Source: a virus
Length of the DNA stretch: 64,000 nt
Virus record (IMG/VR): IMGVR_UViG_3300047564_005910
Coordinates: 32,001-96,000 of that record
Direction: 5' to 3' (one strand)
Part shown: positions 1 through 64,000 of the stretch, in pieces
Layout of the letters: each line of letters starts with the position of its first letter
Numbering within the stretch: the first letter of the stretch is position 1
Program-made: the position numbers and the translations under genes
The notes under the pieces: model-generated
Seen by the model: only the letters and a program-made list of their open reading frames with translations
Databases searched by the model: none
What the model was told of the DNA's origin: nothing

Positions 1-3000
1 ACCCCGTGCAAGCTAATAATTCGGTAGTTAAATGCTGTAATTCCCAACGACTGTTAATCTCGTTCCAATATAACTTAACCCCTGTAGCTCCAATGACCCC
101 TGTGTAAAGTTTTTTAGGTACGGTGTATTCATAGCTACTAGCGGCACCAAAAGCCGCTACTGTTATACTTTCGCTACTTGCAGTAGAAAACGTTACTGTG
201 TATGTATTTACTTTAAACCCTGATAATTCTGTTGGTAAAGATACAGACGAAATACCATATCTATCTAAGGTACCGTTGTACGCAAAATTAGCACTTAGAG
301 ACGTTAAAGGGGTATTATTGACCATTACAAATGTCTGAGCGGTGGGGTCATAACCTGCCCCTGTTAAGCTTAAAGATATACTCGTTAACGTATAACGCGT
401 GACACTTGTTTCTGGGCCAGTTTCATACAAAGAGCTTAACCCCGCCAAGGGAGTACTCCAATTTATACTAATAACCTCTCTAGCATTAGCAAAAACCTGT
501 ATATCACCCGGTACTGTTACTGGCGAGGCATCAAAACCAGGATATATAACACTAACTATATCTTTTTCAGCAGATAAACCAAGTTGACCGTATGTATTGT
601 TACCGGCAGTAAATAAACTTGTACCGCATAAAATAGCTGTGTGGGTATCACCGCATATAGCATCAAGATCTTTGTTTGTAACAACAACCTTTTGAGGGGT
701 GTTGTAGTTTTGATACGAATTTAAGCCTAACTGACCGTATTGGTTGTCTCCAGTAGCGTATAATACGTGATATATATTATCAGAAGATAATAATAAAGTG
801 TGGTTACCTCTGGCTGCAGCTTTTGTCCAACCTTGGTTATTGCCTATTAAGGTAAATAGGTTGCGGTTATTATTATCCCCTAAACCTAATTGACCGCTTG
901 TATTAAGCCCGCAGCTATATGCATTATAAGTGGATAACGATATAACTCTAGAAGTTGTTATTGTCGGAAAGTCATCATCTTCTACAACAGAAACAACCCT
1001 TACCGGTACACTTGATAGAGGCCCGGCGCTAAGAGCTATTGTATGTTGGTTACCGCATACTATATCCTTCCAGTTACCGGGGTTAGCAGGATTGAGGTCA
1101 TTTAATCTCTGAAATGTTGTATAACTATTGCCATACGAGCCAATTCCTAGCTGCCCGTATGTGTTATCCCCTGTTGCGTACCAAACATTTTGATTAGAAA
1201 ATCTTGTTTTTGCAAATGTACATGCACTTCCAGGTACAATCTGGGTGTATAATGTTTCTGATAACGGGGTAAAAGCTGTAACATTATTTGTATGGCCTAA
1301 ACCTAACTGACCGTAACCGTTTTCTCCTGATACAAACCATGTATCTTCTGTAGCTGATAATAAAAATGTGTTATTTTTACCGCATACAACGTCTTTAAAT
1401 GATCCTGTTAAAGATCTAAACAACGAAACACTAGGTATAGATAGTGGTAGACCTAACTGACCGTGACTATTCGATCCGGCTACAAAGACTTGGTTGTTAT
1501 TATCAATAACAATAACATGTCGATCCCCAACACCAATTTTTTTATACGATCTTTGTAATTCAGTAAACTTATATTTGTTACTGCTGTCGTTATTTAAACC
1601 AAACTGAGAATTTAAATTGTAACCTGTAGCCGCAATGTCTTTTGGTTTAAAGTCATTAATGTCAAATCCCGATACGGTGGTCCGAGCTGTAATATAAACA
1701 GAATTCCATGGCTGAGATTCTTTTTTCTTTAATGTATTTGAAAGATATTCTGCTACAAGACCAAAATACGGGCTTATATCATACTGGATAACTTCACCTT
1801 TAGGTACGTAAAACGCTGCTATTGTACGAGTAGCCATATTTTCGCGATATTTACCGTTTTTAATATCAGAAGCGGTTATAAACCCTTTGTCATAAAGTGG
1901 TTGTGATGATTGAAAATCTAGTTTTGCCGCAGTACCGGGCATGTCTTTGAGTACTACAAAGTTAGGAGGCTGGGTTAACGCATTACTTTTACCTGGGTAC
2001 ACACACGATAAACCAGGTGTACCGGTTAACATCCTGCTTGTAACAATATCAACAGGTGTTAAGCGTACAGAAGAAAGTGGTATCCATGTCGGGCTCACAG
2101 TTTGTTGATCCTGTGTCCAGTAATCAGATATAACTACACAGTCTTTAATACTTGCTCCTTTATGTCCAATAAAAACTAAACGCCACGGTTCGCCAATTTC
2201 TCTTGGTTGAGCACCTGATCTATTACCTTTAGGTGGTAAATCCTTCCACCCGTTAACATTATCAATACCTTTAGTTTGAGGTTGAAGAAACCCTATAGAC
2301 ATGTGAGTGTTTACTGCAGATGCATGAGCGAAAAGAATACCTGGTCGACCTGCATCGTATGTGAAGGGTTGAAATTTAGTATTTTTTCTTTGGTTTGCAG
2401 TTTGGTTTCGTATATCGTACCAAGGTTCTCTAAGGGCTACTCTTGAAAGACCTCGAGGATATATTTGTAAAGTAGGTCCTCCACCTTCAGTTAATGAAAC
2501 TCTATCAATTGGAAGACCATATTGTGGGAACGCACCTCTGTTTTTAACATTATTAACACTAGGTCTATAAGGGTACGGATAAACGTTTATATTTGTAAGA
2601 GGTATATAATCTGGTAAAGTATCTTTTATTATATAAACTTTACTATTTGTAAGCCCTGTAAATAAGAAAGGCATATACACAGTGTTAACATTTTGTGTAT
2701 ACGGTACACCAAAAGATCCATTAACTTTCAGTGTAAATGCATAATCTGATAATATTTCTTGAACTTGGTATTTTTTAGTTCTATCGTTTGTTTGTGCTAA
2801 CTGATTATCCGGCACAGTAGGTTGCTCTACGGCGTGTACAAAAGTAAATACTTCCCCTTTCTTAAGCATGTGTGGTAACTCTGTGCAAATAACCGGTATG
2901 GGGTTAGTTGTAGGGTCAGGGGAGCCCATATTGTCAATGTACCGGACATAATTTCGTAAAAAGTAACGACCTATATAACCTTCGTATGTAGGTGTATTTG

Positions 3001-5695
3001 CGTAATAGCGATCTTCTCTTAACGGTCCTTGATGGGAAGACCCTAAATTACAGCTAATCCAATACTCCTCTTTACCATTAAAGGTTTCGCGAGATATTGC
3101 CTGGCGGTCAAGTATTTCTAAATTAAATTCAAACATAGACCCGGTTACATAAGGGTATACACTGACAAACGCATGACCAAAATTGTTTCTAGATGAATTT
3201 GTAGGGTTTAGTTCGGGTCCAAGAGTCGCCTGATCCTCCCATACGGTATGAGGACCGGTTGTTCCAGTTTCAGCCCCGATACCGTAACCCCCGGGCATAC
3301 GTTCATTGAACATATTCATGTTTGCCCAGCCACTTAATGGGCTAGACAGCCATATTACGTCTCCTTTTACGCATGTTTTAAACCAGTCATCAGGTCCCTT
3401 TGTAGGGTCAAAGTCTCCTACAGCAGAAATATAGGTATTAAAAATACCTGTTCTAGTGCGAGGGGAATTAACCCAGGGGTCCCCGGTTGGGTTTCTTTCA
3501 TCGTAAACAACAAAATCATTATCTTCAACCTTACCGGGCGGTAATCTAGAATCAGACCATAGACCTACTACCCCTGGGTAATCGTCAGATGTTGCAAATG
3601 GGTCCCACCATTTAAATTGAAATCTATTACATGCAATATTTGTATCGCTTTGAAAAATACGAGCTCCAACTAAAACTTCTCGGGCTGCTGAACCTGAAAT
3701 ACCAAATGTACCCGATAAGGCCCGTAAATTGTACGCTCCCCATTCTTCGTGTGCTCCTGCTGAGTCTGTTTCATCGTAACCTGTATAACCGCTATCTTCT
3801 GCAGATAAGAGAAAAAAGGCTGCAGGGTTATTTGCTAAAATAGTTCCAGAAATTGACGGGTGTGGTATATTAAGTGGTTGCAACTCCGCGCCTTTTGTAA
3901 TACCTTGTACCAAGTTACTTGTTGGTTTCCAAACTACTTCTACTAAGCAGTTTTCAGATGTACTAATATTAATAAGGGACGGTAATATTAGCTTACTATT
4001 AGGTATCATTTCACCAAATGAGCTTTTTATTGCATCTGTTGTTGAAATACCTACTAGAGGTACCGGGTCTTGACTTACTTCTTTTAAAATGTCAGTGTAA
4101 CGGGTATTTTGTATCATTGTGCCTTCGTCGGCCCCTTCAATATACGACGAAACACCGTACTTCTTAAGAGAAACCCGTGCACCTGCTCGTGCAAAAGTAA
4201 AATACTTAATTTGCATTACCGGGCTATTTAAAACCGGTTCTTTAAATAACTGACCGCCTTCAATTTCGTGTAGACATACCCATTCAGCCTTGTCATTATC
4301 TTGGTTAAGGTATGCAAAAAATCTAGCGCCAGCTGCACCGTACCAACTAAACTCTATTTTGTACATTGTTACCTTATCAAAATCTATAACCGATCCTGAG
4401 GGGCCTTTGCCATCAACTGTATCATTCTTAAAGTCTTTTTGATAGACTTTAGTTAACTCTGGCGCATCCGGGTCAATACTAACAAATTTAGTTGCGGCCG
4501 GTGAAACGCAATAAAATGGATCATCAGGGTATGTACCTAATGTGCTTGTTGATTGAACATTGTTATAGTCGGTCTGTATGCCCCATGTTTTTACCGTTAA
4601 ATTACTATCCCCGCGGTAATGTCTACGACGGTTAACAGAAAAAGCCACTTCACTTAACGTACCCTGTCTTCCATTACCGGATAATTCAAAATAATATGCG
4701 TCACTTGCGTTACCTACACCCCAACGCGTGATATTACCTGGAGGGCTTTCATAAAAATCTTCATTACCTAATTCATACGCTTGTAAAACCTGCTCATCAG
4801 ATAAACTATAGGCGTTGTCAACACGAGCTTTAATACCGAACGTAAATACATTAGCGCGGCCCGGTAGATACTTAAATGATCTTTGAGTTTCCAGCATTTG
4901 AAAACCGAAACCTGCAGGGTGCAGGCCTGGAAATAAAGACTCGATCTGTGGACCAAGAAAATAAGGAGCACTTTCTGCAGCTAACTCTACAAAAAGCTCA
5001 ACACAGGATTCGTCTCCGCGAAACTGCAAACCAGTGCCGCGATAATAGTTCGGAAAATCAGGTAGTACATATTTATCAATAGCGGCGGATACCTCAGGTG
5101 TTATTGTTCTTGGAGAGTTAAACCACGTACTACTTTCACCCCACGGGTATGACATAGTGTACCAGCCACGGTGTTGCCAAATCACTGAATTGATACCGTA
5201 CCTTGTTACCTCTTCAATTTGTGTTGATGTTTCTTCTTCCCGAGGTATACCTAACATTGATATATCTACTTCTGTTTGTATACCAAAATCGTTTTTTTCT
5301 TTTTCAATTATTATATACCGGTCTATAGGTAAATTAATAGAAAGAGCGACATCTTTGTAATTTTGTTTTTTACGAACCGGCCCGACTATAGAGCTACGTT
5401 TTACAATATAACCGTTACTACAAAGTGTTGTGTAATTTGTTGTATCAATAGGTATACTAAATCTACGACCGTCAATCACGGTTGCAGGATACTCAATAAA
5501 GTTTATAAAAGGATTAGTACCGTTATCATAAACGGTAATTACGTCTAAATCTCCGTATAAACCGTGGTTTTTTTCAGTAGCAATTACCGTAGCACTACCC
5601 GGTACAACAGCAGAAATAGCTATTTTTGTAAATGTTGTATTTTCGCCGGGTAAATATTTTCTATTAAACGGTACTGTTACTTTGGTATCTGCCAT
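1..5695 (-). CDS. Large virion structural / tail-fibre-like protein with C-terminal RCC1 repeats (partial, >1890 aa, runs off window start)
   Basis: ATG at 5695 (MADTKVTVPFNRKY...). Frame is open wherever I translated it, and it is absent from the ORF track, consistent with no stop before the edge. Shares motifs with the upstream 1040 aa protein (KVTMYKIEFSWYGAAGARF, SFKYLPGR, SMLGIPR). Seven GxNxxGQLG-type repeats at about 560-1640. Confidence 0.85.
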   Translation of the reverse strand, partial: MADTKVTVPFNRKYLPGENTTFTKIAISAVVPGSATVIATEKNHGLYGDLDVITVYDNGTNPFINFIEYPATVIDGRRFSIPIDTTNYTTLCSNGYIVKRSSIVGPVRKKQNYKDVALSINLPIDRYIIIEKEKNDFGIQTEVDISMLGIPREEETSTQIEEVTRYGINSVIWQHRGWYTMSYPWGESSTWFNSPRTITPEVSAAIDKYVLPDFPNYYRGTGLQFRGDESCVELFVELAAESAPYFLGPQIESLFPGLHPAGFGFQMLETQRSFKYLPGRANVFTFGIKARVDNAYSLSDEQVLQAYELGNEDFYESPPGNITRWGVGNASDAYYFELSGNGRQGTLSEVAFSVNRRRHYRGDSNLTVKTWGIQTDYNNVQSTSTLGTYPDDPFYCVSPAATKFVSIDPDAPELTKVYQKDFKNDTVDGKGPSGSVIDFDKVTMYKIEFSWYGAAGARFFAYLNQDNDKAEWVCLHEIEGGQLFKEPVLNSPVMQIKYFTFARAGARVSLKKYGVSSYIEGADEGTMIQNTRYTDILKEVSQDPVPLVGISTTDAIKSSFGEMIPNSKLILPSLINISTSENCLVEVVWKPTSNLVQGITKGAELQPLNIPHPSISGTILANNPAAFFLLSAEDSGYTGYDETDSAGAHEEWGAYNLRALSGTFGISGSAAREVLVGARIFQSDTNIACNRFQFKWWDPFATSDDYPGVVGLWSDSRLPPGKVEDNDFVVYDERNPTGDPWVNSPRTRTGIFNTYISAVGDFDPTKGPDDWFKTCVKGDVIWLSSPLSGWANMNMFNERMPGGYGIGAETGTTGPHTVWEDQATLGPELNPTNSSRNNFGHAFVSVYPYVTGSMFEFNLEILDRQAISRETFNGKEEYWISCNLGSSHQGPLREDRYYANTPTYEGYIGRYFLRNYVRYIDNMGSPDPTTNPIPVICTELPHMLKKGEVFTFVHAVEQPTVPDNQLAQTNDRTKKYQVQEILSDYAFTLKVNGSFGVPYTQNVNTVYMPFLFTGLTNSKVYIIKDTLPDYIPLTNINVYPYPYRPSVNNVKNRGAFPQYGLPIDRVSLTEGGGPTLQIYPRGLSRVALREPWYDIRNQTANQRKNTKFQPFTYDAGRPGILFAHASAVNTHMSIGFLQPQTKGIDNVNGWKDLPPKGNRSGAQPREIGEPWRLVFIGHKGASIKDCVVISDYWTQDQQTVSPTWIPLSSVRLTPVDIVTSRMLTGTPGLSCVYPGKSNALTQPPNFVVLKDMPGTAAKLDFQSSQPLYDKGFITASDIKNGKYRENMATRTIAAFYVPKGEVIQYDISPYFGLVAEYLSNTLKKKESQPWNSVYITARTTVSGFDINDFKPKDIAATGYNLNSQFGLNNDSSNKYKFTELQRSYKKIGVGDRHVIVIDNNNQVFVAGSNSHGQLGLPLSIPSVSLFRSLTGSFKDVVCGKNNTFLLSATEDTWFVSGENGYGQLGLGHTNNVTAFTPLSETLYTQIVPGSACTFAKTRFSNQNVWYATGDNTYGQLGIGSYGNSYTTFQRLNDLNPANPGNWKDIVCGNQHTIALSAGPLSSVPVRVVSVVEDDDFPTITTSRVISLSTYNAYSCGLNTSGQLGLGDNNNRNLFTLIGNNQGWTKAAARGNHTLLLSSDNIYHVLYATGDNQYGQLGLNSYQNYNTPQKVVVTNKDLDAICGDTHTAILCGTSLFTAGNNTYGQLGLSAEKDIVSVIYPGFDASPVTVPGDIQVFANAREVISINWSTPLAGLSSLYETGPETSVTRYTLTSISLSLTGAGYDPTAQTFVMVNNTPLTSLSANFAYNGTLDRYGISSVSLPTELSGFKVNTYTVTFSTASSESITVAAFGAASSYEYTVPKKLYTGVIGATGVKLYWNEINSRWELQHLTTELLACTG
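560..1640 (-). repeat. Seven RCC1/BLIP-II-type protein repeats (beta-propeller) inside the partial CDS
   Basis: Translated units at about 50-aa spacing: ATGYNLNSQFGL, VAGSNSHGQLGL, VSGENGYGQLGLG, ATGDNTYGQLGIG, SCGLNTSGQLGLG, ATGDNQYGQLGL, AGNNTYGQLGL. Confidence 0.85.
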
Positions 5696-5698
5696 GGA

Positions 5699-8600
5699 CT
5701 ACTGTTCCTCCCATGTCATGCTACCTCCACCAACAGCTATTGTATCCTTACCGTCGAGTGCACGTGCTGTTAAGAATAACATATCAGGGTCTCCACCTTC
5801 TACAAGCGGAAAAGATAGATATTGCTTGTCAAAGCCAAAGTATGGTGATAGATCTAGATCAACGCCGCCGGTTGCAACGTTAAATGAAGCTAATACCTCT
5901 CCTGTGGCTGGTACTGGTGTTCTCTGCTCATATATATCTTCTTCTACAGCTATTAATGGTCGATCTTCTTGCCATGCAGCTGTTGAAGCATTATAAATAA
6001 TTTCACTATCCCCTCTCATAGGTAGTTCAGGTATAAATGCCCCACGTTTTAATGTGCGTCTGACACCCGTTTGCCCGACTCCGTCGTAATCACTCTCGTC
6101 GTTACATCCATTTACTGTCTTAGGGTTACCTGCAGCGAGTCTTCTAAAGGAGAAGGTAGCATTAAACATCGGTATACCGCCAATTAGCTGATAGTTATCT
6201 TCTAATACATCGGCTTCACTACTTAAATCCTCACAGCCAAACGATTTAAGTTTTAGTATACCCTTAATGCCATAGAATGAACCAAGCACGGCTTTGCCTA
6301 GATTCTCTCGAATAAGCGGGATAACGCAGTTGTTTCTGTTAAAATATACCACTGTTGAAAAGAGTACTTCTTCTGTACTAGCAGGTATTTCAAATGCTGC
6401 TGTCCACTTATTTACTAGATCAAATCTTGATAAGCCTTCTTTCCACGCTCTAGCTGTTAGAGGAGGAATTGAATATGCATACGGACCGTATTGTGTCCCG
6501 CCTTGTGTTATGTAGTTCCAAGATGAATGGTAATCTATACCTGCTTGAAGCCCTGGGCCAGGGTTTGTAGCGTTTACGGTTAGTGATCGTGCAGGTGTCG
6601 TTCCATCCACACTTATTTGAGAGGTATGCCATATAAACGCTGGTAGTAGATTAGATGGAGATGCGATACCTGACAAGGATGCAAAATACGGGTTTTTTAC
6701 AAGTTGTAGTAAGACAGGCTTACTTGTACCAAAACTTAAACGGGTAGGATAAACCTGGGAACGGTTACGTATATTGTTAATTTGATTTTTAACACGAATA
6801 CCTAGTACAGGTGTTCCACGACCTGTTACTGCTGTTAGCTGAACACTGACAGCTGAAACACCGACAGGTTTGTTCTCTGTAATAAATGCCAAACGACCAT
6901 CGTGAGATATATCACTAATCGATACACCTGGATAAACTTGATTACCGTTTATGTCGGTGCCGTACAAGCGTGCACCAATATGCCAACTTGAGAAAATACC
7001 TCTTGTTTCAAACCCTGTTGTGCCTTCTATTGGACGGACCTCAACACCAGATAAGAAGTTTACAACTTCATTATTTTGTAAATTATTAAGATCGACAATG
7101 CCGTTATTTACTTCATTAGCACTCAAAGTGTTAACAGTAAGTACTTGTCTGTCTGGGTAAATTCTTTTTTCGTTATCTGTTGCAACGGTATTAATATTTA
7201 CAGTACCTTTATCGCCACCGTCAATAAGGTAAGATGCACCGTATTTGTTTACACGCTGAACAATTTTATCTCCATCCTCAATGTTACCTGCACCACCAAT
7301 ATTGAGATAGGTAAACGGTAGAGTAGGGTTACCTAAACTTGGTGACCCGATTTGGTTTGATACTCGTAAATGGTGTATGCGTACCCAGCGAGCTAAACTA
7401 TTACTTACAGGTACATATGCTAAAAACTGAGCACCGACAGCGCCGTACCAGCTGTACTCAATTTTATACATAGTTACTTTTGTGAAATCGAGATTTTTGA
7501 CTGATTGAACATATACGTCTTGGCCGTCCTCTTGTACAACCTGTCCCGTAACGTTACCATCAAAATAATCGCTCCAGCGTCTTAGGTTGCTCTCTCCGTT
7601 CATGTTGTCAAAGTTAAAACATGAACGCGGAACACGGTATTCGTAAACGTTTGCGTACTCTTTTTTAACAGCAATTGGTTTATTAGCAACACCGCTGCCG
7701 TTGTCGAACGGAGCCCAGGCATAATACAGATCTTGTAAAAATTGATCCCAACGAGTACGTCCTACACTTGTTGAACCAAAGTTTTTCCAATGGTAGTCAT
7801 AAAACGCAACTAAATCTGGGGGAGGTAACTCCTGACCCGTTTCATAACCTACGTAAGGCATAATATACGTTATATTTGGCGGGCTTTGATTTTGATCTGC
7901 AGAGGTTGCCAGCATTGTTGTATCAAACAAAGCAGCATGGAATAATACTAATTTATCTCTAACAATAATAGCGTGTTCCCCTGCAATACCAGCATAAAGA
8001 CGAGCTGTTTGTGCGTTTGGATGACTGCCTGTAACGACATCAGGTGACCACTGACCTGGTCGTGCATAAATGGGGTTAGGTGGTATCGAATTTGTACGTC
8101 TGACTACTAAAAAGTTGTCCCGGTTACCGTCTCCGCGAGCTTCAAAATAATAACCGTTTAAGTTATCAAAACATCCCCACTTCTTACATGTTGAGTTGCG
8201 ATTATATACTGTAATACTCACACCCTCACCACCAGCATCTGTATCGTCAATGGTTGTGGCTTTACTTAGCCCGGCGGGTGCGCCTTCTAATGATGTGTCT
8301 AAACGGACGCCAAATGTACCAGAACTTACACGGCCCGGCTGATATCTAAAATAACGTTTTGATGTTAACCGAGAAAAATAAAGTATACCTCTTCCTGGTT
8401 CATAAAAACCGAGAGGGCAGCTTATTTGTGCTGCTGATTCTGCAGATAAGTGTTTAACGCCCCAAACGTTTGCTAAATTACCTGTAATTTGAGGATAACT
8501 TGTCCATTCTAAAGGATTAACATCATACGTATTAACGTCACCGAAAATACCTAAAGCTACTTCAGAACGCGGAATACCAAGCAAAGATAAACTTACTTGC

Positions 8601-8821
8601 GTAGCTTCTTTATTTACCTCTCTTACCGGAACTGGTAATTGATCTGTTGCAACTACAACAGGTACTGACGAGGCTGCTACTGTAGGTCCTAAATCTAGAG
8701 GTGTACCCCCGATTGTGCGTACTGTTATTTTCTTTGTTACGCCATTATTAACAATAGGTAGTAAATCTGCAGGGTCTAAGCCTTCAGCCGTTGGTAAAAG
8801 AGAGATAGGTAGATCAGCCAT
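5699..8821 (-). CDS. Virion structural / tail-fibre-associated protein (1040 aa)
   Basis: N-terminal MADLPISLLP...DLLPIVNNGVTKKIT motif typical of phage fibre proteins; RYQPGR and IEYSWYGAVG motifs; TAAATA late promoter upstream; located in baseplate cluster. Confidence 0.7.
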   Translation of the reverse strand: MADLPISLLPTAEGLDPADLLPIVNNGVTKKITVRTIGGTPLDLGPTVAASSVPVVVATDQLPVPVREVNKEATQVSLSLLGIPRSEVALGIFGDVNTYDVNPLEWTSYPQITGNLANVWGVKHLSAESAAQISCPLGFYEPGRGILYFSRLTSKRYFRYQPGRVSSGTFGVRLDTSLEGAPAGLSKATTIDDTDAGGEGVSITVYNRNSTCKKWGCFDNLNGYYFEARGDGNRDNFLVVRRTNSIPPNPIYARPGQWSPDVVTGSHPNAQTARLYAGIAGEHAIIVRDKLVLFHAALFDTTMLATSADQNQSPPNITYIMPYVGYETGQELPPPDLVAFYDYHWKNFGSTSVGRTRWDQFLQDLYYAWAPFDNGSGVANKPIAVKKEYANVYEYRVPRSCFNFDNMNGESNLRRWSDYFDGNVTGQVVQEDGQDVYVQSVKNLDFTKVTMYKIEYSWYGAVGAQFLAYVPVSNSLARWVRIHHLRVSNQIGSPSLGNPTLPFTYLNIGGAGNIEDGDKIVQRVNKYGASYLIDGGDKGTVNINTVATDNEKRIYPDRQVLTVNTLSANEVNNGIVDLNNLQNNEVVNFLSGVEVRPIEGTTGFETRGIFSSWHIGARLYGTDINGNQVYPGVSISDISHDGRLAFITENKPVGVSAVSVQLTAVTGRGTPVLGIRVKNQINNIRNRSQVYPTRLSFGTSKPVLLQLVKNPYFASLSGIASPSNLLPAFIWHTSQISVDGTTPARSLTVNATNPGPGLQAGIDYHSSWNYITQGGTQYGPYAYSIPPLTARAWKEGLSRFDLVNKWTAAFEIPASTEEVLFSTVVYFNRNNCVIPLIRENLGKAVLGSFYGIKGILKLKSFGCEDLSSEADVLEDNYQLIGGIPMFNATFSFRRLAAGNPKTVNGCNDESDYDGVGQTGVRRTLKRGAFIPELPMRGDSEIIYNASTAAWQEDRPLIAVEEDIYEQRTPVPATGEVLASFNVATGGVDLDLSPYFGFDKQYLSFPLVEGGDPDMLFLTARALDGKDTIAVGGGSMTWEEQ

Positions 8822-8830
8822 GTTGTATTA

Positions 8831-8836
8831 TATTTA
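8831..8836 (-). promoter_or_regulatory. T4-like late promoter core TAAATA (one of a set)
   Basis: The same hexamer precedes late genes at 14655-14660, 21394-21399, 28888-28893, 34608-34613, 36409-36414, 37177-37182, 37765-37770, 40218-40223 and 43039-43044 (variant TAAGTA at 32062-32067). Confidence 0.7.
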
Positions 8837-8846
8837 TTTAAATTAT

Positions 8847-11800
8847 TTATTGCTCAACTTCAATAAAGTGACCATCATCTAAATTATAATTATCATAATA
8901 GTCGGTAATAAACGACTCTTGTAACATATAATCATTGTTTTCTTGTAATAGTACTACGTTTTCGTAAGGAAGTATTACTTCAATATCGTCTAGCTCAAAA
9001 GTAGGTTTTTGTTTTAGATATATGTTAATCATAACTCCGTAAACAGTTTTAACAATTTTTTTAGCAAACGGTTTAAAGTTTTTTGCTAACTGAGGCTGAG
9101 CATCAACAATTAATGTAAGTACAGCTGTTTTAGAATCATTATTATAAGCAAACGCTGTAGATGTAATATTTGTTATATACAAGTTTTTAAGAGCTTGAAA
9201 CTGAGTTAGGTTAGTATCTTTTAACGGGTAAACCCGCTTGTAAGTAAAGTCTATTAAGTTGAAAGCGTATAGTATTGGAGTAAAACCTTGATATACTTCT
9301 CCGTCATAATATGGCAGTATATAACTAAAATAAATTTGTTGTTCATTAGGTTCAAGCCAAGAACCTATGTATCGATAATCGCTAAATGTGTGTAATATTG
9401 CGTGTTTTGATTTAGCAATGTTATAAACAGGTACTGGGTCAAACCCTATTAGAAATGGTTTTGAGTCACTGTTAATCCCGTAAATTAAATTGTAATCATA
9501 AGCTTGTGGTATATTAACACCAGAGACAACAAATGTCTTTGAGTTAAAAACGTCCGTAACAACATAGTCTAAATCGGGTAGTATGCCGTTTGTTTTAAAG
9601 AGTTTAAATTTAGAGTTTTTCTTTAAAAAGTGATCTGTAATTGTAGTGAATGTTGCAGAGTAGATGTACGTGTGTTTATATTTTTCATCGTTATATGCAT
9701 CAAAATCGGCTTCTCCGTCTCCCCAGACAATGGTAACCGGTGCACTGTTATTGGTTTTAATACTAACCCCGGAAAGTACTCCTTCAGGAGGCATGTTGTG
9801 GCTAAGAACGGGTATTGAGAATTCATGAGCTGAAGATGAAGTAGTACCAGCGAATTTCGTCGAGTAACCATCTCCCCAGAAAATTTCAGTTTCCATTCCC
9901 GATAGTGTATCAACTGTTAGCTTATTAATAGAGGCAGGGGTATTATGTTTTAGTGTCCAGTATGTAACATAATCTCCGTACTTATCTATAAGCATATTTG
10001 TAATAGATATTTTGTTAACTATACGTGGTGGGAATTCAACGTTTTGTAAAAGTAGCCCTGTAGGTATCGAAGTTGGTACTTCAATTTGCAATGCACCGTT
10101 TTCTTTTTCGTAGTCTATAAAGTTAGAATCTTCGAGTATATTCTTAAAGACGCCTTTTTCATAATCATAATCTAGACGTAACAATATCATTCCTCCCTTC
10201 ATTAAGAGGAACAAAACATCATAAAAAACTTCAATGTCTTGTATTTCGTTGCTAGTTAGATATTTGTGTAGAGTTGTATATTTGAAATTATCATATATAG
10301 ACGATAACATAAACGACGCAGTTTTTACATCGTCACCCAGATTTTTTACCCATACAGACCCTTCAACAATTTTTTGTTCTTTTAACGAACTGGTAATATT
10401 TGGTTTATAAAGACTGTATTGATTTCCGTAAATGTCAGTTGTCCATTTATATAGAATGTTATCGTCAAGGTAGCCTATTTGATTTGTCTTCCAGTAATCT
10501 GTATTAATAAGCCCTCGAAAATCTGGTTTAAAGTTTTTCGAAACTACCCATGTATCATTTTTTGGGCCGTTCCAGGGGGATTGTCTTGTTTTTGTAGTTG
10601 TAACCCCGGTGTTAGAAACTCGGGATGATTCTTCTTTGGCCTGATAACCTAAGAATTTCGGATATGTTTTTGTTATTTCAGGACTTGTTAAACTAGTTGA
10701 AACGTACGGAGCTTCTTTAAGCCAACTACTATTTGTTGTATCATAGACATAACCACCACTGAGTGTTTCTTTTGATAGGCCACGGCTTGCAATACCGTAA
10801 CTATTACTAAAGTTTGATGCAGAAATATTTGGAGCTTCAAACGTGTTTATTGGTTTTGTTTTTATGTTGTTTGTGGCATATTTGAGTAAGCCGAGATTTT
10901 TATAGGTAAAATAACCTCCAAGATCTTCGTGAGAAAAAAGAGAATTAATATTATTAATGCTTGCGATCGTGGGGTAGTGAGCATTAGTTAAGTTAGCGTA
11001 ATCAAAATCAGGTGTAAAGGGAGTACCGGTAATTGCGTTAACATTGCTACCAGAAACGTATAAGAAGTTAGGATTAATAGTACTGAGTGTAAAATTAATA
11101 GATAAGTCTGTTTTAGACGTAAAAAATACATATTTTACCATCTCCCCGGCGTTTGTTTGTTCGATTACCATGTCTGATATACATGGGGTAGGGTATGTAG
11201 TTGTAGCTTTTGTTAGATAATCACTATAGTTAGTATTTTCAGTTATTGGTATATTTTTATCTACAACAATGTTTATTTTTTTCCATTTTTTAGAATTGTC
11301 TGTTAAGTTGTAATAGATTGGTTGTATCCAGTTTATAATATTGTTACCAGCGTTAGTGTATGAAATTTCTTGACCCCCGTAGATATAATCGTTTGCTGGT
11401 CGCGGTTGAGAATAAAAATTATATTCATCTACAAATTCAAATTCATTATTTTGAACAAGTAAGCCGTTAGCAGGGGCTGTTTTTACCCAAAACGGTTTCA
11501 TGTGAGGGGCTGAGCTTAACGGTCTATATGCACAAATATCCCATCCGGAAACGGGTACATTTAACATAAAGTTTGCTTTAGGGTATTCTCTAACTGCGTC
11601 GACTTTTGTTTCTCGTTGCAACGGAATACATGTAACAGCAGGGCATGCTGGTGTAAAGGTAACTGTACCATAGCTGCTTCCCGCATAATGTCTTATTGTA
11701 AGACTCTGTATTGAGTATTTACCGGTTGTTACCGGCACAAAAGGTAATGTTACACCATAGTTTGCAGGGATTTGCCCTGGGGGAGATGTATAATTAAAAA

Positions 11801-14645
11801 TTGTTGGACCTGTATAATCAGATGGTGGTTCAGTTAATCTTATTTGCCAATCAACACCTGAAATTCTAAAATATTGAATACTATTTAAATTTTGGCGTTG
11901 ACCGGTATATACAGCTACATTCGGTTCATTAGGAATTAAAAAGTTAACCAACTCATCAGGGGTTACATAATCGTAATCGCTCCATATAGTGTTTGACACC
12001 TTTGTAGCCGTTGGCGAGTCGGTAAATACTGATGATACTTGTCTATATGTTACACTGTAACTATTTTTATGATCGTATATATAAAACTCACCGGGGCTAA
12101 AAACCATATCAGAAGTAAGATTTGTAGTTCTCCAAGTACCATCTGCAGATAACACAGCTTTAATCCATATAGAGTCAGCTCCTATATCACCTTGACGGTA
12201 CTTTGCAACATAATACGGTAGTTGTAAATTTATATCTTCTGGGCTTCTTTTTAGATTATTTCTAAAATAATAGTAACGGGCACCGGCACTTAAGGCCATA
12301 GTTGAAGGTTCCCCACCAAAATTAACCCACTTACCGTAACTCCATCCTACATCATCGTTATTAGGGGTTAACTGATACCAGGCAAAATTATTAAGCCCGT
12401 AATCTCGTATACTACTCATTACAGCAAATAGAGAAGGGCCCTGTATATAGTAATATTTTTCTTTCTTATCGACATCCAGTAAGTCTGCAGAAATTGTTCT
12501 ATAGAACGGCACAAAAAGACTACTAAGAGCACTTAACCCTTCATGATCTGTACCATACATTTGCGGGTACGTTAATAACCATTCAGCTAAATTAAACTTT
12601 GACGGAAAACCGCTTTCAGCTCCTGCTGCAGAAAAGTATCTATCATCAAGAACAATAAAATCCGCGCTACTATTATAATCAGTAAATTTTTGCCCGGGGT
12701 GACCAAACGGTGAAAAATTTACAGCTTTACAATTACAGGCATTAAAAGGAGTTAAAGTGTTTTTAGAAGATTTTAAAACAGAAATCTCGTAGAGTTTTTC
12801 TTTACGGTCAAGTTGAAGATATTCACAATCTAGAGAATGTTCTATGGTTTTAAAAACAGAAGAAAGCGGTACAGCTGTTATAGCTGCAACAGAATTCCAA
12901 ATAAATGGTGTATAGTCCCCTGCGTTAAAGCGGGCTGTAAAACTAGGTTGCTGAGGGCCGTCAGCTTTACTGTATTTTGTATAATCTGTTTGGTAGTCAC
13001 TTAAGTTTTTTGAGGAAAGCCATGCAACCTCTGTAGCTTCTTCTGTTGTAGCTTGCGGGTATGGTATTTTGTAGATAACATCCCCTTTTTTAAATTCAGT
13101 AGCAGCAGTTGCATATGGTATTTTTATCTCGTTTAATAGTCGCGGTGTACACCAGTTGTCTGTTATCGTAAAAGGTATAGTTTCTTTTTCAATATCTTCA
13201 TCTGTAAACTTAAAAATCGGCCAATATATTCTATTTTCTCCACCTACAATAGATAAATCAGTTTTATTACCGGCGTAATACCAATATTCTTGATGAGAAT
13301 TTACGGCGCTGCTTTGGGTGTTTAATAATATTTTATCTGATTCAGAATACTGCTCTGTAGCATTAGCTCTAAAAACGTTTATGTCTTGTATATATAACGG
13401 GTCAAATGATGTTGTTGTGGGAGTGTAGCTCCAGTATTGTTTTAATATCTCTGTTTTTTCTTCAGGTTCAAGTGTTGTAAAAATCAACGAATTTTCTACC
13501 AAACTAGGACCAGTCCAAGGTAGTCCTTCACCGATTAAACCAAAGCCAGGGTATGGAAACTTGAATTTTACTTGCTTACCAACAGGTAAGTTTGTTACCA
13601 TGTATGTTTGTAATTTCTTTTGAGAAGATTCTTCAAGCCATGCCCCTTCAATATCTAATTTTGTGACCTTATAAATTTTATCAACAAAAGGAAACCGTAG
13701 GGTAGGTGTTGTGGGGGCTGATAAAAAGTCGCTCTCGTTTAGTTTTACCGGGGCAGTTATTATTTCATAGTTTGGATTTATATTATCAAAACTTGTTGTC
13801 CAATAAAAAAGTGTGCTACCGGGCTTAAAGTCTAAAGTTTGATTAGTTGTTGTTACTGCTTTTTGACTTGCTTCTTTAATAACATCAACAATAAATGTTG
13901 AAGAACCGGAAAACTTTTTCTTTCGTACAGAATTTACTAATTCTGTAAAAAATGTCGTATTTACCCCTGTACTATAAAGCCAGTTGAGATCGTTTATATC
14001 TATATTTTTACTATTAAAAAATTCTTGAGTTTTACTGGAAGTTAAATCAAAATAATTAGTAATGGGTTGATTTGGGGAAATATCAAAGTAGTTATGGGTA
14101 TCGTAAAGCTCTTCTACACTTACTTTAAAACGATTCGATATTGCACTTAATTGTGGTATCTGATTATAAAAGTATGTTCCTGCTACATTAACAGCATAAT
14201 TCTTTTTTGTAAAAGCAGTTAAAATATAACCGTAAAGTATATTTTCTAACCCTTTGTTCGTGCCTGCTACTTCAGATTTAGTCTTAATACCTTTAAGCTC
14301 TTCTCTCTGTTCGGTAAAAAAGACTGCAATATCTTTTAATTTACGACTAAAATAAGGTATAGAAAGTATAAGCTCGTCTTCGCTATCAAGATCTATAGTA
14401 GAATACCATTTTTCAGTTTCTTCATCTGAAAAGAAAACCTGTATTTTTGAAAGTAGGTCAAGATATTCTTGACGTAAAACGTACAAACCGTCAGTAACGA
14501 GTTTTGTTGTCTTATTACTCTCATACCATTCTTTTACGTAGCGATTATATAGATAAAAGCTTTGTTTGGTGTTTACATTAGGATTATAAAGTAACCACTC
14601 TTTATAAGGCAAAGGTATGTTTTTTTTATGTGTTATAGGTTCCAT
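8847..14645 (-). CDS. Very large putative baseplate/virion protein (1932 aa) with two PKD-like repeats
   Basis: ORF track; EIFWGDG and TIVWGDG...KHTY PKD-like motifs near the C-terminus; terminal LLQENNDYMLQE motif seen in phage structural proteins; late promoter upstream. Confidence 0.6.
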   Translation of the reverse strand: MEPITHKKNIPLPYKEWLLYNPNVNTKQSFYLYNRYVKEWYESNKTTKLVTDGLYVLRQEYLDLLSKIQVFFSDEETEKWYSTIDLDSEDELILSIPYFSRKLKDIAVFFTEQREELKGIKTKSEVAGTNKGLENILYGYILTAFTKKNYAVNVAGTYFYNQIPQLSAISNRFKVSVEELYDTHNYFDISPNQPITNYFDLTSSKTQEFFNSKNIDINDLNWLYSTGVNTTFFTELVNSVRKKKFSGSSTFIVDVIKEASQKAVTTTNQTLDFKPGSTLFYWTTSFDNINPNYEIITAPVKLNESDFLSAPTTPTLRFPFVDKIYKVTKLDIEGAWLEESSQKKLQTYMVTNLPVGKQVKFKFPYPGFGLIGEGLPWTGPSLVENSLIFTTLEPEEKTEILKQYWSYTPTTTSFDPLYIQDINVFRANATEQYSESDKILLNTQSSAVNSHQEYWYYAGNKTDLSIVGGENRIYWPIFKFTDEDIEKETIPFTITDNWCTPRLLNEIKIPYATAATEFKKGDVIYKIPYPQATTEEATEVAWLSSKNLSDYQTDYTKYSKADGPQQPSFTARFNAGDYTPFIWNSVAAITAVPLSSVFKTIEHSLDCEYLQLDRKEKLYEISVLKSSKNTLTPFNACNCKAVNFSPFGHPGQKFTDYNSSADFIVLDDRYFSAAGAESGFPSKFNLAEWLLTYPQMYGTDHEGLSALSSLFVPFYRTISADLLDVDKKEKYYYIQGPSLFAVMSSIRDYGLNNFAWYQLTPNNDDVGWSYGKWVNFGGEPSTMALSAGARYYYFRNNLKRSPEDINLQLPYYVAKYRQGDIGADSIWIKAVLSADGTWRTTNLTSDMVFSPGEFYIYDHKNSYSVTYRQVSSVFTDSPTATKVSNTIWSDYDYVTPDELVNFLIPNEPNVAVYTGQRQNLNSIQYFRISGVDWQIRLTEPPSDYTGPTIFNYTSPPGQIPANYGVTLPFVPVTTGKYSIQSLTIRHYAGSSYGTVTFTPACPAVTCIPLQRETKVDAVREYPKANFMLNVPVSGWDICAYRPLSSAPHMKPFWVKTAPANGLLVQNNEFEFVDEYNFYSQPRPANDYIYGGQEISYTNAGNNIINWIQPIYYNLTDNSKKWKKINIVVDKNIPITENTNYSDYLTKATTTYPTPCISDMVIEQTNAGEMVKYVFFTSKTDLSINFTLSTINPNFLYVSGSNVNAITGTPFTPDFDYANLTNAHYPTIASINNINSLFSHEDLGGYFTYKNLGLLKYATNNIKTKPINTFEAPNISASNFSNSYGIASRGLSKETLSGGYVYDTTNSSWLKEAPYVSTSLTSPEITKTYPKFLGYQAKEESSRVSNTGVTTTKTRQSPWNGPKNDTWVVSKNFKPDFRGLINTDYWKTNQIGYLDDNILYKWTTDIYGNQYSLYKPNITSSLKEQKIVEGSVWVKNLGDDVKTASFMLSSIYDNFKYTTLHKYLTSNEIQDIEVFYDVLFLLMKGGMILLRLDYDYEKGVFKNILEDSNFIDYEKENGALQIEVPTSIPTGLLLQNVEFPPRIVNKISITNMLIDKYGDYVTYWTLKHNTPASINKLTVDTLSGMETEIFWGDGYSTKFAGTTSSSAHEFSIPVLSHNMPPEGVLSGVSIKTNNSAPVTIVWGDGEADFDAYNDEKYKHTYIYSATFTTITDHFLKKNSKFKLFKTNGILPDLDYVVTDVFNSKTFVVSGVNIPQAYDYNLIYGINSDSKPFLIGFDPVPVYNIAKSKHAILHTFSDYRYIGSWLEPNEQQIYFSYILPYYDGEVYQGFTPILYAFNLIDFTYKRVYPLKDTNLTQFQALKNLYITNITSTAFAYNNDSKTAVLTLIVDAQPQLAKNFKPFAKKIVKTVYGVMINIYLKQKPTFELDDIEVILPYENVVLLQENNDYMLQESFITDYYDNYNLDDGHFIEVEQ

Positions 14646-14657
14646 GCCTTAAGATAT

Positions 14658-17600
14658 TTATGTTAGTAAGTTTTTGGTTAAAACGTAGTTAAACATTTCT
14701 TCCACTACCCCTTCGTCTTTATACCAGTCATTAACTTGAGTACTAGACAATAAAACAGTAGAAGGATTGTTCCAATCTATAAACGTATTATTTAAATTAT
14801 TAGTGTTTGAATATGTAACTCTATATATTTCTAATACATCAAACATATAATCTTGCAATTGTGGTATTTTTAAAATGGAGTATGGTATTGGTGTGTCTGT
14901 AGATAAAAAGAAGCCTGCAGAATTTGTTGAAACAGGTACAATATAGGTAAATTGACTGCGTGTTATAGGTTCTTTAATAAGAAGTATTTCCCCTGCAGTA
15001 ACAAAAGAATACGTAGTATTAATAGGTTCTAAATAAGCTGTGCTTAATTCAGTGTTCTTTGCAGAATAACCAAAAAGTTTTTTAAACGGTATGGATACCG
15101 TATTTATTAATCTTTTAATTTCAGCGGGTAGTTTTAGTTTCGACAGACCTTGTTCAATTTCAACGTCCAGCATTTGACCTAAGCTGTATAAACCGTCTAT
15201 ATTGGCATAATCAATATCACTGTGATAACGGGTAAAGTTAGCAATTTTTTCGAATAATACTCTACCTATATTTTCTCTGCTATCGTCTACATTACCTAAA
15301 ATAGAACCAAAAAAGTCTTCAAACAGCACTGTATTTTGGTTTAAGATTTCAGGTAAAGCATATGACCTTATTTGTTCAGCGGCATCAAAACTTTCGTTTT
15401 TAACCCGGTAGTAGTGTTGATTTTGTAGTGGGTTTACGGTAAAGGTGTTACTTTGACCGGTGAGTAAGTACATCGATGTTTTTTCTACTTCAGGTATAAC
15501 GTATTTTTGGAACCAAACGTTACCTGTAGGATCTCCAAAGGATTGTGTAAGTCTATGACGTTCATTTAGAGAATTACGTAAATTCGCGTTATAGGATCTA
15601 TAGTTCTTTGTTAAATTAGGGGCATAAAATGTATATATTTTTTGTTTGTCGTTTGATACTAGCCAAATTCTGTTAAACATATCTACATGCAAACCTCTAA
15701 TGCCGTTATTGAAGACGTGCTCTTTATTAGTTGTGCTGTTAGGCTCTAATTCGGAACTTAGTATTTTAGTAACCGTAAAGATATAACCAGTATCTGTATC
15801 TATTTTCCATGTTTGGTAATAATCTGTAACAGGATCGAGGACTGTAAAATGGTTATAGTTATGTGTAAACCATATCTTATTTGTATTATCTGAAATAATA
15901 CTTTCGGGCCGTTCAAATTTTTTAGTGTAGTTTTTAACTAAATCGCCCGCAGAGTTAAAACAATATATACTGCCATAGTTGCCGGGTATAACCTGACGAA
16001 CACTTGTAATCGGGTCATTAATTGAACTAATCTGATTAGTAGTAAGGTCGTTTTCGCTAGCATAAAGCGGAGACGTAAAAAAGTTAGTAGATATATTTGT
16101 ACCGCTACTTGTTGTAATAGTATTGTACCGGTAGTTTGCATATTCGGTAAACGTATTTGCAAAACTATAAACGTTTTGAGTATAGTAATCAAAATTATAA
16201 ATTCTAAAAAATAGACCTGGTACATAACCGGGTATAATACTAGCGAGAGGTAAAGCCGATACAGGGTATGTTGCACTTCGAAGCTGTTCGTCTAAAGTTG
16301 CTGTAAATAAAATAAGTGCTCTGTTTCCCTCTAAATATACCACATCGTAACTAGGGTTCATGGCAGTAACTCTTTGTATTGTAGTAGCACTGTTAAGTGG
16401 GTTAGTAGTAATTGCTGAAGGTCTATTAACCCGGGTGGTCCCGTAACCTAAAGATTTTGGTAAGTAATTGTAAGCTTTTCTTTGTTGTGGTACTTCAATC
16501 ATTATTCTAGTACCTGCGGTAATATAATCTGTTTCAGTGTTGTATAGACCGGGCCAATACCTATTAATGTATGAAGGTATTGTCATTATTATGTTAGCAG
16601 TAATTGGCGGTATTATGCTTTGGGTTTCAAGAGAAGTAACTACATTAATACCAGAAACAGGTATATGAGCTACAAAGGTAGACAAGAACGGTGTTGTAAT
16701 AGATGATAATCTCATTATTTCAAACCTATAATCTACCCCGCGAGCAGTTATATCAGGCATTATAGAACTGAGAGAGCTAACTGGTGATGTACGAGCTGAA
16801 TACGATACAGAAAATGTATAATTCGTTTTTAAAGACTCCCCGTTAAACGCTTCTCGGTTCCAAGTTTTTGGATACATACCAGCTGGGTAAATTTCTCTTT
16901 CTACTACCCAGTTTGTTAAACCTACAAATCTTGTATCTCTCCATCTTAAGGGGGCATTTTTACTAGGACGTAAATTAAACCAGTCCCAATAATGACCGTA
17001 ACGATCTTGAGACGGTTTTATTAAGTATGGTGTAACGGCTACTGTTAACCAAACGTTATCTTTTCTATCAATATAGATAGAAGTAGGATTATAAATTGTT
17101 GGTAAAATAATAGTTGAAAGTAGACTACCCGTTGAACTGTACTTACGAAGCTCATTATATAGGTATTCTGTATGGGTACTCCAAATATTATTTTGGCTGT
17201 CCGTATCAATTAAAGAGTAAACTGATAAGTTTCTTTCTTTAAGTGGTTCGCTAACAGGTGGTGCGTCTTTATTAATAGAGGTATGTGCCGTTCTAAATAA
17301 AATGTCTCCATCTCTGTTAAGTTTTATAAGTCTTAGTTCATCATAAAAACTTACCCAAACATCTCTATTTTTATCAAGTTTTACCTGTAAGGGAGCACTA
17401 CGATCAAACGGTCGTTTATTCTTGTTAAGATATCTAGGATCCGTATCAAAGTATGACATTAGGCTTATAGCTGTTAGCACTTGATGATCTTTGTTAAGAC
17501 GATATATATTATTTGTGTCTGGATCTGCAACCCAATAAATTCGATCGACGGGGTCATACGCAACACTATGAGGGGTATTTAGGGTAGGGTATGCTGTTGT

Positions 17601-19052
17601 TTTAGAAGTAAAAGTTTTTTCTAAGTCGGTAGATTCTAACCATTCAGTTTCTAAAACTTTATCATAAATTAGCTTATTATGTACTATACTTTTATTTGTA
17701 TGTGGTAAATTAAAGTTTTTATTTACGAGTTTGACCTCCGGGTTATATACATTTAAATACGTCGTATTAAAAAAGCTTGGTTTGTATGATGTTGCAGGTA
17801 TCATAAGCGTTGCGCTTAATGTAACTGCTCGCTTTTCCGGTGAATATATTTTTACAGAATCGAAAGCAAACCCCGCTACAGGTAGCCCCTGTATATTGTG
17901 CTTATAAAACCGTACAGGGATGTTTGGATATTCTTCAAGTATAACTTCTTCTTTAATAAAAAAATCAATTTTAACACTGGTTGGCGTAATAGAAGACAAA
18001 GAATAATTACCCCAAATACCCGTTAAAAACGCGCTAGATGTTTCTGCGGTTTTAATGGCTGATGATGTGTACGTATTAAACGTGTTTGTAACCTTTCTGT
18101 TTAAAGATAAGGATGGTGTATCAGAGTCTGGGTAAGAAAAATTTATTGTATCATTTTGTCGTTTTAAAATGTTAACGGGGTAATAGTCTACATTTTGTGG
18201 TGTATTTTTGTTTATTTTATAACCTTCTCTATTCCAAGCTAATGTTACTAAATACGGAATTTTTATTCCTGACCACTTTGTTTGGTAGATATTACTAATA
18301 ACCGTTTCTGAAATTTTTAAGTGTGTTGGTAGGGGTTTATCCGTGTACCAAAATGTTGCTTTTTGTATGGTGTTTTGAGTGCTGTTTAAACGATCGTTTT
18401 CTTGAGTGGTAGTTTTTAATGTAGCAAAAATTACTGTTGGTTGTTCTAAATACGGATCGTTAATACCTATATCTTCAGTAAAATAAAAGTTAACTGAACC
18501 TTTATAACCAATTAATATATTTTCAAAATATACAGGGGTATAATTTGTGGCAGTTAATTCTGTTACAACATTACCACTTAAATCATGAAACATCCATCGA
18601 GGAATTAATTGGTTCCAGGTTGGTTTAATTGGTGCATTATACGGGATTGATCTAGAATTATCAGCATATAGGGATATAACAGGGTCTCTTCCAGTTATAG
18701 TGGTTGTAAAGCTTACCTTTATAGGAGTATCTGTTTTTTGACCCGAACCAACAAAATAATCCGGTATGTGGTCAAAATATATTGTGTCACTTAAAAATTG
18801 ACGTACACTAACAGTAATAGTGGTGCTTTGTTGTTTATTTTCTTCGTCCCAAATAGTTAACCTAACAGTATAGGTACCACTATTAAAAAATTTATGCGTA
18901 ATTTTAGGGGTATTATGATACGAAGTACCGTCACTTATAACCCAAAGATATTTTTGTATAGAAGTATTTGTTACAGAGCGACTTTCAAATACAAATTCTG
19001 TAAAATTTGTATAGCCTGTTCTAAACTTTGTATATATAAGTGCTTGTAACAT
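14658..19052 (-). CDS. Putative baseplate wedge protein (gp7-like position) with PKD domain and NHL/beta-propeller repeats (1464 aa)
   Basis: N-terminal PKD (GTYTVRLTIWD); propeller blades PHSVAYDP..YWVAD, IDTDSQNNIW, PTSIYIDRKDNVW, PESIISDNTNKIW; C-terminal DIDYANIDGLYSLGQML resembles gpI/gp7 wedge core; directly follows gp6. Confidence 0.6.
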   Translation of the reverse strand: MLQALIYTKFRTGYTNFTEFVFESRSVTNTSIQKYLWVISDGTSYHNTPKITHKFFNSGTYTVRLTIWDEENKQQSTTITVSVRQFLSDTIYFDHIPDYFVGSGQKTDTPIKVSFTTTITGRDPVISLYADNSRSIPYNAPIKPTWNQLIPRWMFHDLSGNVVTELTATNYTPVYFENILIGYKGSVNFYFTEDIGINDPYLEQPTVIFATLKTTTQENDRLNSTQNTIQKATFWYTDKPLPTHLKISETVISNIYQTKWSGIKIPYLVTLAWNREGYKINKNTPQNVDYYPVNILKRQNDTINFSYPDSDTPSLSLNRKVTNTFNTYTSSAIKTAETSSAFLTGIWGNYSLSSITPTSVKIDFFIKEEVILEEYPNIPVRFYKHNIQGLPVAGFAFDSVKIYSPEKRAVTLSATLMIPATSYKPSFFNTTYLNVYNPEVKLVNKNFNLPHTNKSIVHNKLIYDKVLETEWLESTDLEKTFTSKTTAYPTLNTPHSVAYDPVDRIYWVADPDTNNIYRLNKDHQVLTAISLMSYFDTDPRYLNKNKRPFDRSAPLQVKLDKNRDVWVSFYDELRLIKLNRDGDILFRTAHTSINKDAPPVSEPLKERNLSVYSLIDTDSQNNIWSTHTEYLYNELRKYSSTGSLLSTIILPTIYNPTSIYIDRKDNVWLTVAVTPYLIKPSQDRYGHYWDWFNLRPSKNAPLRWRDTRFVGLTNWVVEREIYPAGMYPKTWNREAFNGESLKTNYTFSVSYSARTSPVSSLSSIMPDITARGVDYRFEIMRLSSITTPFLSTFVAHIPVSGINVVTSLETQSIIPPITANIIMTIPSYINRYWPGLYNTETDYITAGTRIMIEVPQQRKAYNYLPKSLGYGTTRVNRPSAITTNPLNSATTIQRVTAMNPSYDVVYLEGNRALILFTATLDEQLRSATYPVSALPLASIIPGYVPGLFFRIYNFDYYTQNVYSFANTFTEYANYRYNTITTSSGTNISTNFFTSPLYASENDLTTNQISSINDPITSVRQVIPGNYGSIYCFNSAGDLVKNYTKKFERPESIISDNTNKIWFTHNYNHFTVLDPVTDYYQTWKIDTDTGYIFTVTKILSSELEPNSTTNKEHVFNNGIRGLHVDMFNRIWLVSNDKQKIYTFYAPNLTKNYRSYNANLRNSLNERHRLTQSFGDPTGNVWFQKYVIPEVEKTSMYLLTGQSNTFTVNPLQNQHYYRVKNESFDAAEQIRSYALPEILNQNTVLFEDFFGSILGNVDDSRENIGRVLFEKIANFTRYHSDIDYANIDGLYSLGQMLDVEIEQGLSKLKLPAEIKRLINTVSIPFKKLFGYSAKNTELSTAYLEPINTTYSFVTAGEILLIKEPITRSQFTYIVPVSTNSAGFFLSTDTPIPYSILKIPQLQDYMFDVLEIYRVTYSNTNNLNNTFIDWNNPSTVLLSSTQVNDWYKDEGVVEEMFNYVLTKNLLT

Positions 19053-19056
19053 GATT

Positions 19057-20880
19057 CTAGTATTCTAGAACTTGATACGTTATATTTTTTGTTTCAAGCT
19101 CAACTTTATTTACAATATAATCAATGTTGTAAAAGTACACAAACTCAAAATCTTTTACTTTATAGTTAGTACTAACAACTTGTTTATCTCTTTCCGGGTA
19201 TGTTGGGTTCCAAACAAAAAACGATAAACCTGATGTAATAATTGTTTGTTCGTCTTCTGTTACTCTTTGTGTGTAAACATCAGACACCCCATCGATAGAA
19301 ACGATATCACTATATAGCTGTCTTAAGTCGAGCAATTCCCCGAACATTCTACTGGATGTAAAGAAACTTTTAATAACCTCTATTACCCTATTTTTAATAT
19401 AACTATCATCTATAGCTACATTTAGATCTCTTTTTATAACTAATTTACAGCTTTGTTCATTTTCTAAGTCAATATCCCCAAAAGTATTTGTTACGCCAAA
19501 TGTTATAGCTTTATAAACAGGGTCTACAAAAACAATTTCTGAGGTTGAAGTTTTACGTTCTTGTAATGCATCGATTATTAATTGTTTTAAACTAGGTTGT
19601 ACAAAGTTAACTGTACCGTTTTGTAGTCTTGGGGCTAATAAGATATAAATGTTGTTAAAATTACATGAATCTGCAAAATAAATTTGATTAAAAAGCGGTC
19701 TATCGGTTTTATCTAAATCTTGTAACCCGATATCTTTATAGTACTTCAAATACGTTGTTAGGTAGGTCCAGTTGTTTATAACTTTTACATCCGTTAAGAG
19801 GTAAGAGTATCTTTCTCTTATAAAAGATTCATAATCAGTTAGAGAGACAAGTCTGTTAGCAGACCGAAAACTTTTTGGTGCGTTTGTACGAATTTCTTCA
19901 ACGTCTTCTGCAGATGAAAATGGAGTCGATCCTTGCGGGTTTGATAGAATAAAGTTATTTGCTAAATTTGAATTTAAGCTATTAAGTTGTTGTTTTTGGG
20001 TGTCATTGTATACCTGATTAAACAACGGGGTATTAAAGATGTTTAATGATGTTTGGCGTAATGCGTAAGGACCGACCTCACCTAATTTACCGGTGCTTGC
20101 TAAATAATAAACCTGTACAATATCTCCTTCGTTTAGTTTATTACCGTATATGCTATTACCAAATTTTAATTCTATTTGTTTATATTCGTTTACTCTTGGT
20201 TCGAATACCATAGACGTATTTGTTTCGTAAAAAATGTTAGCAGTACGTTCATATTTTATATATGAATTTTGAGCTTTAGGTTTTATATAAACGTCTAAAT
20301 TATTGTAATCAACAATATCTTTAGTATTAATTACAAACGTTTCAAAATTTTCCCCTGTAGCTACAAACGCTGGGTGTTCAATCCAAGTACCTTCAAATAA
20401 AAGTTTACGTCGGGATAAGTCTTCTAAATAAACAACTCCTTCTTGTGGTTTGTAAAAATTTACATCTTCAACAAACGAATAACGAGTACGGTTTGTAAAA
20501 ACATAACTATAACGAGGTATAGTGTAGCTACCTATAGGTAAAAAGCTTTTAGCTGATGCTTCAAAAGAAAGAGTTGCTGTCTGATCCCCTACAGGTTTGT
20601 AATTAATAAGTTTTACAATACGATTTATATTTTCATATAACTCCGCTTCAGAAAACAATGTTTCGGTGGAAGTTTTATTTAGGTAATATATTAATGTATG
20701 ATAAGAATACGATATGATATCAATAATTGAAGCAAGATTACTACCTATATAGTTTTGATCTGTAAAATTACTGTTTTCACTTAATCTGTCTATGATTAAC
20801 TGTCTTAATGATAGAGCGTCAAACGCAGCGTAGCCGTTTTTAGGGATTGTAAAGTCTGATTGTATTTGCTGATCTTTCAT
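19057..20880 (-). CDS. gp6: Baseplate wedge subunit, T4 gp6-like
   Basis: FTDQNYIGSNLASIIDIISY, LKFGNSIYGNKL, EDVEEIRTNAP...NRLVSLTDYE motifs; adjacent to gp25. Confidence 0.9.
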   Translation of the reverse strand: MKDQQIQSDFTIPKNGYAAFDALSLRQLIIDRLSENSNFTDQNYIGSNLASIIDIISYSYHTLIYYLNKTSTETLFSEAELYENINRIVKLINYKPVGDQTATLSFEASAKSFLPIGSYTIPRYSYVFTNRTRYSFVEDVNFYKPQEGVVYLEDLSRRKLLFEGTWIEHPAFVATGENFETFVINTKDIVDYNNLDVYIKPKAQNSYIKYERTANIFYETNTSMVFEPRVNEYKQIELKFGNSIYGNKLNEGDIVQVYYLASTGKLGEVGPYALRQTSLNIFNTPLFNQVYNDTQKQQLNSLNSNLANNFILSNPQGSTPFSSAEDVEEIRTNAPKSFRSANRLVSLTDYESFIRERYSYLLTDVKVINNWTYLTTYLKYYKDIGLQDLDKTDRPLFNQIYFADSCNFNNIYILLAPRLQNGTVNFVQPSLKQLIIDALQERKTSTSEIVFVDPVYKAITFGVTNTFGDIDLENEQSCKLVIKRDLNVAIDDSYIKNRVIEVIKSFFTSSRMFGELLDLRQLYSDIVSIDGVSDVYTQRVTEDEQTIITSGLSFFVWNPTYPERDKQVVSTNYKVKDFEFVYFYNIDYIVNKVELETKNITYQVLEY

Positions 20881-20885
20881 GTTTG

Positions 20886-21383
20886 TTATTTGTTACGAGA
20901 TGTAGGTATAGAAATTATTGATTGACGTTTTAAGTCAAAGTTATAAAGTGTTTCAAAATTGGTTCTAAGTACAGGTATTTCTAAAAATATTGATATTATA
21001 TAAGCATTTTCATCAGGCTTACCATCTACTATTATTTTTCTTACAATAACTCTTGGTTCAAATTTTTTAATAGCTGTGTGCATTTTGTTACCTATCATTT
21101 GAGCTGTTGTTTCAGTTATAGGTTCGAACAAAAACTGATATAAATCTAAGCCATATTCCGGAAACAAGAATCTTTGTCCCGGTAGAGTATTGAAAAGATT
21201 TGTTAGAGAGTTAATAATAGCTTTTGTATCAAAACTAGCTTGAATATCGGAACCAGGAACCGAGTTTTCGAAGCCCGGTTGTATTATTTTTGTTTGAGAA
21301 ACATCTAAGGTTAAATCTTTATAAAAGAAGTCCGTATTGATCTCGGTTGCTATTTTTTCAAGAGTCTGTATTTTGATAGCCAT
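20886..21383 (-). CDS. gp25: Baseplate wedge subunit / sheath initiator, gp25-like
   Basis: AIINSLTNLFNTLPGQRFLFPEYG...LFEP...IKKFEPRV GPW/gp25 signature. Confidence 0.92.
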   Translation of the reverse strand: MAIKIQTLEKIATEINTDFFYKDLTLDVSQTKIIQPGFENSVPGSDIQASFDTKAIINSLTNLFNTLPGQRFLFPEYGLDLYQFLFEPITETTAQMIGNKMHTAIKKFEPRVIVRKIIVDGKPDENAYIISIFLEIPVLRTNFETLYNFDLKRQSIISIPTSRNK

Positions 21384-21393
21384 TTTACACTAT

Positions 21394-21418
21394 TATTTAG
21401 GGCTAGAACACATAAATA
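21394..21418. promoter_or_regulatory. Divergent pair of T4-like late promoters (TAAATA)
   Basis: tattta at 21394-21399 (minus, 10 nt before the gp25 ATG) and taaata at 21413-21418 (plus, 12 nt before the ATG at 21431). Confidence 0.7.
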
Positions 21419-21421
21419 ATA

Positions 21422-21985
21422 ATGATTCACATGGAAACACAATTTAATCTTTTATACGAGAATTTACTAGAACGTTATCAACAAGGTGGGTATCTAATCG
21501 GGGATCGTGTTAGATTTCGCAAAGATTGTCTTAATCTTGAGTTCTTTAAAGGTAAGGCTAAAGGGTTTATTGATTTAATAAGAAGTTGTATGGATGAAAA
21601 CTTTGATCTTAATTTAAGAATTAGTGCTCTAAAAAGTATTTACCCTACAACAACCCAAAACTATCGCGGCGGGACTGAATCTCCAGATTGTGTCTACGCT
21701 GATGTAATAATAGAGTACGCCCCTGGTTTATATCGCAACCCGATGACAGTACCTATTGAATCGTTTGAATTAATGGAAGATGGCGTTAATACAGGGCCAG
21801 TACCTGATAGTATTAAGCGTAAAGGAGATATCGATATTAAACCAGTACCGGTTAGTACAAAAGGTACAGAAAATTTTGAAGTAAATCTCACTAACAAAAA
21901 TACACAATTGCCAGGGGGTAGTAGATACAACGATTCAAAGCCATCGGCTAATTGGAAACCTCTTCCAAAGAATAAAAAGCACTAA
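21422..21985 (+). CDS. Hypothetical late protein (likely start 21431)
   Basis: ORF track; TAAATA upstream favours the second ATG; N-terminal FNLLYENLLERY; IGDRVRF suggests an SH3-like barrel. Confidence 0.65.
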   Translation: MIHMETQFNLLYENLLERYQQGGYLIGDRVRFRKDCLNLEFFKGKAKGFIDLIRSCMDENFDLNLRISALKSIYPTTTQNYRGGTESPDCVYADVIIEYAPGLYRNPMTVPIESFELMEDGVNTGPVPDSIKRKGDIDIKPVPVSTKGTENFEVNLTNKNTQLPGGSRYNDSKPSANWKPLPKNKKH

Positions 21986-22040
21986 TATTTGTAGCAATTC
22001 TAGCTTTTGTGGCTAAACTGGCATAAATTAATTTACATTT

Positions 22041-24029
22041 ATGGCTACATACGTTTCTGATCTTTTACCCGAACCATTTTTAAAGCAGTACCAAGATAAA
22101 ACACCACCATGGGGTTTTAATGGGTTAGGTTATATAGTGTATAAAAGAACATACGCTCGTAAATTAGAGGGTACAGATCAAACGGAAGAATGGTGGCAGA
22201 CAGTGGCTCGTTGTATTAATGGAGCACAAGAAATTGGAGCTGATTATACTCAGGCTGAAGCACAAAGGTTATACGACCTTATTTTTAATCTTAAATGCAA
22301 TTTTGCAGGGCGTATGCTTTGGCAGCTTGGTACAGAGACTGTAAAAAAGTTTGGTGCTAATTCATTACTGAATTGCTGGTATGTATCTATTAATGACCCA
22401 AAGACTTTTCTTTTTATATTTGAAAACTTAATGCTTGGTGGTGGTGTTGGCTTCTCTATTCGTAGAGAAGATATTCATGAACTACCTAAGATTAAAAAAG
22501 GAGTAACTGTAGAACATCAATGTACTAAAGACGCAGATTTTATTGTACCTGATTCTCGTTCAGGGTGGGTTGAATTACTTCGTAAGGTGCTAGAGGCATA
22601 TTATAATACCGGTAAATCATTTTCTTATTCCACTATTCTCATAAGAGGGGCCGGTGAAAGAATAACCGGTTTTGGTGGAACAGCATCTGGACCGGGTATT
22701 TTAATTGAAGGTATCGGTAAAATTTCTCAAATACTTCAACAAAGAGAAGGTAAAAAACTTCGCTCTACCGATGTATTAGATATCTGTAATATAATTGGTT
22801 CGATTGTAGTTGCTGGAAACGTAAGACGCTCAGCACAAATAGCTTTAGGTGACCCTGATGATTATCTCTATCTTAGAGCTAAAAACTGGTCATTAGGTAA
22901 TATTCCAAACTGGAGAGCTATGTCTAATAACACGATATATGCCGATGACTTTTCCCATATTTCTAGTGAAATATGGTCTAACGGTTACGTAACTGATAAA
23001 GAAACAGGGTTTGCAAAAGGGGAACCGTATGGATTCTTTAATTTGCCTTTATCTCAAAAATATGGCCGCCTTAAAGACGGGCAAATGAAAAAGTCTAAAC
23101 TTTATCCTACTGATGAAGATAATGTTTTGGGTACTAATCCTTGTGCAGAAATTTCATTAAATTCCTATGAATGTTGCAACCTTTCAGAACTTTATCTAAA
23201 CAATATTACTTCTGCAGAAGAGTTGGTAGAATGCGCAACACTTCTTTATAAAACACAAAAAGCAACTGCGGCAATGCCGTTTATACACGACGAAACAAAT
23301 AAAATCGTTCATAAAAACATGAGATTGGGTCTCGGTGTTACAGGTATTTGTCAGTGTACTGATGAAAAAATAGAGTGGTTAGACAAAGGGTACGAAGCTT
23401 TACGTAAGTTTGATAAAGAATGGTCTAAACACAAGGGATACCCTGAATCTATTAAGTTAACCACTGTTAAACCTTCAGGTACTCTATCCCTTCTTGCAGG
23501 GTCAACACCCGGGGTACACCCGGCTTATTCGCCATTTTATATTCGCCGAGTAAGAATGGGATCTGGGGATAAACTTGTAAATATCTGTCGAGATCTTGGG
23601 TATCATGTTGAATTTGTTCGTGGCTTTGATGGTAAAGAAGATCATTCGACCATAGTTGTTGAGTTTCCGTGTTATGCGGGCGGTAATTGTGTTGTAGCTA
23701 AAAATATGACCGCAGTACAGCAGCTTGACCTTGTTAAAAAACTTCAAACTTACTGGTCTGATAATGCCGTATCAGTAACTGTATATTACAGACAGGATGA
23801 ACTTGAAGAAATTAAAGCTTGGTTGGAAGTAAATTATGAAACATCAATAAAATCAGTTTCATTTTTACTACACAACGAACACGGGTTTGCTCAAGCCCCG
23901 TACGAAGAAATAACTGAAGAAGAGTATAATAAGTCTGTTGAGAGGGTTAAATCAATAACTACAATCAATATCGGGCAAGGGGAAATTGAAAGTATGGAAT
24001 GTGTTGGCGGGGTTTGCCCTATTAAATAG
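22041..24029 (+). CDS. nrdJ: Class II (adenosylcobalamin-dependent) ribonucleotide reductase, monomeric RTPR type
   Basis: KRTYAR, AGRMLWQLG, SLLNCW, GNVRRSA, TNPCAEI, TTVKPSGTLSLL and C-terminal CVGGVCPIK redox pair; no NrdB partner nearby. Confidence 0.92.
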   Translation: MATYVSDLLPEPFLKQYQDKTPPWGFNGLGYIVYKRTYARKLEGTDQTEEWWQTVARCINGAQEIGADYTQAEAQRLYDLIFNLKCNFAGRMLWQLGTETVKKFGANSLLNCWYVSINDPKTFLFIFENLMLGGGVGFSIRREDIHELPKIKKGVTVEHQCTKDADFIVPDSRSGWVELLRKVLEAYYNTGKSFSYSTILIRGAGERITGFGGTASGPGILIEGIGKISQILQQREGKKLRSTDVLDICNIIGSIVVAGNVRRSAQIALGDPDDYLYLRAKNWSLGNIPNWRAMSNNTIYADDFSHISSEIWSNGYVTDKETGFAKGEPYGFFNLPLSQKYGRLKDGQMKKSKLYPTDEDNVLGTNPCAEISLNSYECCNLSELYLNNITSAEELVECATLLYKTQKATAAMPFIHDETNKIVHKNMRLGLGVTGICQCTDEKIEWLDKGYEALRKFDKEWSKHKGYPESIKLTTVKPSGTLSLLAGSTPGVHPAYSPFYIRRVRMGSGDKLVNICRDLGYHVEFVRGFDGKEDHSTIVVEFPCYAGGNCVVAKNMTAVQQLDLVKKLQTYWSDNAVSVTVYYRQDELEEIKAWLEVNYETSIKSVSFLLHNEHGFAQAPYEEITEEEYNKSVERVKSITTINIGQGEIESMECVGGVCPIK

Positions 24030-24525
24030 TTTCTTCGCTAATAACTTCACTATCTAAAATAGTTATAGGCTCAACTTCTTTTTCAGCTTCTAATAACTGT
24101 TTAATAATTTCTTCCCGGGAAGCGATTAAAACATTTGTATTATTAGTAACATTATTATTTGGTAACATACCAGCAACCGCTTTACGGCCTGCTATATCAA
24201 TTTCTTTTAATTCTCTATCGGTTTTTGCTTTCTTGTTTTGTAGATTAATACGATTTAACGCTTCCAATGCTTTAGTTGTCGAAGATATAAGTTCTGATAA
24301 GGCTGCTATTTCATCAGGGTTTTGTCCTTGTACTATAAAATCTTTTAAATCTTCTACCGCCCCTAAGCCTGAGTTAATTAACTTACTGGCTTTTTTAAGT
24401 ATAAATTCGTTTATATTTTCGTCTGTTAAATCGTTATTTTGTTCTGCTCTAACAGGTTTTTGAGTATTTGTCGGTAACTGAAAACTAGACAATTCATCTA
24501 GTAATGTGTTTAAATCATCTGACAT
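24022..24525 (-). CDS. gp16: Probable terminase small subunit (T4 gp16-like)
   Basis: Helical core (ALSELISSTTKALEALNRINLQ) followed by NNNVTNNTNVLIASREEIIKQL, matching the NxTNNxxFVGSTxEL tail of T4-like gp16. Confidence 0.65.
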   Translation of the reverse strand: MSDDLNTLLDELSSFQLPTNTQKPVRAEQNNDLTDENINEFILKKASKLINSGLGAVEDLKDFIVQGQNPDEIAALSELISSTTKALEALNRINLQNKKAKTDRELKEIDIAGRKAVAGMLPNNNVTNNTNVLIASREEIIKQLLEAEKEVEPITILDSEVISEETI

Positions 24526-24545
24526 AAAATTAATTAAGGTAAAAG

Positions 24546-24573
24546 TTGAATCTTTTATACAAGGTTGTATAAT
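24546..24573 (+). promoter_or_regulatory. Sigma70-like promoter TTGAAT-N16-TATAAT
   Basis: Read directly; 9 nt before the ATG at 24583. Confidence 0.7.
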
Positions 24574-24582
24574 ATATAAATT

Positions 24583-24750
24583 ATGGAAATTATAGTCAAC
24601 ACCTTATATGGTACTTATATTGTACCAGCAAGTAAAGCAGATCAATTAGTAGCGTGGCTGCAACAAAACGCTGTGAAGCAAGGTCAGCAACCTATCGGTG
24701 AAATAAAACAAGACGGAAATTACTTAGGTAAACAGCTTATTAATGAATAA
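24583..24750 (+). CDS. Small hypothetical protein (55 aa, below ORF-track cutoff)
   Basis: MEIIVNTLYGTYIVPASKADQLVAWLQQNAVKQGQQPIGEIKQDGNYLGKQLINE*; fills the gap, has its own promoter and overlaps the dUTPase start. Confidence 0.7.
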   Translation: MEIIVNTLYGTYIVPASKADQLVAWLQQNAVKQGQQPIGEIKQDGNYLGKQLINE

Positions 24751-25246
24751 TTCATTTACAACATATACATCTCCACAATACGATCCTAAATCGTTAGATC
24801 TTAGTAGTTGGAAAATAAAGTTTTTAAAAACACATACAGACGCTATTTTACCAGAAAGAAAGCATGACGATACGTTTACCGGGGATAGCGGATACGACGT
24901 AACAGCGGTAGAAGATAAAATTATTCCTGCAAGAGGAGCAGCTATCGTCGAGGTTGGCCTAAAGTTAGCTTATGTTCCTCCTGGTTTGTGGATACGGGTA
25001 GAAAGTAGATCCGGGCTGCAATTTAAACACGGAATATCTGCTTTTAACGGTATTATTGATAACTCATATCGTGGGGATTGCGGTATTCGTTTAATAAACA
25101 ATAGCGACAAAGACTATGAAGTAAAAAAGGGTGACCGTATAGCTCAATTTGTAGTCTATACTTTAGTAGCTCCGCAAACAGACTGGGCAGAAGAAGTACA
25201 AGAAACTGTGCGCGGGGAAAAAGGTTTTGGAAGTAGCGGTCGTTGA
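24743..25246 (+). CDS. dut: Trimeric dUTPase
   Basis: All five motifs: SGYDV, SRSGL, GIIDNSYRG, GDRIAQ, RGEKGFGSSG. Confidence 0.95.
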   Translation: MNNSFTTYTSPQYDPKSLDLSSWKIKFLKTHTDAILPERKHDDTFTGDSGYDVTAVEDKIIPARGAAIVEVGLKLAYVPPGLWIRVESRSGLQFKHGISAFNGIIDNSYRGDCGIRLINNSDKDYEVKKGDRIAQFVVYTLVAPQTDWAEEVQETVRGEKGFGSSGR

Positions 25247-25255
25247 TAGTATAAT
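25227..25255 (+). promoter_or_regulatory. Sigma70-like promoter TTGGAA-N17-TATAAT, 6 nt before ATG
   Basis: TATAAT at 25250-25255, then acaact, then ATG at 25262. Confidence 0.6.
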
Positions 25256-25261
25256 ACAACT

Positions 25262-26182
25262 ATGTTTGATAACCTGTATATTGAGAGATATCGCCCTAAA
25301 ACTTTAGACGATATTATTTTAACTAAAGAAGAAAAAAATTACTTTCTCTCTTTAAAAGACAAGAAAGAAATACCTCATCTTCTTTTTACAGGTTCGCCCG
25401 GGACAGGTAAAACGTCTTTAGCAAAAATATTGGTAACGGACGTCTTAAATTGTCAATACCTTTACATTAATGCTTCAGATGAGAATGGTATTGATACTAT
25501 TAGAAGTAAAGTTATAGGGTTTTCTCAAACAAAGTCCTTTGATGGGGGCTTGAAGGTTGTCTTGTTTGATGAGTGCGATTCTATAACGTTTGATGCACAA
25601 AAAGCCTTAAGAAATGTTATAGAAGAATATTCGTCTAATACTCGTTTTATTTTTACTTGTAACTATCTTTTTAAGATTATACCGGCTTTAAAATCTAGAT
25701 GTCAAGTTTTTGAATTTGCACCACCTATAGATTTGATAGTCGGTCGGGTATCTGAGATTCTCAAGACAGAAAAAATAACAGTGCCGGAGACTGAAAAAGG
25801 TAAACTAATTGAATTAGTAAGAAAAAATTACCCAGATATTAGACGTATAATTAACGACGTACAAAAATATTCGTATTCAGGATCTTTACTGATAAAAGAA
25901 AAACAAATAACAACTCTTACAGATAAAATAGTAACTTCAGTTCTTACTAAACAAAACCTATTTAGTTTACGTAAACAGATTATAGAAAATGAAGTTGAGT
26001 TTTCGAGTGACTATCATTTTCTATTAAAAGAAATGTTTGAGTGTATTTTTAATAAAGAAATCCCGGAAGATAAAAAAACTAATCTTCTTTTAACTATTTC
26101 TGAAGCGATGTATCAAGACGCTCTTGTTGTTGATAAAGAAATAAACTGGTTTAGTTGTTGTTTAAAACTTTCTTCTTACTAG
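25262..26182 (+). CDS. gp44: Sliding-clamp loader ATPase subunit (gp44 / RFC-small-like)
   Basis: ERYRPKTLDD, PHLLFTGSPGTGKTS, INASDENGIDTIR, DECD and SRC motifs. Confidence 0.93.
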   Translation: MFDNLYIERYRPKTLDDIILTKEEKNYFLSLKDKKEIPHLLFTGSPGTGKTSLAKILVTDVLNCQYLYINASDENGIDTIRSKVIGFSQTKSFDGGLKVVLFDECDSITFDAQKALRNVIEEYSSNTRFIFTCNYLFKIIPALKSRCQVFEFAPPIDLIVGRVSEILKTEKITVPETEKGKLIELVRKNYPDIRRIINDVQKYSYSGSLLIKEKQITTLTDKIVTSVLTKQNLFSLRKQIIENEVEFSSDYHFLLKEMFECIFNKEIPEDKKTNLLLTISEAMYQDALVVDKEINWFSCCLKLSSY

Positions 26183-26385
26183 CGGCCACAACATCTACTT
26201 GTTGGAGCTGCAGCTTCTTGAGTAGATGTTTGTGTTTGCTGAGTAATAAACCCTTGTACTGCCGCAGCTGCGGCTTGATGAGAGTCATATAAACCTGTTA
26301 AATGTACAGGGGTACCGGTATTAGAGTCTTTAACAACCCCGCATATTTTATTATTTACAACTTCGTACTCTACAATATATGTCAT
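26179..26385 (-). CDS. Small hypothetical protein (68 aa)
   Basis: ORF track; starts 3 nt after the 830 aa gene; its stop shares the CTAG with the convergent gp44 stop. Confidence 0.6.
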   Translation of the reverse strand: MTYIVEYEVVNNKICGVVKDSNTGTPVHLTGLYDSHQAAAAAVQGFITQQTQTSTQEAAAPTSRCCGR

Positions 26386-26388
26386 GTT

Positions 26389-28881
26389 TTAGTAACCTAA
26401 TACTGTTTTACGACGTTGAACACTAAATTCGGCACGTACAGGACGTGGACGGCGGCGATATACTGTTGTCGGCCAGTGTAACTTACCAACGTTTGATACC
26501 TGAATAACCGGTTCACTGTAAATTATTGTTGGCTGGTAGTTATAAGGTGCACGAGCAGTTGAACCTACGTGCATTTGGAATCCAGCAGAATAAGTTTGAC
26601 CGAAGTGATTGTATTGGGAAATACCAATACTTTGAGGTGGGTTTATTGTAATAACCTCATATGCACCAATGCCTCTTCTCATATCTAGAACAGGTACTAA
26701 TTCTTCATTAACTTTAGTATGTGCTATATGATTTACAACAGGGTATGTTGTTTTATCACCGAGAATTGTACGGATACGGTCGTTGTTTGTCGGGCCGCTA
26801 AATACAATTGCTAAGTTACGGTATATTTGAGATGTTCTAAGAACATTAGCAGGTATTTGACCTGTTGCGTATGTAATATTAGGTGCATTCTGAGAAGTAA
26901 GCGGTGCAGTACGTACATACGTACCTGTTGCTGGTAATGTACCAAGTGTGAATACGTTAAATGCTGGCAAGTATCTATTTGTTGTTTGTATTGCACTGCC
27001 GCTCATTGCAACTATTGGAGTTCTTACTGCAAATCTTGTAGGAGGTATAACAACTCTGGCGTTATACTTTGTCTTGTACTGAGATGTAAGACTTGGCATT
27101 TGACTTGCTACGAATGAACCTGAAGCCCATATAAAGATTGTACCTGAAAGAACACGATCACTGTGTATTGTTTGTGCAATATAATCAGTTACAAAGGTAA
27201 CGTTTTGTATATCAAGCGCTGTTAACGGTATACGGCCTGTTGCAGTTAGATCTGTAACAGATATGGTTGTTACAGGAGCTTTATCAATATATGTCTCGTA
27301 TTTACCGAATTTAGTACCTGTATTTACTATTTTGTAATTATCAGGTGTATTAATATTAAGACTAATAGCTGATAATATAACATTTTTAAACGACGATGTT
27401 GTAACGAAGTTAGTAGACGTTAGTCGACCTGTTTTTGTAAAATGCTCTAAACCAGGAGCTGATGTATAGACTACCCAGGTAGATAGTTCTGGGTGATACA
27501 TAGTCCAAGAACCGACCCGTCTAAAATCAACAGCTACAGGCTGTTTTGTAACAACTACTGTATTGACTGAAGGATCAAAGTTAAACATTTGCAGTGCTGA
27601 AACCGGTAGAGAAGATAATGTTCTCCAATGGGATAGGTACTTGTTAATAACTGTTGTATATGAACGACGGAAGTGCTTACTCTTTGCGTACGCTACATCA
27701 ACAGCGGACCAAGCAGAGGTTTTATCAGCAAAAGTGCGTGTTGGTACACCTTGTATTAAGCTCTGTCTTGATGTAGGTACTTTTGTTAAAAATGCACCGT
27801 GGTTACCTACAACGATATCAGCTGGGCCTCTATAAACACCAGCGTGACTTATTGGCATATGCCATCTGTATTTTGTACCCGTTAGTAGATCAAACATTGT
27901 TCTTATATCAGCGGTCTTAGGGTATGGCTTATAAGAATAAAATGCTGATAAGAATTGTTGAGCTGTTTCTCCAGTTGGAAGTGTTTTATTGAAAATACCA
28001 CTGCTTGATAACACTTTATGCAGCTGTGTTAAGTAACCTTGTTTCGAATAACTTTCTTGATCCGGTTTTGTTTGTAAAAATGCATCAAGTTCATAAACAT
28101 CACTAGGAACTAATACCGTAGTTGGGTTAGCATACCCTACTAAGTTTGAGCTAACTGCGCCTACTGTGTTTGCGTATATATTGAACTTAGGCTTACTACC
28201 GTTTATGCGTTGACCGGATGACATTTGGGTCATACTGACATACGCTAAAAAGCTTTCTATCCATACGAATGATGTGACTAACGGATTAGTTGTATCTTGA
28301 CGTATAGTTTTATTACTGTACGGTGTTTGTAATTCAATAGCAACACCGGTTGTTGTTGTCCAGAATGTTAGTTTTGGTCTACTTAACTCAATGCCAGCAG
28401 GAGAAACGTACCATTCATTTATTGGTGTTAATTTTTTAGGAGATTCGTTTGAATATTTTGGGTAATGTATTACAACCGGTATTGGGTTACCTGATGGCGG
28501 TACAACATAAAACCAAAATGGTTGGTTGCGTGTGTTATCAATAAATGATTGACTTATGTATTGGGCACTTGCACCTAAAGTTAAGTTCGACCACGGTACA
28601 CATTTTCCATATGCTTCCTGAATATTATTAGGCTGTACGGTTTCAGGATACCCTGAAACTTGACGGTTTGCAGACGATAAATAGTAGCTTTTAGCAGTAG
28701 TAAAGCCATCATATGTTGGATCGAGTAAAAACCATGGATAACCGATGCCGGGTACACTAAATAATGCATCTGTGAACGGTCTGGTTGCGGAAAGTTTTGT
28801 TAATCTACCTTCTGTAAATAATGAGTTATACTCTTTAAGAGAATACTTCGAGGAACTTAATGTAGGTGCTGCTATTGCCAT
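26389..28881 (-). CDS. Hypothetical late protein, Thr/Ser/Pro-rich and basic (830 aa)
   Basis: ORF track; TAAATA 6 nt upstream; no motif recognised. Confidence 0.75.
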   Translation of the reverse strand: MAIAAPTLSSSKYSLKEYNSLFTEGRLTKLSATRPFTDALFSVPGIGYPWFLLDPTYDGFTTAKSYYLSSANRQVSGYPETVQPNNIQEAYGKCVPWSNLTLGASAQYISQSFIDNTRNQPFWFYVVPPSGNPIPVVIHYPKYSNESPKKLTPINEWYVSPAGIELSRPKLTFWTTTTGVAIELQTPYSNKTIRQDTTNPLVTSFVWIESFLAYVSMTQMSSGQRINGSKPKFNIYANTVGAVSSNLVGYANPTTVLVPSDVYELDAFLQTKPDQESYSKQGYLTQLHKVLSSSGIFNKTLPTGETAQQFLSAFYSYKPYPKTADIRTMFDLLTGTKYRWHMPISHAGVYRGPADIVVGNHGAFLTKVPTSRQSLIQGVPTRTFADKTSAWSAVDVAYAKSKHFRRSYTTVINKYLSHWRTLSSLPVSALQMFNFDPSVNTVVVTKQPVAVDFRRVGSWTMYHPELSTWVVYTSAPGLEHFTKTGRLTSTNFVTTSSFKNVILSAISLNINTPDNYKIVNTGTKFGKYETYIDKAPVTTISVTDLTATGRIPLTALDIQNVTFVTDYIAQTIHSDRVLSGTIFIWASGSFVASQMPSLTSQYKTKYNARVVIPPTRFAVRTPIVAMSGSAIQTTNRYLPAFNVFTLGTLPATGTYVRTAPLTSQNAPNITYATGQIPANVLRTSQIYRNLAIVFSGPTNNDRIRTILGDKTTYPVVNHIAHTKVNEELVPVLDMRRGIGAYEVITINPPQSIGISQYNHFGQTYSAGFQMHVGSTARAPYNYQPTIIYSEPVIQVSNVGKLHWPTTVYRRRPRPVRAEFSVQRRKTVLGY

Positions 28882-28910
28882 ATAATATATTTAATATTTT
28901 TTGTATTATT

Positions 28911-30668
28911 TTATATTGTATCTTGAAAGGTTTTTTCGGCTTTTTGAAACCTGTGCAGCTTAACTGCAGTTATGTCATTATAGTAAATTTCAGCTTCAAA
29001 TATATGTTTTACGTTAATTACAAACCATTGCCCGTAAAACTTATTTTGAAAATCGCCGTCTTCAACACCCTCTGTTCTATCAATACCTATAAAACGGCCC
29101 GGCTCTCTAAATGTTAAACCTAAGCACCGGAAGTTAATAGCAGCGTTTTGAAAAAGACCGGTGTATAGTAAGTTATGTAAACCAGATGATTGACGTATTA
29201 AAGCGCCTCCATCAGCCACATTGTCACCGTAGTTAGAAAAAATAGGATTCATATTGTTATGTTCTCTATCTTTATCAATAGTTATTAAAAATAAATCTTC
29301 CGCTGTACCGTTTTTATAAAGTTTATCGATGTATTTTTTTGACATAAAAGTACGAGCAGCTTTTACGCTATTATTTTGAAACTCTACTTTGTACAATCGT
29401 TGATTATAATCAAATGAATAGACTGGTCTATTAGCAAATTCACGTGTATTTGTATGAGCTGCAATATCTACAAAACGATAGTTAGTAATTTGATTATATT
29501 TTAAAGATTTAACGTCAACCTTATCACTTGTTGAGTTTTTAGAAAGAGGTGCTTTATGTAGTTTAGTTGGTGTGTTTTTATCCCCGGTATACCCTTGTAA
29601 GAAAAAGTGTTCTATTTGGTAATCCCCTGGGTCTTCGGCTCCGTTACCAGCCTTTTCAAAGAAATGAGATACCGGTCTTAGTGTTAGATAACCTTGATCT
29701 TTTTCGTTAGGGCCTTTTTCTTTAATTAAAAGACTAAAATCATTACTTGAACCTTCAGCTACTTGACTAATATGGCGCTCAAGAACGTATTGTAAACTTT
29801 CATAAGCTGAAACTTCTGTTGGGGTTGTGTAAAATATTTTAGCAGGTCCCTCCTCCCACTCTTCTCCTATATCTGCCGTAAAAGAATATGGCATATTTAA
29901 ATTTGCTTCTGGTGTAACTGTGCCTGCAACCGGCATAGTTTTAGTTTCGCTTAACGCTACATCGATAATTTCTTTCATTGCTCGACCCGTGTTTATTAAA
30001 CCTTGTTGTTCGTAGCCGGTAGATTTGTCACCTTCTATATTAGCTGAAGAAGATAAAGCTGTAGAATATTCTATAACTGTGTTTGAAAGTTTTTGAAAAA
30101 TATAATCCCAAAAATACAGCTTTAAACATTTAATAGTTGCTGATGCGGCATTTTGTGCACCGGGTGGTAGATCAACGTCCTCCATATCATATACCGAAAA
30201 TACATGGGATATTGTCCAGAATTTTTTATCTGAAATAACTAAATCAGGAACAGCTATTTGCCCGGTTATTGCGGAGTTTTGTGCTTGGGTATTTGGAACA
30301 ATTCTAATGCGAAGCCTGTCGTTTCCGTCATTTCGAAAGCTATAAAATTGACCAGTGCCAGAATTAAGACCCGTAGCAGCCGAACTTGATTGACCAGTAT
30401 CGCTATTTGTACTACCAGCCTCACCTTCAGGGTTAAACATAAACGTTAACGTACCACGAGTAACCCAGTCAGATAAAGTATCTTCTATTGTTAAGTTAAC
30501 AATAGCGTTAGGGTTAATAGTGTACCTATCTGTTAAAGAATTACCGTTTGTATTATCTAGGTATATTTCAACAAGGTGTTTAACTTGGTTATACTTTGTT
30601 TCGATTTCTTCATTATCTAGCAACGAACTAGTAGTAGATGTAGGGTTTAATGAAAGATTACTAGCCAT
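28911..30668 (-). CDS. Baseplate hub protein, gp27-like
   Basis: IVNLTIEDTLSDWVTRGTLTF at the N-terminus and REPGRFIGI...FYGQWFVINVKHIF at the C-terminus, typical of hub/gpD proteins; follows gp53-like gene. Confidence 0.7.
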   Translation of the reverse strand: MASNLSLNPTSTTSSLLDNEEIETKYNQVKHLVEIYLDNTNGNSLTDRYTINPNAIVNLTIEDTLSDWVTRGTLTFMFNPEGEAGSTNSDTGQSSSAATGLNSGTGQFYSFRNDGNDRLRIRIVPNTQAQNSAITGQIAVPDLVISDKKFWTISHVFSVYDMEDVDLPPGAQNAASATIKCLKLYFWDYIFQKLSNTVIEYSTALSSSANIEGDKSTGYEQQGLINTGRAMKEIIDVALSETKTMPVAGTVTPEANLNMPYSFTADIGEEWEEGPAKIFYTTPTEVSAYESLQYVLERHISQVAEGSSNDFSLLIKEKGPNEKDQGYLTLRPVSHFFEKAGNGAEDPGDYQIEHFFLQGYTGDKNTPTKLHKAPLSKNSTSDKVDVKSLKYNQITNYRFVDIAAHTNTREFANRPVYSFDYNQRLYKVEFQNNSVKAARTFMSKKYIDKLYKNGTAEDLFLITIDKDREHNNMNPIFSNYGDNVADGGALIRQSSGLHNLLYTGLFQNAAINFRCLGLTFREPGRFIGIDRTEGVEDGDFQNKFYGQWFVINVKHIFEAEIYYNDITAVKLHRFQKAEKTFQDTI

Positions 30669-30671
30669 GAC

Positions 30672-31025
30672 TTAGTATTTTGATGTTTGAGTTAATATAC
30701 TTTGAACAACTTCAAATATAGGTACGTCTAAATTTGTACCCGGTTCGAGAAGAGGGATGGGGTTATCGATTTTGTTAAATGTAGTTATTACCCACCACAA
30801 GTTCGGGGTATTATATACTTTATACGATATAAACGGGTAGGTATCACCTATTTTTGTAGTATAGGTATAGTAAAAATTTTTAGGTAATCTGTCAGGAAAC
30901 TTTACTGACTGTAATATATTGTAGTAGTAACGATTGTTTTCATCTACGTTAACTGAAAAAATATTTTCGTAATTTTCAGTGCGTAGACGAGGTAAATCTT
31001 TAATTTGATTTTGTTTGCTAATCAT
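30672..31025 (-). CDS. gp53: LysM-type baseplate wedge protein, gp53-like
   Basis: YTTKIGDTYPFISYKVYNTPNLWWVITTFNKIDNP...GTNLDVP. Confidence 0.8.
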   Translation of the reverse strand: MISKQNQIKDLPRLRTENYENIFSVNVDENNRYYYNILQSVKFPDRLPKNFYYTYTTKIGDTYPFISYKVYNTPNLWWVITTFNKIDNPIPLLEPGTNLDVPIFEVVQSILTQTSKY

Positions 31026-32056
31026 GAGTTATCTCCGACAATTATATCTATTACATCCCGTGCCCCTTCAGATAAAGAATCTCCGACCGTGTCAGTTGTT
31101 TCTGATCGAGTTGATTGGGATACTTTTCCTACTACGGTTTGTTCATTTATTGTTTGAAAAAGATTTTTACTAGGCATAACCATATCTGTTAAGGTTATAT
31201 TAACTTCATAGACGTCAGGAACGTTACATTTATTACCTGCAGAATCAGTTAATAATCTAACATTGCCGCGGTTATTAACCGTTATATTTGTTACGCATGA
31301 TGCGTAGCTATAGTGTTGTCCTGGTACAGTAACTTCGTAGTAAACGGGTGGTATACCGGTAATAAAATCTCTCTTATTAAAAAGATTTTGATTAATAAAA
31401 AGAAAGCATAGCTCTCGGTTTACTTCCCAGTCTTCTGTATAATATTTTGTAGTATTTTGTTTTGTATTAAAGAGAGGAAATTTAATTGTGTAAGATCTAA
31501 AATCGTGACTCTCCCATAATTTAGGTCGATCCATAATACCTACTTTCGGGTAACCTAACGAGAGCCCTGCTAGTATAGCACCACCAGCAAATTCTTTAGC
31601 TTTATCAACAAATTTTGCAGCTCCTTTTCCCATAACTGTACCTGCAAATCCTTCAACAGCGTTACCGGCGGCTTCTAAAGTATCGAGGGACTTCCATTGC
31701 GGGGTGTTTAACTCGAAATTTATGTCAGTAAAAAACGGCATTCTGTAAACAAACCCTGTTTCTTGATCTCTCGGAAAAAGCTCAGCGTAAGGAGCTAATC
31801 TATCCCCACCACCAACAAAATTAGCAGCTCCTGCAGTATAAAAAAACAACTGCCGCTTTATTGCGCTTTCATTTACAGCATATTCCTTTAAAACAATATA
31901 CGGTGCACGCTCTCTTGCTTTATAACTATAAGTCCAAGGAAACTGGCCATGCACATCAATATAAGCAGAACCACCTGCTGGTACAAACTCATTAGCTAAC
32001 CCAGCGCTGTTAATAAATGATTTTGGCTTACCGCCTTGAGAGTATAGTACTGGCAT
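31022..32056 (-). CDS. Baseplate tail-tube cap, gp48-like
   Basis: FRSYTIKFPLFN, PPVYYEV, SCVTNITVN, YEVNITLTD tube-fold motifs; lies between tape measure and LysM gene. Confidence 0.65.
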   Translation of the reverse strand: MPVLYSQGGKPKSFINSAGLANEFVPAGGSAYIDVHGQFPWTYSYKARERAPYIVLKEYAVNESAIKRQLFFYTAGAANFVGGGDRLAPYAELFPRDQETGFVYRMPFFTDINFELNTPQWKSLDTLEAAGNAVEGFAGTVMGKGAAKFVDKAKEFAGGAILAGLSLGYPKVGIMDRPKLWESHDFRSYTIKFPLFNTKQNTTKYYTEDWEVNRELCFLFINQNLFNKRDFITGIPPVYYEVTVPGQHYSYASCVTNITVNNRGNVRLLTDSAGNKCNVPDVYEVNITLTDMVMPSKNLFQTINEQTVVGKVSQSTRSETTDTVGDSLSEGARDVIDIIVGDNS

Positions 32057-32067
32057 ATAATTACTTA

Positions 32068-34593
32068 TTAAGCGGTATCAAGGGTAAATTGGGACCTCAC
32101 GTGCCGTATAGGGTCAAAATTTGTAGCAGCTGCTCTAGATGCTGATTCATATTCTTGCTGCTGTCCTAATAATACTCTTGGTCCTTGCTGACCATCGGGT
32201 AGCATTTTTTTGTCAAGCACTTGTGTAAACTTATACATTAAACGTATTAGGTTTTCTAAAGACATATGTGTTTTTTCAGTATTATCAGAAATGTCCCTTA
32301 AGAACCGTTCATCAATAACTGGTGTATCTGTTGCATCTATATTAATTGGTCTTTCGTCTGTTTGCTGAATATTTTCAGCAGTTCTAATTTGATTTGTTTC
32401 CGGTTGAACGTTTAAGTTTTGTTTTGCATTTTCATCTCTTTTATCTATTTCATTAACAGATAAATCTTGAGATTGATTTACAGAACTTGTGTTATTTTGT
32501 TCGGTGCCTGTCTTTGTTGTAGGTATATTAGTTTGTTTAAGTTGTTCGCTAATATCCTCGCTGCCTGACATAAATGAAGTTAATTTTGACCATATGCCAC
32601 CTACAGAGTCTTTGATAAATTTAAAAGTGTTTTTTATAGTATCTTTTACAAAGTTGAAAATTCTTTTTGTAATATTTTCGTGCACCCATTTACCAATATC
32701 TGTAACTGTTTCAGTTACACTTTTATATGCTTCTGCAAACTTACCGGTTTGATCTTTAACCCAATCTTTACTAACCGAAAATGCTGATGTTACCTTTTCT
32801 TTAAATTTTTTTGCACCATCAATAGCATTTGTAACCGTTGACTTTGTAAAATTAGTAATTTTGTCGGCCATAGCTTTCACATTCGTAGAAGCCCAATCTT
32901 TAACTTTGTCTGCTATAACACCTCCGACTTTTTTGAGGTTATCTAAAGGGCTGGTTTCGAGCTTGACTTCTCCCACCGGGGTATCAATACCTTCTAATTT
33001 TTCGTTTGCATTGTCTTCTAAAGACTTAATAACGTTTGCAGGTAAAACTTTTCTTGCTAACCACTTTACCCACGTCCATGTATTTTTCCACCAATTACGG
33101 GCTTTTTCAAGTATAGCATCTTTAATTGCTGTAAACGGGCTCTTCTTAGGGGTCTCTTGTTTAATATCTTTCTTTTCGTCAGATGTTTTAACATCTAACC
33201 AATCCATAATCATTCCTACAAATGGAACGGCACGACCGAGCCAAATTAAACTATCTTTCCACTGACCTGCGAATAAAGCTTGAGAGCTTTTAATCAACGG
33301 TCCAATTATCGGTAGGTTAATAACCTTACTAGCTACCCATTTACCGAAACCGGTAACCCAGTTAGTTGCTTTGGAAATACCACCTTTAATCGATTCTTGA
33401 GTTTTACCTTCTGTAAAATAATCTATAATATCTAATACGGTGCCAACACCTGGTATTGAGCGAACTAAGCTATACATTGCGTCAACCCATTTGCCTTTTG
33501 ATATGTCTTCGGCCATCTGTATTAACGGACCAACAACGGGAATATATTTGACCCCTTTGTAAATCATTTTACCAAGACCCTTGGCCCAGTCTAACAACAT
33601 ACTACCTTTTTTAGCAGATGCTTCTGCAGAAGAACCGCCTGTTTTAGCATCTAAAACAGCCTGCATTATGTCTACACCAAGACTTAACACCGTACCGAGA
33701 CCTGGGGCTACTAAATCTAGTAATTGTACAGTACCAGATACTAAATCAATAATACCACCAATTGTATCTCCTTTCGAAAATCTTTGAAACGCAAAACCGT
33801 AACTTATAAGTGTTCCAATAATTGGTATTCTTTTAAGAGCACTTTTTAACGTCATTCCAAAAACTTTTTTAGCTAATAGGACTAACCCGCCCTTAATACC
33901 TGCTTTGCCGATAAGTTCAAGTGTTCCTTTAGCACCACCGTCAGTTTTAAACGCCATAACTAACGCAGTTATACCACCTAAAATTAATGCTAAACCACCC
34001 CCTAGGCCTTTTACCCATCCAGGTATACTGCCTAGTAGGCCACCTTCACTATAATCTTCTTCTTTTTCTTTTTCTTCTTCAGTTTTTTCTTTTGGAAAAA
34101 TGCCTTTTAATATTTCAGGTAATTTTTTCTCGAACCCCTCTGTTAAACCCCCTATAATAACCGTTTTAGGTTTTTCATTTACTTCATTTATAACATCAGC
34201 TTCAGTTGCAGAAATACGCTGAGTAAAGCCTTCATTATCTTTAATAGTTGAAGGTAGCTTTTCTTGGGTTTCTTTAACAGATGGCAACTTAAGAGCATCC
34301 GTAGCTTGTTTTACCGGCTCGGCTTTTTCTTCTTTATTTTTACCAAATCTCTTTTTTAAAGCATCATAACCTACCCCGAGCCAACCTTTATCTTCTAAAG
34401 CTTTACCGAAGTTTTCAAATTTTTTAGTATAACTTTCTTTAGTCTGTAAAGCGGCCTTAGACTTTTTCTCTACTTCAGTCAGTATGGCAGGAAACAAACG
34501 GCTTTCAAGTATTACACCTATCCTTTCAGAGATAGCTTGTGACAATACTTCTATACCATCATTACTATTAGTAGTTGTAGCAAAATCCGCCAT
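32068..34593 (-). CDS. Tape measure protein (gp29-like)
   Basis: 841 aa, helical and Gly/Ala/Lys-rich; hydrophobic segment GLGGGLALILGGITALVMAF; repeats IPIIGTLI, IPVVGPLI, IPGVGTVL, LPIIGPLI, VPFVGMIM; follows tail chaperones. Confidence 0.75.
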   Translation of the reverse strand: MADFATTTNSNDGIEVLSQAISERIGVILESRLFPAILTEVEKKSKAALQTKESYTKKFENFGKALEDKGWLGVGYDALKKRFGKNKEEKAEPVKQATDALKLPSVKETQEKLPSTIKDNEGFTQRISATEADVINEVNEKPKTVIIGGLTEGFEKKLPEILKGIFPKEKTEEEKEKEEDYSEGGLLGSIPGWVKGLGGGLALILGGITALVMAFKTDGGAKGTLELIGKAGIKGGLVLLAKKVFGMTLKSALKRIPIIGTLISYGFAFQRFSKGDTIGGIIDLVSGTVQLLDLVAPGLGTVLSLGVDIMQAVLDAKTGGSSAEASAKKGSMLLDWAKGLGKMIYKGVKYIPVVGPLIQMAEDISKGKWVDAMYSLVRSIPGVGTVLDIIDYFTEGKTQESIKGGISKATNWVTGFGKWVASKVINLPIIGPLIKSSQALFAGQWKDSLIWLGRAVPFVGMIMDWLDVKTSDEKKDIKQETPKKSPFTAIKDAILEKARNWWKNTWTWVKWLARKVLPANVIKSLEDNANEKLEGIDTPVGEVKLETSPLDNLKKVGGVIADKVKDWASTNVKAMADKITNFTKSTVTNAIDGAKKFKEKVTSAFSVSKDWVKDQTGKFAEAYKSVTETVTDIGKWVHENITKRIFNFVKDTIKNTFKFIKDSVGGIWSKLTSFMSGSEDISEQLKQTNIPTTKTGTEQNNTSSVNQSQDLSVNEIDKRDENAKQNLNVQPETNQIRTAENIQQTDERPINIDATDTPVIDERFLRDISDNTEKTHMSLENLIRLMYKFTQVLDKKMLPDGQQGPRVLLGQQQEYESASRAAATNFDPIRHVRSQFTLDTA

Positions 34594-34596
34594 TTA

Positions 34597-34620
34597 TCTT
34601 TCTTAAATATTTAAGAAAGA
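34597..34620. repeat. Perfect 24-bp palindrome carrying a TAAATA late promoter at its centre
   Basis: tctttcttaaat|atttaagaaaga is its own reverse complement; ends 3 nt from the tape-measure ATG. Confidence 0.9.
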
Positions 34621-34627
34621 AATCTGT

Positions 34628-35470
34628 TTATGTGTTAAAAAACGATGCGTCGTACGGTAATTCTTTTTCTATTATTACCTCTTTTTGCTCTTTATTTTGA
34701 ACTCTAACTTTAACTTTTAAAACATCTGCTATATGTTGTTTATAGGTTTCTATGTACTTTAGAACGTTTTTAATAACGTTAGCAGGTAGTTTTTCAACAA
34801 TTTTAGTTCTATTTTTAAACGTAAGACTTGCAAAATCGATCACTTGCTCATTAATTTGTACGGATATTATATATTTTGTTATTTCATTAATAAACGTATT
34901 ACCGACAATCTCTCTAAGCTCTTCAGGTGTATCAACATTTAATTTAGTTGTTTTATGAAACTCTTTTTCGAGTTTATTTTCGGTCTCTAACTGAGGTACG
35001 TTACAAGTAACTGTACACTGTTCATGAGTAAAGCTTTCTTGAGTAAAAGTCTTTACATTTTCGTTTAAGTGCTTATAAACATCACTAATCAGAATTGTTG
35101 TTTTTATGTTTTCTTCTAGATTATTTTGTCTTTTTTCTTCGTCAGTAAAAGTAATAGTGTACTCATCAGATATATTTTCAATACGTGTTTTTAAAAAGAT
35201 AAAAAGTTTATCGTAAGAGTTTAAACCACTATACACGCTACTATCAAAACAATTATCTTTTATAATTTTATTAAATGTTAGAACAAACTGTGTGTTATAA
35301 ATTGGTGTATCGATAACCGTCTTTAAGAGCTCTTTTAATTGCTCTGTTGTTAGAACTTTAAATTGTTGCTCGGTATTTTGTGTAGGTATAAAAACATTAT
35401 ACCCGCTACTTTTTTCTAGTGCCTCGAGAGAAGATAGTATAGCACTAAAACTAGTATTATTAGATTCCAT
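34628..35470 (-). CDS. Baseplate hub / tail assembly chaperone, gp26-like (copy 2)
   Basis: VFIPTQ..QFKVLTTEQLKELL, LNSYDKLFIFLKTRIENISD, RTKIVEKLP, ending YDASFF. Confidence 0.7.
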   Translation of the reverse strand: MESNNTSFSAILSSLEALEKSSGYNVFIPTQNTEQQFKVLTTEQLKELLKTVIDTPIYNTQFVLTFNKIIKDNCFDSSVYSGLNSYDKLFIFLKTRIENISDEYTITFTDEEKRQNNLEENIKTTILISDVYKHLNENVKTFTQESFTHEQCTVTCNVPQLETENKLEKEFHKTTKLNVDTPEELREIVGNTFINEITKYIISVQINEQVIDFASLTFKNRTKIVEKLPANVIKNVLKYIETYKQHIADVLKVKVRVQNKEQKEVIIEKELPYDASFFNT

Positions 35471-35492
35471 ATATTTTTTAAAACAAAAAAAG

Positions 35493-36401
35493 TCAACTTA
35501 TAAAGCCGTCGCTAAAGTTTTTATCATACCCGGTACCACTAGGTGCTTGTTGTTCCGCTTCTTGTTTTTTAGCCATGTATGTTTCTAGTTTGCGACAAAA
35601 AATGTAGTATTCCCCTGGGGTACATTCTTCTATATACTCTGGAGTAAAATTACCAAACTTACATAATAAAAATATATTATCGTAAAGAGACAATAACTGG
35701 TCTCCGTATAATAATGTAATTAGACTTATATAGCTTTTAATATTAAAACTAAAGGGTATAAATTCACTTACCCCTTTAATGTGTTCTAGTAAATTTGTTT
35801 TTGAATATATTTCTAGTAAACTGTATATTTTTTTATAGAGGTTAGATATAACTTTTGCTGGTAGCTTTTGTATTGTTTGTATTTTTTCGTCAGTGTTAAA
35901 CTTATAAATTTTAAACTCTGTACCGTTAATTATTATGCTCTCTATGAAAGGTATACAAAATGTTTCGATATCATTCGTCTGTAATTGAGAGAGTTCGTTT
36001 GGTGTGGGTAGTTTATATTTTACTGTAATACCATTTTCTAGTGTATCGTCTTTTAATAGGTTTTTATAATCGATGCTTGATAGTTGTTTTATTATTTCTT
36101 CAATATTAATGTTAAGCTTAACATTTTTTTGTTGGGTGAGTTCTGCATAAACAATATTACCAATACTCATTGAGCGGATGTGGCTTAGTAGAATAAAATA
36201 ATCAATTAAATTGAGCTCATTAATTTCTTCTTTAGTAAGGTTAGTAATTTCAGAAAAAATGTTATTAATGTTTAATAACACGATATCACTATCAGGTTCC
36301 CCTATTAGGCATTTTTGTATAATTTTAAGGTGTTTAAGTTTTAATTCTGAATAAGTTACATTTTTAGTATGCAGAAATGTTTTATATAAAAAAGATGCCA
36401 T
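35493..36401 (-). CDS. gp26-like chaperone fused to a gp51-like C-terminal domain (start revised to ATG 36401)
   Basis: LNLIDYFILLSHIRSMSIGN, ITVKYKLPT, KIQTIQKLP (gp26-like) followed by YDNIFLLCKFGNFTPEYIEECTPGEYYIF (gp51-like); TAAATA lies 7 nt before ATG 36401. Confidence 0.65.
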   Translation of the reverse strand: MASFLYKTFLHTKNVTYSELKLKHLKIIQKCLIGEPDSDIVLLNINNIFSEITNLTKEEINELNLIDYFILLSHIRSMSIGNIVYAELTQQKNVKLNINIEEIIKQLSSIDYKNLLKDDTLENGITVKYKLPTPNELSQLQTNDIETFCIPFIESIIINGTEFKIYKFNTDEKIQTIQKLPAKVISNLYKKIYSLLEIYSKTNLLEHIKGVSEFIPFSFNIKSYISLITLLYGDQLLSLYDNIFLLCKFGNFTPEYIEECTPGEYYIFCRKLETYMAKKQEAEQQAPSGTGYDKNFSDGFIS

Positions 36402-36437
36402 GTTAGTATATTTACGCAATACAGAGCTAACTAGCCA

Positions 36438-37157
36438 CTATTGTGGCCCGTTAAAGTTTTGTATTGGAAAATCATTTAATACGTCATCTCTGCTTAGAGA
36501 CTGGTTATCAGTAACTGAGTCAATAGTGTAGTAATGATATACAAATGTAGTCTCGCGAAGACGAGGGGTTGTTGAAGTAGAATAGTTAAACTCTTCTCCG
36601 ACAACTGAAACGGGGCAAGCATCGTAAAAAGTATATTTTTGTGTAACGTGTGGAGGTTCGTCTCTAGAAATAACACCAAGTCTATACAGTGTAAAATTTG
36701 TGCGATATTGAGGAAATTCTTTTGTGGCGACTAATCCGTAATGAGCAGTTGCAATGACCCAAGGACGAATAACATTGTCTGCAAAACTTACATTGGTATC
36801 TAAAAAGACAATCTGTAAGGGGGTATAAGCATCTCGGCCACCCCCAACTGTCGTACGTAAAAATCCATTGTATTGTAGACCTTCTGGGTTGGCTACCATA
36901 CTTTCTCCAGGAAGCTGTATTGCTTGAGCAAAAAGACAGCCTTTTGTATTTTGAAGTCGCTCTTCTGTACATTTTTCAAGAGCTGTTTCAATGTTCCACT
37001 GCAATGGTTCAAACTCTAAAGCCTTTTTAATAGCATTTACAGGGCCAGTGAAATCATCAAACTGTAATACCCATTGAGCACCTTTAGGTATTGCAGTTGC
37101 TGGACGAGTTAAAAACTCATCTAAAAAGTACGGGATACGGCTTTTAAATTCAGACAT
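36438..37157 (-). CDS. Tail-tube initiator / baseplate-tube junction protein, gp54-like
   Basis: AQAIQLPGES, LQIVFLDT, YTFYDACPVSVVGEEFNY, TFVYHYY tube-fold motifs; next to tube gene. Confidence 0.7.
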   Translation of the reverse strand: MSEFKSRIPYFLDEFLTRPATAIPKGAQWVLQFDDFTGPVNAIKKALEFEPLQWNIETALEKCTEERLQNTKGCLFAQAIQLPGESMVANPEGLQYNGFLRTTVGGGRDAYTPLQIVFLDTNVSFADNVIRPWVIATAHYGLVATKEFPQYRTNFTLYRLGVISRDEPPHVTQKYTFYDACPVSVVGEEFNYSTSTTPRLRETTFVYHYYTIDSVTDNQSLSRDDVLNDFPIQNFNGPQ

Positions 37158-37199
37158 ATAAACTAATATATATCTTTATTTAAGGGTAAATTTATGTTA

Positions 37200-37754
37200 T
37201 TAGTTACCAGAAAATACTGTTGGAGAAAGACTTGCTTGGGTTACTCTCCAGTATTGATAAGCGAGAACAGCGGGTACTGTTACAATTTGGCCGTTGTCGC
37301 CCATATTATATGTCGACTCCCCAACACTTTGTACATATGCACCAACTAATGTATAATTACGAATTGGTTGCATTTGAGAATTTAGTAAAGCCATAATAAT
37401 TGTTGAAGCAGGACCTGGTGTTTTGTAAGAACCGGTTGATGTAGAATCGTCAAATGTATTAAATGTAGCGTTTTCTAAAGCTATACGAATTTTATAATCA
37501 GAATCGCAACGGAATGTTACGTTATAGGCATCTGAGCCTGGATATGTAGCTGTACCAGGTACGTTAAACTGAAGCCCCATAAAGGGTACCGGGACGTTTG
37601 TTACTGCTCTCCCTGGTAGGTTTGCTGTTTCAAGGTATACCAACTCGTCATCGGTAAAATTAGTATTTGCTAATCTAATTAGACGAAATTGAAACTGACG
37701 TGCGAAGTCTTTGTCGCGCGCTACTCTATAGAAGTCTGAGATGTTTTGTGCCAT
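37200..37754 (-). CDS. gp19: Tail tube protein
   Basis: ARQFQF, TANLPGR..VPVPFMG...VPG, YNVTFRCD, YTLVGAY..SVGE, LAYQYW. Confidence 0.9.
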   Translation of the reverse strand: MAQNISDFYRVARDKDFARQFQFRLIRLANTNFTDDELVYLETANLPGRAVTNVPVPFMGLQFNVPGTATYPGSDAYNVTFRCDSDYKIRIALENATFNTFDDSTSTGSYKTPGPASTIIMALLNSQMQPIRNYTLVGAYVQSVGESTYNMGDNGQIVTVPAVLAYQYWRVTQASLSPTVFSGN

Positions 37755-37774
37755 ATGTTTTAATTATTTATTCT

Positions 37775-40204
37775 TTAAATCAATTCTTGGAAGTTTTGTC
37801 CAGTTCTTGTTGCAATGAAGTTGACTAATATAAACTCAGCGGCGCGAACCGGCTTAACGTATATATCTACCGCCATTTCATTACGGTCTATTAAATCAGG
37901 TGTATTGTTTCTTTCGTCACAAACAATTAGGTAATCGTATAAACCTTGTGTTGTTTTTGCTAACTCAAACACTGGTATAATGTCGTTTACTAAACGGGTA
38001 CGTGTAAATGCTGTATTTGGTTCAAATACGTAGTATTTAACTACACTCATTACTGCTTTTTCTAAAACCAAGAACAAGCGACGTACATTAATTCTATCAA
38101 ATGCTGATGGCTTGTCTTGTAGTGTTTTTTGCCCGAATACAACAAAACCATCTCCAGAGAAGAATACAACAGGGTTAACACCGATATTGTATAAGAAGTC
38201 TCTTTGCTTTTGATTTGGATTAAACGCTAAATCTATTGCATTATTAACAACGCCGCGGTTTAGGCCAGCTGGAGCAATCCATGGTTGAGTTGCAGCATCG
38301 GTACGGGCAATGACAGCAGCAGCATAAGCCGAGAACGGCATCCAGAATTGCTTGTCGGCATACGGATCATATGCTTTTACCCAGTTGCCATAAGCTACAG
38401 AATAGTTTGAATTAATTCCAGCGTATAGATTCTTAAGAGGCTTAAAGATGTTAATAGAGAACGTGTTACCTCTGAATGCTAATGTCTTGGCATTTTCCCC
38501 GTTGACAAATATTTGTCTTAGCGGATCTGAAAGGAAGATACAATCTCTACGGGTATTTTCAACAAAGTTATTGAATACATTGAACATCGATCTCCATTTA
38601 CCGATTAGTTGTGAATCAGTTACAAAAAGATCTGATAAGTTTGCTGCTTTTTCATCATTATACCCTGTTGATGCAGATGCATTAGAATAAATTGTTGAAA
38701 GACCGGCGTCGCAAACTACGTCAATAGCTGCGGTTTCTGTTGATTCAACAAGTGATAAAGCACGTTGAACTTTATCTACTACATTACCAATTTCTTTATT
38801 TTGAGTTCTATTAAATACAGGGTTATAAACACTACCTGTGAATAGTGCTTTGCCTTCTTGCTTAATACGTACAGCCGAAGCTGGGGTTGTTGAGTTAGGT
38901 ACTATCCAATTGTCTTCAGCTACAGAAGGGTTAACGTATAATTTTAAGTTTGCAGAACGATCGTTAATAATATCTTGAATATAAAACGTACGCTCAATGC
39001 CACCTAAATCTGCAGCTGTTTTTCTATTCTTATTAAATGAACCAATCCATGACTCAGCAAGAGAAGCAGCTAATACTTGTGGTTCGTATATTGAGTTACG
39101 AACTTTAAATACAGTGATTACGACACTATCGTTATAGTACGGGTTACTAAAGTTAAATTGTGGTATACCTTCAATTGTTTCCGAAATACTATTAGATCCT
39201 TGCTTTGTAAAGTCAGCTGATAAAGCGAAACTTAAGCGATCCTGGGTGACCTGTGCAAATTTGTTGGTACCTGTTAAAGCAAATATTTGAGAAGCAGCTG
39301 TAAAATTAGAATCAGGGCCAAACTCTGAGTTATCAGAGATGTTTACATAATATCCTTCAAATGCTTCATTAATGGTTGTTTGTCTTTGGTTAAGAATTAT
39401 TAACCCAGCATTTACTTCGTTAAGATTTGGATCATAATTCGGTGTACCAGCTACCGTTGTTTGTACTGATGATGTACCAATAGAGAACGATACTGATGAA
39501 TTGTCTGCATCTAAGCTGTTGATCTGATATGTATTTGGTGTTGGGTCAATTGAAAAGGCGGGTGTGCTGCTTGAAAATACAACAATGTTACTAGGTATTA
39601 CCCCAGTTAATTGATTAGCAATTGTTTTGTTTTCATCATTAACTGTAGATGTTGCTGATACCGCAAGGTTAGTTAATGTGTTTTTTATGAAATTGACAAC
39701 TATACTTGTCGAAGATGTTGGTACTGTGACAGATACGTTTTGATACGCTGTTACTGTTGTTGTTGAAGTGGTCGTTGAACCAGTACCAATCCATTTAATA
39801 TTACCTTGTACAAAGTTATTATACTCAGTACCGTTCAAGTTAATATGCTTGGGGGCACCGATATTGTATGAACTTACTGACTTAGTAACCGGGTATAGTA
39901 GGGCGCTATACTCAGATGAAAAAACTTCCCCGGAGCCAGAGCCATAAGGTAAACGAGTTGTTAAAAGAGTTGCTGGAGAATTTAATACTTCTTTACATGA
40001 ATGATAGAAATATCTTTCAGCTGCGGTTTGGGGCTGACCGTAAATTTGTTCAAACTCAGAAATTGTTGTAACGAGGTTTACTTCGTCAGTAGGCCCTTGA
40101 GCAGCGAAACCCGCTATATAGACATTAGTTCCACCACCAACCTGTTGGTTAAATGATAAATCTGTCTCTGTGATCTGTACACCTGGTGAATTTATTACTC
40201 GCAT
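37775..40204 (-). CDS. gp18: Tail sheath protein
   Basis: SPGVQITETDLS, PWIAPAGLNRG, GQKTLQDKPSAFDRINVRRLFL, FEPN, CDERNNTP, IYVKPVRAAEFI. Confidence 0.96.
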   Translation of the reverse strand: MRVINSPGVQITETDLSFNQQVGGGTNVYIAGFAAQGPTDEVNLVTTISEFEQIYGQPQTAAERYFYHSCKEVLNSPATLLTTRLPYGSGSGEVFSSEYSALLYPVTKSVSSYNIGAPKHINLNGTEYNNFVQGNIKWIGTGSTTTSTTTVTAYQNVSVTVPTSSTSIVVNFIKNTLTNLAVSATSTVNDENKTIANQLTGVIPSNIVVFSSSTPAFSIDPTPNTYQINSLDADNSSVSFSIGTSSVQTTVAGTPNYDPNLNEVNAGLIILNQRQTTINEAFEGYYVNISDNSEFGPDSNFTAASQIFALTGTNKFAQVTQDRLSFALSADFTKQGSNSISETIEGIPQFNFSNPYYNDSVVITVFKVRNSIYEPQVLAASLAESWIGSFNKNRKTAADLGGIERTFYIQDIINDRSANLKLYVNPSVAEDNWIVPNSTTPASAVRIKQEGKALFTGSVYNPVFNRTQNKEIGNVVDKVQRALSLVESTETAAIDVVCDAGLSTIYSNASASTGYNDEKAANLSDLFVTDSQLIGKWRSMFNVFNNFVENTRRDCIFLSDPLRQIFVNGENAKTLAFRGNTFSINIFKPLKNLYAGINSNYSVAYGNWVKAYDPYADKQFWMPFSAYAAAVIARTDAATQPWIAPAGLNRGVVNNAIDLAFNPNQKQRDFLYNIGVNPVVFFSGDGFVVFGQKTLQDKPSAFDRINVRRLFLVLEKAVMSVVKYYVFEPNTAFTRTRLVNDIIPVFELAKTTQGLYDYLIVCDERNNTPDLIDRNEMAVDIYVKPVRAAEFILVNFIATRTGQNFQELI

Positions 40205-40242
40205 ATTATTGTAATATTATTTATTCTAAATCAGGTACTTTT

Positions 40243-40854
40243 TTAATTCTTTGATAGAAAAACATCTAATTGCCCAAATGTAAACTCAACACTAGACTCT
40301 AAAATTTCAGAATCTCTGTAATTGTAATTAATACCGGCTAAATTAGTTATAAAGGCATTATAATAGCGGAATTCGATTGTTCTTTGATTGTATTCGTTTA
40401 AACCTATAACTGAAAGTATAGTTTGATACTCTGTCAAAAGACCGTTACGGCTCACACTGTCACTATCTAACGGCTTCATTGAAGTTGGTGTTTTAACGTC
40501 GTAAATACTTTCTCTAGGGGTATTCATTAAAGCTAACCATTTCCATAAAACCCAGTAATTTTTAAACTGATTATCAATAATAAAATTAACATTTAGTGGA
40601 GGGTACGCCGGACGAGAATGACTAGATATATTGACACTTTGACCTGCAAAGCGTAGTTCTACAGGGGGCACGCTAATAGGGGGCACGATCCCTCCGTATA
40701 TACTAAGTTGTACTGATTCTAAATCTAAATTTTTATCTGTTATAGCAGCATCTTTAAAAATTTTTGGTAAATTAAAGACTAGTAAAAATTTATCTTTACT
40801 CGGGCGGTTAAGATTCGACTGCAGCGCTGGATTTTCTAAACATTCTTCGGCCAT
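40243..40854 (-). CDS. gp3: Tail completion / tube terminator, gp3-like (start revised to ATG 40854)
   Basis: YPPLNVNFIIDNQFKNYWVLWKWL, FRYYNAFITNLAGINY; ATG 40854 abuts the terminase stop at 40856. Confidence 0.7.
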   Translation of the reverse strand: MAEECLENPALQSNLNRPSKDKFLLVFNLPKIFKDAAITDKNLDLESVQLSIYGGIVPPISVPPVELRFAGQSVNISSHSRPAYPPLNVNFIIDNQFKNYWVLWKWLALMNTPRESIYDVKTPTSMKPLDSDSVSRNGLLTEYQTILSVIGLNEYNQRTIEFRYYNAFITNLAGINYNYRDSEILESSVEFTFGQLDVFLSKN

Positions 40855-40855
40855 A

Positions 40856-42622
40856 TTATAAAGGTTTAAACCCAAGAGATAATAAATCATCAAAATCGCT
40901 TGTGTTGTACATATTATTTAATTCTTCTTCACTTATAAGTGGGGTGTAGCCTGTAGGGTCTGTTTCTTGATTTTTATTTTCTAAAACCTTAAAATTGTTT
41001 AAGTCTTTTAAAATATATAAACTTGGATCAGGATCGTAAAAATCACCAGGTAGTATTTTTAACGGTTTACCCTGATCGTCAAATTCCTCAACATTAAAAT
41101 ACTGCTGACATAAATCAGGTTCTAGTATAAAAAGAGCCCAGTTAAGAGCCATAACTCTATCGTCATAAAAATTATCATTCTTTTTTCTATATGTACCGTT
41201 TGGGTACCGAACAAAAGTTTCTAACTCTTTTATTGTTTCAATGTCATGTACAAAAACAGCTTGAATAAAGTTTAACCAATAGCGCATATTTGCAACGCTT
41301 GAAAATCTTAAATTGTTGTGACTGTAAACTCCTAAATGTCTCGTGTTTGCATATGACCCTGTATTGGCTAACTTAGAATAACAGACAATTTTTTCATATT
41401 CATGTTTATGAAACAAAGCATCAATAACTTGAGCGCCACAGTTATTGCGTTCAATTATGATTGGTGGGCGTCCCCAAGAGTTTAATATAACATTTAGTTG
41501 GTTGGCAAAATAGTACGGTTCAATAATACTAGTACTATAAACACCAACTTGTTTTATATCTGTTAAATCCGTAATATCTAAAATTTGTACAACAGAAGCG
41601 GCGCGACCAATCCCCTCCCCGACATCAACCCCAAAAATGTAAAGTTTTTTTGGATCCGGCATTTCAAAAACTTTATAACTTTTGTTTTCGTTTTCCCAAA
41701 TGGGTGGCTTACGCTGCTCTTTAAATCGTTCAATAACTGCAGCGCCAACCGCTGAGCTACCCTCATCTAAAAACGTGTTACCAAATTCTTGTTGAAAGCC
41801 TTCTTCAGAACCTAAAGCAGCTACCATCTGTTTACGCCACTTTTCTGTACGACCAGGTACGTCCCACCAATCAATTCTTTCAGCATGCCATCCGTTTGTG
41901 CCCTTTTCAGCGCCAGAATAAATTTCATAAAACTTATTACCAACACCGTTTGGCGTACTGACCATAAAAATTTTTGTTTTCTTACCAGATGAAATGATCG
42001 GTATAACGGATTTCCAAAACTCGTCCATAAAGTTAGGCTCAATAAACGCAGCTTCGTCAATGATTAGAATTGAAGCTGTGTCGCCACGAGCAGCAGTTGA
42101 TGTTGTTGTACTAATACCAATACTTGAACCGTTTGCAAACGTTACACCTGTTTTACCATATTCTTTAACACCAGGCTTAAGATAGTTGGGTAACATTTCA
42201 TATGCTAAACGAACACGTTTAAAAATATTAATAGCTGTACTTTCTTTGTTGGCAACAATAATAACTCTTTGATCGTCAAAGAAGCATGTGTTCCAAAGTG
42301 CGTAGATAGTACTAATTGTTGTCTTACCGCATTGACGTGAGGCTAATACGCAAACAAACCTATTCTCAGATAAGCTCTTTAACGCCTTTTTTTGAGCTTT
42401 ATAAAGTTCAATTTTTATTTTACCAAGATCTAAGTTAACTATATAGAAATGATTTTCCGCAAAGTGTACAATATTTTCTTTACACTTCTTTAACTCTTTG
42501 ACCATTTTCGGAGTCCATTTAAACTCCGCATCTTCATTAGGTAAATTTTTATCTCCCCGATAAAAATGTGAATCACTTACTGGGTCGTTAATTATGTCGA
42601 TGTCTTCTGTATTATCAGGCAT
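40856..42622 (-). CDS. gp17: Terminase large subunit
   Basis: ASRQCGKTT Walker A, IIDEAAFI Walker B, STPNG, GVDVGEG, DDRVMA nuclease motifs. Confidence 0.96.
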   Translation of the reverse strand: MPDNTEDIDIINDPVSDSHFYRGDKNLPNEDAEFKWTPKMVKELKKCKENIVHFAENHFYIVNLDLGKIKIELYKAQKKALKSLSENRFVCVLASRQCGKTTISTIYALWNTCFFDDQRVIIVANKESTAINIFKRVRLAYEMLPNYLKPGVKEYGKTGVTFANGSSIGISTTTSTAARGDTASILIIDEAAFIEPNFMDEFWKSVIPIISSGKKTKIFMVSTPNGVGNKFYEIYSGAEKGTNGWHAERIDWWDVPGRTEKWRKQMVAALGSEEGFQQEFGNTFLDEGSSAVGAAVIERFKEQRKPPIWENENKSYKVFEMPDPKKLYIFGVDVGEGIGRAASVVQILDITDLTDIKQVGVYSTSIIEPYYFANQLNVILNSWGRPPIIIERNNCGAQVIDALFHKHEYEKIVCYSKLANTGSYANTRHLGVYSHNNLRFSSVANMRYWLNFIQAVFVHDIETIKELETFVRYPNGTYRKKNDNFYDDRVMALNWALFILEPDLCQQYFNVEEFDDQGKPLKILPGDFYDPDPSLYILKDLNNFKVLENKNQETDPTGYTPLISEEELNNMYNTSDFDDLLSLGFKPL

Positions 42623-42632
42623 GCATAGTTAA

Positions 42633-43031
42633 TTATGAGCCTTGACCACTATTTAACATACCAATAAGTGTAGATCTAATATGCTCTATAAGAGCATCTT
42701 TATCGTGATGATTTTTTGCATGCATAATGTGCACTTTTTCCCCGTTTAAATCGTAACCTAAAATTACATATGCTCTTAAAAACTCTTCGCAAATATTGCT
42801 TAAATGTTCAAGATCTTTTAATTTATTTTGTTTTAAAGTTGTTACGTCGTAAAAACGTAAAAATGCTTGCTTAATAACTTCATCAACGTCCGGGGGTATC
42901 GGTATTTGATTTATATCTTCAACATTGACAGAACTTAAATTTACACCACTTAATCCAACAGAAATAACTGGCGCCTTTTTTAGGCGAGTTTTTTTCTTTT
43001 TTTTCTCGGGTTGTTTATCTTGTCGTGGCAT
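42633..43031 (-). CDS. Hypothetical late protein with basic N-terminus
   Basis: ORF track; TAAATA 7 nt upstream; directly precedes the terminase. Confidence 0.7.
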   Translation of the reverse strand: MPRQDKQPEKKKKKTRLKKAPVISVGLSGVNLSSVNVEDINQIPIPPDVDEVIKQAFLRFYDVTTLKQNKLKDLEHLSNICEEFLRAYVILGYDLNGEKVHIMHAKNHHDKDALIEHIRSTLIGMLNSGQGS

Positions 43032-43041
43032 AAAAAAATAT

Positions 43042-43368
43042 TTATTTTGTTTTATTTGTGTAACTTTCTGCTTTATTGTTTATGCCAAACTTTACAAGAT
43101 AACTAATAATGACTTCTGCAGAGTCTGTTTTAACTTTTAACCGTCCTGGTATAAACTGACCTCCATCATACAACTCTATAGACGACTCTCCGACGTAAGG
43201 GTCGTTTAAGTAACACGTACAAAATATGGAGGCTCCTTTAGGGTCAATTACAATTGTCCAAACTCGTGAGTCTGCATTACTGTATTCTGTAAAAAGTTTA
43301 TGAGCGTAGTAACCGCTATCCCGTAAACGTTTTAGAAAATAACCTAGGGTTGTTATCTTATTTGACAT
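43042..43368 (-). CDS. Hypothetical protein (108 aa)
   Basis: ORF track; tiles with neighbours. Confidence 0.7.
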   Translation of the reverse strand: MSNKITTLGYFLKRLRDSGYYAHKLFTEYSNADSRVWTIVIDPKGASIFCTCYLNDPYVGESSIELYDGGQFIPGRLKVKTDSAEVIISYLVKFGINNKAESYTNKTK

Positions 43369-43396
43369 ATATACTATTATCTTATACTACAAGAGT

Positions 43397-44134
43397 TTAT
43401 TTTACAAGGGCTGATATAATAAATTTAGTGTTTATTAAGCTTGTATAATTTTCAAATAACAGTATTTTAAGGTTGTTGTTTATTTTTACTAAAAATTGCT
43501 GTTGGCCTAACCCGCTTAGCACCCGGAAGTTTTCTAAATTTAAAGGTATGTTATCTGTTATCTCTTTACCGTTATATTCATTAGTTATGAGGTATGTAAT
43601 ATTGTTAACGTTTTGTCTTTGATGGTCGTTAAGCTCTGCGTATACTTTCTCCTCCCGGGTAAAGAAATATAATTTGTCTGTATCAGTAGCTATAGAACTA
43701 CCTTTTAATATTTCGTTAAATTTTGTATTTGTTAATTCAAACTGACTATCAAACTCTAACTGTTGTATTTTTTGAGGATTAACAGGACTTTTTTGTATAT
43801 AACTATCATCAATTAAGAAGTAGTTAAACTTTAACCCCGCTGTATCATATTTTAAAGAGTTGTTTGTAACAGTTAGTGTAATCTCAGGCTGTTCAACACA
43901 TTCAAGTAAACGAATAAACTTCTTTATATCAGGTATGTTTAACTTGGGCACGTTTAAGCTACCTGTTTCAACTTTATACTCAGCGTATAAAACTACACTA
44001 CCGTCGTTTGAATTACACGTAGTATATATTTTGTTTGTATCAATACAAAGAGAGGCATTATCTGTTAATTTACTAACAGGTAACAAAAATTGCCGTAAAA
44101 ATATATCTTTACTAAATGTTATTTTTTTATCCAC
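43397..44134 (-). CDS. gp45: DNA polymerase sliding clamp (gp45/PCNA-like)
   Basis: 245 aa with two-domain clamp pattern (LNIPDIKKFIRLL, FELTNTKFNEILK, LNLENFRVL, KFIISALVK); replication context. Confidence 0.65.
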   Translation of the reverse strand: MDKKITFSKDIFLRQFLLPVSKLTDNASLCIDTNKIYTTCNSNDGSVVLYAEYKVETGSLNVPKLNIPDIKKFIRLLECVEQPEITLTVTNNSLKYDTAGLKFNYFLIDDSYIQKSPVNPQKIQQLEFDSQFELTNTKFNEILKGSSIATDTDKLYFFTREEKVYAELNDHQRQNVNNITYLITNEYNGKEITDNIPLNLENFRVLSGLGQQQFLVKINNNLKILLFENYTSLINTKFIISALVK

Positions 44135-44496
44135 TCTAGAACGCTTTCTGCAATAGTTTTAAGACTTTTATCTATAGATAGTATAGCGTTTTTTATGTCA
44201 GTATCTACTAAAGTTTGAGATACTGCGCTAGTTTGTACAGGTTGTACAGGCTGTGGCTGCACAGGGGTAGGTTCTGGTAGCGGGTAGAGTTGCTCAGCAA
44301 GACGATTTTGCTCTTCTATTATTCGAGCTTGTTTTTGTTGTTGAATTTGTTTAACACCAACTAAAAAGTCTTGAGGGTTAATTCTTGTTGCAGGACCGTT
44401 ACTGGATTGCTGTACAGTATATTGATCTACTTCTTTTAAAGTACTTCCTGCTAATTTAGCAACCATAGCGGCTGCAAGTTGTTCGTCAAATGTCAT
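44119..44496 (-). CDS. Hypothetical protein, Gln/Pro-rich
   Basis: ORF track; PVQPQPVQPVQ low-complexity linker. Confidence 0.65.
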   Translation of the reverse strand: MTFDEQLAAAMVAKLAGSTLKEVDQYTVQQSSNGPATRINPQDFLVGVKQIQQQKQARIIEEQNRLAEQLYPLPEPTPVQPQPVQPVQTSAVSQTLVDTDIKNAILSIDKSLKTIAESVLEWIKK

Positions 44497-44504
44497 AATT
44501 TAAT

Positions 44505-45158
44505 TTAGGCTTTTTTATCTTGTTGTGCAAATTCTACAAATTTATAAAACTCAGCACGAGATTGATCGCTTTTATCTAAAAACGCCCCTGACATTCTTGC
44601 AGTCCTCATAGTACTGTCATGCTTAATACCGCGATTCGAACAACAGGTATGATTAGCTTCTATTAATACAGCAACTCCTTTATTCTTTTCGCAGACTTGA
44701 TCAATATACTGATGAATCTGCATTGTAAGATTTTCTTGGACTTGAGGTCTACGTGAAAACCAATCAACGATACGGTTTAGTTTAGACAAACCAATAACCT
44801 TACCCGTCTTTGAAGGAATATAAGCAACGTGTGCTACCCCCATAAACGGTGCGTGGTGATGGGAGCACATCGATACTACCTTAATATTATTTTGACAGAC
44901 CATACCATCATAACCATCTACATTAGCAAAAGCTGTTACTTTGGGCGGAGCAGTATAACACCCCATCGCTAAATCTGTAACAAACGCCTTAGCTACACGA
45001 CGAGGCGTATCGGCACTATTCGGGTCATTACGCCAATCGAAGCCGAGAGCGTCTAAATATTGTTCGTATGCCTGAGCTCCCCTTGATATTAATTCTTCTG
45101 TTTCTTCTGGTGTATGAACTATATTATGATTAGCGTATTGTAGTTTTTTTCTAGACAT
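44505..45158 (-). CDS. folE: GTP cyclohydrolase I
   Basis: [42 protein letters not shown]. Confidence 0.95.
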
Positions 45159-45161
45159 ATA

Positions 45162-46079
45162 TTAAAGAGAAGCTAAAAGTTCTTTGAGTTTTGCGTCAGT
45201 GTCATCAGTAGCTGGTTTATCTTCAGCTATTTCAGTTTTCGAAATAGCGGGTTCTGCAGTTGATGAACTCTTAATACCTTCAAATATATTTTGGAGTGCT
45301 TCGTCTTTAGTTGGCTTACTAATAGGGGTAATGAGTTCTTCATCATTATCATCTTCAGTATTAACGTCTTGTACACAGAAGAAGTGCTGTTCAAGCATTC
45401 TTTGAAGTTCAGCCTGAGTCTTTGGCTTAAAAAACTTATCAAGCTGATGTACACTGCTATAAATCGTATCTAATTTTTTAGCATCTAAGCCTTCAATCGT
45501 TGAAGGAGAAGTAAATTTAGAAGATGTGTATGTTGGCAGCCCACCTTTACCTAGTCCGCTGGCAGCACGGGCTTCGCACTTAATTCTTAAGTTACATCCA
45601 TTAGCTAGATCAAAGATCTTGACACCAAACTCTTCGGCATCATCTCCGTCAATTGCACTATTGATAATTTTAGCTAATTCCCGGCCATAGCGAATAATTT
45701 TAACCTTACCTTCATTTTCAGGATTAGTAGGATCGGAAATAACATAAGCGTTTACTAACCAGCTTTCTTTACGAGCAATAGGCTTTACCTTTTCTTTTTC
45801 TTCAGCGCTGCCAGTTCTAAAGTTTTTAATAACATGAGAGTCAATCGGGCAAGATTCTCCGTAAGTAGTCGGACACAAGCACGTAACAAACTGACCTGTG
45901 CAAAAACTGTTCCAACTATGGTGATAGTAATGGTACAAGGTACGAGCTGGTGCGTCAACATTAGGTACAAGACGAACAATGTAAGTCTTACCTGTTTCAA
46001 ATTTCATTACGTCCTTAAACGGACTTTCTGATTTAGTGGATAGAGATGCTTTAATTTCGTTAAAGATATTTTTATTCAT
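45162..46079 (-). CDS. gp32: Single-stranded DNA-binding protein
   Basis: VRLVP, HHSW..CPTTYGESCPI, NAYVISDPTNPENEGKVKI, acidic tail. Confidence 0.9.
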   Translation of the reverse strand: MNKNIFNEIKASLSTKSESPFKDVMKFETGKTYIVRLVPNVDAPARTLYHYYHHSWNSFCTGQFVTCLCPTTYGESCPIDSHVIKNFRTGSAEEKEKVKPIARKESWLVNAYVISDPTNPENEGKVKIIRYGRELAKIINSAIDGDDAEEFGVKIFDLANGCNLRIKCEARAASGLGKGGLPTYTSSKFTSPSTIEGLDAKKLDTIYSSVHQLDKFFKPKTQAELQRMLEQHFFCVQDVNTEDDNDEELITPISKPTKDEALQNIFEGIKSSSTAEPAISKTEIAEDKPATDDTDAKLKELLASL

Positions 46080-46090
46080 ATTGTTGTTAT

Positions 46091-46118
46091 ATTATACTTT
46101 GTATTTTTTAGAGTTCAA
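46091..46118 (-). promoter_or_regulatory. Sigma70-like promoter TTGAAC-N16-TATAAT for gp32
   Basis: Read on the reverse strand; 11 nt before the ATG. Confidence 0.7.
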
Positions 46119-46757
46119 CTCTCGATCTACAAATAGTTTAACCTTTATAAACGCTTCCTTAAGGAATGGTCTTAGTATTTTGCTACTCATATAACGAGTT
46201 CTGTATTCTAAAAAATTTGTTCCAAAATTACCTAGTAAGAGTTCTTTTTCTTCGCTCGGTATATCTTGTATTATAGAGTAAATGTTAGGAAACTCCATCA
46301 TTGTATAAGCATTTATTTTTCCGTGTTTAAAATGGTACGTCCATTCCGGTTCTAAATTACTTGCTCTAAAAGTTGAGTAGTCTTCGAAGTTTATTTTATT
46401 ATCCAAACAAAACTTTGTAACAACACTTAATGACTCTTTTACGTTATTGAGTTGTGTGTCAGGTTGCGTTTCTATTAACTGTTTTTTATAGATTGTATAT
46501 GTTTTTACAGCGCGAAGAGAAGCAAAATACGTTAAATCAAAATATTGAACATCAGTATATAGTTTATAAGGCGCAGAAAAATATATCTGCATATCAACGT
46601 CCTTATTACGTGTAAAAAAATTGTATAGACGTTTTAAAGATAGAGCCTTACTTGGCTCTAGGTTACTAAAATCATTTTTAAGCTTAAAAGGTTTATTGCG
46701 GAGGGAACGAGAAACTGCTAGGTGAGTGTTATATATGCGTTTTTCAAGTTCGGTCAT
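46092..46757 (-). CDS. Hypothetical protein, possible gp59-like helicase loader
   Basis: ORF track; size (221 aa), basic helical character and position between gp41 and gp32. Function rests on context only. Confidence 0.5.
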   Translation of the reverse strand: MTELEKRIYNTHLAVSRSLRNKPFKLKNDFSNLEPSKALSLKRLYNFFTRNKDVDMQIYFSAPYKLYTDVQYFDLTYFASLRAVKTYTIYKKQLIETQPDTQLNNVKESLSVVTKFCLDNKINFEDYSTFRASNLEPEWTYHFKHGKINAYTMMEFPNIYSIIQDIPSEEKELLLGNFGTNFLEYRTRYMSSKILRPFLKEAFIKVKLFVDRELNSKKYKV

Positions 46758-47061
46758 TTTTAAGTGATTTCTTAAATAGTCTTTTTGTATTCTTTGATTT
46801 TATAAGGGAAGGATAAAAATGCAATAAATTTAATAAAGATTCTTTTTCACTACTGGTACCTGTTATTTCAACAAACAGCTGTCTTAGAGATAGACTTTCT
46901 AAAACTGATGTAAAAAGAAAAACAGGGTTTATTTTTTTATTATTAATAATACTTAAAAACGAACCAAAGTTTAAAATGTTTAAAGCTACTTCTTTGTTGT
47001 AGAGCTGTCTTATAGGATCACTTTGCTCTAGAGCATTTAGTACTACTTTATCATTAAGCAT
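46744..47061 (-). CDS. Hypothetical protein (105 aa)
   Basis: ORF track; overlaps the next start. Confidence 0.65.
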   Translation of the reverse strand: MLNDKVVLNALEQSDPIRQLYNKEVALNILNFGSFLSIINNKKINPVFLFTSVLESLSLRQLFVEITGTSSEKESLLNLLHFYPSLIKSKNTKRLFKKSLKNDRT

Positions 47062-47092
47062 ATAAGTTAATTACTTATATACTGAGCTATAA

Positions 47093-48451
47093 TCAAGTAT
47101 TATTTTTAGTGCCTAATTTTTCTAAAGTTGTTTCAGCCTCGTTAATAGTTTTTTCAGAATTTTCAGACGAAAAGTAATCAGGGTTAGTTTCGGTAAGAGT
47201 TAGTGTCTCGTATTTTACTTTAAATGCACAACTACCGTAGTTAACACCAAAACGATTTTTCTGCATACCTAAATGTATAATACCTAGTTCTTTATCTTCT
47301 TCTTCTTGCCACAACGAACAAATAACGTCACATGTTGCGGCTAAGCCAATACTTTCAGAAATACTTTCCATACCAGGATTCGCTGAATTGAACGCTGGTC
47401 TATTAACCTGACTGGCTGTGACAAACGGTATATTAAACTTAAATGAAAGTGCTCGTAACTGCTCAGCAACTTCTTTTACTGATTCATACGAGTTTAAATT
47501 TTTTGTCGAAGGCTTTAAAAGATTTATATAGTCAATAACAACAATCTCAGGCTTAAAACCCTTACGGGTTAGCTTGGTTATATAACTATCGATGTTTCTT
47601 ACTGAAACAGTTTTTGGTGGGTATTCTTTTATAACTAGCTTACTTTCAATTTGTTTCCTTATATGACCGACCTGCTGTTTGAGCTCTTCTGTATAAAGCT
47701 TTAATTGGTTATGAGGTATTTGTGTAAGTTGGGTACTAATACGCTTAGCGTACATAAACTCTGACATCTCTAAAGAGATTAACAAAGTGTTGCGGTTACC
47801 CATTACCATATTTGCAGCTATATTACCCAATACAATACTTTTACCGATATTAACCTGACCAACAAAGCAGGTTAATGTTTTCGGGTAAAGGCCTCCCTCT
47901 AACTTTTCGTCTAAAAATTTCCAGTTAGTAGGTATCGGGTTATATACAGTTAGTAACTCTCTAATGTGTTCTTCAACATTATCAAAGTACCAATGACCCA
48001 TGTCTTCAACTAAGTTAATGCTATAAGCTTTTTCAAACTTTGTAAGTGTCTCTGCAATATCAGCCTTACCCTGAGAGTATTTTTCAGCTGTATCAACAAT
48101 AATTTTATATAAACTTCTTTCTTTTAAGAAGAGCTCTGTGTTAGCTATTAACTCTTCTTTGTTAAAATTAGTATCGAATTGTTTAAATGCATTTGCAACA
48201 CTGTTAAAAGCGTTTTTTTCTTCTTCAGTTGTTAACCGTGTCTTAACTTCTGTTAAGGTTGGACAGCTACCTCTCTCATTAAAAAATGAAACAATGGTCC
48301 CTAACACCGTTTTAACCTCTTTATTAGTAAAGAAATTAATATCTATGTGTTCAATAATTGAGGATAGATACTCCTGGCTTAAGAGTGAATTAAACAAGAT
48401 TACATACTCGTAGTAATCTAAATCCAGCTTAGAGGTGTTTGTAGACATCAA
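47093..48451 (-). CDS. gp41: Replicative DnaB-like helicase
   Basis: GQVNIGKS, ISLEMSE, IKEYPP, VIDYINLL, TASQVNR, ISESIGL, KNRFG. Confidence 0.93.
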   Translation of the reverse strand: MMSTNTSKLDLDYYEYVILFNSLLSQEYLSSIIEHIDINFFTNKEVKTVLGTIVSFFNERGSCPTLTEVKTRLTTEEEKNAFNSVANAFKQFDTNFNKEELIANTELFLKERSLYKIIVDTAEKYSQGKADIAETLTKFEKAYSINLVEDMGHWYFDNVEEHIRELLTVYNPIPTNWKFLDEKLEGGLYPKTLTCFVGQVNIGKSIVLGNIAANMVMGNRNTLLISLEMSEFMYAKRISTQLTQIPHNQLKLYTEELKQQVGHIRKQIESKLVIKEYPPKTVSVRNIDSYITKLTRKGFKPEIVVIDYINLLKPSTKNLNSYESVKEVAEQLRALSFKFNIPFVTASQVNRPAFNSANPGMESISESIGLAATCDVICSLWQEEEDKELGIIHLGMQKNRFGVNYGSCAFKVKYETLTLTETNPDYFSSENSEKTINEAETTLEKLGTKNNT

Positions 48452-49557
48452 TCGTCGATTTTATCGACTTCTTCTTCAAGTTCAACAGTATTGCTACCAC
48501 CGTAAGAAAGTTTTTCTTGTAAAACGTTTTCTAGCTCAGGCATAATCTGTTCCCAGAGAGCGGCATCTTTTTCAATATTTTTCCGATACCCAATACTTTT
48601 ACCTTGGAAGCTATAAGTTCTACCTTCTTGTTTAATAACGTCAAACGCAAGAGCAATATCAAACAAACCGGTATGTTTGTCTAAGCCTGATTTAAAGTTT
48701 AAATAAAGCTCAGTTTTTAAGAAGCTAGGTATAAAACGATTTTTTACCGTTAGTGCGCCAAGAGTTACCCCTGTAATATTATGCGCAATAGCAATACCTT
48801 CTTCTTCAGGATTCTCAGAAGCTTTTTCGTTCTTGGTACTAAGTTGTACTAAAATCGATGAAAGATAAACAGGTCCTTTACCTCCTGATTGAGTCTTAAC
48901 AAGAGTAGGAAACATTTCCATAGAATCATAAACGTGATTACTAAATAGAATAGGTACTCTAGCTTTTGCAGCTTTATACGTAAGTGTACGCATCATAGAT
49001 TTAATAGCCTTAGCTCTTTGACCGACGTCAGATGCATCCTTACCTGCAACAGCATCTCTAATCTCTTTGCCTGACGCTAAGTTACCTAGCGAATCGATAG
49101 AGATAATAAATTTTAGTTCAGGGTTGTCAGCTTTAATAACGTTATCTAAAAACGTTACAATTTGATTACGGCAATCCTCGATGGTTTCAACAGGATAGTA
49201 CTTCGTCTTAGCTGGATCCATACCAATGTTTTCAGCTCCTTTTTTATCAACTGCAACCTCTGAATCCCAAATTACAGCTATATACCCTTTCTTTTGAGCA
49301 TTAGCCATAATTTTGTTCATTATAAGTGTTTTACCAGCCATTGACGGTCCAGAAAAACCAGTAATACGACCTGACGGTACACCTTTATGTAGGGAACCAG
49401 AAAGAATAGCATTTAATGCGTAAGAACCTGTATCAATCCAGTCATCAGCAGTAGACAATGTACTGCTTTCTAGTATTGCGGCGTCTGGATTTAAATCGTC
49501 TACAGACTTAAAAATATCTTTTAGTGAATCAAGTGAATTAGATGCTTTTTTACCCAT
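48448..49557 (-). CDS. uvsX: RecA-like recombinase
   Basis: IDTGSYALN..LSG, GPSMAGKT, WDSE, IDSLGNL, SNHVY, SGGKG, KNRF. Confidence 0.93.
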   Translation of the reverse strand: MGKKASNSLDSLKDIFKSVDDLNPDAAILESSTLSTADDWIDTGSYALNAILSGSLHKGVPSGRITGFSGPSMAGKTLIMNKIMANAQKKGYIAVIWDSEVAVDKKGAENIGMDPAKTKYYPVETIEDCRNQIVTFLDNVIKADNPELKFIISIDSLGNLASGKEIRDAVAGKDASDVGQRAKAIKSMMRTLTYKAAKARVPILFSNHVYDSMEMFPTLVKTQSGGKGPVYLSSILVQLSTKNEKASENPEEEGIAIAHNITGVTLGALTVKNRFIPSFLKTELYLNFKSGLDKHTGLFDIALAFDVIKQEGRTYSFQGKSIGYRKNIEKDAALWEQIMPELENVLQEKLSYGGSNTVELEEEVDKIDD

Positions 49558-49563
49558 ACCAAT

Positions 49564-49591
49564 ATGATCGTTTCTTTTTTAAGAAAATCAA
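49564..49591 (-). promoter_or_regulatory. Promoter TTGATT-N16-GATCAT, 6 nt before uvsX ATG
   Basis: Same spacing as the other promoters in this window; -10 box is degenerate. Confidence 0.5.
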
Positions 49592-49597
49592 CTTTTA

Positions 49598-50200
49598 TTA
49601 AAAATGAACAATATAATCTATAGAATTTTCTCTAATGAAATTTTCAAAATAATTCAAATTCCAAGGATTATTTTTTCTCATATGAAAGTGCCATTCTATC
49701 GCTAAATGCTTCATGTAATTAAACGTATTGTCTAATAGCATTTTATCTAAAACTTCGCACTCTGCTCCTTCAATATCCATCTTTACATGTATATCATCTT
49801 CTTGGCTAAAATTGTTTTTAACAAAAGTAGAAAAATCAATACATTTTGTTTCCATTTCAACTTTTGGTGGCCATTCAGCCATATGATCTTTTTCTATATA
49901 CGTGGGTATTAAAAAATTTTCATGTAAGATGTTACTAGCACCACCTACCCACTTTTTTTCATACTTACAGAATTCAACATTTAATGTTCTTGATTCATTT
50001 TTATCCCAAACAGCAACGTTATGAATTTTTATATTTGGGTGGGTGTATTTTTCCTTTAAAATATCAAAACTATTTTTATTGGGTTCAAACATGTGGACTT
50101 CAGTATCATCCAACTGAAGCCCCCAATGCTTGAAGTACAGTTCAAATCCTGAACCGATTTGCGATCCGCAATCTAAAAATACTTTTTTATTCTTCGTCAT
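49598..50200 (-). CDS. FkbM-family SAM-dependent methyltransferase
   Basis: FLDCGSQIG, HMFEPN, HNVAVWD, VKMDIEGAE, IEWH. Confidence 0.88.
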   Translation of the reverse strand: MTKNKKVFLDCGSQIGSGFELYFKHWGLQLDDTEVHMFEPNKNSFDILKEKYTHPNIKIHNVAVWDKNESRTLNVEFCKYEKKWVGGASNILHENFLIPTYIEKDHMAEWPPKVEMETKCIDFSTFVKNNFSQEDDIHVKMDIEGAECEVLDKMLLDNTFNYMKHLAIEWHFHMRKNNPWNLNYFENFIRENSIDYIVHF

Positions 50201-50573
50201 CGAAGAGTTTAACCACGTCTTGATCTGCAGGTGCTTGGCCCGGAACAGGTTGTTCAGGCTGAGGCTGGGAAGCTAAACTCATAATTTGCTCATATTGAGC
50301 AATAATTTTAAAATCCAGAACCGGGTCTTTAACAAGAGCGATGCTGTCCTTTGTAAAGGAAACGATTACATCATCTGCTTTATCTGCTAAAAACTCTTTG
50401 AAAAAGAGAGGTAGAATCTGAAGAGATAACTGACCTGTTTGAGGGTTTGGCTGTAAGTGAAGTACAGCTGGATCTTTTACGGTTAAGGTTTTGTCGTTTG
50501 ATTCGACTTCTTGACCGATAATTGTACGGCTAACTGAGTCGAAGAACGCTACGATTTTTTTGTTGTTACTCAT
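50187..50573 (-). CDS. Hypothetical protein, possible Sm-like fold
   Basis: Beta-rich pattern RTIIG..LTVKDPAVL..LPLF..FTKDSI..IIAQYEQ resembling Sm-like proteins of T4-like phages; own promoter TTGCAT-N15-TATAAT at 50585-50611. Confidence 0.55.
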   Translation of the reverse strand: MSNNKKIVAFFDSVSRTIIGQEVESNDKTLTVKDPAVLHLQPNPQTGQLSLQILPLFFKEFLADKADDVIVSFTKDSIALVKDPVLDFKIIAQYEQIMSLASQPQPEQPVPGQAPADQDVVKLFDDEE

Positions 50574-50611
50574 ATGTCTTATATATTATAAAGTTTTTTT
50601 ATAAAATGCAA

Positions 50612-51559
50612 CTACTGACCCATAGCTTTTTTAGTGTAATATTTCGGGTTTACTAAAACAGGGGGTAGCATGTCAAAAGATGTAGCTCTACACGGATTAA
50701 TGTCTAATGAACCACGACGTGAGTATAGTAGAGTTACAGCACAAGAATCTACTTCAGGACATTTCATAATTTCTGTATAAAGCTTTTCAGCACAAAACTC
50801 GTGAAACTCGTTAACCTCTCTAAGAGAGACTACCTGTTTAAAAAGTGATTCAGGTTTAAGAACACAACCAAGGGTGTTAATTGAGATATAAGCGGCTCCT
50901 GTATCTTTTTGCTTTGTATGGCGGCAACGAGAGCGTAATGCATTAGTAAAGAATTTATTTGCATAAAGGGCTTTGTTTTCTTTTATACTATAACCAAAGC
51001 CCGAATAATTAACACTTTCAAATTCAAGATGATTTTTTTCTGCATTATAATCAGTAATTTCAATACTCTCAAGATCTTTATCTAAGAAAGATTGTAAATC
51101 AATATAACCTGTCATAGGGAAGATTTCATTAATCTCATCTCCTGACCTAAAAAACTTAACATCAACGGAAGTTTCTAAAGCTTTTTCGAGATCTGTCTTA
51201 ACTTGTAATTCGTAATTTTGAATAGCAGAATCAAGCGACTGGCCCATCTTACACATGTCAAAAGTATTAAGGTAAAGTTTAGCAGACTTCGATTCAACCA
51301 TATACTTAGAATCGGATGAATAGGTGTACTTTAAAGTACCAGCTATAGGTACACCGCTATTAAGAAGAAAAGTAGCTTCATGGCAGTGCCAAGTATCATA
51401 CCCAACAAATTCATCCCCTTTAATACCCCATCCATCTCGAGCGAGTTTACGGGGCATCGGGTTAAGAAGAGAGGGATCAAAACGGTCAGTGTAAACAGCA
51501 TAAGAGGCTGAAGACCCTAACGATTTTGAAGCGATATCGTTTAAGTTTGTTGTACTCAT
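50612..51559 (-). CDS. queF: NADPH-dependent preQ0 reductase, bimodular (YqcD-type) QueF
   Basis: QueF motif ESKSAKLYLN in the N-module; LRSRC....D catalytic Cys/Asp, NEFHEFC and YSRRGSLDINP in the C-module. Confidence 0.93.
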   Translation of the reverse strand: MSTTNLNDIASKSLGSSASYAVYTDRFDPSLLNPMPRKLARDGWGIKGDEFVGYDTWHCHEATFLLNSGVPIAGTLKYTYSSDSKYMVESKSAKLYLNTFDMCKMGQSLDSAIQNYELQVKTDLEKALETSVDVKFFRSGDEINEIFPMTGYIDLQSFLDKDLESIEITDYNAEKNHLEFESVNYSGFGYSIKENKALYANKFFTNALRSRCRHTKQKDTGAAYISINTLGCVLKPESLFKQVVSLREVNEFHEFCAEKLYTEIMKCPEVDSCAVTLLYSRRGSLDINPCRATSFDMLPPVLVNPKYYTKKAMGQ

Positions 51560-52104
51560 TGTTTTAAATATTTTTCTATTGTTTTCATTCTTTGCTCAAC
51601 AGAACCTTTAAGCCGAATGACTTTTTCTTTATTCTTCGGAGAAATTTTATACGTAATTAAATCTTCGAACAGAACAATTATATCATCTCTAAATTTAAAA
51701 TCCACAGAACGTTCTCCGTCATCGACTAATTTTACATCAGATGGATCTGTATAAAAAACGTAGTCTAACTTATCAAACAGTAAACTAAATACACTATTAA
51801 AAGCATGTAAAACATCTTCTTTTACCTTGCCTTGATTTACTTGATATTTTGTATAAACATAACCATCTAAAATACAACGATCAAGCATTAAATTTTCTTC
51901 CGGTTTAAGATGATTCTTAATATGTTCAGCTAAAATGTATAGTTGAGTTTCTGTACCGCCAATCTCATTAATCTTTACATCATACGTCCGGCGAACATAC
52001 CTCGTAACCTCATCAACAAACTTATAATCTTTATAAGTCTCTTTGCACTTATTTAGTAAGGTAGTTTTACCTGTACTCTGAGCACCTGTAAATGAAACTC
52101 TCAT
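51556..52104 (-). CDS. P-loop nucleoside/nucleotide kinase (AAA_28/NadR/thymidylate-kinase-like)
   Basis: N-terminal FTGAQSTGKTT, E-x-x-R, LDRCILD, DDGER lid, LKGSVEQR; promoter TTGATT-N15-TATAAT at 52111-52137. Confidence 0.8.
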   Translation of the reverse strand: MRVSFTGAQSTGKTTLLNKCKETYKDYKFVDEVTRYVRRTYDVKINEIGGTETQLYILAEHIKNHLKPEENLMLDRCILDGYVYTKYQVNQGKVKEDVLHAFNSVFSLLFDKLDYVFYTDPSDVKLVDDGERSVDFKFRDDIIVLFEDLITYKISPKNKEKVIRLKGSVEQRMKTIEKYLKQ

Positions 52105-52111
52105 ATCTTTA

Positions 52112-52648
52112 TTATAGTCTATATCTTAAAAAATCAACCCATAATTCAGAAGCAGCTTTATGAGTTTTAGTAAAAATTTCATCAAGAGTATTGTTTTTTA
52201 TATCAACAATATTTTGTGCTAGTATTGGCCCAGCATCTAATTCAGCAATACATTTGTGTATAGTGTTACCTGAGTATTTCAATTTTTCTTCAAAAGTACG
52301 AACTTGCGGGTCTTTACCCTTTAGGTGAGGGTACGTAACTAAAGGGGCTGGATGCAAATTATATATTTCGTACAAGTCACATATTTCAGGTGGTATGATA
52401 CGTAACCAACCGTGTAGTGTTACAAGAGATCTACTAGGTATAACATTTTTATATTCTTCTACTGTTGGTTTTTTTGGTAGCCAAATAAACTTGTCATGAA
52501 ATTCATCAAATAATTCGGGTTTAATTTCTAAAAATTTATCTTTAGTTTTATTTGTAATAATAAAATCAGGTACCCGGTTAAGAGTTTTTATTAAATTAAA
52601 GATTTCAGAACCTGTTTGACTAAACAGTGTTACCCAAGGTCTTTTCAT
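52112..52648 (-). CDS. PurN-like 10-formyl-THF-dependent formyltransferase (candidate preQ1 formyltransferase, DpdN-like)
   Basis: FSQTGSE, HGWLRII, YNLHPA (catalytic N-x-H), GNTIH...ELDAGPI (catalytic D). Confidence 0.85.
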   Translation of the reverse strand: MKRPWVTLFSQTGSEIFNLIKTLNRVPDFIITNKTKDKFLEIKPELFDEFHDKFIWLPKKPTVEEYKNVIPSRSLVTLHGWLRIIPPEICDLYEIYNLHPAPLVTYPHLKGKDPQVRTFEEKLKYSGNTIHKCIAELDAGPILAQNIVDIKNNTLDEIFTKTHKAASELWVDFLRYRL

Positions 52649-53475
52649 TTACAGAGATTTCTAAACTGCGTAATATTCCAAAAAGAGTCGTATACTTGCT
52701 GACTTGTTAGATTAGCATCAATAAAATCAACAAGTTTTACTGACCATTTTTCTGAAAGACCGGGACCCGGTTCATATCTTTTACCAAGAATGCCCGCAAC
52801 AATTGGATTTGAAGTATCAATAGTTTCAATATACTCACTCAAGTAATTATCAGAATATAGAGAAAATTCCCAAGGCAAAGATGCTCCGAGTAGATGATGT
52901 GGTTTGTCAACATCTAAAACGTCATTATCGTAAAGATCGTCAAGAAGCTTTACCCGGCCAATAGCATATTTAAACCATTTATTATCTTCATGGGACTTGA
53001 CAAATCCCGGTACATTAATTTGTGACCAGTCACAGTTATCTAGGTAATAAGAATAATCAAACGAAATAGCAATTTTATCAACCTTTGGTGCTACAAAACG
53101 ATAACAGTCAACAATATCCTGATAGGTCTTACCCTGTACAACACCAATTTTACGTCCAGGTAGATCAGAATACTTTGTTAGGAAGTTATCCATTGACATA
53201 CAAGTACCGGCTGTATCCTCTAAAACATCAGGGATAACATACTCGAAGGGTTTAAGTTCTTTGACCCAATACGCAAACTGATCCGGATCAAAAGAGGTTC
53301 CTAGCTCAAAAATAGAGTTATCTAATAGAACTCTGCGACCGTAATCTACGGATCTGAAATAAAATTCTTTGTACGCCTGATTCTCAGGCAATAAATGCAC
53401 CAAGCAATAATCATAGTCATTATAACCCCAAGAGTATGGAAGCAACGATACGGGTGTTTCGTGTGAGATTTTCAT
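52645..53475 (-). CDS. dpdA: Divergent TGT-fold base-exchange enzyme (DpdA/DpdA3-like 7-deazaguanine transglycosylase)
   Basis: TGT-barrel-like motifs in the expected order: LLDNSIFELG, IPDV, GVVQG, HHLLG, IDTSNP; coupled to formyltransferase and QueF. Confidence 0.7.
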   Translation of the reverse strand: MKISHETPVSLLPYSWGYNDYDYCLVHLLPENQAYKEFYFRSVDYGRRVLLDNSIFELGTSFDPDQFAYWVKELKPFEYVIPDVLEDTAGTCMSMDNFLTKYSDLPGRKIGVVQGKTYQDIVDCYRFVAPKVDKIAISFDYSYYLDNCDWSQINVPGFVKSHEDNKWFKYAIGRVKLLDDLYDNDVLDVDKPHHLLGASLPWEFSLYSDNYLSEYIETIDTSNPIVAGILGKRYEPGPGLSEKWSVKLVDFIDANLTSQQVYDSFWNITQFRNLCK

Positions 53476-53482
53476 AGAAGAA

Positions 53483-53510
53483 ATTATATACTAATTACAA
53501 AGTAAATCAA
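53483..53510 (-). promoter_or_regulatory. Promoter TTGATT-N16-TATAAT, 7 nt before the TGT-like ATG
   Basis: Read on the reverse strand; overlaps the 3' end of the polymerase gene. Confidence 0.7.
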
Positions 53511-56040
53511 ATAAATCTGTTTGTACTTCTTTACCAATAATAGGTAATCTCCAGCCAATAGCGTCATAAACTTGTTCAATAGGAGGAGCTACAATTTTAT
53601 TAAACATTTTATCGTAATCAATTTTAACATCTAAACTAAACTCTTTCGGGTATTGATTTACAAAACCAATAGCGTCAAGGCCGTATGGGTTTTTTGCGGC
53701 ATAAAAGTATTTGATCTTTTGACCTGAATTGATACGTTCATACTTTGTTTCAAGGTTATATTTTTCTAATAAGAGGTTATATGCAATTGCTGCTTTAACA
53801 TGGCATGGTGTTGCTAAATTGAATTTTGCTAAAGAGGCGCCACCAGACCATTTGTCGTATTCTTTAACAGCTTTTCGAAACGCTGCATCTTCTACTTTAA
53901 GTGTTTTAAACAGTTCATAAGCTTCTCTGTATACCTCGTTTGTCTTCTTTACATCTTTAGTTAAGAACGCTGTATTAATAGTTTTTTTAATTAACTCTTT
54001 AACTTGTTTAGGTGTTGTTGAACGTGCTAACTCAACACCAACATATTTAAATTTACTCGTAGGTACACCTTCTTCGTCTAGAATGTGAAGTATGTATCGT
54101 TTCTTCTGTAAAAAAGAACCGACATCAGCTATGGCTTCTCGCTTAAATTCAAATCGCGGATCAGCAGAGTTTAACTCTTTACGAGCCCAAGAAAGAATTT
54201 CTGTATTTAAATGTCTGCCAAGAGCATCAACTATTTTATGAGACTCGGAAGTAATGGCGTCATCTTTTACAAGCGGTAGTTTAAGTTTATTAAGGATAGG
54301 TTGTATAGTTGTGTATAGGGAGTCGGTGTCCCCAGATAAAATAAGAGATTCATCGACATTAAATTTTTCTTTAGCCCATGCGTCAATAATAGCCCCTCCT
54401 GCTTTAGCAACAGCTTGACCGGTTAACGTGATTGAAGACGCGTTATCAATATCCATAAACGCCGAATGTTTGTTTGCAAACGTTCCGTAAATAGAGTTAA
54501 GGAGAATCTTTAACGTGTACTGTAGAGTATCAAAGTATTGTATTTGGGAAATTGTTTTTGGATCTTTTTGTTTTGTTTTTTTAAGCTCGATCATTTTTTG
54601 ACGAGCATAGACTCGCTCATCATAAATGCTATTAATCAGGTTAGGACAAACACCTTTGTATTTTTGAGAGTATAAAACACCTGCTTTAGACAAAGAGACA
54701 TTTTCTTCGGTTAGAAATTTTTTAAGTTTCTTGGTGTTTATTGTAAAAATATTACCATTAACAAGACGTATATCGAGATCTTCATCTCCGTCAACATTAC
54801 CTGTAACTATTTTACCTAGTTTAGTTTCTGGTGAAATATTAAGAGTTATGATTGTGTTAGGGTACAGAGAGTTAACGTCAAAACTTACAATAGCTTCTTT
54901 AAGACCTCGTTCAGGCTCCCTTACATAACCACCTTCAAGAGACTCTCTAATAGTATCGTTTTTAAACGTTGGTATGACGTAGCCTTGTTTGTCAGCCTGT
55001 AAAGTCATAGCTCCAGTAACAATAGATACCTTACCGAGAGCTCTTTCGAAATTTGTACAACCTTTATAAGACAATAGACGAATAATTTTAAGGTAGTTAA
55101 GTTTTTCTTCTAATTTACGAAGCAGATCAACGTCCTGGATGTTATAGTCAACAAAATTTTCCCAGTCAGTGTCAGCTAAAGAGGATAAGTTTGTAGCATT
55201 AATAGCAAGCTTACCTTCCCCTAATTCGTATTCAGCAATATAATTTAACGAAAATGATTCTCGGTCACCTTTTGAATAGGTTTTGTAAATCTCCATGTAG
55301 TCTAAACAACTAACACCTGAAATATACCAACGACCTACATCTTTACCAAACTTAGCAAAATTTTCTCTATACTGCATTTCACCGATTGGTGATAATTGTT
55401 TTATAAAATCTTCTCCGAGCAGGTTTCTAGCACGGTTAATAATATAAGGAATATCGAACTGCTCAGTATTCCACCCTGTTAAAATATCTGGAGGATCTTT
55501 TTTCCAGAACTTAACAAAGTTATCAAAAAGTTCTTGTTCTGTTTTACATAATATGTATGTAACATTATCGAGTTTAGGTTTATAGTCGTGCTTTAACCCC
55601 CAGGTGGTTATCTGGTTTGTCAGGGTATCATATACCGTAATAAGTACTACAGGGTCCTTAGCTTTATGAGGTACAGGGAACTCATTAGGAGAGTACGTTT
55701 CAATATCGATAAAATAAACTTTTAGTGGAAACTTACTAAACTCTTCTTTATGAACGTCGTCTTTAAACGTTTCAACCAAGAATTGCTGATCGACAGGCAG
55801 ATTGCCAAATAACCTTTTAGTACTTGTTTCGTTTACGTACTTGTTTCGTTCAAAACTATTTTTAAAAAAATGTCTTTTTAGTGGTGTTTTAAAGATCGAG
55901 ACAGCGTCTTTTGATTTTTCACTCTCTGTATAAAGAAACGGTGTAAACGGAACCTCAGTATCAATTCTATCGCCGTCAGAAGTCCACGTTCTTAGATATA
56001 CAGTTCCTTCTCGTGGCCTATAAGTTGCGTTCCTAAACAC
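53491..56040 (-). CDS. gp43: Family B DNA polymerase
   Basis: Exo DIET, GWN..FDIPY, YNIQD; Pol SFDVNSLYP, KILLNSIYG, GDTDS, KKRY; GTG start. Confidence 0.97.
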   Translation of the reverse strand: MFRNATYRPREGTVYLRTWTSDGDRIDTEVPFTPFLYTESEKSKDAVSIFKTPLKRHFFKNSFERNKYVNETSTKRLFGNLPVDQQFLVETFKDDVHKEEFSKFPLKVYFIDIETYSPNEFPVPHKAKDPVVLITVYDTLTNQITTWGLKHDYKPKLDNVTYILCKTEQELFDNFVKFWKKDPPDILTGWNTEQFDIPYIINRARNLLGEDFIKQLSPIGEMQYRENFAKFGKDVGRWYISGVSCLDYMEIYKTYSKGDRESFSLNYIAEYELGEGKLAINATNLSSLADTDWENFVDYNIQDVDLLRKLEEKLNYLKIIRLLSYKGCTNFERALGKVSIVTGAMTLQADKQGYVIPTFKNDTIRESLEGGYVREPERGLKEAIVSFDVNSLYPNTIITLNISPETKLGKIVTGNVDGDEDLDIRLVNGNIFTINTKKLKKFLTEENVSLSKAGVLYSQKYKGVCPNLINSIYDERVYARQKMIELKKTKQKDPKTISQIQYFDTLQYTLKILLNSIYGTFANKHSAFMDIDNASSITLTGQAVAKAGGAIIDAWAKEKFNVDESLILSGDTDSLYTTIQPILNKLKLPLVKDDAITSESHKIVDALGRHLNTEILSWARKELNSADPRFEFKREAIADVGSFLQKKRYILHILDEEGVPTSKFKYVGVELARSTTPKQVKELIKKTINTAFLTKDVKKTNEVYREAYELFKTLKVEDAAFRKAVKEYDKWSGGASLAKFNLATPCHVKAAIAYNLLLEKYNLETKYERINSGQKIKYFYAAKNPYGLDAIGFVNQYPKEFSLDVKIDYDKMFNKIVAPPIEQVYDAIGWRLPIIGKEVQTDLFDLLCN

Positions 56041-56046
56041 AAATTA

Positions 56047-56074
56047 AGTATAGCTTAAAACGAAAATATATCAA
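56047..56074 (-). promoter_or_regulatory. Promoter TTGATA-N16-TATACT, 6 nt before polymerase GTG
   Basis: The -35 box contains the TGA stop of the upstream glycosyltransferase. Confidence 0.7.
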
Positions 56075-57312
56075 TTAACTTGTTTAATATATTTTCGTTC
56101 CGAAGAACCATAAGGCGTGAAATAAGCTTCATGGTGTTTCATAATGTTTTTTTCATCCTCTAGCCAGAAATCTTCTGCGTATTCTCGGGACCTCTTACAA
56201 AGGTCAGCATACGTATGTTGATTTTTTGTTGCCGTCTTTATACAGTCAATAAATTCTGAACCGTTAGAGTATTTTAATATAGCGTCTTTATATGTGACCA
56301 TATCGGGACATACACACGGTATACCGAGAGCTGCAGCTTCAAGTAATTTAATATTACTCTTTGCTTTGTTGAAGTTATTATCTTGTAATGCTGCAAACGT
56401 CAATTGTGTTCCTGATTCAGCCATAGCAAGAGGGTAATCCGGAAGTTCAACCCATGGATGGAATGTTATTTCACCTGAATCAATAAAAGGTTTAAGCGGT
56501 AACGGGTAGCAGCCATAAAACTGCCACTTAAAATCTTTGCGTGCCTTTATTATGTGCTGTACTACTCCCGCAAAGTCATCGTTTTGATTAACTCTGTTTG
56601 TTACATCGACGTGAGTACCGGACGCAAAAATTGTTACAACTGGTTTCTTTTTATTCTTTTCAAACTTTTTAACCAAGTCTCCTAGGTTGTAGTATCTGTC
56701 AAACCACCATTTTAATAGATAGTTAGGTATGGTAGTAATATTTTTGTTACCGGTTTTTTCGATATAATAATCCCGCATGAAATCACAAGTTACTGTCATT
56801 TCATCCATCATGCTAATAATCTCTAAAATACTATCTCTAATTTCGTTTTGTACGAAAGCATCTTTATTACGATTAAAATCAGGTATGTCTTCTCTAAAGA
56901 CGATATCATCAACTTCATAGATGAGTTTGAATTTCATTTCTTCAGATAATTTTTTAAGTTGCTTAACAAATTCTTTTTGCATCGGGGTAGCCTGACGCTG
57001 TATTTTAATAGCTTTTACCCCCATATAAAAGCGAGGATCAAGAACCATGGTTGTTAATTCAGTTAAAACAGCCTTTTGGTACAGGTTTAACATTAAATTA
57101 GGGGACATACACCTGTACCAGCTACAGCCTCCGTAATCAGCTAAATAATTTATAGCTCTAGGTAAATTCGCACCTGGTATCTCAGGTGGTGGCAAAGTAG
57201 GCATATTAGGTGGCTGTATTGCAAAATTCTGCGCCCCGGGTATACCTGGCGGTAAGCCAGCAGGAGCTCCGGGTATATTGTAAATGGCCGAATGGATTGG
57301 TGCAAAATTCAT
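56071..57312 (-). CDS. GT-B fold glycosyltransferase with Pro-rich N-terminus
   Basis: GGCSWYR, IYEVDD, TVTCDFM, TIPNY, DNNFNKAKSNIKLLEAAALGIPCV (GT4-like donor-binding motif). Confidence 0.8.
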   Translation of the reverse strand: MNFAPIHSAIYNIPGAPAGLPPGIPGAQNFAIQPPNMPTLPPPEIPGANLPRAINYLADYGGCSWYRCMSPNLMLNLYQKAVLTELTTMVLDPRFYMGVKAIKIQRQATPMQKEFVKQLKKLSEEMKFKLIYEVDDIVFREDIPDFNRNKDAFVQNEIRDSILEIISMMDEMTVTCDFMRDYYIEKTGNKNITTIPNYLLKWWFDRYYNLGDLVKKFEKNKKKPVVTIFASGTHVDVTNRVNQNDDFAGVVQHIIKARKDFKWQFYGCYPLPLKPFIDSGEITFHPWVELPDYPLAMAESGTQLTFAALQDNNFNKAKSNIKLLEAAALGIPCVCPDMVTYKDAILKYSNGSEFIDCIKTATKNQHTYADLCKRSREYAEDFWLEDEKNIMKHHEAYFTPYGSSERKYIKQVN

Positions 57313-57350
57313 ACTTTTATTTTAATATATAAGTTATTTTTTTGATTATA

Positions 57351-59153
57351 TCAACCGTTGTTTTCTAAGAATGTGAATCCGTTTTTCTTTACAAGGAATA
57401 AGAAGTTATTAACTCTAGTTGTAATAGCAGAACCTCTATGTGTTATTATATAACAGTTTTCGTGATACTTATCAAAACGTTCCTGTAGTATTTCTAAAAC
57501 TAACTCTACTCCCTTATCATCTAAAGATGAATCTAATAGCTCGTCATAAAATACGGTATTAAAATGTATATCGCCTTGCATGCGGCGTATATCCAAAAAT
57601 GCAAATAAACACGCCAAATCAATCCGTTTTCTTTCGCCTCCAGAAAAGTTAAAGTATGATTTTTCAGTATTATTTTCGTCAGTTATTTTTTCTTCAAAGT
57701 ATTCATTAAATTGACAAATACAGTTTGTATGTAAAGCTTGCAAATAATGTACTAATCTCGCATTAAGAACCTTTAATACTTTTTTAACGATATACGATTT
57801 AACACCCTCTTCAGATACAACAAACTTTACACACTCTAAAACAGATATTTCTTTATTAAGACGGTTAACGGTGTCTTGTAAAACAGTTATTTCTTTTTCT
57901 TGATCTTGTACAATTTTTTCTAATGATGTATTCGTTTCTTTTTTAATTTTTTCTTGTTCATTTTTAAAATTAGTTATTTGTTCAGTAATATATTCTATTT
58001 TGGACGTGTATAGCTTATTGCTATTTTTAATTTCTTGTACTTTTTCTTTTTTGGTTTTTATTTCGTTAAATTCGTCTTTTGTTTTAGTTTGTTGTTCTTT
58101 TATATTGTTGATATCGTTTTGAAGGTTGTTTTCTTTATCTGTTAAATCGGTAAACTTTGCTGTTAGTTCATTCCGTCTATCTTCTTTGTGTTTTTTATGG
58201 TCAGTAGTGTACTCTCTTTGACACGTCGGGCACGCAGAACCTTGCTTTTCAAGTTCTTCAATTTGCTGTAGACAGATTTTTTTCTCGGTACGTATCCCGC
58301 TAATTTTTTCTAAGTGGTTATTATAAATTTCTTGTACATTGTGAATACTATTTTCAATCTTTTTAATTTTTTCTTGTATTAGAGTTTCTAAATCTTGAGG
58401 TATAATTTGTATTTGTTTTTTAAAAGTATCAATGTTGTTTGTATGTTCGACTATTTTATCTTGTATGTCGATAACTCGTTTGTTTTTATTTTCTTCAAAA
58501 AGGTCTAACTGCTCTTTGTTCTGTTTATAACTCTTTTCAACGCTTTCCTTTTTTGTATATGTGACCTCGTAATCTTTTTTAAGATCGTTTAGCTCGTCTC
58601 GAGCTCTTAATAACATATCCGAAAAAACCTCTAGATTTAAAACACTTTCAATAAATTTTCTTTTATCAACTTTACTTTGCGCCATGAAGGGCACAGTGTT
58701 ATTGATTGTCATTACAACTGAGTTTTGAAAAACTTTTGGTGTTGATCGAATTATCTTTTGTATAAATTCGTTCGTTTTAGGAAGGGTAGATCTAGTTACA
58801 TCAATATCGTCCTTAAAGATAGTGCATTTTGTAGGTTGTAAAGATCTTGTTATATAGTATTTTGTCTTTGTATTACTATTTTGTATAAAAAACTCTAAAG
58901 TAACTACACAGTTCTTTTGATTAACAGAGTTAATAATTTGATCTTTTGTAAGCTCTCTTATTGTAGATCCGAAGAAGGCAAAATGTAATGCGTCGACTAC
59001 TGTAGATTTACCAACCCCGTTTTTAGAGTCTTCTTTATCGTAGTTAATGCCTGTAATGCCATTTATACCAGCATTAAAAGTAATGGTTAATGGTGTTTCC
59101 CCAACTGATAAAAAGTTTTGTACAGTAAGTTTGTTTAATACAATTAATTGCAC
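57351..59153 (-). CDS. gp46: Rad50/SbcC-like recombination ATPase
   Basis: QNFLSVG, NGVGKST, CPTC zinc hook, FSGGE, DELLDSSLD, ITH; promoter TTGATA-N16-TAAAAT (59160-59187) 6 nt before GTG. Confidence 0.95.
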   Translation of the reverse strand: MQLIVLNKLTVQNFLSVGETPLTITFNAGINGITGINYDKEDSKNGVGKSTVVDALHFAFFGSTIRELTKDQIINSVNQKNCVVTLEFFIQNSNTKTKYYITRSLQPTKCTIFKDDIDVTRSTLPKTNEFIQKIIRSTPKVFQNSVVMTINNTVPFMAQSKVDKRKFIESVLNLEVFSDMLLRARDELNDLKKDYEVTYTKKESVEKSYKQNKEQLDLFEENKNKRVIDIQDKIVEHTNNIDTFKKQIQIIPQDLETLIQEKIKKIENSIHNVQEIYNNHLEKISGIRTEKKICLQQIEELEKQGSACPTCQREYTTDHKKHKEDRRNELTAKFTDLTDKENNLQNDINNIKEQQTKTKDEFNEIKTKKEKVQEIKNSNKLYTSKIEYITEQITNFKNEQEKIKKETNTSLEKIVQDQEKEITVLQDTVNRLNKEISVLECVKFVVSEEGVKSYIVKKVLKVLNARLVHYLQALHTNCICQFNEYFEEKITDENNTEKSYFNFSGGERKRIDLACLFAFLDIRRMQGDIHFNTVFYDELLDSSLDDKGVELVLEILQERFDKYHENCYIITHRGSAITTRVNNFLFLVKKNGFTFLENNG

Positions 59154-59194
59154 AGACTTATTTTAAAATAAAAAACAAAATTATCAAGAAAGTT

Positions 59195-60226
59195 TTAATT
59201 AAAGAGCTTTTTTGTCCAAGTTTTTGGAGTGTTCTCTGTTTGTATTTCTATTGGAAGATGATAGTTAAAGCAACGTACTGGTTGGGTTTTTATCCATTCT
59301 ACTGTTTCTTTAATAGTATCATCGCAGCTGTAAAGTGTTTTGTAATTTAGGATCCCGCTCGCTTTCTGAGTGTCAACCCATGCGTATTTTACTTCTCTCG
59401 GTCTATCAGGCATGTGTTGTATTTTTGGCTCCATATTACAAGCAGCACCTACTTTATGAGCGAGGTCTAAAATAGTAATTTCAGTGCCATCGCTAGGGCC
59501 GATATTAAAAACTTCTTTGCTATTAATAGTATCACGTTTTTCGTATAGAGATACGAACGCGTCAATGCAGTCACTTACGTGAGAAAAACTTCTCTTTTGT
59601 AAGCCGTCCCCATAAACATAAACAGTTTTATTATTTAAAATAAGGTTAGTAAATATGCTCATAACATTTCTAAAAGGATCCGAATAGCATTGATTCGGGC
59701 CAGCGACGTTATGAGGAACCATATGATATACCTTTATTCCATAAATATCGCTCATTAAGTTTAGGTGTTGTTCAGCATGAAGTTTTGCTAGACCGTACGG
59801 GTCAATAGGCTGTGGTGTTGAATCTTCTACGAATGGTGTAGGTAGATTACCGTATCTAGCCATACTGCTTGTATTTATAAACATTGGTGCACCGCTTGCT
59901 ATAGCAGCACTACATATGTTAACTGTGCCTGCGTAAATATTTTCACATATTGTTTTAGGGCTAAAAACACTTAACCCTTCATGAGCAAGTGCAGCACAAT
60001 GTATAACTAGATCAGCTTTTATTTCTTTAAAATGTTCAGCTATCGCTTGAGTATTTAAAATATCGGCCTGTATAAAAGTAAAATTAGTTACGTTAGGTAA
60101 ATTCGAATAATAACCACCTATTAAATTGTCAATCCCGTAAACTTTCCAACCTAAAGATAAAAATTTATATGCCAAATGACTACCTATAAGACCGGCTACT
60201 CCTGTTATTATTACTTTCTTTTGCAT
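59195..60226 (-). CDS. NAD-dependent nucleotide-sugar epimerase/dehydratase
   Basis: ITGVAGLIGSH, HCAA, SSMARYG, PYGLAK (YxxxK), GDGLQKRSFSHVSD. Confidence 0.92.
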   Translation of the reverse strand: MQKKVIITGVAGLIGSHLAYKFLSLGWKVYGIDNLIGGYYSNLPNVTNFTFIQADILNTQAIAEHFKEIKADLVIHCAALAHEGLSVFSPKTICENIYAGTVNICSAAIASGAPMFINTSSMARYGNLPTPFVEDSTPQPIDPYGLAKLHAEQHLNLMSDIYGIKVYHMVPHNVAGPNQCYSDPFRNVMSIFTNLILNNKTVYVYGDGLQKRSFSHVSDCIDAFVSLYEKRDTINSKEVFNIGPSDGTEITILDLAHKVGAACNMEPKIQHMPDRPREVKYAWVDTQKASGILNYKTLYSCDDTIKETVEWIKTQPVRCFNYHLPIEIQTENTPKTWTKKLFN

Positions 60227-60232
60227 TTTTTT

Positions 60233-60967
60233 TTATTTATACCCTTTAATAATAGTTCTACCGTGTAAGAGACTTGAACTTGCTTCCCCGCAATTAGGCT
60301 TACCTGCTGCTACATTTAAAATAGAATTGTCCCACTTTTTCCACGATTCTTTAATCTCGGGCTTATCCCCCCAAATAAAAAGGTCCCAGTGAGGATAACT
60401 CTCTTCAGGTATATTGCGGATTACCCATTTCGGGTGATGTCCGTCCCATTTTTTAAGCCAATGTGGCGTTGAAAGTATAGCACCAGGTTTATTAAGAGGT
60501 GATTTCCAGTCTTGATCGTAATCTGCTTCGTGACTTTCGTATATAGCCAAGTCAGCCTCTCTTAAGCGCCACACCCACTCTCTATCTTCCCAACCACCAT
60601 GTACGTATCTTTCATCCCACCAACCAATATTACGAATTAGTTCTTTAGAAAAAGCAGAAAAACCAATGCCGTACAAACACGTCCAAGCAAAGCCAGACTC
60701 TAAATGTTTTATCATTTTTTTAATCTCATTGGGTTTAGGGTGAGCACGATCATTAATAAAAAAGATCCATTCTGTCGGGGATGTTGCTACAGAGTGATTT
60801 AACATTAACGAATATGACTCATACATAAACGGATACCGGTCGATACGGTTATTCCAATGTACTTTATATTCTTGTTCTAGTGGTTTAAGCGCTTCAATTT
60901 GTTTATTAACAACGTCCCTGCTACAGCCACAGTGTAGACAAATTGTAAATTCTGTTATTTTAAACAT
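60233..60967 (-). CDS. GT-A (GT2-like) glycosyltransferase
   Basis: FFIND, IGWWDERYVHGGWED. Confidence 0.75.
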   Translation of the reverse strand: MFKITEFTICLHCGCSRDVVNKQIEALKPLEQEYKVHWNNRIDRYPFMYESYSLMLNHSVATSPTEWIFFINDRAHPKPNEIKKMIKHLESGFAWTCLYGIGFSAFSKELIRNIGWWDERYVHGGWEDREWVWRLREADLAIYESHEADYDQDWKSPLNKPGAILSTPHWLKKWDGHHPKWVIRNIPEESYPHWDLFIWGDKPEIKESWKKWDNSILNVAAGKPNCGEASSSLLHGRTIIKGYK

Positions 60968-60968
60968 A

Positions 60969-61781
60969 TTAAATCGCTGGGTAACGTTTTGTATATTCGT
61001 CGACTAACCACGGCTGACCACCAGCGAAGTGTCTATATATTACATTATCAGGATTTGCACGCGAAATGTCGTATAGTGCTGGCTTACCAGTTGTCTTATC
61101 CCCGGTTTCTTCGTAAAGATGTGTAACGTTCCATTCCGTAGGAAGTACCTCAACATGTTCAAGTAGTTCATCTAAAGAAAAGATAGTGTGTTCTGTTACT
61201 TGAGAATGTAACCCGTTGTTTGGCAGTTCATAAAATGATTGCCAACTATGTGGTTTAATACCGGCGTTAATATAATAAGCTTGTTGATCTCCGTGGTAAA
61301 ATGTACATTCTTGATTATAATGTTCGTTCCAGAGTTTAAAATCTTTACATTTGTAAAATCTTTCTTTTGAGATTAAGAGATCAACAAGGTTACGAGACCA
61401 TTCATCAATTTTAAGAATAAAAAAGCCAAAGCAGTGGGTATTACCTGAATCAATTGCGTAAGTAAAGCTTTTTGTCGGTGTGTGAATTTTATCCATTTGA
61501 CAAATAAACGTGTCAGCGTCAAACTGATAAACCATATCCCCGTCTTGAAGTTTACCTGATGTAAGTAATTTTTTAAAGATATGCCATCTGTTAAAATGAA
61601 AATTGTCACCAGGCCCTAATTCCGGAAAATAAATTTGAGGAGTAAAATCATTCTTAGTAATTTCGACATATTTTAGCCCGTGAATTTCGCAATATCTCTT
61701 ATTACGTGGGGAAATATATTGTTGGAACAATTTTTCTTTCTCGCCGCTATATATAGCTAATGTAACAAAATACTTTTTCAT
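60969..61781 (-). CDS. GT-A glycosyltransferase, GT34/GT8-like
   Basis: RYCEIHGLKY, FDADTFI (DxD), DQQA, LPTEWN, HFAGG; promoter TTGCAA-N17-TAAACT (61788-61816) 6 nt before ATG. Confidence 0.75.
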   Translation of the reverse strand: MKKYFVTLAIYSGEKEKLFQQYISPRNKRYCEIHGLKYVEITKNDFTPQIYFPELGPGDNFHFNRWHIFKKLLTSGKLQDGDMVYQFDADTFICQMDKIHTPTKSFTYAIDSGNTHCFGFFILKIDEWSRNLVDLLISKERFYKCKDFKLWNEHYNQECTFYHGDQQAYYINAGIKPHSWQSFYELPNNGLHSQVTEHTIFSLDELLEHVEVLPTEWNVTHLYEETGDKTTGKPALYDISRANPDNVIYRHFAGGQPWLVDEYTKRYPAI

Positions 61782-61799
61782 TAAGATAGTTTATTGTGT

Positions 61800-62591
61800 T
61801 TATAGACTTTTTGCAAGATCTAGTATTGTATCTTTATAGTAATTAAAATCGCATACTGTAGTATCTTTTTGAATTGTTTTTTCGTATTTTGATTCTAATA
61901 ATTCCTGGGTTATGTCAGACCATTTATCTATAAACAGTATCGGGCTATTCTTAAACGTATGTAACGGCACACTTTTTAAGCAAATAGGAATTGTACCTAC
62001 ATACATAGACTCCCATATACGGTGACAATCGACGCTATTACCTGGTGGTGAAATTACATATTTGTATGTACTAAGTTTTCTCAAGTAGGTCTCAAAATCT
62101 AGTTTCTCTTTTTCAAAATCAATAAAAGGTATTTCTTTTAATTTTTGTAATGCTAAAAATCTAGCATTATGATTTGTGTTTATATCAAAATTACAGTAAC
62201 AAAAATTTTTCTTATCATTTTTTTCTTTAATAATTTTTATAACAGTGTCTTTATTACCGTGAGGCCAGACTTCATTAGCCATTCCTATTGGTATAGGGAA
62301 TAATTTTTTATGTATGGTATGACAGTTCATGCCAAACCACATAACAAGATTTTCGTTATTAAGAATAGAAAGATATTGATTAGTTACAGGGGCGTCGGCA
62401 TCGTGTGTTATTAGAATAAACTTGTAATTAATTTGTGGTAACACCCTCGCCATAAAGACAGGTATGTTATCTGAGTGTAAAAAGAAGATTTTATTTTCTG
62501 GTTTTAGTTCGAGTTTAATCCTGTTTCGTGCAATATAGTTGTTTGCTAAGTCTAAAAAACGGTCAGGGGTTATAATAAAACTGTTTGTCAT
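61800..62591 (-). CDS. Exostosin (GT47)-like glycosyltransferase
   Basis: ILITHDAD, PIPIG, YKYVISPPGNSVDCHRIWESMYVGTIPI. Confidence 0.75.
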   Translation of the reverse strand: MTNSFIITPDRFLDLANNYIARNRIKLELKPENKIFFLHSDNIPVFMARVLPQINYKFILITHDADAPVTNQYLSILNNENLVMWFGMNCHTIHKKLFPIPIGMANEVWPHGNKDTVIKIIKEKNDKKNFCYCNFDINTNHNARFLALQKLKEIPFIDFEKEKLDFETYLRKLSTYKYVISPPGNSVDCHRIWESMYVGTIPICLKSVPLHTFKNSPILFIDKWSDITQELLESKYEKTIQKDTTVCDFNYYKDTILDLAKSL

Positions 62592-63556
62592 ATATTTAAA
62601 AAGTGTTTAATTTTCTTTTTATTGTGTACATGTAAATTAAAAATGGGTATATTAATACCCTTGTAAACTATAAAGGGTTCTTTATTAAATTTTACTTCAA
62701 TATTTTTATCTATTATTTCTTTACCAACAAAATGTCGATATTCACAATACCCTTCTGGGTGACCGTTATTAGTGCCTCCTAAAAATTGTCCGTAAGAAGT
62801 GGGATCAAATACAGCTTGAACAGTTTCAAAGTTTTTTGAATACTCCCCGAGCGGTACGCACGGTAACATTTTGTATTGTTTTGAGCCTTTACGGATTAAA
62901 TCTAAAAACGCCATATCGGTTATCCAAGGCGCAAAATGACCAACATACGGGCGTATTACTTGCTCTCCTTTATTCAAAAGTTTTATGTGTAGTTTGTACA
63001 AAGTATCCCCTGCTGCAGCATCTTTAATATATATTAAAGAAGGAGCCGATGAGTTTGGGGCTTCGTTGCACCATCCAAAATCTCCTGCAGAAAATAGACT
63101 ATTTATTTTTGTAAAATCATTAGCAAAAATTATATTATCGGCTTCTATATGAATAGTATTTTCGATATTGAACTTTTTCACTGCTATAGTCAAAACTATA
63201 ACACGAGCAAAGGTAGTAAACCAAAACGGATCGATGCGATAACGAGACCATTTAGCATTTAAAACTTCAATGTACTGTTTAAATTCATCAGTAGGTACAA
63301 TCTCTTGGTCGACATCGATATAGGTTATATTTGTTTCGCCAAGCGTTTTTTTAATAGTTTCGATCTCTTTACTGTGACTTATTAAATAAGTGTTATCAAA
63401 TTTTTTTCGGTTATAATTTAATGTGTCTAGGTAATATTCAGGTACACTCTGATAACTATACGAGCTCGTTTGAGTTTGTGGTAGTGCACAAAACTTATCG
63501 TTTAAAAAGACATAAACAAGACTGTTTGACATTTTAATCTTTATAGAGTGTTTCAA
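62588..63556 (-). CDS. Putative GT-A-fold glycosyltransferase
   Basis: FWFTTFAR, HIEADN, TDM, FDPTSYGQFLGG, FNLHVHNK; lies in the sugar cluster. Confidence 0.55.
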   Translation of the reverse strand: MKHSIKIKMSNSLVYVFLNDKFCALPQTQTSSYSYQSVPEYYLDTLNYNRKKFDNTYLISHSKEIETIKKTLGETNITYIDVDQEIVPTDEFKQYIEVLNAKWSRYRIDPFWFTTFARVIVLTIAVKKFNIENTIHIEADNIIFANDFTKINSLFSAGDFGWCNEAPNSSAPSLIYIKDAAAGDTLYKLHIKLLNKGEQVIRPYVGHFAPWITDMAFLDLIRKGSKQYKMLPCVPLGEYSKNFETVQAVFDPTSYGQFLGGTNNGHPEGYCEYRHFVGKEIIDKNIEVKFNKEPFIVYKGINIPIFNLHVHNKKKIKHFLNI

Positions 63557-64000
63557 ACATCTGACTTAGTACCGGTCTTTCATTAAACTGATGAACAATA
63601 GGGTAGGGTTCGTCGTTTGAGGCGTACAGTTTAGCATTTTTAACATTATCATTTGTTAATTCATTATCGCTGACATGTGCTAGATGAACAATATAATCGT
63701 TACCGTGTGTTAAAATTGTTGGTTTAATACTATTAAAAACGTAATATAAAACATTCAATATTACCTGATCATAAGCAAAATAATACTGTCTAGCTAAAAC
63801 GTTTTGAAGCTCATAAGCTACCTGTTTTTGATAATCTTTAATACTTTCTTTTGAACCTATTGTAATACCACAGTTTAATATTTTTTTATCTTTTACTTTA
63901 TCGTAATCAGGGCTATACCCCATATTAAACCAAGTAGTGTTAGTGTCACACTCTGAATATAATTTTTTTTCTTCGCAAATAATAAAAGTATCAGTTTTAA
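63534..64000 (-). CDS. Putative GT-A glycosyltransferase (partial; start lies beyond the window end)
   Basis: Frame is open from 63923 to the edge (KTDTFIICEEKKLYSECDTNTTWFN); LNCGITIG, DQVILN, IVHQF motifs. Confidence 0.65.
   Translation of the reverse strand, partial: KTDTFIICEEKKLYSECDTNTTWFNMGYSPDYDKVKDKKILNCGITIGSKESIKDYQKQVAYELQNVLARQYYFAYDQVILNVLYYVFNSIKPTILTHGNDYIVHLAHVSDNELTNDNVKNAKLYASNDEPYPIVHQFNERPVLSQMFETLYKD

Follow-up and report, generated by a model that had tools for sequence, protein, structure and literature searches.

The analysed window (64,000 nt; positions 32,001 to 96,000 of IMGVR_UViG_3300047564_005910) belongs to an uncultured freshwater T4-like phage, with matches confined to assembled freshwater metagenome contigs. 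The contig is 112 kb long and ~53% complete, and the negative gene searches reported below apply to it. Five ORFs on the minus strand, all in one direction, encode a family B DNA polymerase (PolB), a putative DpdA3-type transglycosylase, a formyltransferase (DpdN), a kinase (Kin1) and QueF (Table 1). The start and stop codons overlap as ATGA at 52645-52648 and 51556-51559, and the remaining gaps are only 7 nt (52105-52111) and, behind the PolB stop, 15 nt (53476-53490). No terminator-like site was found on the minus strand within the five-gene block. The ORF listing and the sequence read-out thus agreed with the original prediction, made from the sequence before any database search, on the gene positions, both overlaps and both gaps. 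The identical gene order was found in dozens of independent viral contigs and one cultured phage, so the arrangement is not due to chance.

Table 1. Features of the polymerase-linked 7-deazaguanine locus
Feature	Position	Strand	Evidence or remark
PolB, T4 gp43-type family B DNA polymerase, 849 aa	53491..56040	-	DNA_pol_B 4e-26, DNA_pol_B_exo1 7e-22 (Pfam); phrog_262 6e-199
Predicted DpdA3-type 7-deazaguanine transglycosylase, 276 aa, minimal TGT-fold TIM barrel	52645..53475	-	immuto DpdA3 homology and AF2 fold
DpdN, PurN-fold formyltransferase, 178 aa	52112..52648	-	Formyl_trans_N 4e-13; immuto DpdN homology; start overlaps DpdA3 stop
Kin1, AAA_28 P-loop kinase, putative nucleoside-kinase type, 182 aa	51556..52104	-	AAA_28 8e-15
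QueF, bimodular, preQ0 reductase yielding preQ1, 315 aa	50612..51559	-	QueF_N 1.5e-21 and QueF 3e-9; start overlaps kinase stop
128-aa conserved neighbour with acidic LFDEE tail, between QueF and uvsX	50187..50573	-	position kept in 13 related loci
FkbM-type methyltransferase, two genes downstream of QueF	49598-50200		
FolE, GTP cyclohydrolase I, adjoining gp32, 5.5 kb downstream of module	44505..45158	-	GTP_cyclohydroI 1.7e-49 (Pfam)

PolB was ~32% identical to the gp43 proteins found in Pelagibacter phage HTVC008M and T4-like cyanophages. The order DpdA3-DpdN-kinase-QueF is the same as in Flavobacterium phage immuto_2-6A, with identities of 45, 46, 32 and 36%, respectively, and by homology the four genes behind PolB are very probably a diverged orthologue of the immuto module. 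The DNA of immuto_2-6A contains 345,000 fdPreQ1 per 10^6 nt and lacks dG, formyl-preQ1 replacing all G (Cui et al. 2023, PMC10516641). Orthology and synteny with the immuto module make formyl-preQ1 DNA the best prediction for this phage, and the base itself is not new. The original prediction had pointed, correctly, to a Flavobacterium phage with formyl-preQ1, DpdN and DpdA3, which is immuto_2-6A (PMC10516641), and its assignments of PolB, a TGT-fold DpdA-like protein, a PurN-fold formyltransferase, a kinase and QueF held in the Pfam/PHROGs, homology and fold comparisons. This phage differs from immuto in being a T4-like myovirus whose polymerase belongs to family B, where immuto has PolA. In its module DpdN follows DpdA3 directly, with no small ORF in between, and neither a PRA-PH/MazG-like hydrolase gene nor one for a phosphoribosyltransferase adjoins it.

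DpdA3 aligned with the immuto_2-6A DpdA over 96% of the query (tblastn; 45.1% identity, E 4e-54) and with its CP220 homologue (40.9% identity, E 6e-44), and matched phrog_19058 (1e-48). On this homology to the immuto and CP220-group proteins, the 276-aa protein is assigned to the DpdA3 subfamily. No Pfam family matched it at E 0.01; the TGT model (PF01702) failed to detect it and was unmatched anywhere in the contig at E 10. The AF2 model (pLDDT 92) has eight strands and forms a TGT-type (beta/alpha)8 barrel, for which the best Foldseek matches were all TGT (E 8e-9) and VIA-align gave Z 17-18 over ~229 residues to ArcTGT, bacterial TGT and DpdA 7ui4, which bears out the earlier TGT/DpdA-like call. 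Against the bacterial DpdA of Salmonella Montevideo (PDB 7UI4; PMC10164549), the TIM barrels matched with Z 17.4 and rmsd 3.0 A over 227 residues.

All 26 aligned DpdA3-family sequences share three Asp residues, which in this protein are D52 at the end of strand 3, D83 following strand 4, and D220 on strand 8. These lie at strand ends equivalent to those in bacterial DpdA and TGT and would supply the general acid/base, base-recognition and nucleophile functions of the active site. Their spacing is 31/137, compared with 35/126 for Asp95/130/256 of DpdA, a mapping made by topology and not by residue-level superposition. In contrast to the 413-aa bacterial DpdA, the protein has neither a large Ins8 nor a Zn site. 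The stretch between strand 8 and helix 8 comprises ~36 residues, versus a 128-residue DNA-binding Ins8 in bacterial DpdA. The Zn site CXCX2CX22H, which pins Ins8 and is described as a conserved feature of TGT and DpdA, is missing: no invariant Cys or His follows D220 in the 26-sequence alignment, and Cys occurs in the protein of the window only at 24, 92, 124, 148 and 275. The family is acidic (median pI 5.25). Moreover, modification by bacterial DpdA reaches <1% of G, compared with complete replacement in DpdA3 phages.

DpdN was 46% identical to immuto DpdN (E 4e-53), and its family profile aligned with PurN structures, the best PDB matches, over nearly full length (1e-13). As in PurN (GAR formyltransferase), the N-x-H...D triad (N97, H99 and D138; invariant across 24 relatives) and an N-terminal S-x-x-G-S loop are kept; the latter, an invariant FSQTGSE, aligns with the PurN 'SG(N/T)GSN' loop, which we take to bind the phosphate of GAR. 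DpdN differs from PurN in its length (178 versus about 210 aa), in an invariant LKGKDPQ segment of its own, and in its setting. In related loci it is always embedded in a deazaguanine operon, between DpdA3 and the kinase, or in two cases in a DpdA3-DpdN-QueF cluster with no adjacent kinase. QueF was 36% identical to immuto QueF (E 4e-64); it carries ESKSAKLY at 89-96, presumably the QueF motif, and its catalytic Cys212 aligns with the Cys of immuto QueF. The catalytic motifs, including the three Asp of DpdA3 and the P-loop of the kinase, are thus as intact as the original prediction had described. It had also proposed that formylation neutralises the amine charge and so allows high substitution; this idea is weakened, since 33 of 69 related loci keep the DpdA3-kinase-QueF core and lack DpdN. 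The core machinery is therefore independent of formylation.

Besides DpdA3 and QueF, the contig encodes FolE (55% identical to immuto FolE), QueD (41% to immuto QueD) and QueE. QueC was not found in the ~53% complete contig, so self-sufficiency in preQ0 synthesis is not shown by it. A search of five related partial contigs also yielded no QueC. The 128-aa neighbour had no Pfam or PHROG match and was kept outside the pathway assignment.

Kin1 shared 32% identity with immuto gp203, annotated 'thymidylate kinase', and 34% with CP220 gp057, the genes of both lying beside DpdA3. Its conserved residues, among them a lid arginine, are a P-loop (G7..G12-K13), a DR motif (D75-R76), D129-G130-x-R132 and R172. 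The AF2 model (pLDDT 90) was closest to the NadR ribosylnicotinamide-kinase domain (VIA-align Z 17.6-18.0), followed by dGK, dCK and dNK (Z 16-16.8, with dGK and dCK at about 16.8). Profile (dNK 3e-6, TMPK 2e-5) and model matched only small-molecule nucleoside/nucleotide kinases. By fold and motifs Kin1 is of the NadR-RNK/deoxynucleoside-kinase type, features that do not discriminate between nucleoside and nucleotide substrates or between bases. The kinase is nowhere mentioned by Cui et al. 2023 (PMC10516641), and the original prediction listed it in the module and gave it no role. A second AAA_28 paralogue lies in the contig beside a nucleotidyltransferase-like gene.

In 64 of the 69 related loci, Kin1 is encoded no more than 1.5 kb from DpdA3. 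In distant DpdA3 lineages, non-homologous P-loop kinases occupy the same place, often together with a dNTP/nucleotide phosphohydrolase. CP220 has HD+AAA_33 and AAA_28 genes and Cellulophaga phage phiST has AAA_18 plus MazG; the immuto cluster includes a PRA-PH/MazG-like protein, and in Bacillus phage BSTP12 a P-loop protein lies beside DpdA3. The CP220 group of Campylobacter phages and phiST share with our phage the minimal DpdA3-type barrel and the directly adjoining kinase gene. They carry dADG and dDG, respectively, for all G (PMC10516641) but end at CDG-derived bases, without QueF and DpdN, and their clusters each include a hydrolase of the HD or MazG kind. The AAA_18 kinase of phiST has no detectable similarity to Kin1.

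A route through the nucleotide pool would accommodate these genes. PreQ0, made by phage FolE, QueD and QueE together with a QueC that is possibly host-supplied, would be reduced to preQ1 by QueF. DpdA3, acting on a free deoxynucleoside or nucleotide and forming a covalent intermediate with Asp220, would then swap guanine for preQ1 at the glycosidic bond, and Kin1 would phosphorylate the product. DpdN would formylate the aminomethyl group from formyl-folate, with the 5'-phosphate form as its probable substrate, resembling the ancestral substrate GAR, and the polymerase encoded next to the module would incorporate the triphosphate, on the model of the T4 hydroxymethylcytosine pathway. We tentatively favour this reading, in which DpdA3 is not a DNA enzyme and, with Kin1 and DpdN, yields fdPreQ1 nucleotides for the phage polymerase, though we hold it with slightly less than even confidence; that the module identity and a pre-replicative nucleoside/nucleotide route hold jointly appears evenly balanced.

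The pre-replicative route is favoured because of the proximity of Kin1 to DpdA3, the restriction of its matches to small-molecule kinases, the non-homologous kinases, often with a phosphohydrolase, that adjoin DpdA3 in distant lineages, and the PurN-like loop kept by DpdN. It is also favoured by the lack of Ins8 and the Zn site, and by the acidity of the DpdA3 family, although an acidic pI and small size are compatible with DNA binding. Additionally, the module lies between gene 43 and uvsX, the site at which T4 carries gene 42 (dCMP hydroxymethylase). As in the T4 pathway (dCTPase gp56, dCMP hydroxymethylase gp42 and dNMP kinase gp1), a base-altering enzyme and a kinase may feed the phage polymerase. 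However, the enzymes are unrelated, and DpdA3 action at the nucleotide level is a proposal. Two points from Cui et al. also count for the pre-replicative route: DpdA3 alone gave no activity in E. coli, and they refer to ADG as a free nucleoside in cells infected with CP220 (PMC10516641). The route is weakened by the two related loci with no kinase beside DpdA3-DpdN-QueF. The explanation as a whole is further weakened because QueC and a dGTP-clearing enzyme (MazG, HD and PRA-PH being the candidates searched for) were not found in the ~53% complete contig. Moreover, phage 9g, which is partly modified and has DpdA1, also places its DpdA beside the polymerase and clamp; this weakens the explanation and shows that polymerase linkage is not confined to this module type.

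The published route, with the same module and the same fdPreQ1 product, is a serious possibility, to which we give about one-third credence. DpdA3 would swap G for preQ1 in finished dsDNA after replication, DpdN would formylate preQ1 either within DNA or as a free base, and the kinase would be auxiliary, serving nucleotide or NAD metabolism or acting as a DpdB-like ATP-using helper. All characterised TGT/DpdA enzymes act on a polynucleotide, bacterial DpdA requires an ATPase partner (PMC10164549), and Cui et al. 2023 propose post-replicative insertion (PMC10516641). The missing dGTP-clearing enzyme fits this route as well, and the second AAA_28 paralogue beside the nucleotidyltransferase-like gene could indicate NAD salvage. 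On the other hand, Kin1 resembles nucleoside kinases and not ParB/DpdB, and no DndB/DpdB-like ParB-type gene (PF14072) was matched in the ~53% complete contig. The nucleic-acid-binding Ins8 and Zn elements of TGT/DpdA are missing from DpdA3, and the recurrence of non-homologous kinases next to DpdA3 in distant lineages also argues against this route. Complete replacement of G, which is more typical of pool-level pathways, is a further point against it.

A different final base is improbable. It could be unformylated dPreQ1, should DpdN fail to act on it, or a derivative made by the FkbM-type methyltransferase or by glycosyltransferases upstream of PolB. The literature holds no biochemical demonstration of DpdN activity, immuto included (PMC10516641), and a conserved glycosyltransferase lies immediately before PolB in 14 loci. 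However, the catalytic triad of DpdN is complete and does not vary among relatives, DpdM, which is the validated preQ1 methylase, belongs to DUF3109 and not to FkbM, and the FkbM gene, present in this phage only and in 0 of 80 related loci, falls outside the conserved module. A tRNA or metabolic role, with preQ1 derivatives put into host or phage tRNA and a purN-type auxiliary purine gene, would agree with the tied VIA-align Z values of DpdA3 to tRNA TGTs and DpdA and with the PurN matches of DpdN, but it is highly improbable, given that its nearest named relatives come from phages in which DNA, rather than tRNA, is fully substituted (PMC10516641), that the insertions and Zn site with which TGT grips the anticodon arm are missing from DpdA3, and that DpdN, with its own invariant KGKDPQ motif, is wedged between DpdA3 and the kinase.

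The module type itself was already known (Cui et al. 2023), and the locus adds a further example, in a T4-like phage. If the pre-replicative route is true, DpdA3 would be the first transglycosylase of the TGT superfamily acting on a free deoxynucleoside or deoxynucleotide, and complete 7-deazaguanine genomes would be made before replication, against the published view that all such modifications are post-replicative.

The five genes of the module were co-directional on the minus strand and located where the original prediction had placed them, with two ATGA overlaps, a 7-nt gap and a 15-nt gap after the polymerase stop codon all seen in the sequence. The proposed identities were also borne out, by Pfam and PHROGs for PolB, the formyltransferase (DpdN), the kinase (Kin1) and QueF, and by a structural model for the 276-aa protein (DpdA3), which adopts a TGT fold. 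No terminator-like sites were found on the coding strand within the five-gene block, and the counts from a promoter and terminator scan were at chance level. The source contig, an IMG/VR viral contig of 112,316 bp whose bases 32001-96000 form the window, was ~53% complete according to CheckV.

Features of the module, its surroundings and related loci. Window coordinates are used unless a locus is named; L030 and L086 are fetched viral loci with DpdA3-like genes, and L003 is part of the source contig.
Feature	Position	Strand	Basis or remark
PolB, 849 aa	53491-56040	-	ORF listing; T4 gp43-type family B polymerase (Pfam, PHROGs)
DpdA3, 276 aa	52645-53475	-	ORF listing; no Pfam match
DpdN, 178 aa	52112-52648	-	ORF listing; Formyl_trans_N (Pfam/PHROGs)
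Kin1, 182 aa	51556-52104	-	ORF listing; AAA_28 P-loop kinase (Pfam/PHROGs)
QueF, 315 aa	50612-51559	-	ORF listing; bimodular QueF (Pfam/PHROGs)
FolE	44505-45158		in window
128-aa protein	50187-50573	-	no family match
FkbM-family methyltransferase	49598-50200	-	Pfam 1.9e-10
Glycosyltransferase, 413 aa	56071-57312	-	
NDP-sugar epimerase/dehydratase and several GT-like genes	59195-63556	-	GT-like genes ~260 aa each
QueD/QueE cluster	L003:9801-14274		
Kin2	L003:12191-12820 (contig 108191-108820)		
145-aa protein upstream of DpdA3	L030:6146-6583		no Pfam match
DpdA3/DpdA4-like protein of Bacillus phage BSTP12	L086:4336-5684		weak DUF6610 match

The original prediction correctly pointed to a Flavobacterium phage with formyl-preQ1 DNA. 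In the DNA of this phage, immuto_2-6A, Cui, Hutinet et al. (NAR 2023, PMC10516641) found no dG but 345,000 formyl-preQ1 deoxynucleosides (fdPreQ1) per 10^6 nucleotides. The immuto_2-6A genes are ordered DpdA3, small ORF, formyltransferase, 'thymidylate kinase' and QueF. The window proteins were 46% (DpdN), 32% (kinase) and 36% (QueF) identical to those of immuto_2-6A. Based on this match, the window module is, at the level of sequence, a new, diverged member of the published system, and it is very probably a system that replaces G with fdPreQ1.

An unnamed protein from the CP220 group of Campylobacter phages shared 40-41% identity with DpdA3. Because a profile search of PDB sequences gave no TGT match, its kinship with TGTs is visible by fold search only. 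An AlphaFold model based on 26 homologues (pLDDT 92) had tRNA-guanine transglycosylases as its best PDB matches (Foldseek E 8e-9), and archaeal TGT, bacterial TGT and DpdA (7UI4), which inserts preQ0 into bacterial DNA, were tied as its closest relatives in VIA-align (Z 17-18, rmsd ~3 Å, ~229 residues). Three invariant residues located where strands 3, 4 and 8 end (D52, D83 and D220), predicted to be catalytic, matched the DpdA triad Asp95/130/256. In TGTs and bacterial DpdA, the nucleic-acid-binding surface is formed by Ins1, Ins3 and Ins8 and a conserved CXCX2CX22H zinc site. Whereas Ins8 of DpdA comprises 128 residues (30% of the protein), only ~36 residues separate strand 8 of DpdA3 from its final helix. 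Conserved cysteines were not found in DpdA3, and the family was uniformly acidic (median pI 5.25 and net charge -10 in 78 sequences).

A search of the protein collection with a cut-off of E 1e-3 gave 4,372 homologues of DpdA3, all lacking a precomputed Pfam domain, and DpdA3-like genes occurred in at least 559 viral loci. Among the longer homologues listed, there were no DpdA3-kinase fusions and only two DpdA3-QueF fusions, and the listing of the size class to which fusions of ~450 aa would belong was filled by unfused proteins. These two apparent fusions, the metagenomic proteins P0121 (531 aa) and P0122 (568 aa), shared 47% identity with the DpdA3 of the window and contained both QueF Pfam domains; they could equally be read-through gene calls. 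In L030 and nine other loci of a FolE-linked lineage, a conserved 145-aa protein was encoded directly upstream of DpdA3. Its D..D-V-K..E pattern resembles, judged by eye, a PD-(D/E)xK nuclease; it had no Pfam match and was rejected as a MazG analogue.

DpdN aligned over nearly its full length with GAR formyltransferases (E 1e-13), and its putative catalytic residues N97, H99 and D138 were invariant in 24 relatives. Its invariant N-terminal FSQTGSE aligned with the SG(N/T)GSN loop of PurN, which presumably binds the 5'-phosphate of GAR. GAR is a primary amine a few atoms from a ribose 5-phosphate, and a preQ1 nucleotide would be alike. In QueF, the ESKSAKLY motif and Cys212 were present. Formylation had been proposed to be what makes high substitution tolerable; this idea was weakened, since DpdN is lacking from about half of the relatives, which otherwise share the core.

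The word 'kinase' is absent from the 2023 paper (PMC10516641). The P-loop of Kin1 was complete. Eighty viral loci were fetched, and counts refer to the 69 with at least 1.4 kb downstream of DpdA3; these loci are interrelated, and the counts are not independent events. Kin1 was located within 1.5 kb of DpdA3 in 64 loci, farther away but paired with DpdN in three, and missing in two. The gene orders were DpdA3-Kin-QueF (33 loci), DpdA3-DpdN-Kin-QueF (28 loci), DpdA3-DpdN-Kin (6 loci) and DpdA3-DpdN-QueF (2 loci). Compared with solved structures, the Kin1 family profile matched small-molecule kinases only, namely deoxynucleoside kinase (3e-6), thymidylate kinase (2e-5) and the ribosylnicotinamide-kinase domain of NadR (6e-4). 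The closest structures to the Kin1 model (pLDDT 90) were the NadR kinase domain (Z 17.6-18.0), followed by human dGK and dCK and Drosophila dNK (Z 16-16.8), and all 50 of the matches listed were nucleoside kinases. Kin1 is unlike DpdB, the ParB-fold ATPase needed by bacterial DpdA (PMC10164549), and no DndB/DpdB-like gene was found in the ~53% complete contig.

Distant DpdA3 lineages showed the same kinase/hydrolase theme with non-homologous parts. An HD+AAA_33 fusion and an AAA_28 kinase flank DpdA3 in CP220; a MazG enzyme, DpdL and an AAA_18 'ATPase' precede DpdA3, which adjoins Pol III alpha, in Cellulophaga phage phiST; a PRA-PH/MazG-like hydrolase lies just upstream of DpdA3 in immuto_2-6A; and a P-loop protein is encoded beside a DpdA3-like gene and PolA in Bacillus phage BSTP12. 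The BSTP12 protein, mis-annotated as NadR, is a distant DpdA3/DpdA4-like protein (24% identity) encoded between the P-loop protein and DNA polymerase I, next to Gat-QueC, QueD and FolE, which hints at a similarly organised lineage among Bacillus phages. In contrast, phage 9g, which is only partly modified, has DpdA1 in a cluster without a kinase.

Among the supply genes, QueD and QueE were on the contig but outside the window. Their cluster contained, in order, genes for a nucleotidyltransferase-like protein (208 aa), a 118-aa protein, QueD, a 72-aa protein, QueE, Kin2 and a 477-aa protein. Kin2, a second AAA_28 paralogue directly after QueE, was 26% identical to Kin1; two AAA_28 copies were likewise present in the DpdA3 phages of Campylobacter and in a relative of 171 kb. 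Neither the contig nor five related partial contigs yielded QueC, and the 477-aa gene was discarded as its substitute (no PHROG or Atlas lead; poor model). Searches of the contig for MazG, HD, PRA-PH, QueC, DndB and Pfam TGT were all blank, which, at ~53% completeness, does not indicate absence from the phage.

The contig encodes a T4-like myovirus gene set (gp32, UvsX, gp41-type helicase, gp46-like protein, terminase, sheath, gp19 tube and baseplate). A nucleotide similarity search against cultured phages gave no match, and the polymerase was ~32% identical to those of Pelagibacter phage HTVC008M and cyanomyoviruses. The contig DNA occurs in freshwater metagenomes (contig-level DNA datasets only, two of them possibly the source), and no RNA datasets with the contig sequence were listed among the sequencing runs. 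The module lies between gene 43 and uvsX, at the site where T4 carries two genes for DNA modification, 42 (dCMP hydroxymethylase) and beta-gt.

Several neighbouring genes were also observed. The 128-aa protein between QueF and uvsX, with an invariant PLFF.EF core and an acidic C-terminal LFDEE tail, was kept in 13 loci; it was dropped as a MazG-like dNTPase because it had no family match and its alignment showed only the acidic tail. The FkbM-family gene between it and uvsX had no homologues in 50,697 phage records and was absent in all 80 related loci. The glycosyltransferase gene directly upstream of PolB kept its position in 14 related loci (69-78% identity), and the epimerase and GT-like genes lie beyond gp46; the sugars involved may be destined for DNA or for a surface structure. 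In some close relatives (L016, L019 and L020), an additional ~1.4-1.7 kb separated PolB from DpdA3, and the shortened PolB ORF of L019 could mean an inserted mobile element.

We consider the chances about even that exchange precedes replication. DpdA3 would swap the base on a free deoxynucleoside or nucleotide, the product would then be phosphorylated, and the modified nucleotide would finally be incorporated by the polymerase. This route is favoured by the recurrence of a nucleoside-type kinase, the frequency of dNTP/nucleotide phosphohydrolases in DpdA3 clusters, the stripped-down and acidic DpdA3 barrel, the PurN-like phosphate loop in DpdN, and the completeness of G replacement. The free ADG nucleoside in CP220-infected cells (cited in PMC10516641) and the failure of DpdA3, tried alone, to work in E. 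coli (PMC10516641) point the same way. Cui, Hutinet et al. (PMC10516641) concluded that insertion is post-replicative, with exchange in finished DNA, a route that seems to us possible but somewhat less probable. All characterised relatives act on a polynucleotide, the adjacent kinase is missing in two loci, and a dGTP-clearing enzyme was not found in the half-complete contig, all of which argue against the pre-replicative route. The link to the polymerase stood as adjacency but is not special to such a module, since DpdA1 also adjoins the polymerase in phage 9g, which likewise speaks against pre-replicative exchange.

By itself, the module only widens the known range of the published system, to a deep-branching T4-like lineage from fresh water, and the system is common, with more than 4,000 DpdA3-like metagenomic proteins besides the viral loci. 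The kinase question matters more than the module itself. If the base is made at the level of free nucleosides or nucleotides, the mechanism now accepted for genomes fully substituted with 7-deazaguanines would have to be revised, the TGT superfamily would gain a new activity, and 7-substituted 7-deaza-dGTP analogues, useful as reagents, could be made enzymatically.

What the first reader, a model, noticed from the sequence alone, without database searches (positions are those of the whole stretch)
51556..53475. A nucleotide kinase inside the module points to a pre-replicative route to a non-canonical dGTP
Seen: a P-loop NMP-kinase-like gene sits between the formyltransferase and queF and is coupled to queF. 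The TGT-like protein is short (276 aa), acidic, and lacks the CxCxxC zinc site and any obvious DNA-binding extension. The formyltransferase keeps a PurN-like phosphate-binding loop (FSQTGS). Established: canonical DpdA acts on DNA after replication and needs no kinase, while full base replacement (hmC, hmU, Z) works through modified dNMP, kinase and polymerase. Inference: dGMP + preQ1 > dPreQ1MP (transglycosylase) > formyl-dPreQ1MP > di/triphosphate (kinase) > incorporation by the adjacent PolB. The first step would also drain dGMP. I know of no biochemical demonstration of such a pathway; this is the strongest candidate for a new system here.
Basis: inference. Interest (0 to 1): 0.88.

Follow-up and report, generated by a model that had tools for sequence, protein, structure and literature searches.

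The report
Kinase wired to phage DpdA3 module
An uncultured T4-like phage carries the known gene set that replaces every G in its DNA with a formylated 7-deazaguanine. The small nucleoside/nucleotide kinase inside that set turns out to travel with the base-swapping enzyme DpdA3 in nearly every phage checked, which suggests, but does not prove, that the modified G is built as a free nucleotide before DNA is copied.

Summary
On the minus strand the order is PolB, a 276-aa TGT-fold DpdA3, a 178-aa PurN-like formyltransferase (DpdN), a 182-aa P-loop kinase and a bimodular QueF, with 4-nt overlaps or gaps of 7-15 nt. The module is not new. [quoted passage not shown]

The kinase linkage holds up:
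- 56 of 58 DpdA3-seeded viral loci have this kinase within 2.5 kb.
- 53 of 56 loci seeded from distant kinases have DpdA3 within 3 kb.
- Campylobacter phages CP220 and CC_R7 keep the pair, and phiST has a different P-loop kinase-like gene beside its DpdA3.
- 9g-type DpdA occurs in other phage groups than the kinase; only Escherichia appears in both lists.
- DpdN::kinase and DpdA3::DpdN fusions exist.

The kinase fold is closest to nucleoside kinases (NadR-RNK, dGK), with thymidylate kinases close behind. A pre-replicative route is the best reading (about 45%) but stays inference. This scan has noted the same idea on other DNA.

The parts
52645..53475 (-). DpdA3-type 7-deazaguanine transglycosylase (276 aa): a minimal TGT TIM barrel without the zinc subdomain
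   Evidence: PHROG 19058 at 1e-48. 45% identical to the immuto_2-6A 'DNA guanine transglycosylase' and 41% to the CP220 homologue. Model pLDDT 94. Foldseek top hits are Z. mobilis and human TGT, probability 1.0. Invariant D52, D83, Q114, H194-L-L-G and D220 in 39 homologues.
52112..52648 (-). DpdN, a PurN-like formyltransferase (178 aa)
   Evidence: Pfam Formyl_trans_N 4e-13. 47% identical to immuto DpdN. Invariant N97, H99, D138 and S10/G13/E15 of the FSQTGSE loop. The family profile matches GAR transformylases best and over nearly its full length, E 6e-15.
51556..52104 (-). AAA_28 P-loop nucleoside/nucleotide kinase (182 aa), the conserved partner of DpdA3
   Evidence: Pfam AAA_28 8e-15; PHROG 2107. 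Model pLDDT 92.7. VIA-align: NadR-RNK Z 18.4/18.2, human dGK 17.3, dNK 16.2, TMPKs about 15. Invariant GxxxxGKT, R35, Q54, D75-R76, D80, Y84, D129-G-x-R132, R172. Linkage statistics.
50612..51559 (-). Bimodular QueF (preQ0 to preQ1 reductase), translationally coupled to the kinase
   Evidence: Pfam QueF_N 1.5e-21 plus QueF 3.4e-9. It overlaps the kinase stop by 4 nt.
53491..56040 (-). Family B DNA polymerase (T4 gp43-like), 15 nt upstream of DpdA3
   Evidence: Pfam DNA_pol_B and exonuclease domain; PHROG 262 at 6e-199.
44505..45158 (-). GTP cyclohydrolase I (FolE), first step of the 7-deazaguanine pathway
   Evidence: Pfam GTP_cyclohydroI 1.7e-49.
50187..50573 (-). Conserved 128-aa ORF of unknown function between the module and uvsX. 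Probably a backbone gene of these T4-like phages rather than a module part.
   Evidence: No Pfam or PHROG hit. Homologues lie in front of uvsX in many related loci, including ones without QueF or DpdN.

Best explanation
The stretch is the core of a DpdA3-type system for full replacement of guanine by 7-(formylamino)methyl-7-deazaguanine (fdPreQ1). FolE, plus QueD and QueE elsewhere in the genome, build the 7-deazaguanine base, and QueF reduces preQ0 to preQ1.

Proposed mechanism (inferred): DpdA3 swaps guanine for the deazapurine on a free 2'-deoxyguanosine nucleoside or nucleotide, not on finished DNA. The PurN-like DpdN formylates the aminomethyl group of the 5'-phosphorylated product. The AAA_28 kinase supplies the phosphorylation step that host kinases are unlikely to do on the modified compound, either dN to dNMP or dNMP to dNDP. 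Host Ndk and the phage polymerase then put the modified dNTP into DNA.

Shown here: the identities and folds of the four enzymes, their intact catalytic motifs, and the near-obligate DpdA3-kinase linkage. Inferred: the substrate of DpdA3, the acceptor of the kinase and the order of steps.
For: 1. Linkage. 56/58 DpdA3-seeded and 53/56 distant-kinase-seeded viral loci keep the two genes within 2.5-3 kb, in three architectures: with DpdN and QueF, with QueF only, or with neither. The pair is also adjacent in immuto, CP220, CC_R7 and MAG-binned contigs. In a 99%-complete 211-kb genome where they are apart, both are still encoded.
2. phiST has a different P-loop kinase-like gene (AAA_18) directly beside its DpdA3. 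This looks like replacement of a kinase by an unrelated one.
3. Kinase hits in 50,697 phage records are limited to DpdA3 phages plus weak hits (E 7e-4) in T4-like coliphages. The 233 records with 9g-type DpdA belong to other groups. DpdA3 phages show 100% replacement and the other DpdA types at most 30% (PMC10516641).
4. The kinase has a small-molecule nucleoside/nucleotide kinase fold over its whole length, with conserved acceptor-site type residues. Paralogues lie next to dUTPase or are fused to a dUTPase domain.
5. Fusions DpdN::kinase (L167; P0342 and P0350) and DpdA3::DpdN (L203).
6. DpdN is closest to PurN, whose substrate is a ribose-5-phosphate carrying a primary amine, and the phosphate-loop region aligns.
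7. From the literature: DpdA3 alone failed to work in E. coli, and free dADG nucleoside was reported in CP220-infected cells (PMC10516641).
8. The own genome carries a second AAA_28 paralogue right after QueD-QueE.
Against: - Every TGT or DpdA enzyme characterised so far acts on a polynucleotide. None is known to act on a mononucleotide.
- The published proposal for DpdA3 is post-replicative (PMC10516641), and a 2025 paper still treats deazaguanine as a nucleic-acid-level modification (PMC12783734).
- Bacterial DpdA needs an ATPase, DpdB, to modify DNA (PMC10164549), so a P-loop neighbour could be an accessory ATPase.
- No dGTP-removing enzyme (HD, MazG, PRA-PH) is in the 112-kb record, which is only 53% complete. 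MazG-like genes are rare near DpdA3 in the sampled loci.
- The HD-kinase gene next to CP220 DpdA3 resembles the polynucleotide kinase Pnkp1.
- Distant members of the kinase family occur in RB69-like phages without DpdA3.
- The sampled loci are partly related to each other, so the counts overstate the number of independent cases.
Confidence: 0.45

Rival explanations
1. Post-replicative model, as published. The phage polymerase makes ordinary G-containing DNA and DpdA3 exchanges every G in the polymer. The P-loop protein is an ATP-using accessory factor, functionally like DpdB, that helps DpdA3 reach or turn over on DNA. DpdN formylates preQ1 as the free base or in DNA.
For: All tested TGT/DpdA enzymes use polynucleotides, and bacterial DpdA strictly needs the ATPase DpdB (PMC10164549). 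The authors of the DpdA3 paper propose post-replicative insertion. The DNA-acting 9g DpdA is as acidic and zinc-site-free as DpdA3, so nothing in the DpdA3 sequence excludes DNA. No dGTP-exclusion enzyme was found here. The failure of DpdA3 alone in E. coli also fits a missing partner.
Against: The neighbour has a complete nucleoside/nucleotide kinase fold, with NadR-RNK, dGK and TMPK as nearest structures, and is unrelated to the ParB-like DpdB. Family members occur next to or fused with dUTPase, and in phages without DpdA3, which suits nucleotide metabolism better than a dedicated DNA-handling partner. Phage DpdA1/2 enzymes work on DNA without such a protein.
Confidence: 0.33
2. The kinase is a general phage (deoxy)nucleotide or nucleoside salvage kinase, in the manner of T4 gp1 or a dNK. 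It sits in the nucleotide-metabolism and replication region by descent and has no specific tie to DpdA3 chemistry.
For: Homologues annotated 'thymidylate kinase' lie upstream of uvsX in RB69-like coliphages lacking DpdA3 and next to topoisomerase and dUTPase in Campylobacter phages. Paralogues not adjacent to DpdA3 exist in G000, G001 and G002.
Against: Adjacency persists across unrelated backbones: PolB-type T4-like phages, FolE-led modules, the PolA-type immuto phage and Campylobacter phages. It also persists when DpdN and QueF come and go. Among cultured phages, all strong hits are in DpdA3 phages. Fusions with DpdN exist.
Confidence: 0.12
3. The kinase is a NadR-type ribosylnicotinamide kinase that supports NAD(P) supply, for QueF's NADPH demand or against NAD-depleting host defences.
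For: Pfam AAA_28 and the best structural match are the NadR-RNK domain. Some sources name homologues 'nicotinamide riboside kinase'. A weak cytidylyltransferase-like (NMNAT-fold) ORF lies upstream of the second paralogue.
Against: The kinase stays with DpdA3 in loci and phages that lack QueF (L022, L024, L027, L028, CP220). R76 of the DR motif and R35 are invariant here but not matched in the NadR alignment. No NMNAT gene is adjacent to the module kinase.
Confidence: 0.05

Closest known systems
[quoted passage not shown]
   Same: Same genes in the same order: DpdA3, DpdN, the 'thymidylate kinase' gp203 and QueF, with FolE nearby. Identities are 45% (DpdA3), 47% (DpdN) and 32% (kinase). In that phage 100% of G is fdPreQ1.
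   Different: The backbone differs: a T4-like phage with PolB directly upstream here, against PolA downstream in immuto. The MazG-like pyrophosphatase and the small PRTase of immuto were not found in the held 112 kb. An extra FkbM-type methyltransferase lies downstream here. The published description never mentions the kinase and proposes post-replicative insertion.
DpdA3 loci of Campylobacter Firehammerviruses (CP220, dADG) and Cellulophaga phage phiST (dDG)
   Same: A TGT-fold DpdA3 without the zinc subdomain sits directly next to a P-loop kinase-like gene. Complete G replacement is reported.
   Different: These loci have no DpdN or QueF and insert other bases. The phiST P-loop gene belongs to another family (AAA_18). 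CP220 adds an HD plus Pnkp1-like kinase fusion.
T4 hydroxymethylcytosine pathway: gp56 dCTPase, gp42 dCMP hydroxymethylase, gp1 dNMP kinase
   Same: This is the proposed working analogy: modify a mononucleotide, re-phosphorylate it with a phage kinase, then incorporate it with the phage polymerase. The module lies in the same genome slot as T4 genes 42 and beta-gt, between gene 43 and uvsX.
   Different: The base is exchanged rather than derivatised. No counterpart of the canonical-dNTP-destroying gp56 was found. Nothing here has been shown biochemically.
Bacterial DpdA/DpdB preQ0-DNA system (PMC10164549)
   Same: A TGT-family base exchange that needs a second, ATP-using protein.
   Different: DpdB is a ParB-like ATPase, whereas the protein here has a nucleoside/nucleotide kinase fold. 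The bacterial system modifies under 0.1% of G at specific sites.

Membership tests
DpdA3 subfamily of TGT-like transglycosylases | TGT-type TIM-barrel fold | tested here: met
   Model pLDDT 94. Foldseek top 50 hits are all tRNA-guanine transglycosylases, probability 1.0, TM 0.58-0.64.
DpdA3 subfamily of TGT-like transglycosylases | Sequence relationship to the DpdA3 proteins of phages with proven modification (immuto, CP220, phiST) | tested here: met
   tblastn: 45% identity (4e-54) to immuto, 41% (6e-44) to CP220, 23% (7e-4) to phiST. The family HMM also finds the phiST protein.
DpdA3 subfamily of TGT-like transglycosylases | Conserved catalytic aspartates and substrate-pocket motifs of TGT | tested here: inconclusive
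   D52, D83, Q114, HLLG194-197 and D220 are invariant in 39 homologues. Their equivalence to TGT D102, D156, Q203 and D280 rests on motif resemblance recalled from the TGT literature, not on a residue-level superposition.
DpdA3 subfamily of TGT-like transglycosylases | Acts on DNA (the substrate assumed in the literature) | not testable with these tools
Published attempts in E. coli failed.
DpdN (preQ1/dPreQ1 formyltransferase, PurN superfamily) | PurN-like fold with the N-x-H...D catalytic set, encoded together with DpdA3 and QueF | tested here: met
   N97, H99 and D138 are invariant. Best PDB matches are GAR transformylases, E 6e-15, covering positions 8-169. 47% identical to immuto DpdN. 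Synteny.
AAA_28 / NadR-RNK-like P-loop kinases | Walker A motif, DR-type motif, LID with DDGxR, and a full kinase fold | tested here: met
   Pfam AAA_28 at 55.9 bits against a cut-off of 27. Invariant residues. NadR Z 18.4, rmsd 2.4 over 167 residues.
dNMP / thymidylate kinases (the 'NMP kinase' of the finding) | A phosphate-bearing acceptor, that is NMP to NDP activity | tested here: inconclusive
   TMPKs score Z 14-15, below nucleoside kinases at Z 16-18, but the margins are small. The DRxxxDxxxY spacing and R35 align with the TMPK motifs DR(Y/F) and REP, while Q54 aligns with the base-binding Gln of dNKs.
Pre-replicative base-replacement systems (T4 hmC, Z-genome type) | An enzyme that removes the canonical dNTP (here dGTP) | tested here: not met
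   No HD, MazG or PRA-PH domain in the 112-kb record; only a dUTPase homologue. The record is about 53% complete, so absence is not proven.
Pre-replicative base-replacement systems (T4 hmC, Z-genome type) | The modifying enzyme works on a mononucleotide and the product is re-phosphorylated by a dedicated kinase | not testable with these tools
   Only the genetic linkage of DpdA3 with a kinase could be shown.
Bimodular QueF | QueF_N plus QueF domains in one chain | tested here: met

The most novel reading that the evidence does not exclude
DpdA3 is the first TGT-fold enzyme that exchanges the base on a free deoxyguanosine nucleoside or nucleotide. Together with one or two dedicated AAA_28 kinases, and DpdN acting on the 5'-phosphate form, it makes a modified dGTP that the phage polymerase incorporates. 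Complete 7-deazaguanine genomes would then be built pre-replicatively, contrary to the published model.
Probability: 0.45. Interest if true: 0.85.

Novelty: new member of a known kind. Interest (0 to 1): 0.62.

Why it matters
How some phages reach 100% replacement of G by a 7-deazaguanine is unsettled. The only published proposal, base exchange on finished DNA, has no biochemical support for DpdA3. A kinase that almost always accompanies DpdA3, was not detected in the phage groups with partially modifying DpdA enzymes, and is sometimes fused to the formyltransferase gives a concrete, cheap experiment: DpdA3 plus kinase on dG, dGMP or dGTP against DNA.

If the nucleotide route is right, it adds a new enzymatic way to make 7-substituted 7-deaza-dGTPs. 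It would also change how such phage genomes are predicted from sequence. If it is wrong, the kinase is still an unrecognised component whose role in a DNA-level reaction needs explaining.

Tried and rejected
- **DNA-level relatives.** No phage record matches the region at the DNA level beyond a short PolB stretch.
- **DpdA3 by sequence against PDB.** The profile found nothing, so the fold search was needed.
- **DpdA3::kinase fusion.** This was a lead from earlier scan notes. The 'longer' homologue search gave only DpdA3::QueF fusions, and P0330 (kinase plus 280 aa) is not DpdA3. A 456-aa fusion would fall in the unlisted part of the 'near' search, so this is not evidence of absence.
- **Contexts of the kinase fusions.** Relatives of the kinase-GNAT and kinase-dUTPase fusions were not found in viral contigs, so those two remain unverified protein predictions.
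- **NTP hydrolase plus DpdA3 plus kinase as a general triad.** Rejected. MazG-like genes are near DpdA3 in phiST, immuto and only two of the sampled contigs (L145 among the viral loci, L202 among the MAG contigs). The CP220 HD-kinase looks like the polynucleotide kinase Pnkp1. The ORF between FolE and DpdA3 in one lineage is not MazG-like. The 125-aa ORF after FolE in the window has no family.
- **Charge and zinc-site argument.** Rejected as a discriminator.
- **Kinase tree.** Only the quick tree finished. It separates two clades of non-adjacent paralogues, but the deep branches are unresolved.
- **Crippen et al. 2019.** The paper is not held. Its results are cited only through PMC10516641.
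- **Complex prediction.** Not used, because a DpdA3-kinase interface would not separate the two main models.
Full report
**What is there.** The window is part of a 112-kb IMG/VR virus record, about 53% complete. The phage is T4-like: it has gp32, UvsX, a DnaB/gp41-type helicase, a family B polymerase, a clamp, a large terminase and a tail sheath. On the minus strand the genes run in this order:
- PolB, 53491-56040
- a 276-aa protein, 52645-53475
- a 178-aa formyltransferase, 52112-52648
- a 182-aa P-loop protein, 51556-52104
- a bimodular QueF, 50612-51559
- a 128-aa ORF, an FkbM-type methyltransferase, UvsX and the helicase

The four central genes are packed with 4-nt overlaps or a 7-nt gap.

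**Identity of the parts.**
- The 276-aa protein has no Pfam hit. It belongs to PHROG 19058 and is 45% and 41% identical to the DpdA3 proteins of Flavobacterium phage immuto_2-6A and Campylobacter phage CP220. Its model (pLDDT 94) matches tRNA-guanine transglycosylases. Five acidic or polar motifs are invariant in 39 homologues, and there is no CxCxxC.
- The formyltransferase is the DpdN family. N97, H99 and D138 are invariant, and the family profile matches PurN best and over almost its full length. The FSQTGSE loop aligns with the SG(N/T)GSN loop of PurN. That this PurN loop binds the GAR phosphate is taken from the PurN literature, not tested here.
- The P-loop protein is Pfam AAA_28. Its model (pLDDT 92.7) is nearest to the NadR ribosylnicotinamide-kinase domain (Z 18.4 and 18.2), human deoxyguanosine kinase (17.3), dNK (16.2) and dAK (15.9). 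Thymidylate kinases follow at about 15, and Foldseek puts dCK and dNK first. It is therefore a small-molecule nucleoside/nucleotide kinase by fold. Whether its acceptor is a nucleoside or a monophosphate cannot be read from homology, because it combines TMPK-like features (DR motif spacing, R35) with a dNK-like one (Q54).

**It is a known system.** Phage immuto_2-6A has the same order: DpdA3, a small ORF, DpdN, a 'thymidylate kinase' and QueF. [quoted passage not shown] The word 'kinase' does not occur in that paper. They also report that DpdA3 could not be made to work in E. coli, and that free dADG nucleoside had been seen in CP220-infected cells. A December 2025 paper still gives deazaguanine as the example of a nucleic-acid-level modification. 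I found no paper in the held library that proposes or tests a nucleotide-level route.

**The kinase-DpdA3 linkage.**
- Among 80 viral contigs found with the DpdA3 profile, 58 have at least 2.5 kb downstream of DpdA3. Of these, 56 carry the kinase within 2.5 kb, and one more has it 7 kb away.
- Starting instead from distant kinase representatives (29-39% identity to the seed), 53 of 56 loci with enough upstream sequence have DpdA3 within 3 kb.
- The pair persists whether DpdN and QueF are both present, only QueF is present, or neither is. It is also adjacent in CP220, in CC_R7 with a very divergent DpdA3 and in contigs binned into MAGs.
- A 99%-complete 211-kb phage with DpdA3 next to ThyX still has two such kinases elsewhere. 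A 93-kb contig has the kinase about 30 kb away.
- phiST lacks this family but has an AAA_18 P-loop kinase-like gene touching its DpdA3.
- In 50,697 phage records, strong kinase hits occur only in Campylobacter and Flavobacterium DpdA3 phages, with weak hits (E 7e-4) in T4-like coliphages. The 233 records carrying a 9g-type DpdA belong to other groups.
- Fusions at the DNA level join DpdN to the kinase (L167) and DpdA3 to DpdN (L203). Predicted proteins join DpdA3 to QueF and the kinase to DpdN, GNAT or dUTPase domains.
- The loci are not all independent, so these numbers describe breadth rather than a formal statistic.

**What this does and does not show.** That test is not met for the DpdA3-linked clade. 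The family does have distant members in RB69-like phages without DpdA3, and paralogues next to dUTPase or elsewhere in the genome. These relatives argue that the protein is a nucleotide-metabolism kinase rather than a DNA-handling ATPase, and that one clade has been recruited to DpdA3.

The DNA-acting DpdA of phage 9g is also acidic (pI 5.6) and lacks CxCxxC. No dGTP-destroying enzyme is present in the held 112 kb, and MazG-like genes accompany DpdA3 in only a few loci. The HD-kinase next to CP220 DpdA3 resembles the polynucleotide kinase Pnkp1 and is probably unrelated. PolB adjacency is lineage-specific.

**Most likely mechanism.** I rate a pre-replicative route at about 45%. In it, DpdA3 exchanges guanine for preQ1 on free dG or dGMP, DpdN formylates the 5'-phosphorylated product in a PurN-like reaction, and the AAA_28 kinase or kinases restore the phosphates.

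The main rival, at about 33%, keeps the published DNA-level exchange and makes the P-loop protein an ATP-using helper, by analogy with DpdB. A generic salvage kinase (12%) and a NadR-type NR kinase (5%) are less likely for the reasons given under rivals.

**Context.** The module occupies the slot between the polymerase gene and uvsX. In T4 that slot holds gene 42 (dCMP hydroxymethylase) and beta-glucosyltransferase. The parallel is neat but says nothing about timing, because that slot holds both a pre-replicative and a post-replicative enzyme.

**Verdict.** The locus is a new member of the known DpdA3/DpdN fdPreQ1 system. The kinase is a real, conserved and so far unremarked component. The pre-replicative reading is well motivated and directly testable but remains inference. 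This scan has recorded the same idea on many other genomes. I used those notes only as leads.

Noticed in passing
G000:C1:108191-108820 (L205:7192-7821), outside the window: A second AAA_28 kinase paralogue lies directly after QueD (L205:5788-6234) and a QueE-like radical-SAM gene (6431-7189). A weak cytidylyltransferase-like ORF (4802-5428) lies upstream and a 477-aa ORF with no family downstream. This paralogue forms a separate, well supported clade with non-adjacent paralogues of two other large DpdA3-related phage records.
   Followed up: partly
window 49598-50200 (-): An FkbM-family methyltransferase is inserted between the 128-aa ORF and uvsX. No homologue appeared in any of the roughly 180 related loci screened with the same seed set, so it is specific to this phage. 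Whether it touches the DNA base is unknown.
   Followed up: partly
window 56071-62591 (-): A run of sugar-handling genes lies just upstream of PolB and a Rad50/SMC-like gene: a GT1-like glycosyltransferase (56071-57312), an NAD-dependent epimerase/dehydratase (59195-60226) and a GT47/RXYLT1-like protein (61800-62591). The target could be DNA, the virion or the host surface.
   Followed up: no
L167:7437-8534; L203:5971-7359; proteins P0391, P0392, P0326, P0365, P0341: Natural fusions within the module: DpdN::kinase, DpdA3::DpdN and DpdA3::QueF. There are also kinase::GNAT-acetyltransferase fusions, which hint at an acetylated preQ1 derivative not yet described, and a kinase::dUTPase-domain fusion.
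   Followed up: partly
L001:6840-7235 and about 20 other loci (for example L035, L052, L059, L086, L124-L126, L198, L202): A short (about 130-170 aa) phosphoribosyltransferase-domain protein recurs near DpdA3 modules. It could recycle the released guanine or make a deazapurine ribonucleotide. No homologue was seen in the held part of this genome.
   Followed up: partly
L034:9552-10001, L036, L037, L041, L046, L048, L068, L076: In one lineage a conserved ORF of about 145 aa (WYANSEGRYG...VDVKSN) always sits between FolE and DpdA3. It is not MazG-like and its function is unknown.
   Followed up: no
window 24743-25246 (+): A dUTPase-family gene (Pfam 1.6e-27) lies far from the module. It is the only dNTP pyrophosphatase-type gene found in the record.
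   Followed up: no
window 2-19052 (-): Four very large consecutive ORFs (1898 aa running off the window, then 1040, 1932 and 1464 aa), presumably tail-fibre or other structural proteins. Not examined.
   Followed up: no
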